A stretch of DNA of 64,000 nucleotides from Takakia lepidozioides (GCA_030704615.1 CM060731.1:71672001-71736000); one strand, 5' to 3'. Shown: positions 1 through 64,000, numbered from the stretch's first letter. Notes: generated from the letters alone by a model not told the origin. A program made the numbers and translations.

Positions 1-489
1 GTCCCATGGGCCCTCAAGGTTTAGAAGTTTCTTTCATATGTCTCTCTCTCTGCGTCGCATCCCTGGCCATCCTGTGGGGACTATCAATTTCTTACTTTCT
101 CTCTCTGTTTAATTTAAAGCAAGGCTACGGCAAACAACGTCTTATGAGTACAATCTGTTCAATTTAAAGTACCATTTCATTTCATTCTCTCTGTTTAATT
201 TATATACTGCCCGGCGTCAGCCCCTGACAAAGGTAGTTTCTGTCCCTTTGTGTTCCACTCAAAGTGGGCGCGGGGTCAATGACCACAAGGCTATGTCAAA
301 CGTCTTATGAGTACATTCCGTTTAATTTACAGCATAAGAGAAGCAGATGCTCACAGAAAGAACAGTACTGACAGCAAAGTAATGACACATTGTTACTTTC
401 CTCCTGTTCTTTCTTTCCAGGAATAAGGACAAATTCCAAAATTTCTCACACTTTAATTGGCACACTGTCTTGCATGCATGTTGCTTGGT

Positions 490-862
490 TCACCAGTAAT
501 CACCACATGAACAAACTCCTTCGTTGAAATGGTGGAAGCGGTTGGCATCCTGTACAACAACAGCCCTCCTAACAATCTTCACGATGAACTTGGTGGCAGT
601 ATGGGAGTCACCACACACACAAAGGTTCTTGATGATGCGGATAAGTATCCTGGGGGGCGGGGGGTGCTAATGAGCCCAAAAAAATGGCCTGCTTCTCATG
701 GTGGTCGCTGGTTTTTTTCGCTCCTCCTTACAAATCATGCAACACAAAGCACATGTCAGGCACACTGGCCTTCTTCATCTGCCATCTTTCTTTAGTTCAT
801 CATGAATTTCCTCGATTTGTGGGTGCGACGAGTGTACAAATGTGTGCACCCAGCTGCAGACC
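490..862 (-). pseudogene. Decayed E+/DYW domain of PPR1
   Basis: Minus strand ends ...IIKNLCVCGDSHTATKFIVKIV...DANRFHHFNEGVCSCGDYW* (TGA 490-492). Several frameshifts; HSE motif broken; CxxCH reads CGDSH. Confidence 0.9.
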
Positions 863-2998
863 TCAATGCGCCTGTAGCCTACTTCCTTTGTGACACCTCT
901 TTCTTTCCACCTTTGCTTTATCTGGCCACCTGTCAGCTGCAGCGTAGATGTTTGATAGCAGCACATACGCTCGTGGATACCTCTTGACAATGCATTTTGC
1001 CACACATTCTGCTAGGACCACATTGCCATGAATTCTGCAGGCACCAAGCAAGGCTCCCCACACTGAAGCATCTGGTTCTATTGGCATTGTGTTAATGAAG
1101 TCCTCTGCCTCATCCAATCGCCCTGCGCGACCAAGAAGGTCCACCATGCAGCCGAAATGCTCCAATGTGGGGGTGAGGCCATAATCTTTCCTCATGGAAT
1201 CAAAGTAATGACAACCTTCATCAACCAGGCCCGCATGGCTACAAGCAGAGAGAACAGATATGAAGGTGATACTGTCTGGTTTGAAGCCTTTGCATTGCAT
1301 TTGTTGAAATATTTGGAGAACATCCCTACCACACCCATGCTGGCCATACCCTGCGATCATCACACTCCATGAGACTACATCTCGCACAGACATACTGTCA
1401 AACACTTGACGTGCATCCACTACGCTCCCACATTTAGCATACATGTCAACAAGAGTATTTTCCAAATCAATGTATGAGGGAATTCCGGCCTTGATGACAT
1501 CAGCATGGACCTCTTTGCCCTTTTCCAGGGCTCCTAGGCTGGCACATGCATTGAGAGCACAAATGAATGTGACAATGTTGGGTGTCACTCCTTCTCTCTG
1601 CATTTGCTCATAACACTTGAAAGCCTCTCTACCACATCCATGCTTGACATATCCTGTGATCATTGCACTCCATGACACCACATTTCGTTTAGCCATATTG
1701 TCGAACACTTGACGAGCATCATTCATGCTCGCACACTTAGCATACATGTCGACAAGGGTATTCTCCAATTTTATACAGGACAAAATTCCAGCTTTGATAA
1801 TGTCAGCATGGACTTCTTTGCCCTTTTCCAGGGCTCCTAGGCTAGCACAGGCATTGAGAATGCAAATGAAAGTAACCCGGTTGGGTGTCACCCCTTCCAA
1901 TTTCATCTGCTCATAGATCTTGAAAGCCTCCATACCGCACCCATGCTGAGCATACCCTTGGATCATCACACTCCATGAGACCACATCTTGTTTAACCATA
2001 CTCTCAAACACATGACAAGCATCCTTCATGCTCCCGCATTTGGCATACATGTCAACAAGGGTATTCTCCAAATTAATACTGAACACGATTCCAGCCTTGA
2101 TGATATCAGTGTGGACCTCTCTGCCCTTTTCCAGGGCTCCTAGGCTGGCACATGCATTGAGAACACAAACAAATGTGACTCTGTTGGGTATCACCCCTTC
2201 CCACTGCATTTGCTCATAGACCTCCAAAGCCTGCTTACCACCCCCATGCTGAGCATATCCTGCCATTATAACATTCCACGAGACCACATCTCGTTGAACC
2301 ATATTGTTGAACAATTGACGCGCATCTGTCATGCTACCGCATTTAGCATACATGTCAACAAGTGTATTCTCCAAATTAATATATGGCAGAATTCCAGCTT
2401 TGATGATGTCAGAGTGGACCCTTTTCCCCTTTTCCAGGGCTCCTAGGCTGGAAAATGCATTAAGAATACAAATGAATGTGACCCTATTTGGTGTCACCCC
2501 CTCCTTATGCATTTCGTCATAGATTGTGCAGGCCTCCTTACCACATCCATGCTTCGCATATCCTGCAATCATTGTAGTCCATGTAAACAAATCTCGTTCA
2601 GGCATGTTGTTAAACACTTGGCATGCATCCACCATCCTCCCGCACTTTGCATACATGTTGATGAGGGTGTTGAGTAGAAAGATGGTTGGCTGAAATCCAC
2701 TTTGGAGGATGTGGGCATGCACCTGCCTTCCCTTTGCTAGGTCTTTACGGTTGGTGCACTCCTGCAAGAGACAGCCATAAGTTTTGGAGTCTGCCTCAAT
2801 GCCTGGTTGTTTCAAAATGTCGAGTGCATCTGTCAGTCGTCCTGCCTTACATAGGGTCCTCACATAGCCACAACTGCCAGAAGAGTTATCGTTCATCCCG
2901 TCTTTTGGTCCTCCTTGCAAATTAGTGGTGATGGTGGGGGTGGAACCCCTGCTAGAAGTCTGATAAACAACAAATTGTGCCTGGTTCCATCCTGCCAT
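863..2998 (-). CDS. PLS-class PPR protein (PPR1): 5 MYAKC-type repeat units plus P2-L2-S2-E; frame lost before DYW
   Basis: 101-aa P-L-S periodicity (DVVSW / VTFICILNACASL / LVDMYAKCG), LSACSHAGLVDEG, MVDLLGRAG, WGALLGACRIHG, YVLLSNIYAA. Confidence 0.93.
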   Translation of the reverse strand: MAGWNQAQFVVYQTSSRGSTPTITTNLQGGPKDGMNDNSSGSCGYVRTLCKAGRLTDALDILKQPGIEADSKTYGCLLQECTNRKDLAKGRQVHAHILQSGFQPTIFLLNTLINMYAKCGRMVDACQVFNNMPERDLFTWTTMIAGYAKHGCGKEACTIYDEMHKEGVTPNRVTFICILNAFSSLGALEKGKRVHSDIIKAGILPYINLENTLVDMYAKCGSMTDARQLFNNMVQRDVVSWNVIMAGYAQHGGGKQALEVYEQMQWEGVIPNRVTFVCVLNACASLGALEKGREVHTDIIKAGIVFSINLENTLVDMYAKCGSMKDACHVFESMVKQDVVSWSVMIQGYAQHGCGMEAFKIYEQMKLEGVTPNRVTFICILNACASLGALEKGKEVHADIIKAGILSCIKLENTLVDMYAKCASMNDARQVFDNMAKRNVVSWSAMITGYVKHGCGREAFKCYEQMQREGVTPNIVTFICALNACASLGALEKGKEVHADVIKAGIPSYIDLENTLVDMYAKCGSVVDARQVFDSMSVRDVVSWSVMIAGYGQHGCGRDVLQIFQQMQCKGFKPDSITFISVLSACSHAGLVDEGCHYFDSMRKDYGLTPTLEHFGCMVDLLGRAGRLDEAEDFINTMPIEPDASVWGALLGACRIHGNVVLAECVAKCIVKRYPRAYVLLSNIYAAADRWPDKAKVERKRCHKGSRLQAH

Positions 2999-3995
2999 CC
3001 TGCAAAACTTTTAGTTACCAGCCAAGGAAGAAATCTGAATCCAAGGGACCTCCTATTATAACTGAAGCCTGGTAATTTGAACTTGTCTGTGAAAAACCGG
3101 AGGGAGCAGCTGGGCAGCCACAGACAACCAAAACCTCACATACACCAGGTGTGATAAGACAAATTCCAAGCCTCTTTTGAAATAAAATAACTTATGACAA
3201 GTTTTCCCTCAGAAAAAAATCAATATCCTCTAAGGAAGAAACATTGGGTAGCAATTGGGGTAGACTCACATTAACAGACCTGTTGTCCCACCTCTATGCT
3301 TATTGCTTCACTTGCATGCAGACACCACTTTAATAGGATCTTCAGTATCTCCTGGTTGCCTGAGTCAGATGCTCTTTGGGCTTCCATGGATGGAAAATCT
3401 GTCTCCTCCTGTTTGTATTTTTTGTTGTTATAATTTTTCCATGGGCCAGTATCGTTTCTTCTGTTTTCTTTCTTTCTGCTTAGGGGCACTCTGCTTCTGT
3501 GCAAAGATTAGGGTTTTATCTGTTCTTTGGTTTCTTCCTCGTCTTGTTTTCTCTCTCTCTGGCCATGCCAATGACACTGGCAGTTCAATAACAGATGCAT
3601 CAGATTTGGGGGGCAGCAGTGTTGCAACATTTGCTCTTCTAGAGTGCTGTCTGCATAGCAGCCCTAACATCACTACTCAAAGTCCTTCGACCACATGGAG
3701 CACTAGTTTCCTGGCTCTGTTTCCACACCTTGGTGGTTAAAAGCCCCTGGAGGGCACCTCCCGCGGGACTATGCTCTCAAGCGTACTTGATAGACAACGT
3801 TCTTCGGGGAGTCGAATGCGTGGCCTTTTCCATCCCACCGTGACTGAAAGTTGTCGCTGCGCTGCTCCATAGAGAGAACATGGGTGTCACATCCGTGGTT
3901 ACTAGCTATATAACTCTTGGTGAATTTGAGCGTTATGACAGGGCTCGTGCATAGCCCACAAAACTGCAATCGCAAATTCACCAAGAGTCATAGAG

Positions 3996-4030
3996 CTAGG
4001 ACTAAAGACTAGGACTAGGACTAGGACTAG
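3996..4030. repeat. (AGGACT)n microsatellite
   Basis: About 5 near-perfect hexamer units. Confidence 0.8.
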
Positions 4031-5034
4031 TGCATCCGATGCACACAGTTTAGTGATCTAAGGAAAGTACGCAGAGAGAGTACATATCTACCTCCGGGAG
4101 GCACCATAACCATCAATGGCAAGAGTCTCGGATCTGGCATTGCCAATCTAGATGCCGATTTCCGCTCCACAGCCTGGCCAATTAATCTGCTGCATGATGT
4201 GAGGCGCCTCCCCCATGTTGCGCAAGTAGAAGATCTCCCGACACGCAAGAGAATGGCAGATCGCTCCCTGGACATCGGGAGCCAAGACTGGCAAAACAAA
4301 GCGCTACAACTCATAAGCAGCAGGCTCCTCGAGTGCATGTGTCCACCAAATCTATCAACGTGGGTACAACTTGAAGTCTGCGCAAGCCCATCGAAAATGA
4401 ACGCACTTCGAAATGTAATCAGATTTTGCTGGGAAGAGCACAATGCATTGAAGTGGAATGCTCGAAATGAGGGTGCTGGGCTGTGCTGGACACAGACAAG
4501 GGGTCCTTTTTCAGGTGTTCTCTGTGTACCGCGTTGAAGTTGTATGCCATGCGAGTTGTATGAGCTTTGCTCTGTAGAGAGAGGGATGGGATAGAGTTTT
4601 GGGTGGAAGGCAAAACTTTCAGGTGGCCACCATAGCATTAGATCTTGGTGGGTTAAGGCTAGCTTTTGACAATATTCTTGCTCTGTCTGAAGCAGCACCA
4701 CGAGACATATACAAACCTGTCCAGATTTAAGATGCTGAATAAACTTGTGCACAAGGTTGGCCCACTCTAATCAAGCTCGTTATGGATCTTATTCACCTTC
4801 ATATTCAAGCTTCAAAGAAGATTCATCATCCACACCAGAATTAGACAGCACTCTGATTTCCTTCCACCATCACCAGAGTCGGTCAAAATCTGTAAATTCC
4901 CATAGCAATACATCATGGTACAAATTCTCAGGAAATGGTGGATGAACTGAGTAGCCACGCAGATCAATGAATAAGGCGATAAGACGCAGGTCAATGAATG
5001 AAGCAAGACACTCGCTTTCCAGAAAAATATAGTT

Positions 5035-5534
5035 TCACCAGAAATCCCACAAAAACAAACCCCATCTTCAAAGTGGTGAAAGTCGTTGGCGTCCCGTACA
5101 ACAATTGCTCGGCCGACAATCTTGGAGATGAACTTGGTGGAGGTGTGGCAGTCACCACACACCCGAAGATTCTTGATGAGACGGAGAGGCGTCCTAGGGG
5201 CTGTGCTCATCAGCCCAAAACCAATGGCCAGTTTCTCACAGTGGTGGCAAAGAGAAAATTCCTTTTGCTCCTCCCCACATCATACAATACAAAGCAGGTG
5301 TCAGGCACATACCCTGCCTCCTTCATCTGCCCAGACAATCCTCTCAACTCAGCATGGATTTCCTCAATTTTTGGATGCAATTTCTCATTTACAACAAATC
5401 TATGCACCCTGTTGCCGACCTCAATGGCCTAGCTCCTTTCTAACCCCTCTGACAGTCATCATTTTTCTCACTTTTGCACCATCATCCCTACCTGCCAGCT
5501 TTTTGGTAGCAACACATAGGTCGCAGCGTCCTGT
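5035..5534 (-). pseudogene. Frameshifted E2/E+/DYW remnant of PPR2
   Basis: Fragments HPKIEEIHAELRGLSGQMKEAGYVPDT and [43 protein letters not shown], then DFW* one base out of frame. Confidence 0.9.
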
Positions 5535-8246
5535 TCATCCCACTTGAGAATAGACACGTTCCGCCATCTCCACATTGCAATGGATTCTGCAGGCACCGAG
5601 CAAGGCCCTCAAAACCACAGAATTTGGTTTCATTGGCATTTTCTTAATGAAGTCCTCTGCCTCATCCAATCGCCCCGCACGGCCAAGAAGGTCCACCATG
5701 GAGCCGAAGTGCTCCACTGCTGGAGTGATGCCATGATCTTGACTCAGGGAGTCAAAGTAATATTTGCCTTCATCCACTAGGCCAGCGTGGCTGCATGCAG
5801 AGAGAACATATAGAAAGGTGATACTGTCCAGCTTCAAGCCTTCCACTTGCATCTCTTCCAATAGTTGCAGGGCCTCCATATCATAACCATGCTGGGCATA
5901 TCCTGCCATCATCGTGTTCCAGGACACCACATCTCGTTCGGCCATATGGTCGAACACTCCCTTTGCATCCTCAATGCTCCCACATTTGGCATACATGTCC
6001 ACGAGGGCAGTGCTCAGAATGAGATCTGGTACAATTCCAGCTTTGATGATGTCACCATGGACCTCTTTGCCCTTTTCCAGGGCTGCCAGGCTCGCACACG
6101 CATTGCAAATGCAAACAAATGTGATGTGGTCAGGCTTCACCCCTTCCCGCATCATTTGCTCATAGGTCTCCAAGGCCTCCAGCCCACACCCATGCTGCAC
6201 ATATCCTGCAATCATAGCACTCCAGGACACCACATCTCGTTTGGCCATATGGTCAAACACTCCCTCTGCATCCTCGATGCTCCCACATTTGGCATACATG
6301 TCCACAAGGGCAGAGTTCAGCATGACATTTGGTACAATTCCAGCTTTGACAATGTCACCATGGACCTCTTTGCCCCTTTCGAGGGCTGCCAGGCTTGCAC
6401 ATGCATGGCAAACGCAAACGAACGTGATGTGGTTGGGCTTCACTCCTTCCTGAATCATTTGCTTGTAGGTCTTCAAAGCCTCCATCCCACACCCATGCTG
6501 CGCATATCCTGCAATCATAGCACTCCAGGACACTACATTTCTTTCAGCCATATGGTCGAAGACTCCCTTTGCATTGTCAATGCTCCCACATTTGGCATAC
6601 ATATCGATGAGGGTATTGCTCAGAATGACATTTGGTACAATTCCAGCTTTGATGATGTCACCATGGACCTCTTTGCCCTTTTCCAGGGCTGCAAGGCTTG
6701 CACATGCATTGCAAATGCAAATGAATGTGATTTGGTTGGGCTTCACTCCTTCCTGCATCATTTGCTTATAGGTCTCCAAAGCCGCCATCCCACACCCATG
6801 CTGCACATATCCTGCAATCATAGCACTCCAGGACACCACATCGCGTTGGGCCATATGGTCAAACACTCCCTTTGCATCCTCGATGCTCCCACATTTCGCA
6901 TACATGTCCACAAGGGTATTGTTCAGAATCACATCCGGAACGATTCCAGCTTTGACGATGTCACCATGGACCTCTTTGCCCTTTTCCAGGGTTGCCAGGC
7001 TCGCACATGCATTGCAAACGCAAACAAATGTGATGTGATCGGGTTTCACCCCTTCCCGCATCATTTGCTCATAGGTCTCCAAAGCCTCCATCCCACACCC
7101 ATGCTGTGCATACCCTGTGATCATTGCGTTCCACGACACCACATCTCGTTCAGCCATATTGTCAAACACTCCCTTCACGTCCTCGATGCTCCCACATTTT
7201 GCATACATTTTCATCAGGGCAGTGTTCAAAACGACATTTGGTACAATTCCAGCTTTGCTGATGTCCCCGTGGACCTCTTTGCCCTTTTCCAGGGCTGCCA
7301 GTTTTGCACACGCATTGCAAACGCAAACAAACGTGATGTGGTTGGGCTTCACGCCTTCCCAGATCATTTGCTCATAGGTCTCCAAAGCCTCCGTCCCGCG
7401 CCCCTGCTGAGCAAATCCTGAGATTATAACATTCCACGACACCACATCTCGTTCAGCCATATTGTCGAACACTCCCTTTGCATTCTCGATGCTCCCACAT
7501 TTGGCATACATGTTCACGAGGGTGTTGTTCAGAATGACATCCGGGACGATTCCAGCTTTGACAATGTCACCATGCACCTCTTTGCCCTTTCCCAGGGCTG
7601 CCAGGCTTGCACACGCATTGCAAATGGAAACAAACGTGATGTGGTTGGGCTTCACCCCTTCCTGCATCATTTGCTCATATATCTCCAAAGCATTCCTACC
7701 ACACCCATGCTTGGTAAATCCTGCCATCATTATATTCCACGTGATCAAACATCGTTGAGGCATTCTAACGAACACTTGGTGAGCATCCACAATGCTCCCG
7801 CACTTAACATACATGTTCACAAGGGTGTTGTGAAGGAAAACGTTTGGCTTGAATCCACTTTGGATAATGTGAGTGTGCACCTGCTTTCCAGCTTCCAGGC
7901 CTTTCATCTTGATGCACTTATGCAAGAGAAAGACATAAGTATCTGAATCTGCTGAAATGCCTCCTTGGTTTAAAGTCTGTAGAGCCTCTTTCAGTCGCCC
8001 TGCCTCACATAGCATCCTCACATGCCCAGAAGTGCCAGAAGAGGCATTGTGGACTCCCTCTCTCGGTCCCCTTTCGGAAGCTGTGGTCATGGTTGAGGTG
8101 CCTGGTTTTATCAACTGTGCCGCCGCTGCCACTGCTTCAATTTGACCATATAGCCATGCAGGTTTCTTGAAGCTATCAATCCACAGGGAATCGTAGGTAA
8201 TTTTGAGCTTGAAATCCGGCTTTCTTGGATGAATCTGGACCCACAC
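5535..8246 (-). CDS. PLS-class PPR protein (PPR2): 7 repeat units, truncated in the E domain
   Basis: 903-aa ORF of near-identical 303-bp units. First ATG at 8090; the true 5' end may involve an upstream exon near 8560-8890. Confidence 0.92.
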   Translation of the reverse strand: MWVQIHPRKPDFKLKITYDSLWIDSFKKPAWLYGQIEAVAAAAQLIKPGTSTMTTASERGPREGVHNASSGTSGHVRMLCEAGRLKEALQTLNQGGISADSDTYVFLLHKCIKMKGLEAGKQVHTHIIQSGFKPNVFLHNTLVNMYVKCGSIVDAHQVFVRMPQRCLITWNIMMAGFTKHGCGRNALEIYEQMMQEGVKPNHITFVSICNACASLAALGKGKEVHGDIVKAGIVPDVILNNTLVNMYAKCGSIENAKGVFDNMAERDVVSWNVIISGFAQQGRGTEALETYEQMIWEGVKPNHITFVCVCNACAKLAALEKGKEVHGDISKAGIVPNVVLNTALMKMYAKCGSIEDVKGVFDNMAERDVVSWNAMITGYAQHGCGMEALETYEQMMREGVKPDHITFVCVCNACASLATLEKGKEVHGDIVKAGIVPDVILNNTLVDMYAKCGSIEDAKGVFDHMAQRDVVSWSAMIAGYVQHGCGMAALETYKQMMQEGVKPNQITFICICNACASLAALEKGKEVHGDIIKAGIVPNVILSNTLIDMYAKCGSIDNAKGVFDHMAERNVVSWSAMIAGYAQHGCGMEALKTYKQMIQEGVKPNHITFVCVCHACASLAALERGKEVHGDIVKAGIVPNVMLNSALVDMYAKCGSIEDAEGVFDHMAKRDVVSWSAMIAGYVQHGCGLEALETYEQMMREGVKPDHITFVCICNACASLAALEKGKEVHGDIIKAGIVPDLILSTALVDMYAKCGSIEDAKGVFDHMAERDVVSWNTMMAGYAQHGYDMEALQLLEEMQVEGLKLDSITFLYVLSACSHAGLVDEGKYYFDSLSQDHGITPAVEHFGSMVDLLGRAGRLDEAEDFIKKMPMKPNSVVLRALLGACRIHCNVEMAERVYSQVG

Positions 8247-11200
8247 TCTATCCCTGCTCTGTCAGCTATCCCTGCCTCTGCACAAATCATTTATAGATCC
8301 TTGCCTCGCTCCTAGCATCTGATAATGACAGCCTAGACTTGTTCACCCCAACCCTACTTATCACACACTAGAATTGCTCCAAGACTTTAAAAATGTACTG
8401 GGGAGAGAGAGGTGAAAATTTCCAACAAAGATTTGCATTCCATGTTGTTGTCGGCTTCTCTCTGTAATCTACCAGGCATTCACCTTTCTGCCTCGATTGT
8501 CCCACCCTTGACTGGGGTCCGGAAAATATTCATTCCAAAGGTTCTTCTCCTCTCTGTTATCTGTTTTCGGATACTTTCCTGTTGCCATATTGGCAGTAAC
8601 ATGTCAAAACCACTCCAAACCACCATAGATCCACCAAACGAGCTAACTTGCAGAATTCAACATGAAAAATTGCGGATCGCTGATAAGTGGGCAACTCACC
8701 CTGAGATGCATTTAAGAAAGTACCCTCACCACTTTGTCCTTGACCTTTTGTCATGAAAATGGCTAGATTTTCTTCCACCCATGGAGGATTCAACCGACCA
8801 TCAACTCCAAAGCACCACTCGTATGTGCTGCTTGTGTCTGTCATCAGGTGATCTCGGATTGGTCACACTGCAGCTGAGCAGCCATAGATTTAAGCACGGC
8901 CTCCTAAGACAAACTGACCCTCCCAAGTACCTAGTAAACAACAAGGAAGAAAAATACCAAATCATGATACTCACAGGAAGAGCCCACATTCTCAGCATAG
9001 ACAAACTTCTTCACAGCGTACATTAAGAAATCCACACCTTGTGGTTGCCTTTGTCCCACCACGGTGAAGGATCTTTAGAAACTTCATGCCAGCACTGCTC
9101 CATGCTCCCCAGTAGACTTTCGTTCCCGAAAAACCGACAGCATCAACATTTTTGGCAAGTTCCTTTATGGAAGAGTGCCGGCGAGCTTTCAACAACATTC
9201 ATGCAAGTCTCTTCGGGCTCCATTGGACTCTACATTATGATGAACATACAAACTGACACACATGCTAAACAAGCTTATGTCTGTAGTCTGGAGATTTTGG
9301 AGTGGTCTGAGAAATGACCACGGAACAGCTGAGCAGCCAGTCTCAACCCTCCCAAGTACCTTGCCAACTCCAGGGAAAAGACCTTGCTAATCCTACTTTC
9401 ATGCCCTGCTCAGGAAGAACAACCTCCGCTACTGACGGTAAAAGCAGGTTTTGCAGAGCAAAGCGAGATTCTGACTTCACTCATCAACTACGGGTACAAT
9501 CCAATCCACGCAATATGATCATACCAGAGTTCAGTCAAACTCCCTCATACTCCTTCACATCCTACATGAAGAAATCTCACCTTGTCAACGCAACTCTCCC
9601 TGTAAAGGATGTCTAAAGAACGCTTGCCAGCGCTGTTCCATGTTCCAGCATTGACCTACGCACCAGATATACCAATATCGGCCTTGTCTGATGATCCCGT
9701 GCGCTTGCTTCCTTCTTTGCCCACGATACATTCGTTTCCGATAATTTGCGCAATAGACAATTCCGAGCCTGGATCCGATGGCGCATACATAGAACCCAAC
9801 GACCCCGAAACAGGAAATCGCGAAGTGTTTCGTGTTCTCACCTAATTTGAATTGTATCCCTGAAGGCGCCATAGCCACCATATGCAAGGGACTCCGTCCT
9901 AAACGCATTGCCAAAGGGGATGCCGCTTTCACCTCCACAGCCCAGCCTTTAATCTGCTACATGACCCGAGGCGACCGAAGCGAGCGGACAGGCCCTGAGC
10001 ATGAGCATATGCGTGAAGGAGAACGCGGGAAGAGGCTGCCATGTGGGAATCTGACAGCATCAACATTTTGACAAGTTCTTTAGGGAGGAGTGCTAGTGAA
10101 ATTTCAACAACATTCATGCCAGTCACTTTGGTCTCCATTGGACTCTACGCAATGAGGAACATCCGAACATGTCCAAATTGCATACTGTCTGTAGTCTGGT
10201 AATTTTGTCCATGGCGTTTTTAAAGATCCTTCACAAGGGTGGGACAAGGGCAATCACAAGGTTTGGCTTTCTTAATGTATGATGTGAAGAAGTTTGTCTG
10301 TTGTGAGAGTGTGGGTTCTCCTGTCAGTATCATGATTTGGTATCTTTACAAGGTACTTGGGAGGGTCAGCTTGATCTTAGGAGGCGGTGCTCAAATCTAT
10401 GGCTGCTCAGCTGCACCGTGGTGGTTCTCACAGACCAATCCGAGATTACCTGACTACAGACACAAGCAGCACACAAAAGAGGTCCTTTTGGGTTGATGGT
10501 ATTCGAACGTTTGCGAGGCTTGCTGGGCATGAGTCCAGCTTGAATCCTCCGTGGGTGAAAGAAAAGCTAGCTGCTTTCATAACACAAGGTCAACCACAAT
10601 GTGGTGAGGGTACCTTCTTCAACATATTTCGGCCTATTTTGCCCGCTTATCAGTGTCGTGTTTCCGTGTTGAATTAGTTAGCTCGTTGGGTGGACCTATG
10701 GTGGTTTGTAGTGATTTGACATGTTACTGCCAATGTGGCAACAGGAAAGTATCCAAAAACGGATAAAAGAGACGAGGAGAAGCTTTGGAGTAAACATTTT
10801 TGGACCCCAGTCAAGGGTGGGACAATCGAGGCAGAAAGGTGAATGCCTGTTAGATTACAAAGAGAAGCAGACGACGACATGGAATGCAAAGCTTTGTTGG
10901 AAATTGTCATCCTCTCTCTCCCAGCACATTTTTGAAGTCTTTGAAGCAATTCAACATAGGAACTAGTGTGTCATAAGTAGGGTTGGGGTGTTTACTAAAA
11001 CGAATCTAGGCTGTCATTATCAGCTGCTAGCAGCAATGCCAGGATCTATTCGTCGTTTGTGCAGAGGCAGGGATAGCTGAAGGAGCAGGGATGGAGTTTG
11101 GTCCAGATTCATCCAAGAGGGCCGGATTTCAAGCACAAAATTACCTATGATTCACTGTGGATTGATAGCTACAAGAAACCTGCATGGGTAGATGGTCAAC

Positions 11201-13470
11201 TGGAAGAGCAGCACAGCTGATGAAATTAGCCACCTCGACCATGACCATAGCTTCTGAAAGAGGACCAAGAGAGGGAGTCCACAATGCCTCTTCTGGCACT
11301 TCTGGGCATGTGGGGATGGTATGCGAGGCAGGGCGACTGAAAGATGCTCTACAGACTTTAAACGAAGGAGGCATTTCAGCAGATGCAGATACTTATATCT
11401 GTCTCTTGCATGAGTGCATCAAGATGAAAGGCCTGGAAGCTGGAAAGCAGGTGCACGCTCACATTATCCAAAGTGGATTCAAGCCAAATGTGTTTCTTCA
11501 CAACACCCTTGTCAACATGTATGTTAAGTGCGGGAGCATCGTGGATGCTCACCGAGTGTTCAACAGAATGCCTCAACGATGTTTGATCACGTGGAATATA
11601 ATGATGGCAGGATTTGCCAAGCATGGGTGTGGTAGGAATGCTTTGGAGACATATGAGCAAATGATGCAGGAAGGGGTGAGGCCCAACCACATCACGTTTG
11701 TTTGCGTTTGCAATGCGTGTGCGAGCCTGGCAGCCCTGGGAAAGGGCAAAGAGGTCCATGGTGACATCATCAAATATGGAATTGTACCAAATGTTGTTCT
11801 GAACACTGCTCTGATGAACATGTATGCCAAATGTGGGAGCATCAAGGCTGCGAAGGGAGTGTTTGACAAGATGGCTGAACGAGATGTGGTGTCGTGGAAC
11901 GTGATGCTTGCAGGATATGCACAGCAGGGGCACGGGATGGAGGCTTTGGAGACCTATGAGCAAATGATGTGGGAAGGGGTGAAGCCCGATCACATCACGT
12001 TTGTTTGCGTTTGCAATGCGTGTGCAAGCCTGGCAGCCCTGGAAAAGGGCAAAGAGGTTCATAGTGACATCGTTAAAGCTAGGATTGTACCAGATGTCAT
12101 TCTGAACAATACCCTCATGGACATGTATGCAAAATGTGGGAACATTGAGGATGCGAAGGGAGTATTCGATAATATGGCTGAACGAGATGTGGTGTCGTGG
12201 AACGCTATGATCACCGGTTATGCACAGCAGGGGCGCGGGATGGAGGCTTTGGAGACCTATGAGCAAATGATGCGGGAAGGGGTGAAGCCCAACCACATCA
12301 CGTTTGTTTGCATTTGCAATGCGTGTACGAGCATGGCATCCCTGGAAAAAGGCAAAGAGGTCCATGGTGACATCATCAAAGCTGGAATTGTACCAAATGT
12401 CATTCTGAACAATACCCTCGTGGACATGTATGCCAAATGTGGCGGCATTGAGGATGCAAAGGGAGTGTTTGACCACATGGCTGAACGAAATGTGGTGTCC
12501 TGGAGTGCGATGATTGCAGGATATGTGCAGCATGGGTGTGGGATGGAGGCTTTGGAGACCTACGACCAAATGATGCAGGACAGTGTGAAGCCCAACCACA
12601 TCACCTTTGTTTGCATTTGCAATGCATGTGCGAGCCTGTCAGCCCTGGAAAAAGGCAAAGAGGTCCATGGTGACATCGTCAAAGCTGGAATCGTACCAAA
12701 TGTCGTTCTGAATACTGCCCTTGTGGACATGTATGCCAAATGTGGGGGCATCGAGGATGCAAAGGGAGTGTTTGACCATATGGCCGAACGAGATGTGGTA
12801 TCGTGGAGTGCTATGATTGCAGGATATGTGCAGCATGGGTGTGGGATGGAGGCTTTGGAGACCTATGAACAAATGATTCAGCAAGGAGTGCATCCCAACC
12901 ACGTCACATTCCTTTGCGTTTGCAATGCATGTGCAAGCCTGGCAGCCCTGGAAAAGGGCAAAGAGGTCCATGGCGACATCGTCAAAGCTGGAATCGTACC
13001 AGATGTCATTCTGAACAATACCCTCGTGGACATGTATGCCAAATGTGGGAGCATCGAGGATGCAAAGGGCGTGTTTGACCATATGGCCGAACGAGATGTG
13101 GTGTCCTGGAACACGATGATGGCAGGATATGCCCAGCATGGTTATGATATGGAGGCTCTGCAACTATTGGAAGAGATGCAAGTGGAAGGCTTGAAGCAGG
13201 ACAGTATCACTTTTCTATGTGTTCTCTCTGCATGTAGCCATGCTGGCCTAGTGGATGAAGGCAAATACTATTTCGACTCGTTGAGTCAAGATCATGGCAT
13301 TACTCCAGCAGTGGAGCACTTTGGCTCCATGGTGGACCTTCTTGGCCGTGCGGGGCGATTGGATGAGGCAGAGGACTTCATTAAGAAGATGCCAATGAAA
13401 CCAAATGCTGTGGTTTTGAGGGCCTTGCTCAGTGCCTGCAGAATCCATTACAATGTGGAGATGGCTGAAC
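5570..13470. repeat. Large inverted duplication; arms about 5570-9082 and 10215-13470
   Basis: PPR2 and PPR3 CDS plus about 1 kb of upstream sequence are reverse complements (e.g. 8400-8480 vs 10840-10922; 9030-9082 vs 10215-10266). Confidence 0.9.
10399..10677 (+). CDS. Candidate upstream N-terminal (targeting-peptide) exon of PPR3
   Basis: MAAQLHRGGSHR...FWVDG...LNPPWVKEKLAAFITQGQPQCGEG aligns with the PPR4 N-terminus MAAELTTGDFHR...WIAGSWNRPRVKAELAAMIQWRAQFGDG. Splice junction not established. Confidence 0.5.
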   Translation: MAAQLHRGGSHRPIRDYLTTDTSSTQKRSFWVDGIRTFARLAGHESSLNPPWVKEKLAAFITQGQPQCGEGTFFNIFRPILPAYQCRVSVLN

Positions 13471-13550
13471 GTGCAGCAATATTGGGGGATGTTGCTCTGA
13501 GCTCCGCAGCCCAGCCTCTTAATCTGCTGCATGCTGTGAGACCAACATAA
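11184..13550 (+). CDS. PLS-class PPR protein (PPR3): 6 repeat units, truncated after E1, no DYW
   Basis: Close paralog of PPR2. After CRIHYNVEMAER the frame runs into non-PPR sequence. Confidence 0.92.
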   Translation: MGRWSTGRAAQLMKLATSTMTIASERGPREGVHNASSGTSGHVGMVCEAGRLKDALQTLNEGGISADADTYICLLHECIKMKGLEAGKQVHAHIIQSGFKPNVFLHNTLVNMYVKCGSIVDAHRVFNRMPQRCLITWNIMMAGFAKHGCGRNALETYEQMMQEGVRPNHITFVCVCNACASLAALGKGKEVHGDIIKYGIVPNVVLNTALMNMYAKCGSIKAAKGVFDKMAERDVVSWNVMLAGYAQQGHGMEALETYEQMMWEGVKPDHITFVCVCNACASLAALEKGKEVHSDIVKARIVPDVILNNTLMDMYAKCGNIEDAKGVFDNMAERDVVSWNAMITGYAQQGRGMEALETYEQMMREGVKPNHITFVCICNACTSMASLEKGKEVHGDIIKAGIVPNVILNNTLVDMYAKCGGIEDAKGVFDHMAERNVVSWSAMIAGYVQHGCGMEALETYDQMMQDSVKPNHITFVCICNACASLSALEKGKEVHGDIVKAGIVPNVVLNTALVDMYAKCGGIEDAKGVFDHMAERDVVSWSAMIAGYVQHGCGMEALETYEQMIQQGVHPNHVTFLCVCNACASLAALEKGKEVHGDIVKAGIVPDVILNNTLVDMYAKCGSIEDAKGVFDHMAERDVVSWNTMMAGYAQHGYDMEALQLLEEMQVEGLKQDSITFLCVLSACSHAGLVDEGKYYFDSLSQDHGITPAVEHFGSMVDLLGRAGRLDEAEDFIKKMPMKPNAVVLRALLSACRIHYNVEMAERAAILGDVALSSAAQPLNLLHAVRPT

Positions 13551-14489
13551 GAAGACAGGACATCTGGAGAAAGCTGGAATACTCTGCCACACCTATCAAT
13601 AAGTGAGAGAGGCGCAGAACATAATTTTTTTGATCCCACCCACACATTCTGTCAGCAGTAAGACTTTCAGAAACTTTTACAGTATAACATAAAAGAACCA
13701 AATGAAAGAGTGAAGTCTTGACGTCTTGACCTCATTCACTGCGTATCACAACATCGTCACCATGCCTAGCAGCACTAGCTACTTCTACTGCCCACTGACT
13801 TCATAACATCCAGAGTTGTAACATATCAAAACTTCTGCAGATTTTTCTTCATCCAAGCAGTACATGCCAGTGAAGAGGCTAAATTTCAAGAGTCACTTTA
13901 GCTGTCTTTGGCTCATCATAGGCAATACCAAGTGAGCATAAAGCCAGTGTGAACCAGACCCACCTTTCCTGATCTACAAATGGCTCGGTAGAAGAAAATC
14001 ATTGAAGTAGAACTAATGTAGTGTCAATTGTGCCTTTTTTTCTGTAAGTCTATCATGAAAAGACTCTTTCCTGATCATCTACACTCGTTTCAAGATCATA
14101 TTGACACTAAGAGAGATTCCACCTGCTGGGGTGCCAGGTACCAGGGTGGTAACAAGTACTAACAACCCTTTCACAAATCCAATCACGTAGTATCTCCTAT
14201 TTTGTCATCTCTCGATTCTCCGATCGCAAGGTCGCCATTTGGAAAGCAGGCTCTGCTGACCCGTTAGTCAAGCTTATTACTAGACTTACGTCTGCTCAAG
14301 CTTATTTGCATCTCCTTCTGGGTCCCTAGCATTGGCGGTGCCAGTTGCCTTTACCAGGGGCAATCTTTCCGAGCATGGCCACGAGTGGGGCTTTTCAAAG
14401 GATCCAAGGAATAATACCTGAATTTCCTGCAACCCTGGGGCAGGCGTAGCTTGCAGGAGGATTAGGAGGTACACATCTTTTGCCCAACA

Positions 14490-14770
14490 TGATACGCACT
14501 CCATGTCCTGATGAAGCCCACCTTCTTTAGTCGCAATGTGGAGAAGAGTCGCAGTATCCTTGAATGGCCTCTCCCTACAGTGAACGTTTTCGAGGATTAT
14601 GACTCAGGATTCGGCTCTGACTACGATTAGGACTGCACTCCGACCTCTGCTTCGGCTGACCAAAACCAGATCCAAGTTGAGATGGAATGATATCCAGCAC
14701 ATCGAACAGTGACACGATTTCATGCATTGTGAAAGTGAACTTGGCTTTGCGAACAATATGATATGCTCTC
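14490..14770 (-). pseudogene. Duplicated fragment of the neighbouring SC35 gene (RS-domain exon plus upstream intron)
   Basis: 14536-14770 aligns with 24641-24880 (gactacgattaggactg, ccgacctctgctt, ggctgaccaaaaccagatccaa, ttgagatggaat). Confidence 0.85.
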
Positions 14771-15753
14771 AGGGAACAATGTGATAGCAACTTGCGTACG
14801 AACACCATACCAGCCGCGGGATGGGTAGCCCACCATTGCTGCGGACTACTTATGAAGTGTCTGGTGTCTGGCTAGGTGAAAAACGGCAGAGGAGAGAGAC
14901 TGACTTTGTCAGCAGACTGAGAATTTTCTGCCGCGCAGGGAGTCCTTCCTCCCCGTGTACACAATGGAGAAGCCATGGTGCATTCTTAAACCCTGCCCCC
15001 TCGTGTCTTTCGCAAGGAGAGAGTGTGCTCCGACATCTTCCTGAGCGCGGAGGCAGTGGAGTGGCCATGCCGTCTTCTTGCGGTGAATGGGTCGGAGGTA
15101 TATCACCGTGCAGCAGATTAAGTGGGCAGGCTATGGAGCCGAAATGGCCATTGAGCTTGGAAATGCCGGGCCCGAGACTCTTGGAGATGATGGCCATGAC
15201 GGCTTCCCAGCCGTGGAAAAAAGGTACATACAAGAAAATCTGTCTGTTTTTTGTGGGTGATTAAATTTAGCGATCTACAGTTCTTGCTCACTCCGAGTAG
15301 AAATTACACTCCTTCTGGTCGAAGAAGTCCACTCAATTGTTATATTAAAGCTGTAGACGAACGTGAGTGCACTCCACACCATCGCCCCAGGTACATCAGC
15401 TCCTCGAGTTTCTCCTGATACAAGTGCGAGAAAGTGCTAGACCTTAGCGTTTGATTTGCTGTGATGCCTACGCCATTATGTGAATTAAGAGGTGCTAAAG
15501 CTCTATGCTTCAGTGGTACTTGCATGCAGGCCAAGAAGAACAACTCTGGCAGGAGTTTTTATTAAATCCTTCACAGTGGTGGGACAACATGTTCGATAAG
15601 GTGAGGCTATCTTTATTGAGGACCTGAACGACTTTGTCAAAGGGGGTTTAGGATGGATCCTGGCCTATGTGTTTCCTTCATGTTATTGTGAGTAGCTTGT
15701 TCTTGGTCTGTTCTTGTTCTGTGGTTGTTCTATGCGAGACTGTGCTTCGAACT

Positions 15754-18700
15754 ATGGCTGCTGAGCTAACCACTGGTGATTTTCACAGAAAAGTTCAAAG
15801 TCACCAAAACACACAATGGAGGACATTTGGATTGCGGGTTCGTGGAACCGGCCTAGGGTGAAGGCAGAGCTAGCTGCCATGATACAATGGCGAGCACAGT
15901 TTGGTGATGGTCCAGATTATAGTCGAAGCCCCAAGTCTGGTCAAACACTGGGTGTGGACCATGTTTCATACCATCCACGGTCAGCCTGGCCTGAAGAACA
16001 GACAGAGAGAGTCAACAAGAACGTTTCTAGCACTTGTCGGGATGTGAGGACGGCATGTAAGGCAGGACGACTGAAAGAGGCGCTGCACATTTTGTACCAT
16101 CAAGGAATTCGGGCAGACTCTAATACATATGTCTGTCTCTTGCAGGAGTGTATCAAACTGAGAGGTCTAACAGAGGGAAAGCAGGTGCACACCCACATTA
16201 TCCGAAGTGGATTCAAGCCAAACATATTTATGCTCAACACTCTTCTCAACATGTATGCCAAATGTGGGAGTGTGCTGGGTGCACGCCAAGTGTTTGACAA
16301 AATGCCTGACCGAGATTTGTTCACATGGAATATGATGATAGCAGGATACACCAAGCATGGGTGTGGTGAGGAGGCTTTTAAGCTGTATGAGCAAATGCAA
16401 CAGGAAGGGGTGATACCTGACAGGGTCACGTTCACTTGCATTCTCAATGCGTGTGCCAGCCTAGGAGTGCTGGAAAAGGGCAGAAAGGTCCATGCTCACA
16501 TCAGCAAAAGTGGAACTGCACCAGATGTCATTCTGCAGAATACCCTTATTGATATGTATGCCAAATGCGGGAGTGTAAAGGATGCTCGGCAAGTGTTTGA
16601 TAATATGGCTCAACATGATGTGGTCTCATGGAGTGCAATGATAGCCGGATATGCTCAGCATGGGTATGGTAGGGAGGCTTTCGAGCTATATGAGCAAATG
16701 CAACAGGAAGGAGTGATACCAGACAGGGTTGTGCTTACTTGTGTGCTCAGTGCATGTGCTAGCCTTGGTGCCCTTAAAAAGGGCAAAGAGATTCATGCTC
16801 TTGTCATCAAAGCTGGAATTGCGCCATATATAAATTTGCAGAATAGCCTTGTCGACATGTATGCCAAATGCGGGAGCATAGAAGATGCACGTCTTGTGTT
16901 TGACAATATGGCTGAACGGAATGTGGTCTCATGGAATGCGATGCTTACAGGATATGTTCAGCATGGTTTTAGTAGGGAGGCTTTGAAGATCTATGAGCAA
17001 ATGATACAGGAAGGGGTGACGCCTGACAGGGTCACATTCATTTGCATTCTCAATGCTTGTGCTAGCCTGGGAGCCCTTCAAAAGGGCAGAGAGGTCCATG
17101 CCAACATCATCAAAGCTGGAATTGGGTCGTATATAAACTTGGAAAATAGCCTTGTTGACATGTATGCTAAATGCGGGAGCATAAATGATGCTCATCAGGT
17201 GTTTGAGAAAATGCCCACACGAAATGTTGTCTCCTGGAGTGCGATGATCACTGGCTATGCTCAGTGTGGGTGTGGTAGGGAGGCTTTTGAGATGTATGAG
17301 CAAATGCGACTGGAAGGAGTGACACCCAACAGGGTCACATTCATATCTGTCCTCAATGCTTGTGCCGGCCTCACAGCTCTTGAAAAGGGCAAAGCTGTGT
17401 ATGCTGACATCATCGAAGCTGGAATTGTGCCAGATATCATTTTGGAAACTGCCCTTGCTGCCATGTATGCAAAGTGCGGGAGCATGAAGGATGCACACGA
17501 AGTCTTCAGCAATATGGCTGCAAGAGATGTGGTCTCATGGAGCATGATGATCGCAGGCTATGCTCAGCTTGGGTGTGGTAGGGAGGCTTTCGAGATGTAT
17601 GAGAATATGCGACAGGAAGGGGTGATGCCCGACAAGGTCACATTTATATGTGTTCTTAATGCGTGTGCCAATCTGGCAGCACTGGAAAAGGGCATGGAGG
17701 TCCATACTGACATCATCAAAGGTGGAGTTGAGCAAGATGTCATTCTGGAAACTGCTCTTGTGGACATGTATGCCAAATGTGGGAGCATGAAGGATGCATG
17801 GCAAGTATTTGAAAATATGGCTGAACGAGATGTGGTGTCATGGAATGCGATGATTGAAGGATATGGTAACCATGGATTTGGTAGAGAGGCTGTCCAACTG
17901 TTTGAACAGATGCAACAGGAACGCCTGAAGCCGGATTGTATCACCTTCATATCTCTTCTATCTGCATGTAGCCATGTGGGCCTATTGGATGAAGGCCATC
18001 ACTACTTTGATTCCATGACCCCAGATTATGGCCTCACTCCTACAGTGGAGCATTTTGGCTGCATGGTGGACCTTCTTGGCCGTTCAGGGCGATTAGATCA
18101 GGCTGAGGTCTTTGTAAAGAAAATGCCAATGGATCCTGGTGCTTCAGTGTGGGGAGCCTTGCTTGGTGGCTGCAGAATTCATGGTGATGTGGAGCTAGCT
18201 GAACGCGTGGCGAATCGCCTTCTCGAGTGGGAGCCACAGCATGCTTCCACTTACGTACTACTATCCAACATCTATGCTGCCGCTGGCAGGTGGGACGATA
18301 AAGCAAAAGTGCGAAAAATGATGGAAGACAGGGGGGTCAAAACCGAACCAGGCCGTAGCTGGATTGAGGTGGACAGCGTAGTGCATACATTTGTTGTAGA
18401 AGACAAGTTGCACCCTCAAATTGATGAAATCCATGCTGAGCTGAAGAGATTGTCTGAGATGATGAAGGAGGCTGGGTATGTGCCTGACACACATTTTGTG
18501 TTGCATGATGTGGAGGAAGAGATAAAGGAATCTTCTCTTTGCCACCACAGTGAAAAGCTGGCCATTGCTTTTGGGCTGATCAGCACTCCCCCTAGGACGG
18601 CTATCCGCGTATTTAAGAACCTTAGAGTATGTGGCGATTGCCACACTGCCACCAAGTTCATCTCCAAGGTTGTTGGGCGTGCAGTTGTTGTAAGGGATGC

Positions 18701-18755
18701 CAACCGCTTTCACCACTTCCAAGATGGGGTTTGTTCTTGTGGGGACTACTGGTGA
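15754..18755 (+). CDS. Intact PLS-E-DYW PPR protein (PPR4), canonical C-to-U organellar editing factor (DYW:PG type)
   Basis: ORF 15816-18755 has PG box (EPGRSWIEV), HSEKLA, CGDCH and terminal DYW. The homologous ATG at 15754 is one base out of frame. Confidence 0.97.
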
Positions 18756-20001
18756 AATGAACAACATGCATGCATGAAAATGCGCCATTGGCAAAGTGAG
18801 ATTAGAAAGTTCAATTTGTCATAATTTTTCTGAAGCAAAGAATGAGGTTTAACAAAATGGATTGTCGCTGAATGGGACAGTGAATACTGTTCTGTGAGCT
18901 GCCTAGTCTGGTTATCACAAATTAAGCATCATCATTGAAGTCATGCCACAGTACTTGTTGCTAAGGACTTGAAGGAACATCATACAAGTTAACATCATAC
19001 AGATGCATGGGCTGTTTTGGAAGCTATGGGCATGGTTGACTGGAAAATATTCCAAGATGCTGTTGTCGTTAAATTCCGGGATCAGTAAGAATGAAGAAAT
19101 GCTGAAGGTGCCCAGGTTGAAAGCTTTTGTACCAAAAATTGTTCTAGGCTAACAGGGGGATTCCTACGAGATTATGTAACTGGGGACAGTATCTTGACAC
19201 CCTCGTGTCAATGTAAGCTTCTGACCTTTGATCGGACCTTTGAGCATCATGGTGCCAGCTTTTGCTTGACAGGTTCACAACACTGATGATTTTTAAATCT
19301 TAGAAATTTAGATATTTGCAGCGCCAACATTCTGATACTGCTAGAATGAGGTCATCTGCACTCTCAGGCAATCAATCTCGAAGATCGGAAGATTTAGTTT
19401 CTGTTTCGAGAAGTAGAGTCCGACTCCAGATTGTGCTCCAAGGCGGGATGTTCCAAGCGGATTGGCCCCTAGGCTCGCGCCGAACCATTGGGTCTTCGCC
19501 GCGGCGACACAAAGCCAGGTGAGTCGAGGCGCCGCCTCGGTTTGAAGCTGTGAGTTTGAGAAAGAGATCTGTGGGCCCGCTTGCCTCTTCACTGGGGTCA
19601 GGAATCTTTGACGGACTTCAAGGCACTCGTTGACGTTTTATAAGTATCCTTGGTCCATCCTAGGACAAGCCAGTTCTTTCTCGTCTTGTCTTCACTGAGC
19701 TTCTATGTCTGGCGGGTTGCTGTGCACCGTGTACCCTCCTCTTCAATCGAATTGCGTGGGGGTGAGTAGAAGAACAGCATTTCTATTTTGAACTGTGAGT
19801 ACTATGAATTTCTGAAACAAAGGAATGCAAAGCCCATCCTACATTGGGTTTTACTCTGGTGGTTCGTGTGTAGGAAACTCTAGCTACTTCCGTTTTGAAA
19901 TGATAGGAGGTGAAATCGCTAGTCAGGCTAGCAAGGAATCAGGCCATCTGTGCATGTCTAATCAGTTATACACTGTTTATCGGTCTGTGTCGCAGAAAGC
20001 C

Positions 20002-21088
20002 ATGACTACCAAAGTGAAGCCTGCTATTTTCTTTCATGGAGCAGCTACAATAGCTGCGTTCTTGTGTGTTGTGGGCAATGTGGAGGGCGTGCTATTTTCG
20101 TCTCTTCCAAAGACTTTTGTGGTGAAGGCCGGCATTAATGGCCAATATTCACCTTTCCAAGGTAATTCCTCGAGCTTCTCTCTCAATCCCCTTCCTTAAT
20201 GCTCCCTTGACTCTATGTATTCCATCATGCTGGACTTTTTTTTCCCGACCTTTGCTGTCGTTGGGTTTTGTAGTCATACGCTGAATTGAGTGTCCCTTCC
20301 TATTCCTTCGGAAATCGAATTTAGCAACTCCTTTGCACATTTTCTTGGAGACTGATGTGGTTATCTTCCACATGAGATCCCTACGAGATAGAGAGAAGCC
20401 TGCACAGCAACTAGAGAGACTGTGTATACACAGAGAATACGAACAAAGATAGATAGACAAATTCTTACAGCAGAGACTTGTATAAAAATCTGCTACCACA
20501 GAGAGATAAGCGGGTGAATTACGGAAGAGGAAGAAAATTATTCAGAAAGAGAACACGCTGATGCATGCATACTCGGAAGAGGCATTGATGAAGGCCTGGA
20601 TGTGGTTCGCAGTTGCAAAGGCAGGCATCGATCAGCTCCATGTGCAGTGGGTGCTGAATGGAACGGGAGTAGATTCAGGGTACAAGAAGGTGAAGAGCAA
20701 GCTGTGCTTCGCCCCTCTAAGCCAGATTGACAGAAAGTGGAGAAAGGCAAACGACGATCTCACAATGGACAAGACATGTCCACAAGACATCGCCATACAA
20801 GCTTACACTCCAGCAGGAAACTCCAGCATCTTAACCATTCCCAAAAGCACCCCCGGAGCTTCATACTTTGTGAGGGTATATGCCTTGGATGCATCTGGCA
20901 ATCAGGTGGCCGTCGGCCAGACAACCAACAGCAACAAGACCACCAATATATTTGTAGTGGAGCCCATCACAGGAAGGCATGCTTCTATTGATATTGCTGT
21001 TGCTGTTTTCTCATGCTTTTCAGTACTTTCTTTACTCTCTTTCTTTGTCGTAGAGAGGATGTTAATGAAAGGCAAGAAGCAGCAGTAG
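20002..21088 (+). CDS. NAR2: High-affinity nitrate transporter accessory protein NAR2/NRT3; exons 20002-20161 and 20613-21088
   Basis: Signal peptide then GVLFSSLPKT; phase-1 GT-AG intron; KLCFAPLSQIDRKWRKANDDLTMDKTC, YFVRVYALD, ITGRHASIDIA and a C-terminal TM helix. Confidence 0.95.
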
Positions 21089-24000
21089 CTGGAAGCAAGT
21101 TGGGGGAAGGGTGGGGGAAGAAGAGGGGGCTGTTTCCATTGAAGCTCAAGACACTGCTGGAAGCAGTTTACAGCAAAGTAGGGTAACTTGTACAGAAAGC
21201 AATCTGTCTTATACAATTCTGACACTACAAGCATCTTTCAAATACCTTAATTTACAGTCCCATGTAGTAGCTTTCAAACCAACTTGGATGTTGTATGATG
21301 ACCAGGTCATTTTAAGGTGTTGCTTGCAGACATGCATATAGTTGGCTGACTGTCCATGAATTGACGCATAGAAAGTGTAGAGCTTCCATGATGATCAGGA
21401 CAACCCAATTTCAAAACCCAATATCTTCTTCTGCAGCTAGTCTTTCAACTTATTCATCATGTATCACAGTTGAGACTTGAGATTACTGCTTGACAGAACT
21501 GTCATTATTGTGCTGAGGCCCACAAAACTAACAGTCCACTCAGCTATGAAGCTGTAGACTTTGACAGAAAGGATGGAAGGATGATCTCTACCAAACAGAA
21601 AATGACACTAGAGCTGACCAATTCAAGTCATTACATAAACTCGCATCAAAGCCAGCATCCTGGCCCCACTGACTTGCAAGTCTAAGACCTTTCATGACAG
21701 AAAACTTAATACATGCATCCATACCAGCACATTAGCCAAATTCCACCACCGGTTGTTGCTAATCCAGAACTCTATAAAACGCATCGCTTCCATATCCACA
21801 TCTCTTGCCCGTAAGTAGTGTTCACAAAAGGCAGTAGCGCGGATGCAATATGAGTCTCCACGATAGGTTTAGCCAGCCCCAAGCGCCATGTTTAATTTAA
21901 GGGTTAACAAGATGTACAAGCTACGGTAGCACATTATGACTTACCTTTCATGTTTTGGTATTTTGTATTGTAGACGACTCAAACATAGGCCAATCACCAG
22001 AATCTACTCATAGGATGTTGTTTGGCGTATAAGCCAAGTGACAGAAAAAGAAATTAAGACACAACTTTTGTTGAAGCTCGCCACAACAAAAGCTCTAATA
22101 ATCACAGGACTAATCAACTTGCCAATGTAGACACTTACAACAGTCAGCATGGACGATGTGAGCTAAAACTATCCCCCAAAATTTCCAACACTACGTGTCA
22201 CAGTGGTTGAAGTAGCTGCTAATGTATCTTTCAGAAACTACATCCTCCATGACAGAGTCATCTGGCTCAATGAGGGAAGCTTGAATATATCCACCAAGGA
22301 GAATTAAACTAACTCCACAAACCGTCCTGCCTTTCTCTAATGCAAATCACCTCTGACCGAGAACTCTGTAGTTAGTATTTCACTGACAGCCAATGATCAA
22401 GTAGTCCAGGCTATAAATTTTCTGGCTAAACTGGCTCCTGCTGAAGATGTAGCACTCTTTGAACTGGAGTACTACAGAACTCACTCCATGCAGGACAGGG
22501 GAGTAGAACTTATCAGGTGACAGTGACTTTAGTTTCTGGCCTTGTTGGCACGTGGCTGCAGAAAAGTCATGATTGGCTGGAAATAGGGCAAAAAGAAGAA
22601 ATACAACGTAGACAGACCCATCCAACTATGAAGATCACAACAGGAAAGCGAATGATGTATCTATAACCAAACTTTTCAGGGCAACCGTGCACTGGATCAT
22701 AGATTGCCACAACTGCAGTGAAGTATGGATTGGACACAAGGCTGGAGCCCAGTAGTACTCACTCAAGAAGAACATGTTGTGGTCTGAGATATCTGCAACA
22801 GGGTTCACCTTTCACCACCTCTACTCTAAACTGAAGAATCTTCCAGTGGCAGCAGCATTTGTCACGAATAACATCCAAGCTCCAGGAGTTAGTCAACGTA
22901 GGAAGTGCTGCAAGCTGCTTCCGATTAAGAAACATGACCAGTCATGAGCATTTCAGGTGCAATAAAAGTAGAAAATAGTTCCGTGGTCGGTTGATCAGCC
23001 ACTCAGTCAGTCAGTCAGGGTGTAACAGTAATGCAGTGCAAGCAAAACACTTAATACCTTCAGAGGCAAAGCTGCACACCCAGTAGATATCTCATTAGAC
23101 TGCTTAGCACCTGCCCAGCCTGCCTCCAATCAGTGAGTAGAAGAGTGATGGATGTGACTGTTGTTGAAATGCATATGGCATATTAAGGAAGAACAGCAGC
23201 CAGCAGCAACAGCACAATCTGCTCCAACACTCCTCTCAGCTACGCAGCTACGCAGCAGCTCAGCAGCAGCTGTCATCCATGCAGTAACCACCAGCCACCA
23301 CAGCACAGCTACCACACCAGCAGTGTAGTGGTCCCACGGCCCCACTCAGCACTATCACAATGACCAGGTATAAGATTCCACATCATGTCAGACTACTGTC
23401 GTACCATTTTCACACTACTCAAAATTCTTACACAATGGAGTCAGCTCCAAGATGTCCTCTCCTACATATTTGATAGGTGAAACGAGACAGAAAAAACCTT
23501 AACCCTCTCTCCCCAAGGCACAGCTAACTGCTAGCAAGCTGATTGGCAAAAGTGCTCATCCGACTGAGCCACACTCAGCCAGACCACACTGCTTCGAGTC
23601 CACTACAAAGATAACAACATAACTAAGCTTACAACAGAAACGTGATCCAGGTAAACAAGACTAACCAGCCAACACATCCACAATGGTGAGGCTTAAAAGG
23701 CTACATCCCCCGACTGTTCAGCCTTGCCCAAGTCCTCAAGACCAGCTTGCAAGTCGAGCCTGCACCTACCAACGCAACTCCCTCATACATCCCCCTCTCC
23801 GCCCCATCATTCTCTCTACAAATCTCGTGTTTCCCGTGTCCAGTAACCACCACTTGACGCTTACGGCTCCTGCACAAATCCGCAACCCAAATCTCAACCA
23901 TTACATGGTGTTAAACAGGTCCTGTGTTGTTGGCTAGAGCATGTCTTGGAAACAAACTACAAATGTGCTACTTGTTAGTTGAGTGCTTTCTAAAGGCAGT

Positions 24001-24251
24001 AAGCTTCTGCACAGGGACAGAAGGTCGCTCCGGAGCATATCTTACAACCTGGAATCCAGAACTTTACAATGTGGTTTCATCTCCAGAAAGGAAACTCGAG
24101 GTACTTAGGTGACAACAGTGGTGGTAAGAAAAAGCCTTTCTGCCTTCCCCTGCAGTGATAACTACAGGAAGACTACACTCAAGAAGCTCATGCAATCCTC
24201 TGAGGGAAGAGGAAGAGGAATCCAATGAATCCAAGGTGGGTGGCACTGTAC

Positions 24252-27200
24252 CTCAGCATCAGACCGCTCCTGAACTGGGCTCTGGGGCTCTCCAGGTGTG
24301 GGACTACGGCGCTGCTGATCTGGAGAAGCACTAGGCTGGCGTTCAGGCGATGCACTCCTGCGTCCTGGCGAAGCTGATACACTGCGGGCCACCAGGGATG
24401 GACTTCGCTGCATTGGAGAGGCACTTCCCCTGATACCAACAATAAACATCTCAGTCACTTGCCACACCGCAGGTCGTCAATCCTATTTGACATAATGGTG
24501 GAATTACTTACACTATACATACTAACATTTGATTTTTCTGGCAAAAGACCTGACATTCTTAGGTCTTCTCCAATTCAACGGCGACCTCATCCCCAGCACA
24601 AAGCCTCCCAAGAAAAGGCCCTGAACTGACCTTGGAACATCATGTGGAGAAGAGTCACCATTTCTTGCAGTATCCTTCAATGGCTCTCCCGACCGTGAGC
24701 CTTTTCGAGGACTGCGACTCAGGCTTCGGCTCGGACTACGATTAGGACTGGCACTCCGACCTCTGCTTGGGCTGACCAAAACCAGATCCAAATTGAGATG
24801 GAATAATATCCAGCACATCACACACACAATTTCATTCATAGTCAAAGCAACCGTGGCTCTGAAAAATATGATATCTTCTCCCTCACAAGGAATATAAAAT
24901 GCAGGTGAACAACATACTACCACAAACCCACAATACCAACCACTTCTGGAAGCAAACATACATCTGTCATAGACAACATGTTCCTCACTCAATTCCCTCG
25001 AACATGACATGGACCACTTCAAATGTAAGGTGACTACCCCTCCAACACAATGTTTGGCATACCTGCGTCGCGTGACCGGTGAAACTCTGCCTACAGGTGA
25101 TATGCTTCGAGAGCGACGACGCACATCCTCTTTCCCACGATCACGACTTCGGCTGTGACTGCGAGTGGGACTGCGCCGCCGAGAACTACGACCCCTTTCC
25201 CGACCTTCACGATGGCGGTCCCGTTCAAAGCGGTCACGGCTGCGGCTGCCGCGCCGATTGTCTCGGTCACGATTCTCTTCTCTGTACCTCCGGCTACAAA
25301 AGGCCATACAGACAATTCAGCCCAACACTCTCTAAATCAAAAGACTTGCTGCCATGCGCCGCTTCCACATTCGGTTCCGTCACATACATTTATTTAATGT
25401 TGACAAGGACAAAACCCGATGACTGCATTAAGTAGAGCACACACCCTCAGTTGGAGAAGGTTTCCCACTGTGAGAATCAAGTTATACTGCTGCCTACAGA
25501 GGTTATAATCCTAATTCAGCGTTAGAAGCTTTCACCCACATCTCAAAATGAGATGGTGAGACCACACAAAGTAGAGCACCAAGACAGGTTCCAAGCAGGC
25601 AGAGCCAGAAAAAGATGGGCAAGATCAAGAAGTAGGGTATCCTTTCAGTTTCCCTGACATCAGGTCTGACTGGCAGCAGTGGCGAACCAAAGAATGAGTG
25701 AGGTGTCCAAGTTTACTTGTCTTTTCTGCATCCTTGGATGCTGCAAGAGGCATAGGACATGGAAGGGGGAGGCTAGGCTAATAAGACAGGCCTGCTACAG
25801 AGAGGTGGTGCTTCCACTAAGGCTGTGAGCCAACTTGTTGCTGGTCTGTTCCATACCCAGGAGATGAGGGTAAAGCATGAGCTAAAGAGACATATGTGTT
25901 GCCTCTGATGTTAAGACTCCTGCTCTTATAAAAGAGAGCCACTGCAAAGACAGTTGTTCAAACCTCCTGCAACCATAGCATACAATATAGCACCAACGAG
26001 GTGTGGTTGTCGAAGAACATGCTTAGGTCACCACTGCAGGAAAAGTTGATCAACCTGTAGTACAGCTTGGAGTTCAGCCTAAATGATGTAGACTCTGGTC
26101 TCCTAACAGCAAAGTATTTGTTTACTCATTATTACACAACAAAACCCTTGTCAAGGCTTCAATAGGCAGATAAATTGTCATAGTGCTGTTAGTAAATAAC
26201 CATGCCATTACTTAAGGATGAGTCAAGCTTTTCTAGTCATAGCAGGCACCAACTCACATAACACATGCACATTGTGAGCCTGCCATGAAGCCTTCACATG
26301 TTGACCAGATCAAGGTGAATTATCATTATCTCATATGTTGTCTCTTTCACATAATGTACCCACTGGTGAGTGTCGTCTACCTGGAGCGTCTCGGACTCCT
26401 ACTCCTGGATCTGCTGGGCTTTGGGCTTGCCTGTGTGATTCTCCCCCGCTGGCTGCAAGCCAACACAATTAACTCATTCAGTGTGGTAAAGATCCCGATC
26501 ATATCATCATGCCAAAATTGTGGTGATGGGGTTGCGAAGTACTCAACCACCCCAGATTTTTGAACACTTCAAATCAATAAACAGTCAAATGACAGAGAGA
26601 TGTCATTGATGTGCCAAAACCTCATTGGGACAACTCTCCCTCCACTGTTTTTCCCACACACACAACTACAAGATAGCCACCATAATATGGATACATGTAA
26701 TGTGTACAGAACCAGCTACATGGGGGTCCAACTTCCTGAGGCACACACATTAAATGTGCACAAGGCAAGACACAAACCTGCCTGTTGGATCGTTGACTCC
26801 AAGGCTAGCTGCCAGTTAGAAAGAGCCGTCAGCTGCGTAATTTCTAAACGAGATCCATGAAAAGCCGTGTGCCGAACGAGTGGTTCTTCAGGTGTTTACA
26901 ACACCATAAACCCAACCTGAACTACTCAAACCCGCAGAGGCTTGCTGATTGCAAGTGACTCCCTAGACTTCAGCAACTGACCAACAATGGTTGCTTGAAA
27001 TTACTGCATAAAATGCAGCCCGCACAGATTTCAGAGCGCTCAGGCCTGAGACCAACACAAACACAGCCACTGGCGATGTCATGTGCTCTTTTGACCATGA
27101 GAGAGGTGCCGGCTCAGCTCAAGCCATTAGAGGATGCCTGTTTCTAGCTGCTCCGCAGGCTAAGACAGCTGGTGAGTAGCTGAAGACTCACATGGATTCA

Positions 27201-29908
27201 TCGTTCCGACCGTACTTCGCATACTGCACCACGATGTCTCTTCCATCAACATTCCTACCTGCATCAAACAGACAGGGATAAAGGGGAGATTAGGAGACTT
27301 CATATCACTTACATGATCTCCATCTCCCGACCATACTTCGCATACTGAACCACCATGTCCCGCCCATCAACATTCCTGCCTGCAACGCGGAAAAAGTTGA
27401 GACATTAATTTACATGTGCAAAAGAGAAGGCTTGAGGAGATATGTGCAAAGGTACGTGGACCTTCCCCCCATTCTCTGGCTTTTCCTCTTTGCTCCACCT
27501 GCTTAAAGAATACCAGCAGGGTCGCCGACTCAAGCCCTTGTCGACTGAACGCCGAGGGCTACAATAAACAGACTACTGTGTCCCCAAATGTCAATAGTAA
27601 GCCAGAGCGTCGAACATTTGACCTCATGGGAAAAACTACATAGCAGTACGCTTAGTAACTGTGTGCCAAACTTATTAAAAATCCAACTCGTGGGTGTTGG
27701 TGTGTACTTGAGACATGCCATACTTGCATCTGCGACACTTATGTCACAGCAAACTTGGAACCAGGCACCAGTAGGAATGTGCCAATTGCCACCCAAAGCA
27801 AGGCAAGGAAAAAAGCATAAGGGGTAGCAGAGTAATGCTATCCCATTCAAATTCAATATGGCTTGAATAAAACAGCTTCCCCAGCTACTGTTTATCGTGA
27901 CTTTTGCCACTCCACTGTACGAGTAAAAGCTTACCACCAAATCAAACAGATCATTCTGAAAGACTTGATGCTGAGAAAGCCGGCGAAGTTCCTAGTCCCT
28001 TACCAAACTCCCTTAAAATGAGCCCCCACTTAACATAGTATCAATGTCTTGAAGAGAGCACCTCATGACCTATTCCACTCCACTGCTTGAAAACACGGCA
28101 CCTAACGACCTAAAAGAACAAACCCCAATCCCTGTGCATCTAATGGGTGACCCACTTGGTGCAACAGCAGTGCTAGTTCTGTGACAAGTGGTCAAAACTT
28201 CTCCAGTTGAAGCTTGAAACAGTAATGGGCAAATAAGCAGAACACTGATAGTTTAGGAACAGCCCTCTTATGCACAGCTGAGGGCACCTGCCTTGCTCCA
28301 CTCAGCAGTCGGAAGGTAAAGACCGATAAGTATTTTTACAATACAGAAACAACTCATCACTGTTTCAGAATTGCTAAAAGTTTGTTGCAGCTCAATGGAA
28401 CAGGAACTAATATAATTCCAGACAAGTCGAGCAATGAAGAGAGCACACTGAGCTAGCTGGCAATCATGTTCCATCTCACGAACAACAAAGGTGATGATAG
28501 TCGGCACTCAACACAATTTGGTGAGGTATACTACCATCCAAACGTTCTATTGCCTTCTGTGCCTCATCAGCATACTTGTAGCGTACGAAGGCGAATCCAC
28601 GAGACTCCCCGGTCCTGTCGTCAATTAGATCCACGGCTAAGATCACCCACTTTCACATACTAGTAGCAGCACCAACTGTAGCAAACAACTTCCAACATCT
28701 GATGACCACATAGATTTGATATATGACATACACACAGCAGAACTTACCTTCTGATATGATTCACGGAGAGAGAGCCACAGAGAGAGAGAGAGAGGGAGAG
28801 AAGTTTTGTGCCATTCCATTATGCTCCTGCTAAACAACAGACTGTTTGAGGGGGCACGAAGAAACTACCTGCGATCTCTTGGGATGAAGATGTCCACCAC
28901 CTTTCCATACCTGTCAAACAAGGGAAACAGATCATCTGCACTTGTCCCTGCAGCATGATCCAAAAGCATCCGTCAGGTCAAAGAGCACATCCATAACTTA
29001 AGGAAACCCAAAAACAGATCACCTGCAGGTTCTCTACAATGCAAGATGGAATGCCGGGTCCGCGACAGCTGTGTGGGTCATTCACCTTTTGTAGCCATTA
29101 GACCAGAAAGTCATCATATCTGCTACTTTACTCTTCCCTCTCTCGAAGTCTGGCATTTAAGGTATTGAATAGGTGGAAAAATGTGTACAAATTCTGACAC
29201 TCGTTAAGTAGTGAGCACCAATCTCACAGAAAGTCAGGCATGAACTGTAAATTAACACCACAAGACAACGGAAGCACCGAGAAGGAAAGAATGGAGGTGG
29301 AAAGCGTTAGTCATCAAAATGAACTGTAGTCCAAGCAGCTCATTCGATTCTGTAGAATGGGGACTAAAAATTGATGCACTCCAGGTGTCTAGGCTTTGTT
29401 TAGAACCGTGGTGCTTTATGGCTCGTGCTCGCGTGTAAGTTGTTAGGCCTGTTGCTAGGATGTCCAAAAGCCATGTTTTCCGACTTCCACCGCTGCTGGT
29501 GCTACCAAGGCGTTTCATATAATGTTAGGCCACTAGCGGACTTACTTCCATGTGACGTGATGTACCTGTTTCTTCATAGTTTACGACTCTCCAGTTAACT
29601 TAAAAGCCCTAAAGAAAGAAGACAAACACAAGCACTAGAAATTGTATGAAAACCAAATTGGCACGGTCAGCTGGTGTGTTGCATAGAAGAGCAACTTCCT
29701 CACTCCTCAAAAAGGGCACCTTAACGAAATCACAGAAAAAGTGCAAAAGAAGACGCACAACTAACCAAAGCCACACATCACGTAAAACTGCAGCGATAGA
29801 ATAGAAGATCGTGAAGAGACGGGAGCACATACGGAATGTAATGTTGAGAACCAGCAACGAATGCGTATCTCTGATATCTGGTGGGCCGGCCCTCCCGAAG
29901 TGCGACAT
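24252..29908 (-). CDS. SC35: SC35-type SR splicing factor; exons 29908-29833, 28947-28869, 28614-28535, [27379-27313 or 27258-27192], 26452-26381, 25293-25063, 24771-24631, 24429-24252; last exon unresolved
   Basis: MSHFGRAGPPDIRDTHSLLVLNITFRTSADDLFPLFDRYGKVVDIFIPRDRRTGESRGFAFVRYKYADEAQKAIERLDG followed by an RS domain. All listed junctions are GT-AG with consistent phases. Confidence 0.95.
27192..27258 (-). CDS. SC35: SC35 alternative exon 4b (GRNVDGRDIVVQYAKYGRNDESI)
   Basis: 67 nt, bounded by atgcag and gtgagt. Confidence 0.85.
27313..27379 (-). CDS. SC35: SC35 alternative exon 4a (GRNVDGRDMVVQYAKYGREMEII)
   Basis: 67 nt, bounded by ttgcag and gtaagt. Confidence 0.85.
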
Positions 29909-29973
29909 CGTGTGGGGTTGCGCAGAGCGTGGGTGTGCGAGAGGGAAAGGAGAGAAGAGAAGCTGCGGATACC

Positions 29974-30017
29974 AAACCCTAACTGAGCGGCCCAGGCCGT
30001 TTATAAGAACCCTAAAT
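29974..30017 (-). promoter_or_regulatory. Candidate SC35 core promoter: telo-box, site II and TATA
   Basis: AAACCCTAA at 29974-29982 (+), TGGGCC at 29994-29989 (-), TATAAA at 30005-30000 (-), second AACCCTA near 30009. Confidence 0.55.
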
Positions 30018-32107
30018 TTCCAACACAAAGAAAGCTGGGAATTGAAACAAGATATTTTTTTTTAAATTTAAAAATTGTGAGCCACGAGTATTTATGCAGA
30101 AAAATCATATACATATAAACAAAATCAACAATTGAAAATAATTGAAAATAATTATAATAATTTTACAATTGGTGGAGTTACCGTCACGGCCTTTACTGGT
30201 ATTGTTTTCCTTTTTGTTTTTTCTTAATTTTATTAATGGCAGCAGCTCCTTTTCTTTTTTTGAGAAAGTTTTATTTTATTTTTAAAAACACTTGGTGGAG
30301 TGTGTGAATTGACGGTGTTGATGGAGTCGGACATGGACCGGAGTCTTTTTTCTTTCTTTTTGTTCCCCATTCATAAGTTATAACAACTACCATAAGTTTT
30401 CCTTTCAAAATGTAAAACAGAAAAACAAAAATAATAATAATAATAATAATAAGGGAGATGGTTCTTCTGGAAGAGTCCTGTAAGAGACAATGGTAAAGCA
30501 AGGTGGATGTATGTTTGAGAAACTCAAATGCCTTTGTTACTTTCATCTGTCACAAAATTAGATCTAATCTCAGTGGATTGTTGATGTTGTTTAATCTCTG
30601 ACCCTTTTTGCAAACCCTTTTTTAATTCAGAGTGGTGGTTTAGAAGTGAATGAACATCCTCACCTACTGCCTCTGCTATATGACCCACATTTGTTGTTGT
30701 ATACTCCATGTTGTGTCAACTTCATGTGCTTATAGGGGAAGGGCAGCTGATGAGGCCCTTCAGCCGTTTTCGAATGCGCTTACGGCGGAAGGGCCTCATC
30801 AGGATCTTAGTACCTGTGGAATAATAACTTGGCCATAGTCATGTCCGCCGTGGGCTTCCTTCATAACATGTTCTTCATAGAGGCTCCCATGCAAGCCAAC
30901 CTCGCCGGACCTACCTAGCGTCATAATTACGTAGCTCGTTTCCTCCTCAATGTCTGTTAGCAACTTCTGACTGCTATCACCATCCGTTCTCGCAAAATCA
31001 TTTAGATTGGGCATGCAGAACGATCGAATGGGTGAAACTGCACCATGTGTGTCATATAGACCAAGAGCAAAGGACAAGAATGTTGGGCTTGGACATGGTG
31101 TACGAGTGAAGGAGAAGTCTGTGATGTGGGGGGCACAAACATGAGTATGTGTTGCCACTGGAACAGGGCTCATGATGTGTAACTCAACAATTGTTTGCAA
31201 AGACGGCCTGGTATCCACTGTAGGAAGCTTGGGCGCAGGTATTTCTGCCAATTCCTCTTCTATAAGGCTATGGGCAATGACTCCTGAACACTGCTGGAAC
31301 TGAGAAGAGGTTTCACCACGCTGCATTTCAGAGTCCACGAGCAGTCCTATGAAGGAAACATCACAAGCCATAAGTGTCATTTGACTTGGAATAGGTATAA
31401 AATTGTCCGAACCTGAAGCTGTCCCCTTGCACTTGCCTTTCATTGATCAAGGAAATAGCATGTTCATGCTCTGCAATTGCATCCTCACAGGTTGCATTGT
31501 CCTCCACACTTGTAGCCGGCGCCTTACCACTCTCCTCAACTATGTTTTCCACATTTTGCATGTTCTGCAAATCTTCAACAGCAATGGATAGGCGCACACT
31601 TAATCTTTCATCTCGAGCGTAAGACAATATGCAAGATCGACTAAGACCCCTAAAAGGACATGCAAGAGGATGGTTCTTCCCCATAGAAAATTTCACAAAT
31701 AGTTTCAAGGCTCGCATAATTTGGGGGCATGTCTTCTCCACATCAACAGCACCTCTAACCTGCTCCATAGATGCAGCGACGATCATGTCAAGCTCTTCCT
31801 TTGTGTGGTTCCAAGGCTGTTCTAGCCCAGTAGGCAATGGATTTGCCTTCAGCATTACATGCAAAAGGGACCAACCCCACTTCTTCAACTCCTCCCGACG
31901 TCGGATAATGTTGTCAAATTTCTAAAGCTCCGCTGCAACATACACTCCTTCTCTTCAGTTTATGTTTTGCAACCTCTTTTTGAATTTGGTACAACTCATT
32001 GTTCTGCAGGAACATGAGGTACTCCCAAAGCCTGTAAAACTCATCTGTTCGTGCCTCTACCTTAGGTTCCCCATTTCGTAGGCGTCTAAAGTTGTCCAAA
32101 GTGGCCT

Positions 32108-32703
32108 TGTCGCGCACCTCACTTCGGTAAACTCCCCTTCAAGTCATAGTTACTTTGATGCGCGCGCCTGACTCCCAACCTGGCCGCCGGGCCAACTTGG
32201 AGTTTCGGCTGCTCACCGGGACATAACGGTCCCCTTTCGCTTCCCTCTAAAACCCTCCACCTAATTGGGACTAGGAGAATTCCCTTTGGTAGATGGCAGT
32301 CCGGAACAGCTCCCCACTCTTTGGTCGCTTTCCGGCTCGCTCGCTTACTCACTAGTTTTTGGTCACCAACGGGCTTGCACCGTTCTCGGGGTTACTACTC
32401 CCCTTATATACCATGATGAGTCCCAAGACTCCCCACGACTCCCACCACGAGGTCTCCGCCCCCATGGTGAGTCCTATGCCACCCCCACTAAGTCCCACTA
32501 AGCTACCACCACCCCTTGTGGAGCCACCCCCACCGCAACCCGGTGTGCGGGGCTCCACCTAGTGAGCGCCTCTGCTTCCCTGAGTGCCTTGGGCACTCAA
32601 GGGTGCTTCAACCCCCCTTACCTATCGCTGCCGCTGCCCCCCACCATAGGGGCAGCCCCTCATGTGTCCCGACCCCCTGCCCTCAAGGCAAAGGGCCGCG
32701 ACA
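32108..32703 (-). repeat. 3' LTR (596 bp, internal deletion)
   Basis: Near-identical to 38224-38946 but lacks about 130 bp. Confidence 0.95.
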
Positions 32704-33609
32704 CACACCCCTACCAACAGGGAGTCGATGTCCTCATCGACTTGTCCATTTTGTAGAAACGAACATCCAAGTTGTGGCGTCCCACATCAAGGAGTTTGTT
32801 TCTGTACCATGGCGTCCCATGGCAAAGAACCAAACCCCACACTTGACTCTACTCTCCACTAGCTAGTTCGGCCGACTTCCTCCAAGTCCCGGCCAAGGGT
32901 GGAGCCTCTCCAGCTCCTCCCAGTGCACTCTTCTTGGCCTACTTCAAGGCCAAGGAACGATCCTCCCCGAGGATCGAATCGCCTTACTGCAACAACATTG
33001 CTTGCGATCGCTCATGATGCCGCTTTTGGCATCACCTTGAGCAAGGGTTCACCTGGAACCCTCTTTGACTATGAAGATAACCTTGAACCAACCATGCGCC
33101 CCAATCACTACAATTGGGTCCGCCTTGGAATGCTGGCCTGAGGTACGGGAACACGCCGAAGCCGCACTACGACTTCGTCCCGAGGCTACACGATTATAGT
33201 ACGTGAACGGAAGCACGTAGCTTCCGCGTTAGCCCGCACTACAAGGCAACCCCCTCGGTAGCGCAGTTATAGTACGCGCACGCGCCAGGTGCGCACTAGC
33301 ACGCGAACTCCCAAATAAGGCGCAAGTTTCCTTGCCCCTTGGATGGGAGTCACCCGATTTCGGCACTGCGCAAACACACGATTAACCCAATTTACCTCTC
33401 CCACTTTTGTAAGCTAGCATGCATTCTACACACTAGCCAACCGCACCATGCATCACCATTCCAAACACAATAGGACGCACAATATTTGGAACCCATTTCC
33501 TTTATAACAAATTTTTGTACAATACAAGTTTTTGCAATCGGATTCCTGAGCTAGCTAAACCGGGTTAAGTATGCATTTCCTCTCCCACGCTCCAAGGTTG
33601 ATGTCCCCA

Positions 33610-36600
33610 TCAACGTTTCTTCCGCTTTTGAGGTCGCCCTTCGAACGCTGCAACTGCCTCGGATGCGTTTCCCATTTCTGAGGCACGCACCCAAGATGCC
33701 TCCACAAGATGATAGCCCTTCCATTTGACGAGATACTCCGTTTCTCGGTTCTTGAACCTCCTCGACTTAAGTATTGCCTCCACCTCGTACTCAGGTTCAT
33801 TTTCATGATCCAACAGCATAGGTGGCAGACGCAACACTTGCTGCCGATTCGGACGTGCTTCATCTTTGAAGTAAGGCTTCAAAAGGGAGACATGGAATAC
33901 TGGGTGCACCTTGCTGTTTGCCGGCAGCTCCAATTCATACACATCCTCATTCATAACCTTCCGAATGCGAAAGGGACCCGCATACGGAGGTACGAACTTC
34001 GGACTCACTTCCGGAGGTAGTCGAAAATTCTTGATGTTCAACCAGACCTCTGTGCCTGCCTCAAACTTCACTTCCCTCCGCTTCCGATTCACCTGCCTTT
34101 CATACCATTTCCTAGCTTTGGCAATGTTGTACTTTGCGAGCTTCAACAAACGCTCGCGTTCTTCCAGTACCGCCGCTACTGCCGGTTCCTCAACGTCCTG
34201 GGCGGCCCAACTTGTCGGCACCAGAGGTGCTTTTCCATAGACCAACACAAAAGGGGAAACTCCCGTCGCGGAGTGTTCTGTGTTATTATAACAGAACTCT
34301 GCCGCGTCTAAGTGTTCCATCCAGTCTGATTGGTCTGCCGACACGTAATTCCGCAAGAATTGCTTCACTACGGAATTCACTCTTTTCGTTTGGCCGTCCT
34401 CGTAGGTCGGAAGGCGGTGCTCATCTTCAGCCTCGTCCCCATCTTCTTCCAAAGTGCTCTCCAGAATTTACTCGTAAACTTTGGATCGCGGTCCGAGACA
34501 ATATCCTTCGGAACTCCATGATGCTTTAAGACGTGGGCGAAGTAAAGTCGCCCTGTCTCCTGCGCCGTTGCCGTCTCCTTGGTGGGGATGAAATGGGCCA
34601 TTTTACTGAACCTATCTACCACCACCATGATTGCATCGAATCCTTTTGACAGCGGCATAGCAGTCATGAAATCCATCGAGACGCTTTCCCAAGTCCCCTC
34701 TGGAATCGGCAAGGGTTGTAACAGCCCCGCTTGCTTTTTGTACTCGCTCCGGTTTTGTTGGCATGTGGTGCATGTCTTCACATACTCCTCTGCCTCCTCC
34801 CTCAGTTTGGGCCAGAAATACTCTTTCTTCAAGAGTGTCGCAGTGCGCTTGGCTCCACCGTGGCCCGCAAGCGGGCTATCATGGCATTCTCTCAAGAGAC
34901 TATCCCTGATCCCTCCCTTCGGCACGTAGAGACGCTTTTGCTTATACCGGAGCAGTCCATTTGCAAGTGGAACTGCGATTTAACCCCCATCCTCAAGTCT
35001 TGCATCACGGACTTCGCCAGCTCATCCTTCCGCAAGCCTTCCGGATCTTCCTTGGAGTGCCGTCTCGCCCTTGTACACCAACAAGAGCTGCTGCTTTCTA
35101 CTTAAAGCATCGGCCACCACATTGTCCCGTCCCGGTTTGTACTGGATATCCACGTCGAACACTGCCAAAGTATCTTGCCACCTAAGTTGTTTTGGGGACA
35201 ACTTGGGCTGCGTGGCAAAATACTTCACTGTGACATTGTCCGTGAACACCTTCACTGGGTTGGAACCAACATAGTGGCGCCAGAGCTCAAGGCAATGCAC
35301 CACCGCCTTCATCTCTTTTTCGTGCGTTGGCCACCGTCGCTCCACTTCATTCAGTTTCTTACTTTCGTAAGCCACTGGCCGTCCATCTTGCATAAGTACA
35401 CCCCCAATTGCGAAGTCCGATGCATCTGTATGAATCTCAAACGGACGATCGAACTCCGGGATTTTCAAGACTGGAGCTTCCGTCATCCGCTGCTTCAATT
35501 CAGCAAAAGCTTGGCCACAAAATGTGTTCCATACCCAGACTTTGGATTTACACAGAAGGTCCGACAGCGGCCCCGCGATCTTGGCGAAATTTCTCACATA
35601 CTTCCGGTAATAGGAGGCGAGTCCTAGGAAGGATCGCACTCCCGGGACCGAAGTCGGAGGCTCCCAGTCCAAGATCGCCCTCACCTTTCTGTCATCCATT
35701 TTGATCCCATCCTGTGTAATCACATGCCCCAAGAACTCCACTTTTGTGACCCCGAATTCGCACTTTGAAGCTTTGGCATACAGCTTCCCTTCTCGCAATT
35801 TCTGGAACACCCTTTCGAGATGCTCCAGGTGCTCCTCCTTTGTTTTCGAGTACACCAAGATGTCGTCGATGTACACGATCACAAAGTCATCCAACCACTC
35901 CTGGAAAAGGCTGTTCATCAGCGTGCTAAATGTCGCTGGTGCATTGGTGAGCCCAAAAGGCATCACCAAGAACTCATATGAACCATACCTTGTCCTGCAC
36001 GCGGTCTTCTCCTCATCTCCTTCTGCCACCCGAATTTGGTGATAGCCGGAGCGCAAGTCGATCCGGCTGAAATACTTCGCTCCTGCCAACCGATCGAAGA
36101 GGTCGTCGATCCTTGGCAAAGGGTACCGGTTTTTTATAGTCACCTTATTCAGAGCCATGTAATCGACACACATCCGCAGCGTCCCATCCTTCTTGTCTGC
36201 AAATAGCACCGGGGCTCCGTAAGGTGACTTACTCGGCCGGATGTACCCCTTTGACATTAGATCCTTGAGCTGAGTCTTCAGCTCGACCAACTCTTTGTGG
36301 CTCAACCGGTAGGGCGCCTTGGCAGGCGGTCCCGATCCCGGTATCACCTCAATCTTGTGGTCAACTCCTCTTCGCGGTGGCAAGCCGCTTGGTAAATCCT
36401 CCGGCATCACATCCTGGTATTTCTCCAAAATCCCCTTGATCCAATCTGGGCTCGGCTCCCCATCGCCTTCTCCTTTCACTTCTCTAATGTAAAGCAAAAA
36501 CTGGGACTCGTGTGCCTCCTCCACGGCCCACTCCTTTGCTGACAGAAGGTTTATTCGCCCTCCCACGGATTTGGGCGTTTCCGACACTCGTAAAACCTCG

Positions 36601-38222
36601 CCACCATTCCCACATGGCAGCGTGACTACTCTCTTGCGGCCATCTATGACCGCTCCGGATTTGCTCAAAAAGGTCATCCCTAAAATGAGATCCACTCCAT
36701 CGATCTCGCAGATAGTGAAGTTTTCACGTCCCTCCCAACTCCCCAGTTGAAGAGGAACATCAAACGCCAACCTTGTCGCCAACTGAGGTTCTCCTTTGGC
36801 AGAGCGCACCTCAATAGAGGCCCCCACGTCACTTGTCGGGAGTCCCAACTTTCGCGCCGCCACCGGCGTCATGAAGGAGTGCGACGCTCCTGTGTCCACC
36901 AACAACGACACGTTAGTTCCGGATATTATCCCATCCACGAACAATAACTGACTCCCTTTACGCAGGGCGCCAGTTTCCTGATACAACTCACAAGAATAGT
37001 TGCCTACCTTGCAAGTCCTGGCGACTACCGCTTCCACCAAACGACTGATGGTATCTTCCGACAGCTCCGTGGTCGCCCGAGTCATGTTCAATTGCCGGGG
37101 CTTCGTGCACTTCTTGGCCATGTGTCCGGGCTCCCCGCAATTGAAACACACTCCATCAAAGGTCGCCTTCTGTCCGCCATAAGCCGCTCCACCCGCTTTT
37201 CCTTTCGAAGCACCGGGTGCCGCCTTGACGTGTGAAGGACCTCCCTTCGATTTCCACGTGCCATTTTCGCCGCGTGGCCTATCCCACTTCTTTTCCGGTC
37301 GGGAGGAGTCACCTTCCCGCCGGGTCTTCTTGTGGTTCAGCTCCGTACGGCCTTGTCTCTCACCCCTAGGGACATCCGAGAAACATTCAGCTCTCTCAAT
37401 TGCCTCGTTCAAAGTCTTGGGTGGCTTCTCCTCCAACTTCCGCCTAGCCCATGGGGCCAGTCCCGCCACAAAGTTGAAGACCATTTCTGGTTCTGCCATG
37501 TCCGCGACTTCGAGCAACAGCACATTGAAAGCCTGGACATACCCCCGAATGTCATCTGTTTGCTTCAAATTCCTCATCTTGTCCCGGGCAAGCCAGGATG
37601 CGTTGAGGGGCACAAACTGTCTCTTCATCAATTCCTTGAACCCACTCCAGTTCAAGGTTTCCGGGCTTGGGCCTCAGTCGTGAAGGCGTTTCTGCCACCA
37701 TTGTTGAGCATAGCCCCTCAAATAGGTGGGAGCCACTTCCACCCGATCCTCGTCACTCAACTTGGCCGCCCGGAAGTACTGCTCTAGCTCCAGGAGCCAG
37801 GTGTTGAGTGCCTTCCGGTTTCGAACGCCCTCGAAGGTGCCGGGTTCCTTAGGCTTCACCTCAAACTTTGCCTTAGTGGAAGTGGCATTAGCCGCCTTCA
37901 ACACGTCTTTCAACGTCCCGCCAAACTGCGCCAACAACCCTTCCCAAAAGGCTGCCGGCATGGGAGGCATCTCTTGGTTTGTCGGAGCTCTCAAGGATTC
38001 CTCGGGCTCCGACTCCTCGGATTCCTCCCGCTCCTGAGCGGCCTCGTTTTCGGAAACATTCATCGCTTCCTCAAACGGCCACCTCGGTGACACGTCGCCC
38101 CCATCGGGCTCACCGGGATCATCATCTTTTGGGCCGTTCCGCTTTCGCTTCGGCTTGCCTGACCCCATGATGAGGCCAATCCCAAGGACGATCGCGTACT
38201 GAACTCTAAGCTCTGATACCAA
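33610..38222 (-). pseudogene. gag-pol of the gypsy element, with one in-frame TGA at 37674-37676 and frameshifts near 35050-34960 and 34400
   Basis: [14 protein letters not shown] zinc knuckle; [10 protein letters not shown] protease; [11 protein letters not shown]; [11 protein letters not shown] RNase H; HHCC and SMDF...SDRD integrase; GPF motif; EYEVEAIL...YLVKWKGY chromodomain. Confidence 0.95.
38210..38221 (-). other. Primer-binding site for tRNA-iMet
   Basis: TGGTATCAGAGC on the minus strand, 2 nt from the 5' LTR. Confidence 0.92.
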
Positions 38223-38223
38223 A

Positions 38224-38946
38224 TGTCGCGCACCTCACTTCGGTAAACTCCCCTTCAAGTCATAGTTACTCGCTTTGATGCGCGCGCCTGACTCCCAACC
38301 TGGCCGCCGGGCCAACTTGGAGTTTCGGCTGCTCACCGGGACATAACGGTCCCCTTTCGCTTCCCTCTAAAACCCTCCACCTATTGGGACTAGGAGAATT
38401 CCCTTTGGTAGATGGCAGTCCGGAACAGCTCCCCACTCTTTGGTCGCTTTCCGGCTCGCTCGCTTACTCACTAGTTTTTGGTCACCAACGGGCTTGCACC
38501 GTTCTCGGGGTTACTACTCCCCTTATATATACTTCTGTAGCTGTCCGCGGGGGTTCCACAACCAGCCATGCCATTTTATGGCGAACCACCACGAAAACCC
38601 TCGACTCCCGGTGGTGAGTCGCGGTGAGTCTTGGCCCGCTCACCACGGCCCCTATGGACCGTGATGAGTCCCAAGACTCCCCACGACTCCCACCACGAGG
38701 TCTCCGCCCCCATGGTGAGTCCTATGCCACCCCCACTAAGTCCCACTAAGCTACCACCACCCCTTGTGGAGCCACCCCCACCGCAACCCGGTGGGGCTCC
38801 ACCTAGTGAGCGCCTCTGCTTCCCTGAGTGCCTTGGGCACTCAAGGGTGCTTCAACCCCCCTTACCTATCGCTGCCGCTGCCCCCACCACAGGGGCAGCC
38901 CCTCATGTGTCCCGACCCCCTGCCCTCAAGGCAAAGGGCCGCGACA
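38224..38946 (-). repeat. 5' LTR (723 bp)
   Basis: tgtcgcg...cgcgaca termini; TATATAA near 38530 on the minus strand. Confidence 0.95.
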
Positions 38947-40985
38947 GGCCTGCACAAGTCCAAGGTCTGGTTCTCCTCTCGGACCCTGCAAAAACGGCAA
39001 AGTTGCATTACCATCCTATCCTTGCTTCTACGTTAACAAAGTTCCCAATAAATGAACATGGTTCTAAGCACTTGCAACAAAAATAGACTAATGGACTTAG
39101 ATAAGAGGTCTGGTTCTTACATCAGCAGGATCCATGTACCATGTCTCATAAGCATTCCGTATGCCAGGATCCAGCTTGTCATTGCACTCCATGTCCCTTG
39201 AGAGTTTGAGGCATTCAACAGGATCCTTGATGATACTTGGGTCCATGATATCTGCGGTTTGTGACATCAAAATGTACAAGCCTGTAGGGGCAGCCATGTC
39301 TGGTAGGTCACCAAGAGCATCGAGCTCTCCCCCCAAAGTGAATGTATTTGTTGTTTCCAGATCTCTTGAGTGTATGTCCTCCAGAGTCAGTGACTTCTGT
39401 TTGTAAGAATTAGGGGGGGGTGGACACTCAAGCATCATTGGCCCTGATAAGTCTATTTGCACATTCATCCCCATTGGGATTTCGCTGAGTGCACTGTTCC
39501 GAATCGTGCATGTGTGCTGCCCACCATTTTCTAGTATGTCCTGCAATAAAGGAGGAAGTGGGAGCTTGAGCTTCCCGTGCGCCACCGATACCCTGGACTG
39601 AGGTGCATTGGATTTCTTTCCTCCTGCTGTTTGATGACCCACAGAGGGCTTTTTTATGGTACTCTGAAATGCATCGTCCATGTCCTCATTGCCCGTAGAG
39701 TACGCCTTGACACATGTGGCATTGACTTTCATGGTTTTGTTGGTTTTTTTTTTTTCTTGATGGCTCCACCTCTTCTGTAGGCTCTCTCTTCCTCTTTTCC
39801 TGATTTGGAGGCTTCATACCTAACTTCTCCTTTCAACTCCTCATTTTCTCCTTGGGAAATGTTGGGTACATCTTCAAGGGAGGCCCTTTGTGCATAGGGC
39901 ATGATTGTCTTAAGCGATGGTAGCTCAGACTATTCTTGTCCTTGAAATTCACATCACAGTACTTGCAAAAGAATGGACGCCTCTCAAAACCCAATTACTC
40001 ATGTCGTTGACATTCAATATGAGCTTCCACATCAAGCCGCAGATTTTTGGCATGTATCTCCAGGTCAACAAGGGCAATGTTGGCAGATGCCTGCTCATTC
40101 CGTCGCCTCAATGGCACCTCTAGTAGAGGGGTCTAGAAACTAGGCAATCCAAGTACCAACCGCAGCTTGCAAGATGTTTCGGGCCCCAGTCAGCCAAAAT
40201 CCCTGTAGTTAACTTGGTCTGCTTCCCTGCTTGAGCTAGCCACAATCCGGATGTTTGTCCAGGCAATTCTCCACCATGAGAATGTTTTATATGTACCTGA
40301 TGGCACACACACAGCCAAATTATGCACTACATGGGTTCACTTCAAGCTTAAACCCAAATTCGACACACGAAACTGTGGTGGAGAACTCACCCCTTCCGCC
40401 CATCTAATGGCCGCCTTCTCCAAGATCACCCGTGCGTTTTCACGTACTTGAAAAGCATCGTAGACAGAAATTGCTAGTTGTGGGCTGCCATGACTTATGT
40501 TGGCATTGGCTTGTTGCGCGTGACCGCCGTCAACCATGAGGTCAACTTGTGCTTCAATCATCGTTGTTAAGGCCATGGTACTGCCATCCTCTGGGCCGTC
40601 CATAAGCAGTCACTCTATTCCAGTTTTCAGCACGTTCTACTTTGTTCTCTTTACTCCATACCCCATCATCTCAATAGCCTAAGCACCTGTATACGCACAC
40701 GATTATATAGAACGAGAACTTCAAATGTCCCACTAATCTAATGTTATGGCAACCGATTATCATCACTGGCTTGGGTGACATCCTTTTGGAGGTTCCATTT
40801 CTTCCATAGAGCTATTTCCACTGATTAATCATGTGCAATGCTCTCCAGTCCTGGAAACTATGAGCGAACTATTAGAAAATAAGACATGTCGTTCTTCAGC
40901 AGTTGTGATGAAGAGGGAAAGCTCCTTACTTTTCCACCTATTGTTGCAGCTGACACGACCACCCGTTTGTCCTTCAGGGTGAATG

Positions 40986-41714
40986 CAGGGTTGACTGGAC
41001 CAAAATGGACGTTATCGGCACAGTTTTAGATTACTGCAATTGATGGTGTCATCAATTGAATTTGAATTAACTCATTAAAACCAGAAAATATATATTTCAT
41101 TGGATTCCTAGCTTCAATATGCACCCATAGCAACTCTCCAATCATAAATCCGATAAGAAATGACTCCACTATGGACTTTTGAACACCGTCATTGTGGACT
41201 GTTACCTTAGTGAATGGAGTTACAATGGACTCAAGTTCTCATATGTGCCATTGGTGAATTCCATTGAAATTTGGACATAAGGTGGCCATTTTGGTCCACA
41301 TCTTAGGTATGGATTTGAAGTGGCAAAATCATCTGTCATTTGTCTCATTTGGACTAATATATGTAAAAAACATAGGCGTTTTTTGAAAAGTCCATAGCTC
41401 ATCTTGTTTTTTGGATTTTGGGTGTCATTTTTTTTCTAGAACTATAAAAACCTATAATCTTCAATGGCTAGGTGGCATATTGAATTTTTTTTGTAAACTC
41501 TAATTTTTAGTTTTTCATAATTTCTCTAAATAATAGACTAAAATATTTAATAAATTATAACTTTACTATTTGGGATAGGACTCTTTACTAAATATGTTCA
41601 GTATACCATTATATATCACTAAAATAATATTTTGGATAGTATCCTCAACTTTTTGGTTTTTGGTCATGGACTTTCATGGAGGAGGATCTGCCATTTTTGG
41701 TCCACTCAACCCTG
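40986..41714. mobile_element. Non-autonomous TIR element (hAT-like MITE)
   Basis: CAGGGTTGACTGGACCAAAATGG vs reverse complement of the right end CAGGGTTGAGTGGACCAAAAATGG. Many internal TGGAC/GTCCA motifs; AT-rich core; no clear TSD. Confidence 0.7.
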
Positions 41715-44700
41715 CAACTGCCCTTCACCTGCACGTACCCATACAAGTAGTACGTCCTTGTCAAAGTGCAATAAAGTCAATATGTCAATCATTTTACCCA
41801 CTTGAAAGCGAGGTGGACGAACAAAGATCTGAGGATACTAGCTCTATTTAGTGATTAATGACAGATCGGGAAAATACTGTGGACAGAACAACGCAGCACT
41901 GATAAAGAGTATGTCAAAAGTTCATACGATCCTTCAATCCATATGAATAACTATATATGGGAATGCTTGAATGTTCTGACTTTATGGTGCGTGCAACCAC
42001 GAACATTGGTCCTGCTCAGAATCCCGAGTTGACACGTCAGCATACCAAACACAACCCTTTCAAATGCCATGGCTCTCAAGAGCCCTTCACTATGGGCTTG
42101 ATTGTTGCACAGAAGCAGAACAAGAAAAGCATCAAAGCAAGAAGAGAGCATCAGGAACAAACGTGCGAGCTGCATCTTGCAAAGACCCAAACTCATTGAT
42201 ATCTTTTGTCTAGCCCTACACCCGCCTGTCATATGACTGAATGTCTCACCGGCAGATAGACGATCCTCCCACTTGGTCGGCTCCTATGACAGTTGCTTGT
42301 GACAGTGATCTTGACCTGCCCAATCACCCCTCCCACATAACCACAATTAGTAAGGTATGTCTTAGCAGCAAGGCCAGAGATGTCTCATTTGACTCGAAAT
42401 GCAAATAGTCTCGCTGAAATGTTTGTCCCAGCTCTGAAATTCGACGGGGAGATTATGAATGGAAAAGTAGATAATTATTTAGTGACAGGGATACATGCCA
42501 AGAAGCATTTGACAACACTTCCACATGTTCTCCATGCTCCACATCTAATCAATTGAAATCACTTCATGAACGGCAGGCCCTAATTTAGAGCCAACTTGGC
42601 CAAAAGTCCAGGAAGCTATATGAATAAAATGTGTATCTTATGCCCCCAAGCTCTCATGAGTGATGGAAGGCTGGCGGAGGATTCTCCTCTAGAATAAAGG
42701 TCACTTGCAGCCTTCCTCCCCAGGTCACATATCCATATTTCTTTCTCCAGGTCCATAACATCAGAACTACAACAAACACCTTTCTACACGAAGGACCTTT
42801 CTACAGCTTCATGCTACCAAGTTGTATATACTGCTTACAGAACATGCTTGAATTGAAATATAGCAAAAGAACCAGATTCAAGAGATCAAAGACTGATGAC
42901 TTGGACTCGGGCTTTTGTTGGTCGACATTGAATTGTTGTTGTCTGCAAACATCATCCCATAAGACAACAACTCTCTCACAATAGCTGACACCAAAAACCT
43001 ATAAGCTATAGTTTAAGCTATAAATTACAATAATTACACTATAGTTGAAACCTTTCAACTGCCAACAGATCTGAAGAAGCACTCCCATCCATAACAAGAA
43101 CTATGCTGCATTTGGGAAATTGAGAAGTAAGAGAGAAGAGCATGGGATTGAGTGGCCGCTTGGCAAGATGCTGCTGATTCTAATCCAGCAATAGAAGTGC
43201 AAATTTTGGACTACGAAAGATATAGCCATGCAGCCAACCTGAGATGCCTGAATCAATCCTTCCACGGTCCAAGAGAGAGAAAAGAAGGCTTTATAGAATC
43301 CTCCTCCACACACACACCTAGAGAGAGAAAGAAAGAGACAAAGAAAGAGCTGTACAACCTCCATAGGAGGCTCAAAAGACTTTACGGGACAAGGCCAACT
43401 GAAGATAGAATGAACAGAATAGTGGGGCTTATCAAAAATTGAGAATATTATGAGACACACCTCAAAGAATGAAAGGGAGAGGTTTGACAATTGAACCTCA
43501 CTGGCAATTGACCCAGAAGCAAAATGAACATCTGAATTCCGTTGATGATAAGAACTTGTAGCTTCCAGTGCCAGCTTCCAAAGTAGGTATATATGTCAGA
43601 AACTGTGGGGACTGACTACCCATAATTTCGAGCCTTTACAGTTGACTAGAAGAGCACAAGCAAGACTTGGAATAAAGTCAGGCCCAATGAGATCTCGAAC
43701 TCTATGACACCCACTAATTCCATATCAACACAAGTCATATCAGACACCATCAAACCTATGGCCCTCTATTATGTCAGTCACCTCCACTTCAAAATCCCAC
43801 TTCATTTGCAAGTCAGCTATGTACTTCATTGTTGCCAGTACATGTTGGTCATGACATAATGTCTAAGGGGAGCACAGTGACTTCCATATATTCATTTCAA
43901 TGCATCACAAAAATTGAGACCTCCCACAAGGGTTACACATAGCTGTAGCTTGTGACATGTGAGGGTCTCAGTCATTGAATTGATCAAGAAGGCAGAAATG
44001 TGCCAGCACATTTTCAATGTTTTTTCAGATGACCTCACTAAAGTTTGGACTGGGTCATTCTGGTGTACATGTCTTGAAATCTCCCTGAAATCGAACTGGT
44101 TTCTATCTTTCTGCGACCTACAGAACAATGAGAGCAAGAAAGAGGCAACGCACCTGTCAGGTGATGCAAAGCAAGCAGCAAACGGCCCCTCCTTTGCACG
44201 CTCTCCATACACTGAGGTGCCCCCTTCCTAAAACGAACATTCCACATCGTTGATTAAGTAGTTGTTCCAAAACCACTTCTTAGAACATTGTAGCTGATAC
44301 AATAAACCCAAATCTCAAACTTCCATGTCAATCTCAATTTCCCTTGGTTATTTCATGTTCTTTTTTTTACCTAGATTCAGTAATGAACTGAAACATGTAG
44401 CTGGCAAAGGAATATCGTGGCACAAAACAGGGGAGAGGTGAGCGATGAGAACTGTGATAGATGGCTGGCCATATGTTTGCTGGTCGCAGCTCGTTGCAAG
44501 TTGGCTGGTCACATGCCAAATTTCATCGTCCCTCCAGATTTTGCAGCTTCTTGTACGCGCGCTACCGTCGTTAGGTTTGCTGTTGCTTTTGTTGGTCAGC
44601 ATCGCCCACGTCGTTGTTGGTTTGCTTCTCTTCCTCATTCACTTTCGTTCCAGAGGTTATAGAGCACCATTTGATTCTTGCATGTCACGTTTTGTGAATG

Positions 44701-44794
44701 TGCTGTCTTGTTTGATGCGGAGCATCTCTTTTCAATTCATGTGGTTCCAAAGCTGTTTCAATTAGTTTGAATTGATTAAAGCTGTTTAGGTGTT

Positions 44795-47700
44795 TCAATG
44801 CATTGCTGCTTCTCTGCTGGTGGTTTGTATGGTAGTTTGTATGGTGGATGGTATGGGTGGTTTGTGGTCATGGTTTACTGGTGCTGCTGGATTATTAGGG
44901 TTATGGATTAGGGCCCACTTAATGAATTCGTCAAGACCGATTGGCATAGCTAACTTGAATTTCCCTACGGAGATACAAGGCTGGGTGGCAGGAGGTGTTT
45001 TCTTTCTATCCTTTAGGAAAACCTCACAAAGGTAACCGATGTCCAGAACCAGGACGTAGTATCCTGGCCGCCATCCGTTCGGTCCCCAAGTAAGGGAATG
45101 CAGATCGTTTGGATTGACAGAAAGGGAATAGTCGAATGGAGGGTAATGCATGTTGTCCTATGGAATAACAGAAGAGTTCATTATTAATTTCAATTTGAGA
45201 AATCCCAAAGTAGACAAACGGAAGAATGGAGTTGAAATCATTACAATTTTTGGAGTCGGCTGCTGAGATCCCTGGGCAGGCTGCTCCTCCTCTTTCCCAT
45301 CTCTACATCCAACATTATCGTCCTTCTCTGTGGAGCCAGATGGCAACCTCGACTGTCCAGTGGAGGTTACTTGTATGACCGGCTCAGATAGAGCGACAGT
45401 AATTGTTCGATCCACCATCTTCACCGTCTCAATGTCGATGGAGTCGGTCCTCGTGTGTTTGATCTCCTCAGACGTCGTCTCACGAATCTACAGGAAATTA
45501 ATGAAAAATCCCACGGATGACGACTATGGTGGTCCAAAATGATCTGACAAAATTACCGAATAGAGCAATACCGAAGATGAGATTGAAAGACCAATAATAA
45601 GAGTAATAAGAATAAAGCCATTGTTTTACCCGAATCGGGATCTGTTGTTGGATTACGCGATTGTGGTGCTCTGTCTCTTCTCCTTCCCCGCGAGTAGGAG
45701 GATTCTCCGACTCAATCCTTGCGTCCCTTGATGGCAACGTCGACTGGACAGTGGAGGTTACTTGCGGAACCGGCTCAGGTGACCTGGCCCTCACTGTCAG
45801 ATCCACGTGTCTCTTCACCGTTTGAGTCTACTTTGATCCTTTTCTTGTGTGTCATTTCCTCCGAATTGGATTCTTGGATCTACAAGAAAAGTTATCCAAA
45901 TCGGTTGGTGGCTGTCCACAAAGGTGTGTGAACGGAAATATGTATCCGGGTGGAAATATGTTTTATTCAGAAGTCTAGAAAGACGGATATGGGAAAAACA
46001 TTGGGATTATATATAATTACAATATTGTCATATGGAAAAAACATTTGGATTATTCCACTCACAAGTATGTATAATTACAATATTGTCATATTGTATTTAG
46101 AAGTGTGTACGAATAAACATTCACTAATTGTCATTCGTTACCTACATCCAGAACCACTTCCTGGGTAACATTCTCGGACACCAGCTCACGACGATTGTTA
46201 ACGGGATCCGGTGACATAATCAAGGGCTCGTCACCTTCCACAGGTGTGAACCCTTGACCAAGGGTTTCAACTAACTCCCTCGATGACGCTTCTTGTCCCC
46301 CTGGAGAAGCCGGATTCTTATTCGTGGTGTTATCGGAACTGGAGGAAGAGCTATCCAGATTGTGTACATCTTATGGTGCAACGCGTTCTTGGGTATTTGG
46401 ATAACTACCTACATTATCCAACCGGGAAATTTCCTGGTCCTCTCTTTCCCTTTCCCACATTAGCCGCATCTGCCCCTGGTCTCCGTTGACAATTTCCATG
46501 TTCTCATCTTCGTCTTTCTCCTCCTCGTCGTCCTCTTCTAGTTTCTCCTCCATTTCCTCGTCCTGATCCTTGTTGTGTCCTTCGTCATCATCTTCTTCGT
46601 CCACTTCGTCATCCTGCAGTGAGTCTCCGTCATTTCCGTCTCCTGCGATAGTCTGATTGTCAATCTAGAGGGTCCTGAAATAGGCCTCCACCTTGCTTCT
46701 ACAAAATTTCTTTTTCGTTACAAAGTTTATGTCGAGCACACGAATATTTCTTTCCTGTAATGAAACTAAACAATGATATCAAAATAAATCCGACGAACAC
46801 CAACCATCGAAAGATTGACAGGGTTAGGCTTTCTTTTGAGACAACTAGCAAACACACCAAACTCCTGAATAACAAACACCCAAAACACCCACAACTCCAA
46901 TAACATGAACCTCCACTGCCCAGTGGAGGTTAACAAAATGGAAACAATCAGACACAGGTTAAACACGCTATTCCGACAACGTCAATAATACGAGAGTTAA
47001 ATCCGGGAAAACTGAAAACACAGACAATTCCAAGATGCAGAATCCACTTACAAGCAGAACGTATGTCATTGCCAGTCCTCCGAAAATGTTCACACAAGAC
47101 ATTCCGTCCCTGCAAAAAAAAAAAACCAGGTAATCGTAGGTGTCCGGCCTCAACTCATGATTGTAAGTCCTGCACTCCTTCTCCTGCGAGGTCGGGTCTA
47201 CATCTGGTCCTTGGATAACGGGATTAATTTTTGGGTCCGGCGATAACAAAACAATTTGAATGTGGTCGTCCGGATTCACCATCTCCTTAGTTGTTGCCGG
47301 AAATACGTAGTCGAGGCAGAGGACCGTCCGGGAGAAAATAGTCGTGCAGCTCTTGTAAGGTGATTCAAACTCGCCGGGAATGTAATAACCCTGTCGGATA
47401 ATAAACGATTTTGATCCAGGGCCATTCCGGATGTATGACACAAGATTTCCCGATGATTATTGTGTCGAGAAAAACACAAAAGCACTGGACATGAGCTTCC
47501 GAGCCACAAAAACATCCAGGATATTTGAGTAGTCATTTGCCTCGAAGACAACAGAGTCATCATCACAAACTGTATTGGCCAACACCATGGATATGTCGTC
47601 GAACCGATTCTTTGGTGCAAGTCCCAACCGTGATCTGGCATCAACAAATTTCTGGTTCCCCCCCAGCTGTGTGTAATGGGACCTGAAGCTCGTGCGTAGA

Positions 47701-50330
47701 ATCGCCAGGGCATTCTGGTTATCCTTGAAGGACTGCTTGCACGACAAGACATAATTCTTGAAGGCAACAGTCATTGGCTGCGTCTCCATATTCATCTTTT
47801 GTTTGCTAACAATGTAGTCGTTCCCGAGCCTATTTCAAAATGTTTCAAACTCAGCTTTGTTGAAGTTGTATTTTTTTTTAACATCACGCCACTCCTGTTT
47901 GGTATACGGTTCCGGGTTCTGTTTGCTCCTCCGAGGCCACCCTAAGCATTACATCGTCGATAATAAACCGTCGCAATTTCATTTGGTCAATATACGCGCT
48001 CATTGTGTTTTTGGATTTGTCCGCGCCCTTGAATTTCGTTCCCCGAATGCAAATGTCTCTGTTTAGGATTTTCTCCGCCACTCTTTTCAACTGCCTGCTA
48101 TTAAGTCCTTGCAGTTTCGCGATAGCGGTTTTATTCAGCGGTAGCTGTTCACCATTGCACTGAATCCAGAAAATATCAATAAGCTTCCCTTGTTCCCACT
48201 GTTTGAAAACCTCCTCCCACAGGATCCATACGTCTTCGTCACAGAGAACCAGAACCATGGCCTCCTTCACGCTACTCATCTCCAGTATGAGTTGACATGC
48301 TTGCATAAATTCCTACGAAAATTATCAGGGCCAAAGTTAGACATTTCATTCGATATTTGATATTAATTTTTGAGATGAAACAATAGTCACAACTATCATG
48401 TCAATTATACTATACACCAAGTGATGATTCGATTGTTAATTCATCTCCCTTCATCTTGTTGTGCCTTGTAATTTGAAGCTCTTTCTGTAGTGTCTCCTGC
48501 TTCGGAATGCGGTGCTCCTCCAAGTCAAATTTGTCCAATCTCTTCATGTTCTCCACCAGGAACAGTTCCAAGAGTGTACCTAGAAAATCCTTGAAAAACC
48601 CAATGAGCATGAAAAGTTTTGGAAGCATTCTCCGCAACATCACGTTTTCATGATCATATGATGTTTCAAGTATTTTTGCGGCACATTTGCGGAACTGTTA
48701 CAGGTGGAGAACATAAATAGATTGGGAAAATAAGAGCTGGACAAGCACCTCATTACCAATCAAGACATATTACAAAAGACCCCATCATGTCGAATTTCCA
48801 AATGCTGAACCATCCCGCTCGTTCATTGTAGCACCCTCCCTTATGAAGCTATTTTTGTAGTGTCTCCTGCTTCGTAATGCGGTCTCCGTTCGTCACATTA
48901 AATCCGAGCTTGAAAATAATTTTGTTCTCTAGCAAAAGGAATGGAAAACACAATGAATTATTTACCTTCCATTGTCTAGTCTCCGACTTCGTTGTGTGAT
49001 CGTTGTACTTTCTCAGCCTCCCCCTCAGCTCGAAGAAATTTCGGGCATGTGCAACTTTCTCGGCAAATGTTGTGTCAAATTTCTGCGCCTTATTCGGGTC
49101 GTTTAGAAGCTTAGATAGCTTCACGAGCCTCATCAGATCCTTTGACCATATAATCTTTGAGGGCCAGTCAGTGTAGTGCTTCTTAAGATTGTCGTCGTCC
49201 ACGTCTTGCACAAGTTCCTGCGACAGAATTGAATAAGGTCAGAAATGATATCGACCTAACAAGCATGTTGTTTAAAGTTCATGAACCTCCACTGTCCAGT
49301 GGAAGTTCATGTTGTTACAAAAATTGGATTTTGTCGGGAAATTTACCTTGGCAGCAATGATCGTGTGTTGTCCACCAATGACGAAGAATCTGGAATTTTC
49401 CACCTCCTTCCAGTTTCGAGGTTTCGAACTAGAAACCTCCATAGGCTTCTCGGGGTTTGCGGGAATCAAATAAACTGGATGTTTGGAGTCGAACACCCGG
49501 AGCTGGTAAGACGCGCTTTGACTTCGTCTTTGTGCTTCACATTTAGGGGCCTGTACACCATATCCTTGGGAGCAAGCTCCATCATGGAAACTTTGACGTC
49601 CTGGGTCGCCTCAAACCCAAAAAAAAAACATGTCATTGTAGTCTTGCTCCAACCTCTCCAGCATCTTCTCACACTTGTCAATATGTCCGTAGCCTTGGGT
49701 TTCTTGGTATCTGTCATGAACGCATGATCCATCTCCTCCTTTTGTTTCTTCTTTCCCTCTGATGTACCGGCTTCATTGTCATCACCACCGGTCAATGGAT
49801 TTCCGTTTTCCCTTCTTTGGCTTCGCTCTTGCAGCCTCCTCCTCCCGCGTCTTTGCAATCTCCTTACCCTTCAAGTAAAGCACATCCAAGAAAATACCCC
49901 AAGCCATGCAAAAACCTTCATCTGTAAATTCAGTACCCTCGTCGCAATATGTGAACCCCGCCCGAATGGACTCTCTCATCATGGCCTTCCTTAGAATTCG
50001 TACCTCCAGTTTGAAGCCAAACGTTATGGGAAATCTACCATCTTCCATCATGAACTTTACTAAAATCGGAAATTCCACATCCATCCCCAGCTCTACGTCG
50101 ACCACATCTGCATATTTGAGCTCGGCGACCTCTGCACCAATCTTGTATTGGAACCGGAACTTATGGTCCGGAGGTGTGCCAACAGGTACAATGCCCCATT
50201 CTGTGATCTCCGGGTTCAGCTCAAAAATTGCCAGGTGATCATTCTTGAAATTCGGAGATTTTCGAGAAACAAATGAAGCACAGATAGGTTTGCACATTCC
50301 AACAATACAATCCCTCGGGGTAATGTTGTT
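44795..50330 (-). pseudogene. Large multi-exon TE-associated gene: ParB/Srx-like domain, helical region, methyltransferase-like C-terminal motifs, acidic tail
   Basis: Co-oriented ORF pieces with GT-AG boundaries; VYRPLNVKHKDEVK...FFVIGGQHTIIAAK; ELRPDTYDYLVFFFCRDGMSCVNIFGG; D/E-rich segment at 46371-46650. Several frameshifts. Confidence 0.55.
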
Positions 50331-50586
50331 GTCCACAGAACAAACCACCTCGGTCGTTAGACACATATCATGACAACCATACAAGATTCCGAGGACAGTA
50401 ACCTCCACTGTCCAGTAGAGGTTCAACAATTCACACGCTCATAGCTGACAGATAAAAGAGTTCAATTCAGGAGGAAAAAATGATTTCAATTATAAGAAGA
50501 ATAATACATTTATTCAGAGAAGGCTCGTCTCGCCATTCCATACATCATGCGGTCTCAAAATTGTTCTTATAACGAATATATAATTT

Positions 50587-51198
50587 CTACAAGAAATCGA
50601 TATTCTTTTGTAAGATGAGTTTCATCTTTTCAAATGTTGTATATGTCGGAGAATCTCCAGAGATGTATTCTGGAAAATCTCCAGGGACGTACTGAGGAGA
50701 ATCTGCAGAGACATATTCTGGAAAATCAGCGGGGACATATTCTGGAGAATTTACAAGTACTACATACAGAGGAGAGTGAGGAGTGTATCCTGGAGAGGAC
50801 GGTAGGACGGATCCCGGGTACTGTTCACTATCTCCTACTGAAATGTCATTATCTGAATCAGACTGAAGATTACACTCATCACTTTCATCTTTCTCTTCCT
50901 CTGTTTCCTCTGTTGTCTCCCGTCAAATAACTCCCTCCAACATTGATTCATCAATGCCCAGATTTATGAAGGTTCGCACGTCAGAGCCCACATCTGATAT
51001 TTGATTCTCAGATCTCTTCTCGAAGGTTTTTGTTTTCGATACAACCAGTGATTCGTCTTGGTTTTCTGCTTCGTTGATGCTTACTGGATTCTGTCTCCTT
51101 GGCTTCTTACAGATGTCGACGACGGTCTCAGAACCATCTTTGGTCACCGTGTGCACTCCTACGCCCGTTCTTTTTATACTAACAGAACAAAAAATCAA
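50587..51198 (-). pseudogene. Acidic protein with SPxY repeats (24-bp tandem unit); one internal TGA at 50923-50925
   Basis: The frame continues past the TGA: RETTEETEEEKDESDE...SSPGYTPHSPLY...SPEYVPADFPEYVSADSPQYVPGDFPEYISGDSPTY...DFL*. Confidence 0.6.
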
Positions 51199-51429
51199 CG
51201 CAGGGGAGGAACCTACATAAGTCTATCTCAATACATCCTTATGTTGTGCCTTGGCATAGTAACACACAGGAACCTTCACTGGGCAGGCAAGGTTCATGTG
51301 GTTTGTCCTGTCGGAGTTTATGGAGGTCTACTAGAGGTCTAGTGGTCTATGGAGACTAGTCTACTAGAGTAGCCTAGCCCCAAAGAAAACCCCGTTATCA
51401 AATATCGGAAATTCGGAAAAACAATCGTT

Positions 51430-51910
51430 AAAAACCATGATCCTAACCCGCCAAAAGTTTGTCGTTTGTTTTTGGAATACTGGACCTGAAATGAACGTCG
51501 AGACTATCGCCAAGGCCGTGTTCGGGAAGTACTATTCCTAGGTCAGAACTTACAGCAGTGAGAATTCCGTCATGAATAGATCAACATTCAACGAAAAATG
51601 GTCTAAAGCTCCCAAAAAATCCCATCTACTTTAAACGTCTTTACGACATTTTCACTGAGGAACACCCGACGGCTTACAAATCCAATACTCTCCTCATCGA
51701 CACTGTAGACAATATGTACAAGTCCTACTTGAACCCATTAGGACATACCATCTTCCTTCCAAAATACAAGGCGCGCATGGACCCTGACAGGAATAAATTT
51801 CTACTGGAAGAGCTCAAGGGTTACCTTAACATGTTTCGGTTATCGGGGATGGATGTCATGCCGTTCAACGACCTACATCCTTTCGGCATTTCGAAGGATT
51901 TCTTCGAGGA
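51430..51910 (+). pseudogene. Degenerate FCP1/NIF (HAD) phosphatase-like domain, copy 1
   Basis: FVVCFWNTG...NTLLIDTVDNMYKSYLNPLGHTIFLPKY...LLEELKGYL...HPFG; contains a stop and a frameshift. Confidence 0.6.
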
Positions 51911-52149
51911 CCCCAACGGTCAAATTGAGACTTTGATTATAGGTGACAGAAGTTCCTTAGCAATCTCGAGTTGCGTGCCGCTGCATTGGGACATTTTAAC
52001 TGAGTTTGGTGAACCTCGGCTGTCCAGTGGACGTTCTTGTTCACTTGCCTGGTGTCGGTTTTTCCAATACATTGTATTGTTCCCTTTTATCATCCTAAGT
52101 ATGAATGACTCTCTGGCAGATCGGAGCACTTGTTTCTCCTCCTGCGCAA

Positions 52150-52344
52150 GGGTTGCGTTTGATTATTTTTGACGTGAATGGAGTCTTGTGCAAAATCTTG
52201 AAGCACCAGAAGAGCTACAATGTCCCCCGGTTTTCAGAATCGGACTATAGAATTCCAGCTCTTGTCGGATTCCGACTTGTCTTTAGACGGGAGAAATATC
52301 GCAACGTGATGCTGACAACGTCATCGGTTCCTCGAGTCCCCTAA
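52150..52344 (+). pseudogene. NIF-like N-terminal fragment, copy 2
   Basis: LRLIIFDVNGVLC resembles HAD motif I of plant NIF-like proteins (DxNG). Confidence 0.5.
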
Positions 52345-53597
52345 AGGAACCCTCCGGATCAGCTGTGAGTCGGAGTATTGAAGGCTTTCCGAGGGTTCAC
52401 GATGGTGCTCAAATTGAGGATGGATCCTCTGTCAGACCCTTGTCCTCCCGGGAAGCGGGCGACACTCTTCTCCTCTCGGGTCCTCCTGGGGATAAAGTCC
52501 AAGGTGCAAGTGAAGAACACAAATATCCCGGAGACTTTATCGACCTTTCCCAACATTCCTCACCCTCCCTGTTCAGTACGCAGGGTCTGGTCTATCCAAC
52601 CCGCAGGGCAACCGTCGGGGACTCGGCTACGGCTCCGCTGCACATGCTTCCATCTCTTCCTCGCATATCTCCCCAGCACGAGGGTTGGACAACCCAAATC
52701 CACAAGAGTCAGGTGCCTTAAACTCATTTCTCGCTCTTTGCTCATTCTCCTAGTTTCACTTAGTTTGGGGTCTGATATTCATCTGTCGCTCCAGGTAAGA
52801 AAATCTGCAGATTATGACTTCCTGTCAAACGACGTCTGCATTGGAATGCAGTTCCGAGGTAAATTATTCCTTCGTTGCGTTTCCTTCTATCCAGGATGTC
52901 GAGTGCTCAAGGGATAATTTTCTGTGCTTGTCTGTTGTTGCCCCTCTACTTCTCCCGTCGTTCAATGGCAAAACATCTCCAACATCGACACAGCGTGACC
53001 CTGAACTACTCGCACAATGTTCTGCACCAAAGAGGCGAAAAAAGAGGCCCCGAGCCATTTCCTTCCTCTGCAAGGAATCATTCCAAAGGACAAAAGGCTG
53101 ACAAGAAAAAAAAAAACGGACTCCAAACACTTGAGGACTCCCTCGGATGTTGTGGCGCCTCGTCAATCCAAGCCCGCAAGAATCCACTGTTCTTCTGCCA
53201 GACATTCCAATAAGGCTTCAATCGTACATTTCAAAACAATTTCTCCACTTTCGTTTGCAGTTTGTTTTTCTGTCCCAAACTAACTCCGTAATTTCTATAT
53301 AAGCGAGTATGGAGCCGCATAACTTCTTGAATGCGCCTCCCGACAAGGTGCGTCCACTGACCTCCACTTGACAGCCGACGTTCATCTTTTTGTGATCTCG
53401 AACTCTTCGATATATGGTCTACTCTTGGTCCTTTACAGTAGTCCATTGTCGGGACACTTATGTCTCCGAAAACGTAGAGGTCACTCTGAAACTAAGAAAC
53501 ACTACATCGTGTTGTTTCTAACGGCGGGAACACTTAAATTGCGCGGGATGGTATCGTCCATCAACCTTCATTTGCCACATCGGGGAAGAGGAAACGG

Positions 53598-54161
53598 ATG
53601 CTATTAATATTGAGTGTCAACGGTCTCCTTTGCTACCGGCCATCTCCAACCGGCGGTGAATTGTTCAAGGAGAGATTTCGTTTCAGGAAAGTTACAGTTC
53701 ATGTTCCCGAAAGACCTTTTGTGGTTCCCCGGCCCGGAGTCTTGGAGTTTCTCAACCTTGCGTTCATGCATTTTCACGTGGTGATCTGGTCATGTGCAGA
53801 AAGACATGTTCTTTGTAGGATGCTCGAGTGTTTAGTTCCTACGAAAATTGCGAAGAAGTTTTGCTTCATCTGGTCAGCTGAGGATTGCAAAGACACTACC
53901 GGTTACATCATGCCTTGGATGAGATATCTTGTTAAGGATATTCGCACTATTCTTGTCAGGTACCCTGGTACACCCTTTGCAACTCACGGACAAATACTCC
54001 TTGTTGATGATGAGCCATCAAAGGGCCTCCGAAACCCACCAAATACTGGATTCTTCCCTATTTCATACAAGCCATCACCAAAGGGATTGGTTGACCAGGA
54101 TGATATGACAAAAGCTGTGTGGCCAGCAACCATTTTTTGCAAAAAAAAATTATATATCTGA
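53598..54161 (+). CDS. FCP1/NIF-homology HAD phosphatase-like protein, copy 3 (nucleophile Asp replaced by Ser)
   Basis: LLILSVNGLL...RPGVLEFL...FHVVIWSCA...VKDI...ILLVDDEPSKGLRNPPNTGFFP. Confidence 0.8.
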   Translation: MLLILSVNGLLCYRPSPTGGELFKERFRFRKVTVHVPERPFVVPRPGVLEFLNLAFMHFHVVIWSCAERHVLCRMLECLVPTKIAKKFCFIWSAEDCKDTTGYIMPWMRYLVKDIRTILVRYPGTPFATHGQILLVDDEPSKGLRNPPNTGFFPISYKPSPKGLVDQDDMTKAVWPATIFCKKKLYI

Positions 54162-55345
54162 CCTCACATCATGGTGTAATTTATTGCATCCTCCCATTTT
54201 TTTCGTGAACGTCAACTTGGCAGTGGATGTTCTTCTAAAACCACAATACATACTTATATTGTCTCAAAAAATGTTTTGGAGGATTATATTGTGTATAAAA
54301 TAACCAAAATAATCATATATATCGCTTTATTTCAATAATAAATTATGTTTATTCATATTTCTCATATTATTTCTGGACCAAACAAAAGTCCAGAATTAGT
54401 TAAAATAGTGTTCTGAGGTTAGTGCTTGGGAAAAGAAGGGTTCCTCCATTGAAGAGGCCCTTAGAAGGGCTAACAATGAAGATGCCCTACCTGTACCTAT
54501 ATAGAGATCTTCGACCACTGTTGAAAAGGACTTTGTACCCTCAGTGAGTAATCACCCAATTCTGGGCTGTATGGATGTACCTGATGAAGAAAAAGAAGTT
54601 GTAAAAGACTTTTTTGACCAGGTTGTGCTCTCCCAAGTGGAATAGGACCGGGTTGCTGGTGCTACGCCAGGCAACCAGCAATTTGTCCCTTGGTTACCCC
54701 CTAGGGCGGTCGAGCTTGAGGTGACCAACAATGACCACATGATGTGGCATCCCACGGCTAACATCAATCTGCTGGCCCCTATTTCGATTGACATGTGGGT
54801 CAAATGGGGGAACATTACACCAACTGAAAGGACCAGATGTGCACATGATGCCAAAGACAGCTTCCAGAGGTTCAAAAAAGAGCCAATTGCCACCATTGAT
54901 TAGGTTCAGAAAAGTATTCATGCCACGGCTTCATGACTGTTTAGGGTTCACTGTCACAAATGAAAGTGTGTTTGTCAGAATTTTGCCCACCCCAACAGCT
55001 CAGTCACTCCCACCCATGCAAGGTACCATGTTGTATCAAGTCTAAACCTTGGAAAAATACATGCAATAGCAAAAACCAACTCTAGACCATAGCACAACTG
55101 GCCTGGTACCTCCCATGTGGAGCTTGCCTCCGCCTTCTACCATTTCGCCTCTGCCTTGACACGAGAGCAAGAACTGCAGCGAGACCAAGATTATGCCGCA
55201 CATGAAGACTTGAATGAGACCAGCTCGGAGTCAGAGATGGAAACGACGAAAGAAGCCCCAGCAAAGACAAAGCGTGCAAAGCACCCTGCAAACTCCCCAA
55301 CCCATCAGCAGGTTTGCGATTTGCACCAAAGTTCTGTCTCCATGG

Positions 55346-55525
55346 AATAAGTACATAAATGCGCAGGTCAAACTTGTAACCATTTATCAGCATTGGCTTT
55401 GTCAGGTACTTTTGTGCCAGCAAATTTGAACCAGGATACCCCTCAATGGCCCGTTTTACATCTGCCAAACTTTGTGCCAGAATGACTCCTCTTCCCTGGA
55501 GCCAGCCCCAGTGGTCATCTTGAAT
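55346..55525 (-). pseudogene. Tubulin-tyrosine ligase-like (TTLL) gene fragment
   Basis: GAGS/QGRGVIL...LAQKYLTKPMLINGYKFDLRIYVLI, the TTL-family KFDLRxYVL signature. Confidence 0.8.
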
Positions 55526-56939
55526 ATCTCAAACATTTTCTTTCTCCTTAGGTCTATCATTTTGTATCATGTGTGATCCATTATGTGACCCAATTTTATT
55601 CTCTTGACTGTCACTCTCTACTTGCCTCCTGATGTCACTTTTGTACTTGATGTAACTAAAGTAAAGATCAAGCTCAGAATGAGGAGATGGTCTTGTGTAG
55701 GAGCTGTGATAGTTCCATACTGAAATCAACATGCAACCCAGGAGAAAGGTCATTGCTAGATCTGTGCATTGCCAAAGCATATTACTCTTTTGAGTACATT
55801 TACTCTTAGGCCATCAGGCCACAGAATAAATTTCTTTCATATGGATGCTACGAGCTCTTGAAGTGGTTAACAGCGTGTCTGCATGATGCACTCCCATATC
55901 AGAGCAACTTTGAACAAGTTGTGTTTTTGTTGGTTCTACTTCCTCTCGGCCTCCTTGGGACATAATCAATTGCTTCTTTTTCTTTACATATTTTCTCTCC
56001 CCCTCTCTTCTTGTGGATATAATATCATCTCCTTTTGGTTTAACTTTTTCAAAGACAGTTTATAATGGTCTTAGAATGTACTCATTTAAGATGTTTGCCC
56101 GTAGCTATTTGTCCAAAGAGAGTGACAGAGAGATATAGAGAGAGAGTTGTTTCGCCATTTCTGCCTAGTGTTTTACTGGTAGGGCCACTACAGCCACATG
56201 TGCGACGAGTTCAAACACCAGAGCAGTGCTGAAATCAACCTCATGTTTTCTAGTATACTGCCAATGTTGTCCATAAATCAATTCCTTGTAGTTGGATTGT
56301 CATAACCTGTCCGTGACCCCCTATGGCAGTTTTGGGCCCATCCCAACCTTGGTGGGCTCCCAGAGTTTGCGGAAAGAGATTGGCAGGTGGGACAACTGCA
56401 ATGTTAGGTCAGCCTATGCCCGCTTGCGCTAGAACAACAGGGAAACTGAAAGTGATGAGTCTTTTTTTTTTCACTGCCCTTTCTACTATGAGATCCGTGG
56501 GAGATTCACTTGTCTATTCTGTGATGCCTAATCTGTCACGGAGGTCTTCCATTCAGAAATGCTAGGCAGCTTAATATACAAAGCAGTACTGATTGGCTAA
56601 GGAACAAGGTAGATTCCCTTATGATGTGTATGGAACTCACCTTGTCATCTCAACATGGCTCTTAGACAAACCCTTGAACAATAGTTGCTTTTGGGCTGTT
56701 TGTGGAGGGCCCATCTCACTTTCTTGTTCTTTTCTCTTGCCCCATGAGCTCTTTTAGCTTTCTGCGGACATTATAGCTGAAGTACCACTTCATTTCTACA
56801 CCGACTACAGTGGGTACTAAGTTGGTCTCACGAGTACATCTATCTCTCAGTCTCTATTGCAAAGTCTCTAGAAGCATGCTCCAAAATAGCCAATGTGGTT
56901 GTTCGGGGTGAGTTTGGCATCCCTTAAGCTCCCGACGTC

Positions 56940-57135
56940 TTGGAAACAAGATCCCTGTCAAACAGGCTAAGTCCTAGCAAATAATTGCATCTTCCCGTAT
57001 CCATGGAAGTCAAGGGATCAGCCAAACTGCAAGAGGCTTATGAAAGAATTATTGCATTGGTTAGAGGGTGTATCCAAGGCTGTACACATCCCTGAGTACG
57101 TGTCAGGGCACCCATACAGATATGGGCAGCCCAAC
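56940..57135 (+). pseudogene. NIF-like C-terminal fragment, copy 4
   Basis: NNCIFPYPW...KELLHWLEGVSKAVHIPEYVSGHPYRYGQP resembles the C-terminus of plant NIF-like proteins. Confidence 0.55.
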
Positions 57136-57864
57136 TACTTGTTCAAGAGCGCAGCCATGGGTAGTGGATCACAACAATCTGCAAAGGCATCCGAACCAGG
57201 GCTTCCTGTTGCTAGAGTTCCAACGACTTTGCCTCCCGATGCAACAACAAAGCATAATCAAAGAAAGGTGAGAGCAAAAGTTTCAATGCTTGGGCGCGTG
57301 GGTGGATTTTTATTGTTAATGCTACTTCACATTGTGTGTCATTTGTGCTATTCTAAATTTTTGATCATTGTGTCATTCAATATACAGATGGTGAAACCAG
57401 TGAAGCGTTCAATGGGAAGGGAGAGTACAATATGTGCTATCAATCAGACTACAACCACAGTGGATCTGACTGACCCATAGGGTGACCAACAAAATCCGCA
57501 CAATGTAAGTACTTCCCTTGTGCAATTTTTTTTCCTTGTCTGATGTTGGATCAATACACCCCCTATGTATCGCCACATAGCTGCAGGCCCAGCAACCTAC
57601 AAACGTAGTTTTGTGACATCGTCCTACCACATCCATGCTGACCATGCATAACTTGCTATCAACTAGGTATGGCACCGTTCCAACTTTGATCATGTCAGCT
57701 TAGAGTATAGAGACAAGCAAATGCAATTCAGAATTGGAAGTACTGCAATAGGTAGGGTTGGGGTGTTTGCTGGAAGAACTTCAATGCCATTTTCAAGGAG
57801 TGCCAAGCTGTCAGTCTCTGTTCTCCAGGGTTCGATTGATATGGGAATCTGGTTTTTGTTGCAG

Positions 57865-58119
57865 TTTCAGATCGGTGACAAGGTGTTATTGTTTGATCCT
57901 TGTGCACCAAAAAGAAGGGTAGGTGTGGGATATATTGCTGGCTTTCCGAAAGCAAATGTGTCGGACAATTATTACTATATCCATGTGAAATTGGTCATGA
58001 TTTCAGAGGTTGTGTTGCCGTACCCGGACTACTGATCTGTCACCCCTAATCATACTACATTGGGTGACACGCAGGGAAGTTCCACCTTATGGTTTGAAAA
58101 GTTTCTTAAACACGCGTGA
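57865..58119 (+). pseudogene. CACTA TnpA/Tnp1-En/Spm-like C-terminal domain
   Basis: IGDKVLLFD...VGVGYI...YYIHVKLVMISEVVLPYPDY*...TLGDTQGSSTLW; about 1 kb inside a CACTA end. Confidence 0.6.
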
Positions 58120-59088
58120 TAGTGAAGGTGCTACAAGTTTAGTTTAGTTTTCTTTATAGATTGAGGGTTGCTGAGACAGGTGAACAAAACAGCTCTTCTC
58201 ATGTGAACCGTATTTTTTGAATTGATGCTCTTGCTATTCTCATGTATGATCACAAGATCCTTTTGTTCAAGGGCAAGTTAATTTTCCCACATCAAGCCAA
58301 ATTTTCCTTGTGATAGACATGAATGTGGTATTTTGTTGGTTGTTTGCTATATTTAATATTAATAACATTTCTACTGGTCAATGTGGTTAATAATACAAAT
58401 ATTATCCCCTGTTTTAAATAACCTTTTGTTTAAATGAAACAAAACAAATAAAAATTCTAAAATAATAATATATTAAATATTAAATCCAGCAGCCAATGGC
58501 TTTTGGGGTGCTATCCCATTTATTATAAGAATATCTATACTACAACAACAACAACAATAATAATAATATGACTATTTATTTTAGCATTTGTCAATAAATA
58601 ATAATTGTTTACTTTTCGTCCAATAGGAACATAACAGTGGATGTGACAGTATTCACACTAGTGTCATTGCGTTCACACAATGATTTGAACCTGGTGCTAA
58701 ATCTGTGTGAGAGAAGCCATAAGAAGAGCCCTTAATATCATTATTTATTTAATAATTCTGATGGACTCTATTACGTGGCATTCCCTTTGACATACATGTG
58801 GCAGACATGGTGGCAACGAGGTGTAATAAGTACCGTAGAAAGACCATTAAGATTACTTATTCAAAATACTAGTTGAACTGACTAGTCAAAACGGCCGTCA
58901 AAATATCCGTTAAAAGAGCCACCTAAACCTACTGCCACATCAGGTGCGAGTTTGGTGTGAGATGGTTTTTTTCATAGGACCAAGAAAGTTCACATGTGGT
59001 GCAAAGGACTGGGTTAACCTAACACCAGGGGGGGTGTGAACTCGGGCTCTTTTCACACCAAAATGTGTGAGAAGAGCCGTTAAAAAAA

Positions 59089-59106
59089 CCGGTTTCTCTA
59101 GTAGTG
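59089..59106 (-). mobile_element. CACTA terminal inverted repeat (right end)
   Basis: Reverse complement is CACTACTAGAGAAACCGG, with subterminal CCGT(T/C)AAAA repeats at 58895-59085. Partner TIR not found in the window. Confidence 0.65.
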
Positions 59107-59204
59107 GGGTAGTAAAGATCAATTCCAGGCCATAATCATATCATCCATAGACAGATCATTTGTGTCAGGATGAAAAAGTAGGGAATATCATCTGTGGCAA
59201 CGCC

Positions 59205-59492
59205 TTACCTCCATCTAGGTAATTCTATCATTCCTTACCAGACCATCCGGTGTGGATAACAAGAGTCAATAAAAGAGGAATAAAAAATTATCACCCTGGT
59301 AGTTTTTCATCCGGTACGGATGGAAAAACCGGATGTTGTTGGCAACCTCCATAGAGGTAATTCTTTTCTTCCATGGTGACTCATCCGGTATGGATGAGAG
59401 TCAATAGAGGAGGAATGAAAAGGCCAAAAGAACCATCCTAGAGGTAATTCAGTGTCCATCTTGGTGGCTCATCCGGTATGGATGAAAAAGCC
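59205..59492. repeat. Degenerate tandem repeat containing CATCC-N5-GGAT(G) palindromes
   Basis: Four catccggt(a/g)(t/c)ggat copies near 59244, 59308, 59382 and 59470, plus three aggtaattc blocks. Confidence 0.75.
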
Positions 59493-60128
59493 TACACTGA
59501 TAGCAACTGCCAATTCCCAGTAGAGAGGGAGACAGAGGGAGAGAGGGGGCACCCACCCACCAACCAGCCCCTAGTATGGCAGCCCCTTATGGAGTGAGTG
59601 TGGTATGCACTCACCCCGTAAGGGAGTGCATACCAGACCTCTTCATAAGTTTTCTCCCTCTGTAATATAGTTTCCCATCCTCGGACACATTCGTCACAGG
59701 GGTAGGAAATACCTATATCCCCTTCTCACACTTGCTTAAAACATTGATCAGAGCTGGACCCACAACTGGGTCTGATGGATCAAAAGAAGTGACAAAAGAG
59801 AATGGGACAAACCCCTTCATACAATGGTACTTGCTTGAAATGTACAGGATTAAGCATCCTTGGTCATGTGTAGATAATTAGCTACCATGAACATCAGGTA
59901 TCAGCTTCCATATATCCAGAAGTAAGATCATAAAGATACATGCATATAGATGAGAGGAGTATACCAGGTCACGTGTCCTGCCATGATCCAAAATCCCGTT
60001 TGCGGATCGGGGAGAACCCTTCTGAACTCCTCCGGGTCCTGTATGACTCTTGGCTGTCAATGTTGATGGTGGTAGTGGAATTAGACCCCGATCCACCCGG
60101 TGGAGAGCGGTTGGTCAATCTGGTATTT

Positions 60129-60805
60129 TCAGATGTGTTTGGCAGGAGTTTGCGTCCGGCCAGAGTGTCCACCCCTTTGGTATAGGCCTCTTCCACGTAC
60201 CGGGGTACCTCTTCCCCGAGAAGCATATGTTTTACCCTGTTGGTGAGGCGTCTGCCCCTCCATACGCTGCCTTTTGTAATTCCTGAACTGAGGCTTAGGC
60301 TGGTTGTCCGAAAAAGTACCAGGTTTTAGCATCTTCTCAATGTATTGGGCTGTCTTGGATTCTCCCAGCCTTATCAGTACCTTAGCATTAGGATTAGCTC
60401 CAAATTCGCAGGCTGCCTCCATAATAAATTCCCGGATCATCTGGAAGGTAATCTGTGCCAGTACGGCAGATCTGGCTGCCTTCATTATCCAGACCAGAAA
60501 ATTATAGTACTTGGTTTGAATAGAAGGGTATGTATCATCAGGGAAGAAAACCGTCAGGTTATTCAACATATACCATACCAAGTGATCAAACCAAGAAACA
60601 CTACCAACACAACCAGATGAAGCATTTCCAGACCCACAATTACACCGAATGTAAGGCCTATGCCAATTGAACAGCTGACTTTTGTGATTCTTAGATCTGA
60701 TTGAGCCAGTAGGTAGGTCGTTCTTGGTCCGTAAAGTCAAGTTCTCACCTTGATCACAAAGCTTGTAATAAAAGGTCCGTAGAGGCCATGCCAAGAAGGT
60801 GAATG
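60129..60805 (-). CDS. 3' part of an unassigned ORF with an RG-rich tail, cut by the second LTR element
   Basis: About 225 open codons abutting the LTR edge; no family recognised. Confidence 0.4.
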
Positions 60806-63800
60806 TGTCGCGCACCTCACTTCGGTAAGCTCCCCTTCAAGTCATAGTTACTCGCTCTGATGCACGCGCCTGACTCCCAACCTGGCCGCCGGGCCAACTT
60901 GGAGCTTCGGCTGCTCACCGGGACATAACGGTCCCCCTTCGCTCTCCCACTAAACCCTCCACCTCTTTGGGCCTAGTGGAATTCCCTTTGGTAGTTGGCA
61001 GTCCGGAACAGCTCCTCACTCTTTGGTCGCTTTCCGGCTCGCTCGCTTACTCACTAGTTTTTGGTCACCAACGGGCTTGCACCATTCTCGGGGTCACTAC
61101 TCCCCCTTATATATACTTTTGTAGCTGTCCGCGGGGGTTTCACAACCAGCCATGCCATTTTATGGCGAACCACCACGAAAATCCTCGACTCCCGGTGATG
61201 AGTCGCGGTGAGTCTTGGCCCACTCACCACGGCCCCTCTGGACCGTGATGAGTCCCAAGACTCCCCACGACTCCCACCACGAGGTCTCCGCCCCCATGGT
61301 GAGTCCTATGCCACCCCCACTAAGTCCCGCTAAGCTACCACCACCCCTTGTGGAGCCACCCCCACCGCAACCCGGTGTGCGAGGCTCCACCTAGTGAGCG
61401 CCTCCGCCTCCTTGAGTGCCTTGGGCACTCAAGGGTGCTTCAGCCCCCCATACCTATCGCTGCCGCTGCCCCCACCACAGGGGCAGTCCCTCATGTGTCC
61501 CGACCCCCTGCCCTCAAGGCAAAGGGCCGCGACACACACCCCTACCAACAGGGAGTCGATGTCCTCATCGACTTGTCCATTTTGTAGAAACGAACATCCA
61601 AGTTGTGGCGCAAGGAGTTTGTTTCCGTACACATGTTTCCGTACCATGGCGTCCCATGGCAAAGAACCAAACCCCACACTTGACTCTACTCTCCACTAGC
61701 TAGTTCGGCCGACTTCCTCCAAGTCCCGGCCAAGGGTGGAGCCTCTCCAGCTCCTCCCAGTGCACTCTTCTTGGCCTACTTCAAGGCCAAGGACGATCCT
61801 CCCCGAGGATCGAATCGCCTTACTGCAACAACATTGCTTGCGATCGCTCATGATGCCGCTTTTGGCATCACCTTGAGCAAGGGTTCCCTGGAACCCTCTT
61901 TGACTAGGAAGATTACCTTGAACCAACCGTGCGCCCCAATCACTACAATTGGGTCCGCCTTGGAATGCTGGCCTGAGGTACGGGAACACGCCAAAGCCGC
62001 ACTACGCCTTCGTCCCGAGGCTACACGATTATAGTACGTGAACGGAAGCACGTAGCTTCCGCGTTAGCCCGCACTACAAGGCAACCCCCTCGGTAACGCA
62101 GTTATAGTACGCGCATGCGCCAGGTGCGCACTAGCACGTGAACTCCCAAAGAAGTCGCAAGTTTCCTTGCCCCTTGGATGGGGGTCACCCGATTTCGGCA
62201 CTACGCAAACACACGATTAACCCAATTTACCTCTCCCACTTTTATAAGCTAGCATGCATTCTACACACTAGCCAACCATACCATGCATCACCATTCCAAA
62301 CAAAATAGGATGCACAACATTTGGAACCCATTTCCTTTATAACAAATTTTTGTACAATACAAGTTTTTGTAATCGGATTCCTAAGCTAGCTAAGCCGGAC
62401 TAAGCATGCATTTCCTCCCCCACGCTCCAAGGTTGATGTCCCCATCAACGTTTCTTCCGCTTTTGAGGTCGCCCTTCGAAAGCTGCAACCGCCTCGGATG
62501 CGTTTCCCATTTCTGAGGCACGCACCCAAGATGCCTCCACATGATGACAGCCCTTCCATTTGACGAGATACTCCATTTCTCGGTTCCTGAACCTCCTCGA
62601 CTTAAGTATTGCCTCCACCTCGTACTCAGGTTCATTTTCATGATCCAACAGCATAGGTGGCGGACGCAACACTTGATGCCGATTCGGACGCGCTTCATCT
62701 TTGAAGTAAGGCTTCAAAAGGGAGACATGGAATACTGGGTGCACCTTGCTGTTTGCCGGCAGCTCCAATTCATACACATCCTCATTCATAACCTTCCGAA
62801 TGCGAAAGGGTCCCGCATACGGAGGTACGAACTTCGGACTCACTTCCGGAGGTAGTCGGAAATTCTTGATGTTCAACCAAACCTCTGTGCCTGCCTCAAA
62901 CTTCACTTCCCTCCGCTTCCGATTCGCCTGCCTTTCATACCGTTTCCTAGCTTTGGCAATGTTGTACTTTGCGAGCTTCAACAAACGCTCGCGTTCTTCC
63001 AGTACCGCCGCTACTGCCGGTTCTTCGACGTCCTGGGCGGCCCAACTTGTCGGCACCAAAGGTGCTTTTCCATAGACCAATACGAAAGGGGAAACTCCCG
63101 TTGCGGAGTGTTATGTGTTATTATAACAGAACTCTGCCGCGTCTAAGTGTTCCATCCAGTCTGATTGGTCTGCCGACACGTAATTCCGCAAGATCTGCTT
63201 CACTATGGAAGTCACCCTTTCTGCTTGGCCGTCGGTCGTAGGTCGGAAGGTGGTGCTCATCTTCAGCCTCGTCCCCATCTTCTTCCAAAGTGCTCTCCAG
63301 AATTTACTCGTAAACTTTGGATCGCGGTCCGAGACAATATCCTTCGGGACTCCATGATGATTTAAGACGTGGGCGAAGTAAAGTCGCCCTGTCTCCTGCG
63401 CCGTTGCCGTCTCCTTGGTGGGGATGAAATGGGCCATTTTACTGAACCTATCTACCACCACCATGATTGCATCGAATCCTTTGGACAGCGGCATAGCAGT
63501 CATGAAATCCATCGAGACGCTTTCCCAAGTCCCCTCTGGAATCGGCAAGGGTTGTAACAGCCCCGCTTGCTTTTTGTACTCGCTCCGATTTTGTTGGCAT
63601 GTGGTGCATGTCTTGACATACTCCTCTGCCTCCTCCCTCAGTTTGGGCCAGAAATACTCTTTCTTCAAGAGTGCCGCAGTGCGCTTGGCTCCGCCGTGGC
63701 CCGCAAGCGGGCTATCATGGCATTCTCTCAAGAGGCTATCTCTGATCCCTCCCTTCGGCACGTAGAGACGTTTTTGCTTATACCGGAGCAGTCCATTTTG

Positions 63801-64000
63801 CAAGTGGAACTGCGATTTAACCCCCATCCTCAAGTCCTGCATCACGGACTTCGCCAGCTCATCCTTCCGGCAAGCCTTCCGGATCTTCCTTTGGAGCGCC
63901 GTCTCGCCCTTGTACACCAACAAGAGCTGCTGCTTTCTACTTAAAGCATCGGCCACCACGTTGTCTCGTCCCGGTTTGTACTGGATATCCACGTCGAACA
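60806..64000 (-). mobile_element. Second copy of the same gypsy chromovirus (3' LTR 60806-61534, 3' UTR, integrase-chromodomain); runs off the window
   Basis: Highly similar to 32108-35160. GAA>TAA stop at 63111-63113. Expected TSD is GAATG. Confidence 0.96.

Follow-up and report, generated by a model that had tools for sequence, protein, structure and literature searches.

Nine dispersed palindromes within a multi-copy DNA transposon of Takakia lepidozioides, candidate sites for its own predicted ParB-like protein

The locus and its nine palindromes

In this work, we analyzed a 64-kb stretch of Takakia lepidozioides DNA (hereafter the window, meaning the whole of that stretch), which contains PPR arrays, one of them with a DYW domain, a NAR2 gene and Gypsy elements. 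Contigs from four public runs were aligned to the region; X1 and X3 represent one sample and X5 belongs to another study. The main contigs reached a depth of 2000-2700 in X1 over approximately 44400-55340 and 56940-59100, against 50-70 for single-copy pieces, a contrast that points to tens of copies, depth being an inexact measure of copy number. The first block (44400..55340, with approximate ends set by contig depth) holds all nine palindromes described below. The second one, of similar depth (56940..59106), has short subterminal repeats and is closed at 59099-59106 by the CACTA-type terminus TAGTAGTG. Because of this similar depth, the sole basis for joining them, we treat both blocks as one element, the right block being possibly the right end of the element that carries the motif. 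Neither a matching left end nor a transposase was found in the window, and the copy of the element that it contains is decayed and incomplete. A TnpA-like reading of 57667-58032 was made by eye and has no family match.

The motif block encodes a spliced and decayed gene on the minus strand (45161..51222, extent approximate), with acidic and repeat-rich segments at both ends and introns called from GT-AG sequence signals alone; a run presumed to be RNA hardly covers this block. Two of its exons make up a predicted ParB/Srx-like region (48966..49700, minus strand), a family identity that is itself a prediction; the first of them ends in GGQHT, and the region is interrupted by one frameshift near 49507 and another near 49623, which almost no other copy shares. 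By eye, we also recognized a degenerate N4/N6 DNA methyltransferase-like region (46666..47879, minus strand) with two in-frame stops and a degenerate SAM-binding-like stretch, in which no catalytic motif was recognizable by eye. On the plus strand lie two NIF/FCP1-like segments, 1 and 2 (51380..52341), identified by eye and without a Pfam match, followed by a third NIF/FCP1-like phosphatase domain (53538..54158) that matches PF03031 with an E value of 3.5e-10. The catalytic motif of these phosphatases is DxDxT, and domain 3 lacks its first catalytic aspartate.

A consensus mismatch scan of the 64-kb window located a 24-bp palindrome nine times within 45345-54231, matching all nine starts and the constant length given by the sequence-only reading, with 1, 2, 0, 1, 1, 4, 3, 5 and 4 mismatches over 22 defined positions in sites 1 to 9, respectively. 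The claim that the motif is absent from the rest of the window was borne out as well: no tenth site lies outside 45345-54231, and the next best places in the 64 kb have 7 mismatches. Six sites with three mismatches or fewer were observed when 0.00 were expected from 100 dinucleotide shuffles. A scoring matrix was trained on the six strongest sites, so that the remaining three were scored independently; these weaker sites reached 23.1-24.8 bits, the next position in the window 11.3, and the best scores in 100 block shuffles had a mean of 9.1 and a maximum of 22.2. The sites are about 1.1 kb apart, a spacing more regular than random (p 0.04).

Sites 1 (45345..45368, spacer TC) and 2 (45736..45759, spacer GA) are both likely exonic and lie inside a 391-bp duplication, of which site 1 belongs to the first unit; the flanks of this pair had already been noticed as related, and the spacer of site 2 is flipped with respect to site 1 while the flanks keep the same orientation. 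Site 3 (46908..46931), a perfect match to the consensus, falls in a predicted intron of the minus-strand gene (approximately 46756-47051), and site 4 (49284..49307) inside a 129-nt phase-0 GT-AG intron (49218-49346). Site 5 (50400..50423) is located 25 bp upstream of a possible start codon of the same gene at 50375, and site 6 (51271..51294) between this gene and the divergent NIF-like frames on the plus strand. Site 7 (52012..52035) separates NIF-like segments 1 and 2, site 8 (53359..53382) precedes NIF 3 and site 9 (54208..54231) follows it. Placement thus appears to be mainly non-coding, as judged from the predicted introns and frames, with two sites in GT-AG introns, two likely exonic and the rest between or upstream of frames, in line with the spread over exons, introns and inter-ORF DNA first described. 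The bracketing of NIF copies 1 and 3 by sites holds by position, although only NIF 3 is a Pfam match. Some sites share flank similarity on one side.

Matches to the motif also appeared in 7 metagenome loci and 3 prokaryotic genomes (0 viral contigs). They were treated as chance, because each had a single good match, with no cluster and no tblastx similarity to the element; nine of these ten loci share one site and seem to represent a single Methylophaga-type locus, the tenth being cyanobacterial.

Conservation and anatomy of the sites

The duplication that holds sites 1 and 2 is 57% identical overall, yet the motif retains 21/24 identical positions versus 199/359 outside it (Fisher p 0.002). 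Other copies of the element provided further comparisons. In a second subfamily (depth 1010 in X3, present also in X5), a motif identical to site 3 lies at the same 35 nt from 49343, the splice-donor end, while the intervening 35 letters are unlike. Five X3 contigs span site 4, with variant rows assigned to contigs by summing depths: the palindrome is perfect in three of them, a fourth differs by a single change, and the fifth has lost the site through a deletion of 14 nt inside the motif. One of the three perfect contigs, of single-copy depth, shows 7 substitutions and 3 gaps in the adjacent 35 nt, whereas its motif differs from that of the window only by the change to the consensus, and its alignment begins at the motif edge (p 0.017). 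Other copies are nearer to the consensus than the window copy at sites 4 and 8: most have a perfect consensus at site 4, and nearly all have the consensus A as first base of site 8 (depth 4885/4993 in X1). In addition, contigs of X5, X1 and X3 match the motif alone, within unrelated flanks (in X5, depth was 19.9 on the motif versus 8.9 beside it); these contigs represent another site or family, with flanks that, by eye, correspond to none of the nine sites described here. The pooled intron variants of X3 gave 3/24 inside the motif versus 21/105 outside (p 0.30 with all rows), and a p of 0.049 was reached only without the change-to-consensus row and the deleted-copy row. Comparison of motif and flanks across copies had been suggested as a check, and the motif does outlast its flanks both in the duplicate and in the divergent X3 contig. 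The sites look to be under selection, since the motif is retained while duplicate and intron flanks diverge.

Each half-site reads AAC-n-T-y-n-r-CT-k. Positions 2, 3, 5, 9 and 10 are invariant in 18/18 half-sites, and positions 4 and 7 are free. The spacer had been written as NN, but it is restricted to TC/GA in six of the nine sites and to CC/GG in the other three, and in none is the palindrome perfect. The arms extend outwards as a weak ACATG, with 49/80 letters versus 20 expected, a bias matched by 0/20000 random sets (site 2 was left out of this count as a duplicate of site 1). With this extension, the site as a whole could span about 34 bp.

The predicted ParB-like protein and CpG retention

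No significant test confirmed the ParB-like label attached to the minus-strand gene, whether by family libraries, profiles or folds, and the ParB identity of its product stays a prediction from sequence. Pfam, NCBIfam and PHROGs returned no ParB or methyltransferase family for the gene. For the first ParB-like exon, the Atlas leads were DUF3723, DUF6551 and ParB_N at 0.86-0.88 (below the 0.9 threshold), the first two of which we take to be ParB-related families; ParB_N accounted for 29% of the members of that Atlas cluster, and for the second exon the Atlas gave nothing useful. Profiles built in house from 34 ParB and 36 methylase sequences and from 27 ParB middle domains did not perform better: the ParB and methylase profiles were no better than 5-24% of shuffles, the 36-methylase profile was equalled by 126-235 of 1000 shuffles (not significant) and the helix-turn-helix profile of middle domains, run on the suspected segment, by 803 of 1000. 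Two single-sequence folds had a pLDDT of 40.6 and no structural match. Homologue searches with the protein found none, which is weak evidence by the tool's own note, and six matches from a search of representatives were rejected as driven by bacterial Ig-like repeats. No relatives were found in viral contigs, phage records or solved structures, nor was a ParA ATPase family found among the frames scanned in this incomplete copy of the element.

By eye, the GGQHT stretch presumably occupies the place of the ParB arginine box. hhalign aligned it to a GERR box with a probability of 1.5%, and 2 of 60 shuffles were as good (not significant). In ParB, the GxxRxxA arginine patch binds CTP; the aligned stretch in this copy is GQHTIIA, and an intact patch is not present. 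A CTP-dependent version of the parS/ParB-like system envisaged by the sequence-only reading is weakened by this replacement, and even if the ParB label holds, a sliding clamp driven by CTP is doubtful in the absence of this arginine.

The region around the sites has retained its CpG dinucleotides. The CpG observed/expected ratio is 0.83 over 45300-54300 (0.83 in coding and 0.88 in non-coding DNA), compared with 0.44 in the PPR genes, 0.24-0.55 in adjacent host and repeat segments and 0.42-0.44 in the block with the CACTA end. The fitted CpG-rich block extends over 44388-53945, with a change-point log-likelihood gain of 53 versus at most 9.5 in 20 permutations. This retention is compatible with the region having long been protected from CG methylation. 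It is equally well accounted for by a foreign or recent origin, since the Gypsy copies of the window are just as high (0.87-0.90), the edges of the block are offset from the outer sites (the block begins about 1 kb ahead of site 1 and stops about 250 bp short of site 9) and CpG shows no clear gradient with distance from the sites.

Possible roles of the palindromes and their relatives

Taken together, these results describe a feature that is real and likely functional. The palindromes may best be explained as internal sites conserved in a multi-copy plant DNA transposon and likely read, as double-stranded DNA, by the predicted ParB-like protein that the element itself encodes, acting as a dimer; bound there, the protein would mark the element as self and likely shield it from methylation-based silencing. 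We give this explanation about an even chance. One subunit of the dimer would read each half-site, together with the weak ACATG outside it; the sites, most of them in introns and spacers and at intervals of about 1.1 kb, would provide loading points for the protein throughout the gene block; and the bound protein would keep this block open and unmethylated, as VANC does for VANDAL. The operator sites for a dimeric element-encoded protein initially proposed gain indirect support, in that the motif is kept against its flanks, has invariant positions and, in the window, occurs nowhere but in the repeat. Protein binding itself, the ParB fold, which protein binds and the anti-silencing effect are what we infer.

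A more specific version of this explanation is conceivable, although we regard it as rather unlikely. It posits a bacterial-type parS/ParB pair of land-plant DNA transposons turned into an anti-silencing device, in which a ParB-fold protein fused to a dead methylase would load at long dispersed palindromes, spread about 1 kb to each side and keep a 10-kb block free of CpG methylation, aided by CTD-like repeats and NIF pseudophosphatases that would engage RNA polymerase II.

Several alternatives may account for the sites. First, the same protein could bind them in order to repress or tune divergent promoters or to loop or compact the element, in autoregulation or transposition, leaving silencing unaffected. 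ParB-family proteins of the KorB type are repressors, site 5 lies just upstream of a possible start codon, site 6 lies between divergent genes and the CpG signal is confounded, all of which would suit such a role. However, 7 of the 9 sites are away from the predicted promoter region and evenly spread over 9 kb, and no site is subterminal. We consider this alternative unlikely. Second, a different protein could be the binder, either a host factor or something encoded by a portion of the element that this copy lacks. In favor of this, the ParB identity is a prediction, and the left end and the transposase are missing from the window. The motif is absent, though, from the other 55 kb of the window, a palindrome of 24-34 bp is long for a plant transcription factor site, and inverted repeats accompany ParB-like genes in algal elements already published; we find a different binder improbable.

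The remaining three readings, namely recombination, hairpins and insertions, have a small probability even when combined. Crossover sites of a site-specific recombinase swapping cargo cassettes, similar to a serine invertase with a 2-bp core, had been put forward as the sequence-only alternative. Such sites have two arms around the core, and the constant length, the 11-bp arms and the asymmetric 2-bp core are reminiscent of hix-type sites; the spacer flip between sites 1 and 2 also speaks for this reading. Against it, two sites lie in introns of one colinear gene, which they interrupt; the two kinds of core would be unable to pair; no recombinase family was matched among the scanned frames; and none of the 15 contig joints shown, out of 103, joins one site directly to another. 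Furthermore, the spacer flip leaves the asymmetry of the arms unchanged, as would be expected if the hairpin loop alone had been inverted locally, and such an inversion would explain the occurrence of both orientations without any exchange between sites. We therefore consider sites delimiting cargo very unlikely.

An even lower probability corresponds to hairpins of RNA or single-stranded DNA acting as splicing or processing signals. The consensus site does fold at -9.4 kcal/mol (z -4.65). Nevertheless, among the 99 arm pairs, 80 are consensus and 19 are not, and of the latter 12 are unpaired on both strands, 6 keep a wobble on one strand only and a single one is compensatory; sites 7 and 8 do not fold as hairpins, that of site 6 is no better than shuffles, an Rfam scan gave no match and both spacer orientations occur on the sense strand. 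Since the variants mostly break the pairing and two sites lack a hairpin, a base-specific reading of double-stranded DNA is favored over a hairpin. A Helitron hairpin reading was rejected by eye, there being no CTRR end after the sites. Finally, tiny independent transposon insertions or neutral relics of old duplications, which the duplication of sites 1 and 2 and the one-sided flank similarity of some sites might recall, are scarcely credible, as a 4-bp direct repeat borders at most one of the nine sites, none longer was found at offsets 0-6 in any of them (contrary to a tiny transposon with target-site duplications), the motif outlasts its flanks and the deleted copy lacks 14 nt and not a clean 24.

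Turning back to self-recognition by a predicted ParB-like protein, several known systems bear a resemblance to this locus. In bacterial parS/ParB and KorB operators, a dimer recognizes several degenerate palindromes located close to the gene, the site usually being 16 bp long. The clustering of several palindromic sites around a gene is shared, whereas here no ParA is seen, the site is longer, the CTP arginine patch is replaced and a plant nucleus offers no role in segregation.

Closer relatives are found among transposons, as described in the available text of the respective reports. In the red alga Bostrychia, Plavaka elements (EnSpm/CACTA) carry the ParB-like PAG3 beside tandem inverted repeats, and self-binding has been proposed; PAG3 itself includes a 2OG oxygenase, the methylase being encoded separately (bioRxiv 10.1101/2025.02.11.637652). 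Judging from that description, both are large DNA transposons with accessory genes, a ParB-like protein (predicted in our case), inverted repeats proposed as sites of self-binding, a methylase-like product (by eye in our case) and, for Takakia, a CACTA-type end nearby. They differ in that the Takakia sites are single, dispersed and mostly intronic or intergenic instead of tandem arrays, the methylase-like part is seemingly in the same gene, NIF-like frames are added and the host is a land plant. In Ectocarpus, Sola1-1_Ec32 encodes a 1104-aa protein joining ParB-like and N4/N6-methyltransferase parts, proposed to bind and modify its own element, and the main text of the report gives no palindromic site (PMC12477816). 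A ParB-like plus methylase-like gene on a large DNA transposon is thus common to both, predicted by eye in our case, but superfamily and host are different, and the methylase-like part of the Takakia gene has, by eye, no recognizable catalytic motif. In Arabidopsis, VANC of VANDAL elements recognizes motifs that lie in the introns and intergenic stretches of the family encoding it, with loss of local CG methylation; these motifs are of 8-9 bp, non-palindromic, in one orientation and tandemly repeated, and they multiply by duplication (PMC5735166). Motifs in non-coding DNA of the own element, with one duplication here, are a shared trait. Long dispersed palindromes, in contrast, replace the tandem arrays, VANC is not described as ParB-like in the text available, and the function of VANC has been demonstrated, while that of the Takakia sites is read from sequence. 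A review on adenine methylation describes fusions of ParB-type HTH domains to chlorophyte methylases and, in its available part, nothing on such sites. In the literature covered, in which subscription papers were represented to a limited extent, we found no report of land-plant transposons in which a ParB-like gene accompanies dispersed palindromes.

The idea of self-binding is therefore already in print for the algal elements of Bostrychia and Ectocarpus: both papers propose ParB-like accessory proteins that bind and modify the element encoding them, neither shows binding in the text available, and one of them names VANDAL as the only transposon known to act in this way. The Takakia locus is a dispersed land-plant variant of this proposed self-recognition system, and it makes the idea testable: the site is defined, with free as well as invariant positions, there is evidence that it is under selection, and a CpG footprint accompanies it. 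A parS/ParB-type device, if at work, would join VANC as a second and independent system of that type, its target being defined and 24-34 bp long. If self-recognition with anti-silencing is true, a land plant of the non-flowering type would possess a sequence-specific means of countering silencing, which could possibly serve as a targeting tool.

Duplicated palindrome sites and bacterial matches

The first two copies of the 24-bp palindrome (45345-45368 and 45736-45759), which are duplicated, differ in that the two central bases are inverted, while the orientation of the arms and flanks is unchanged. Judged from the sequence, a hairpin-loop micro-inversion likely accounts for this difference. 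In pattern scans, marine bacterial contigs of Methylophaga type also gave a near-perfect match to the palindrome, at one site that recurs among them (loci L001-L009). These matches were put down to chance, since the palindrome is present there in one copy and no tblastx similarity to the element, the putative DNA transposon, was found.

Repeats within the minus-strand gene

An acidic frame of the minus-strand gene (50590-50922) contains the stretch YTPHSP and roughly five repeats, each of 8 residues, of the form Y-x-P-x-x-(S/F)-P, which are reminiscent of the RNA polymerase II CTD; this frame adjoins the NIF/FCP1-like (CTD phosphatase-like) frames. Within the same gene, a 133-nt inverted repeat (74%, gap of 29 nt) and a 40-nt direct repeat are found at 48474-48883, an arrangement that suggests a fold-back duplication.

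Surroundings of the multi-copy blocks

Elsewhere in the window, four long PPR genes are arranged in inverted pairs with a period of 303 bp (863-18755), and among the matches listed one of the four has a Pfam DYW domain. Two chromodomain Gypsy copies (32108-38946 and 60806-64000) are 96% identical, and in both the terminal repeats are split, CpG is high (0.87-0.90) and CHG is low (0.70-0.75). Directly left of the repeat block, 225 nt are skipped in the presumed-RNA run (44198-44479, depth 135), and the ends of this skip are of intron type when read on the minus strand. Between the two multi-copy blocks lies a tubulin-tyrosine-ligase gene fragment (55085-56400; PF03133, E 2.5e-11) of low depth, about 250-370, which may either have been captured from the host or be host sequence that separates two elements.
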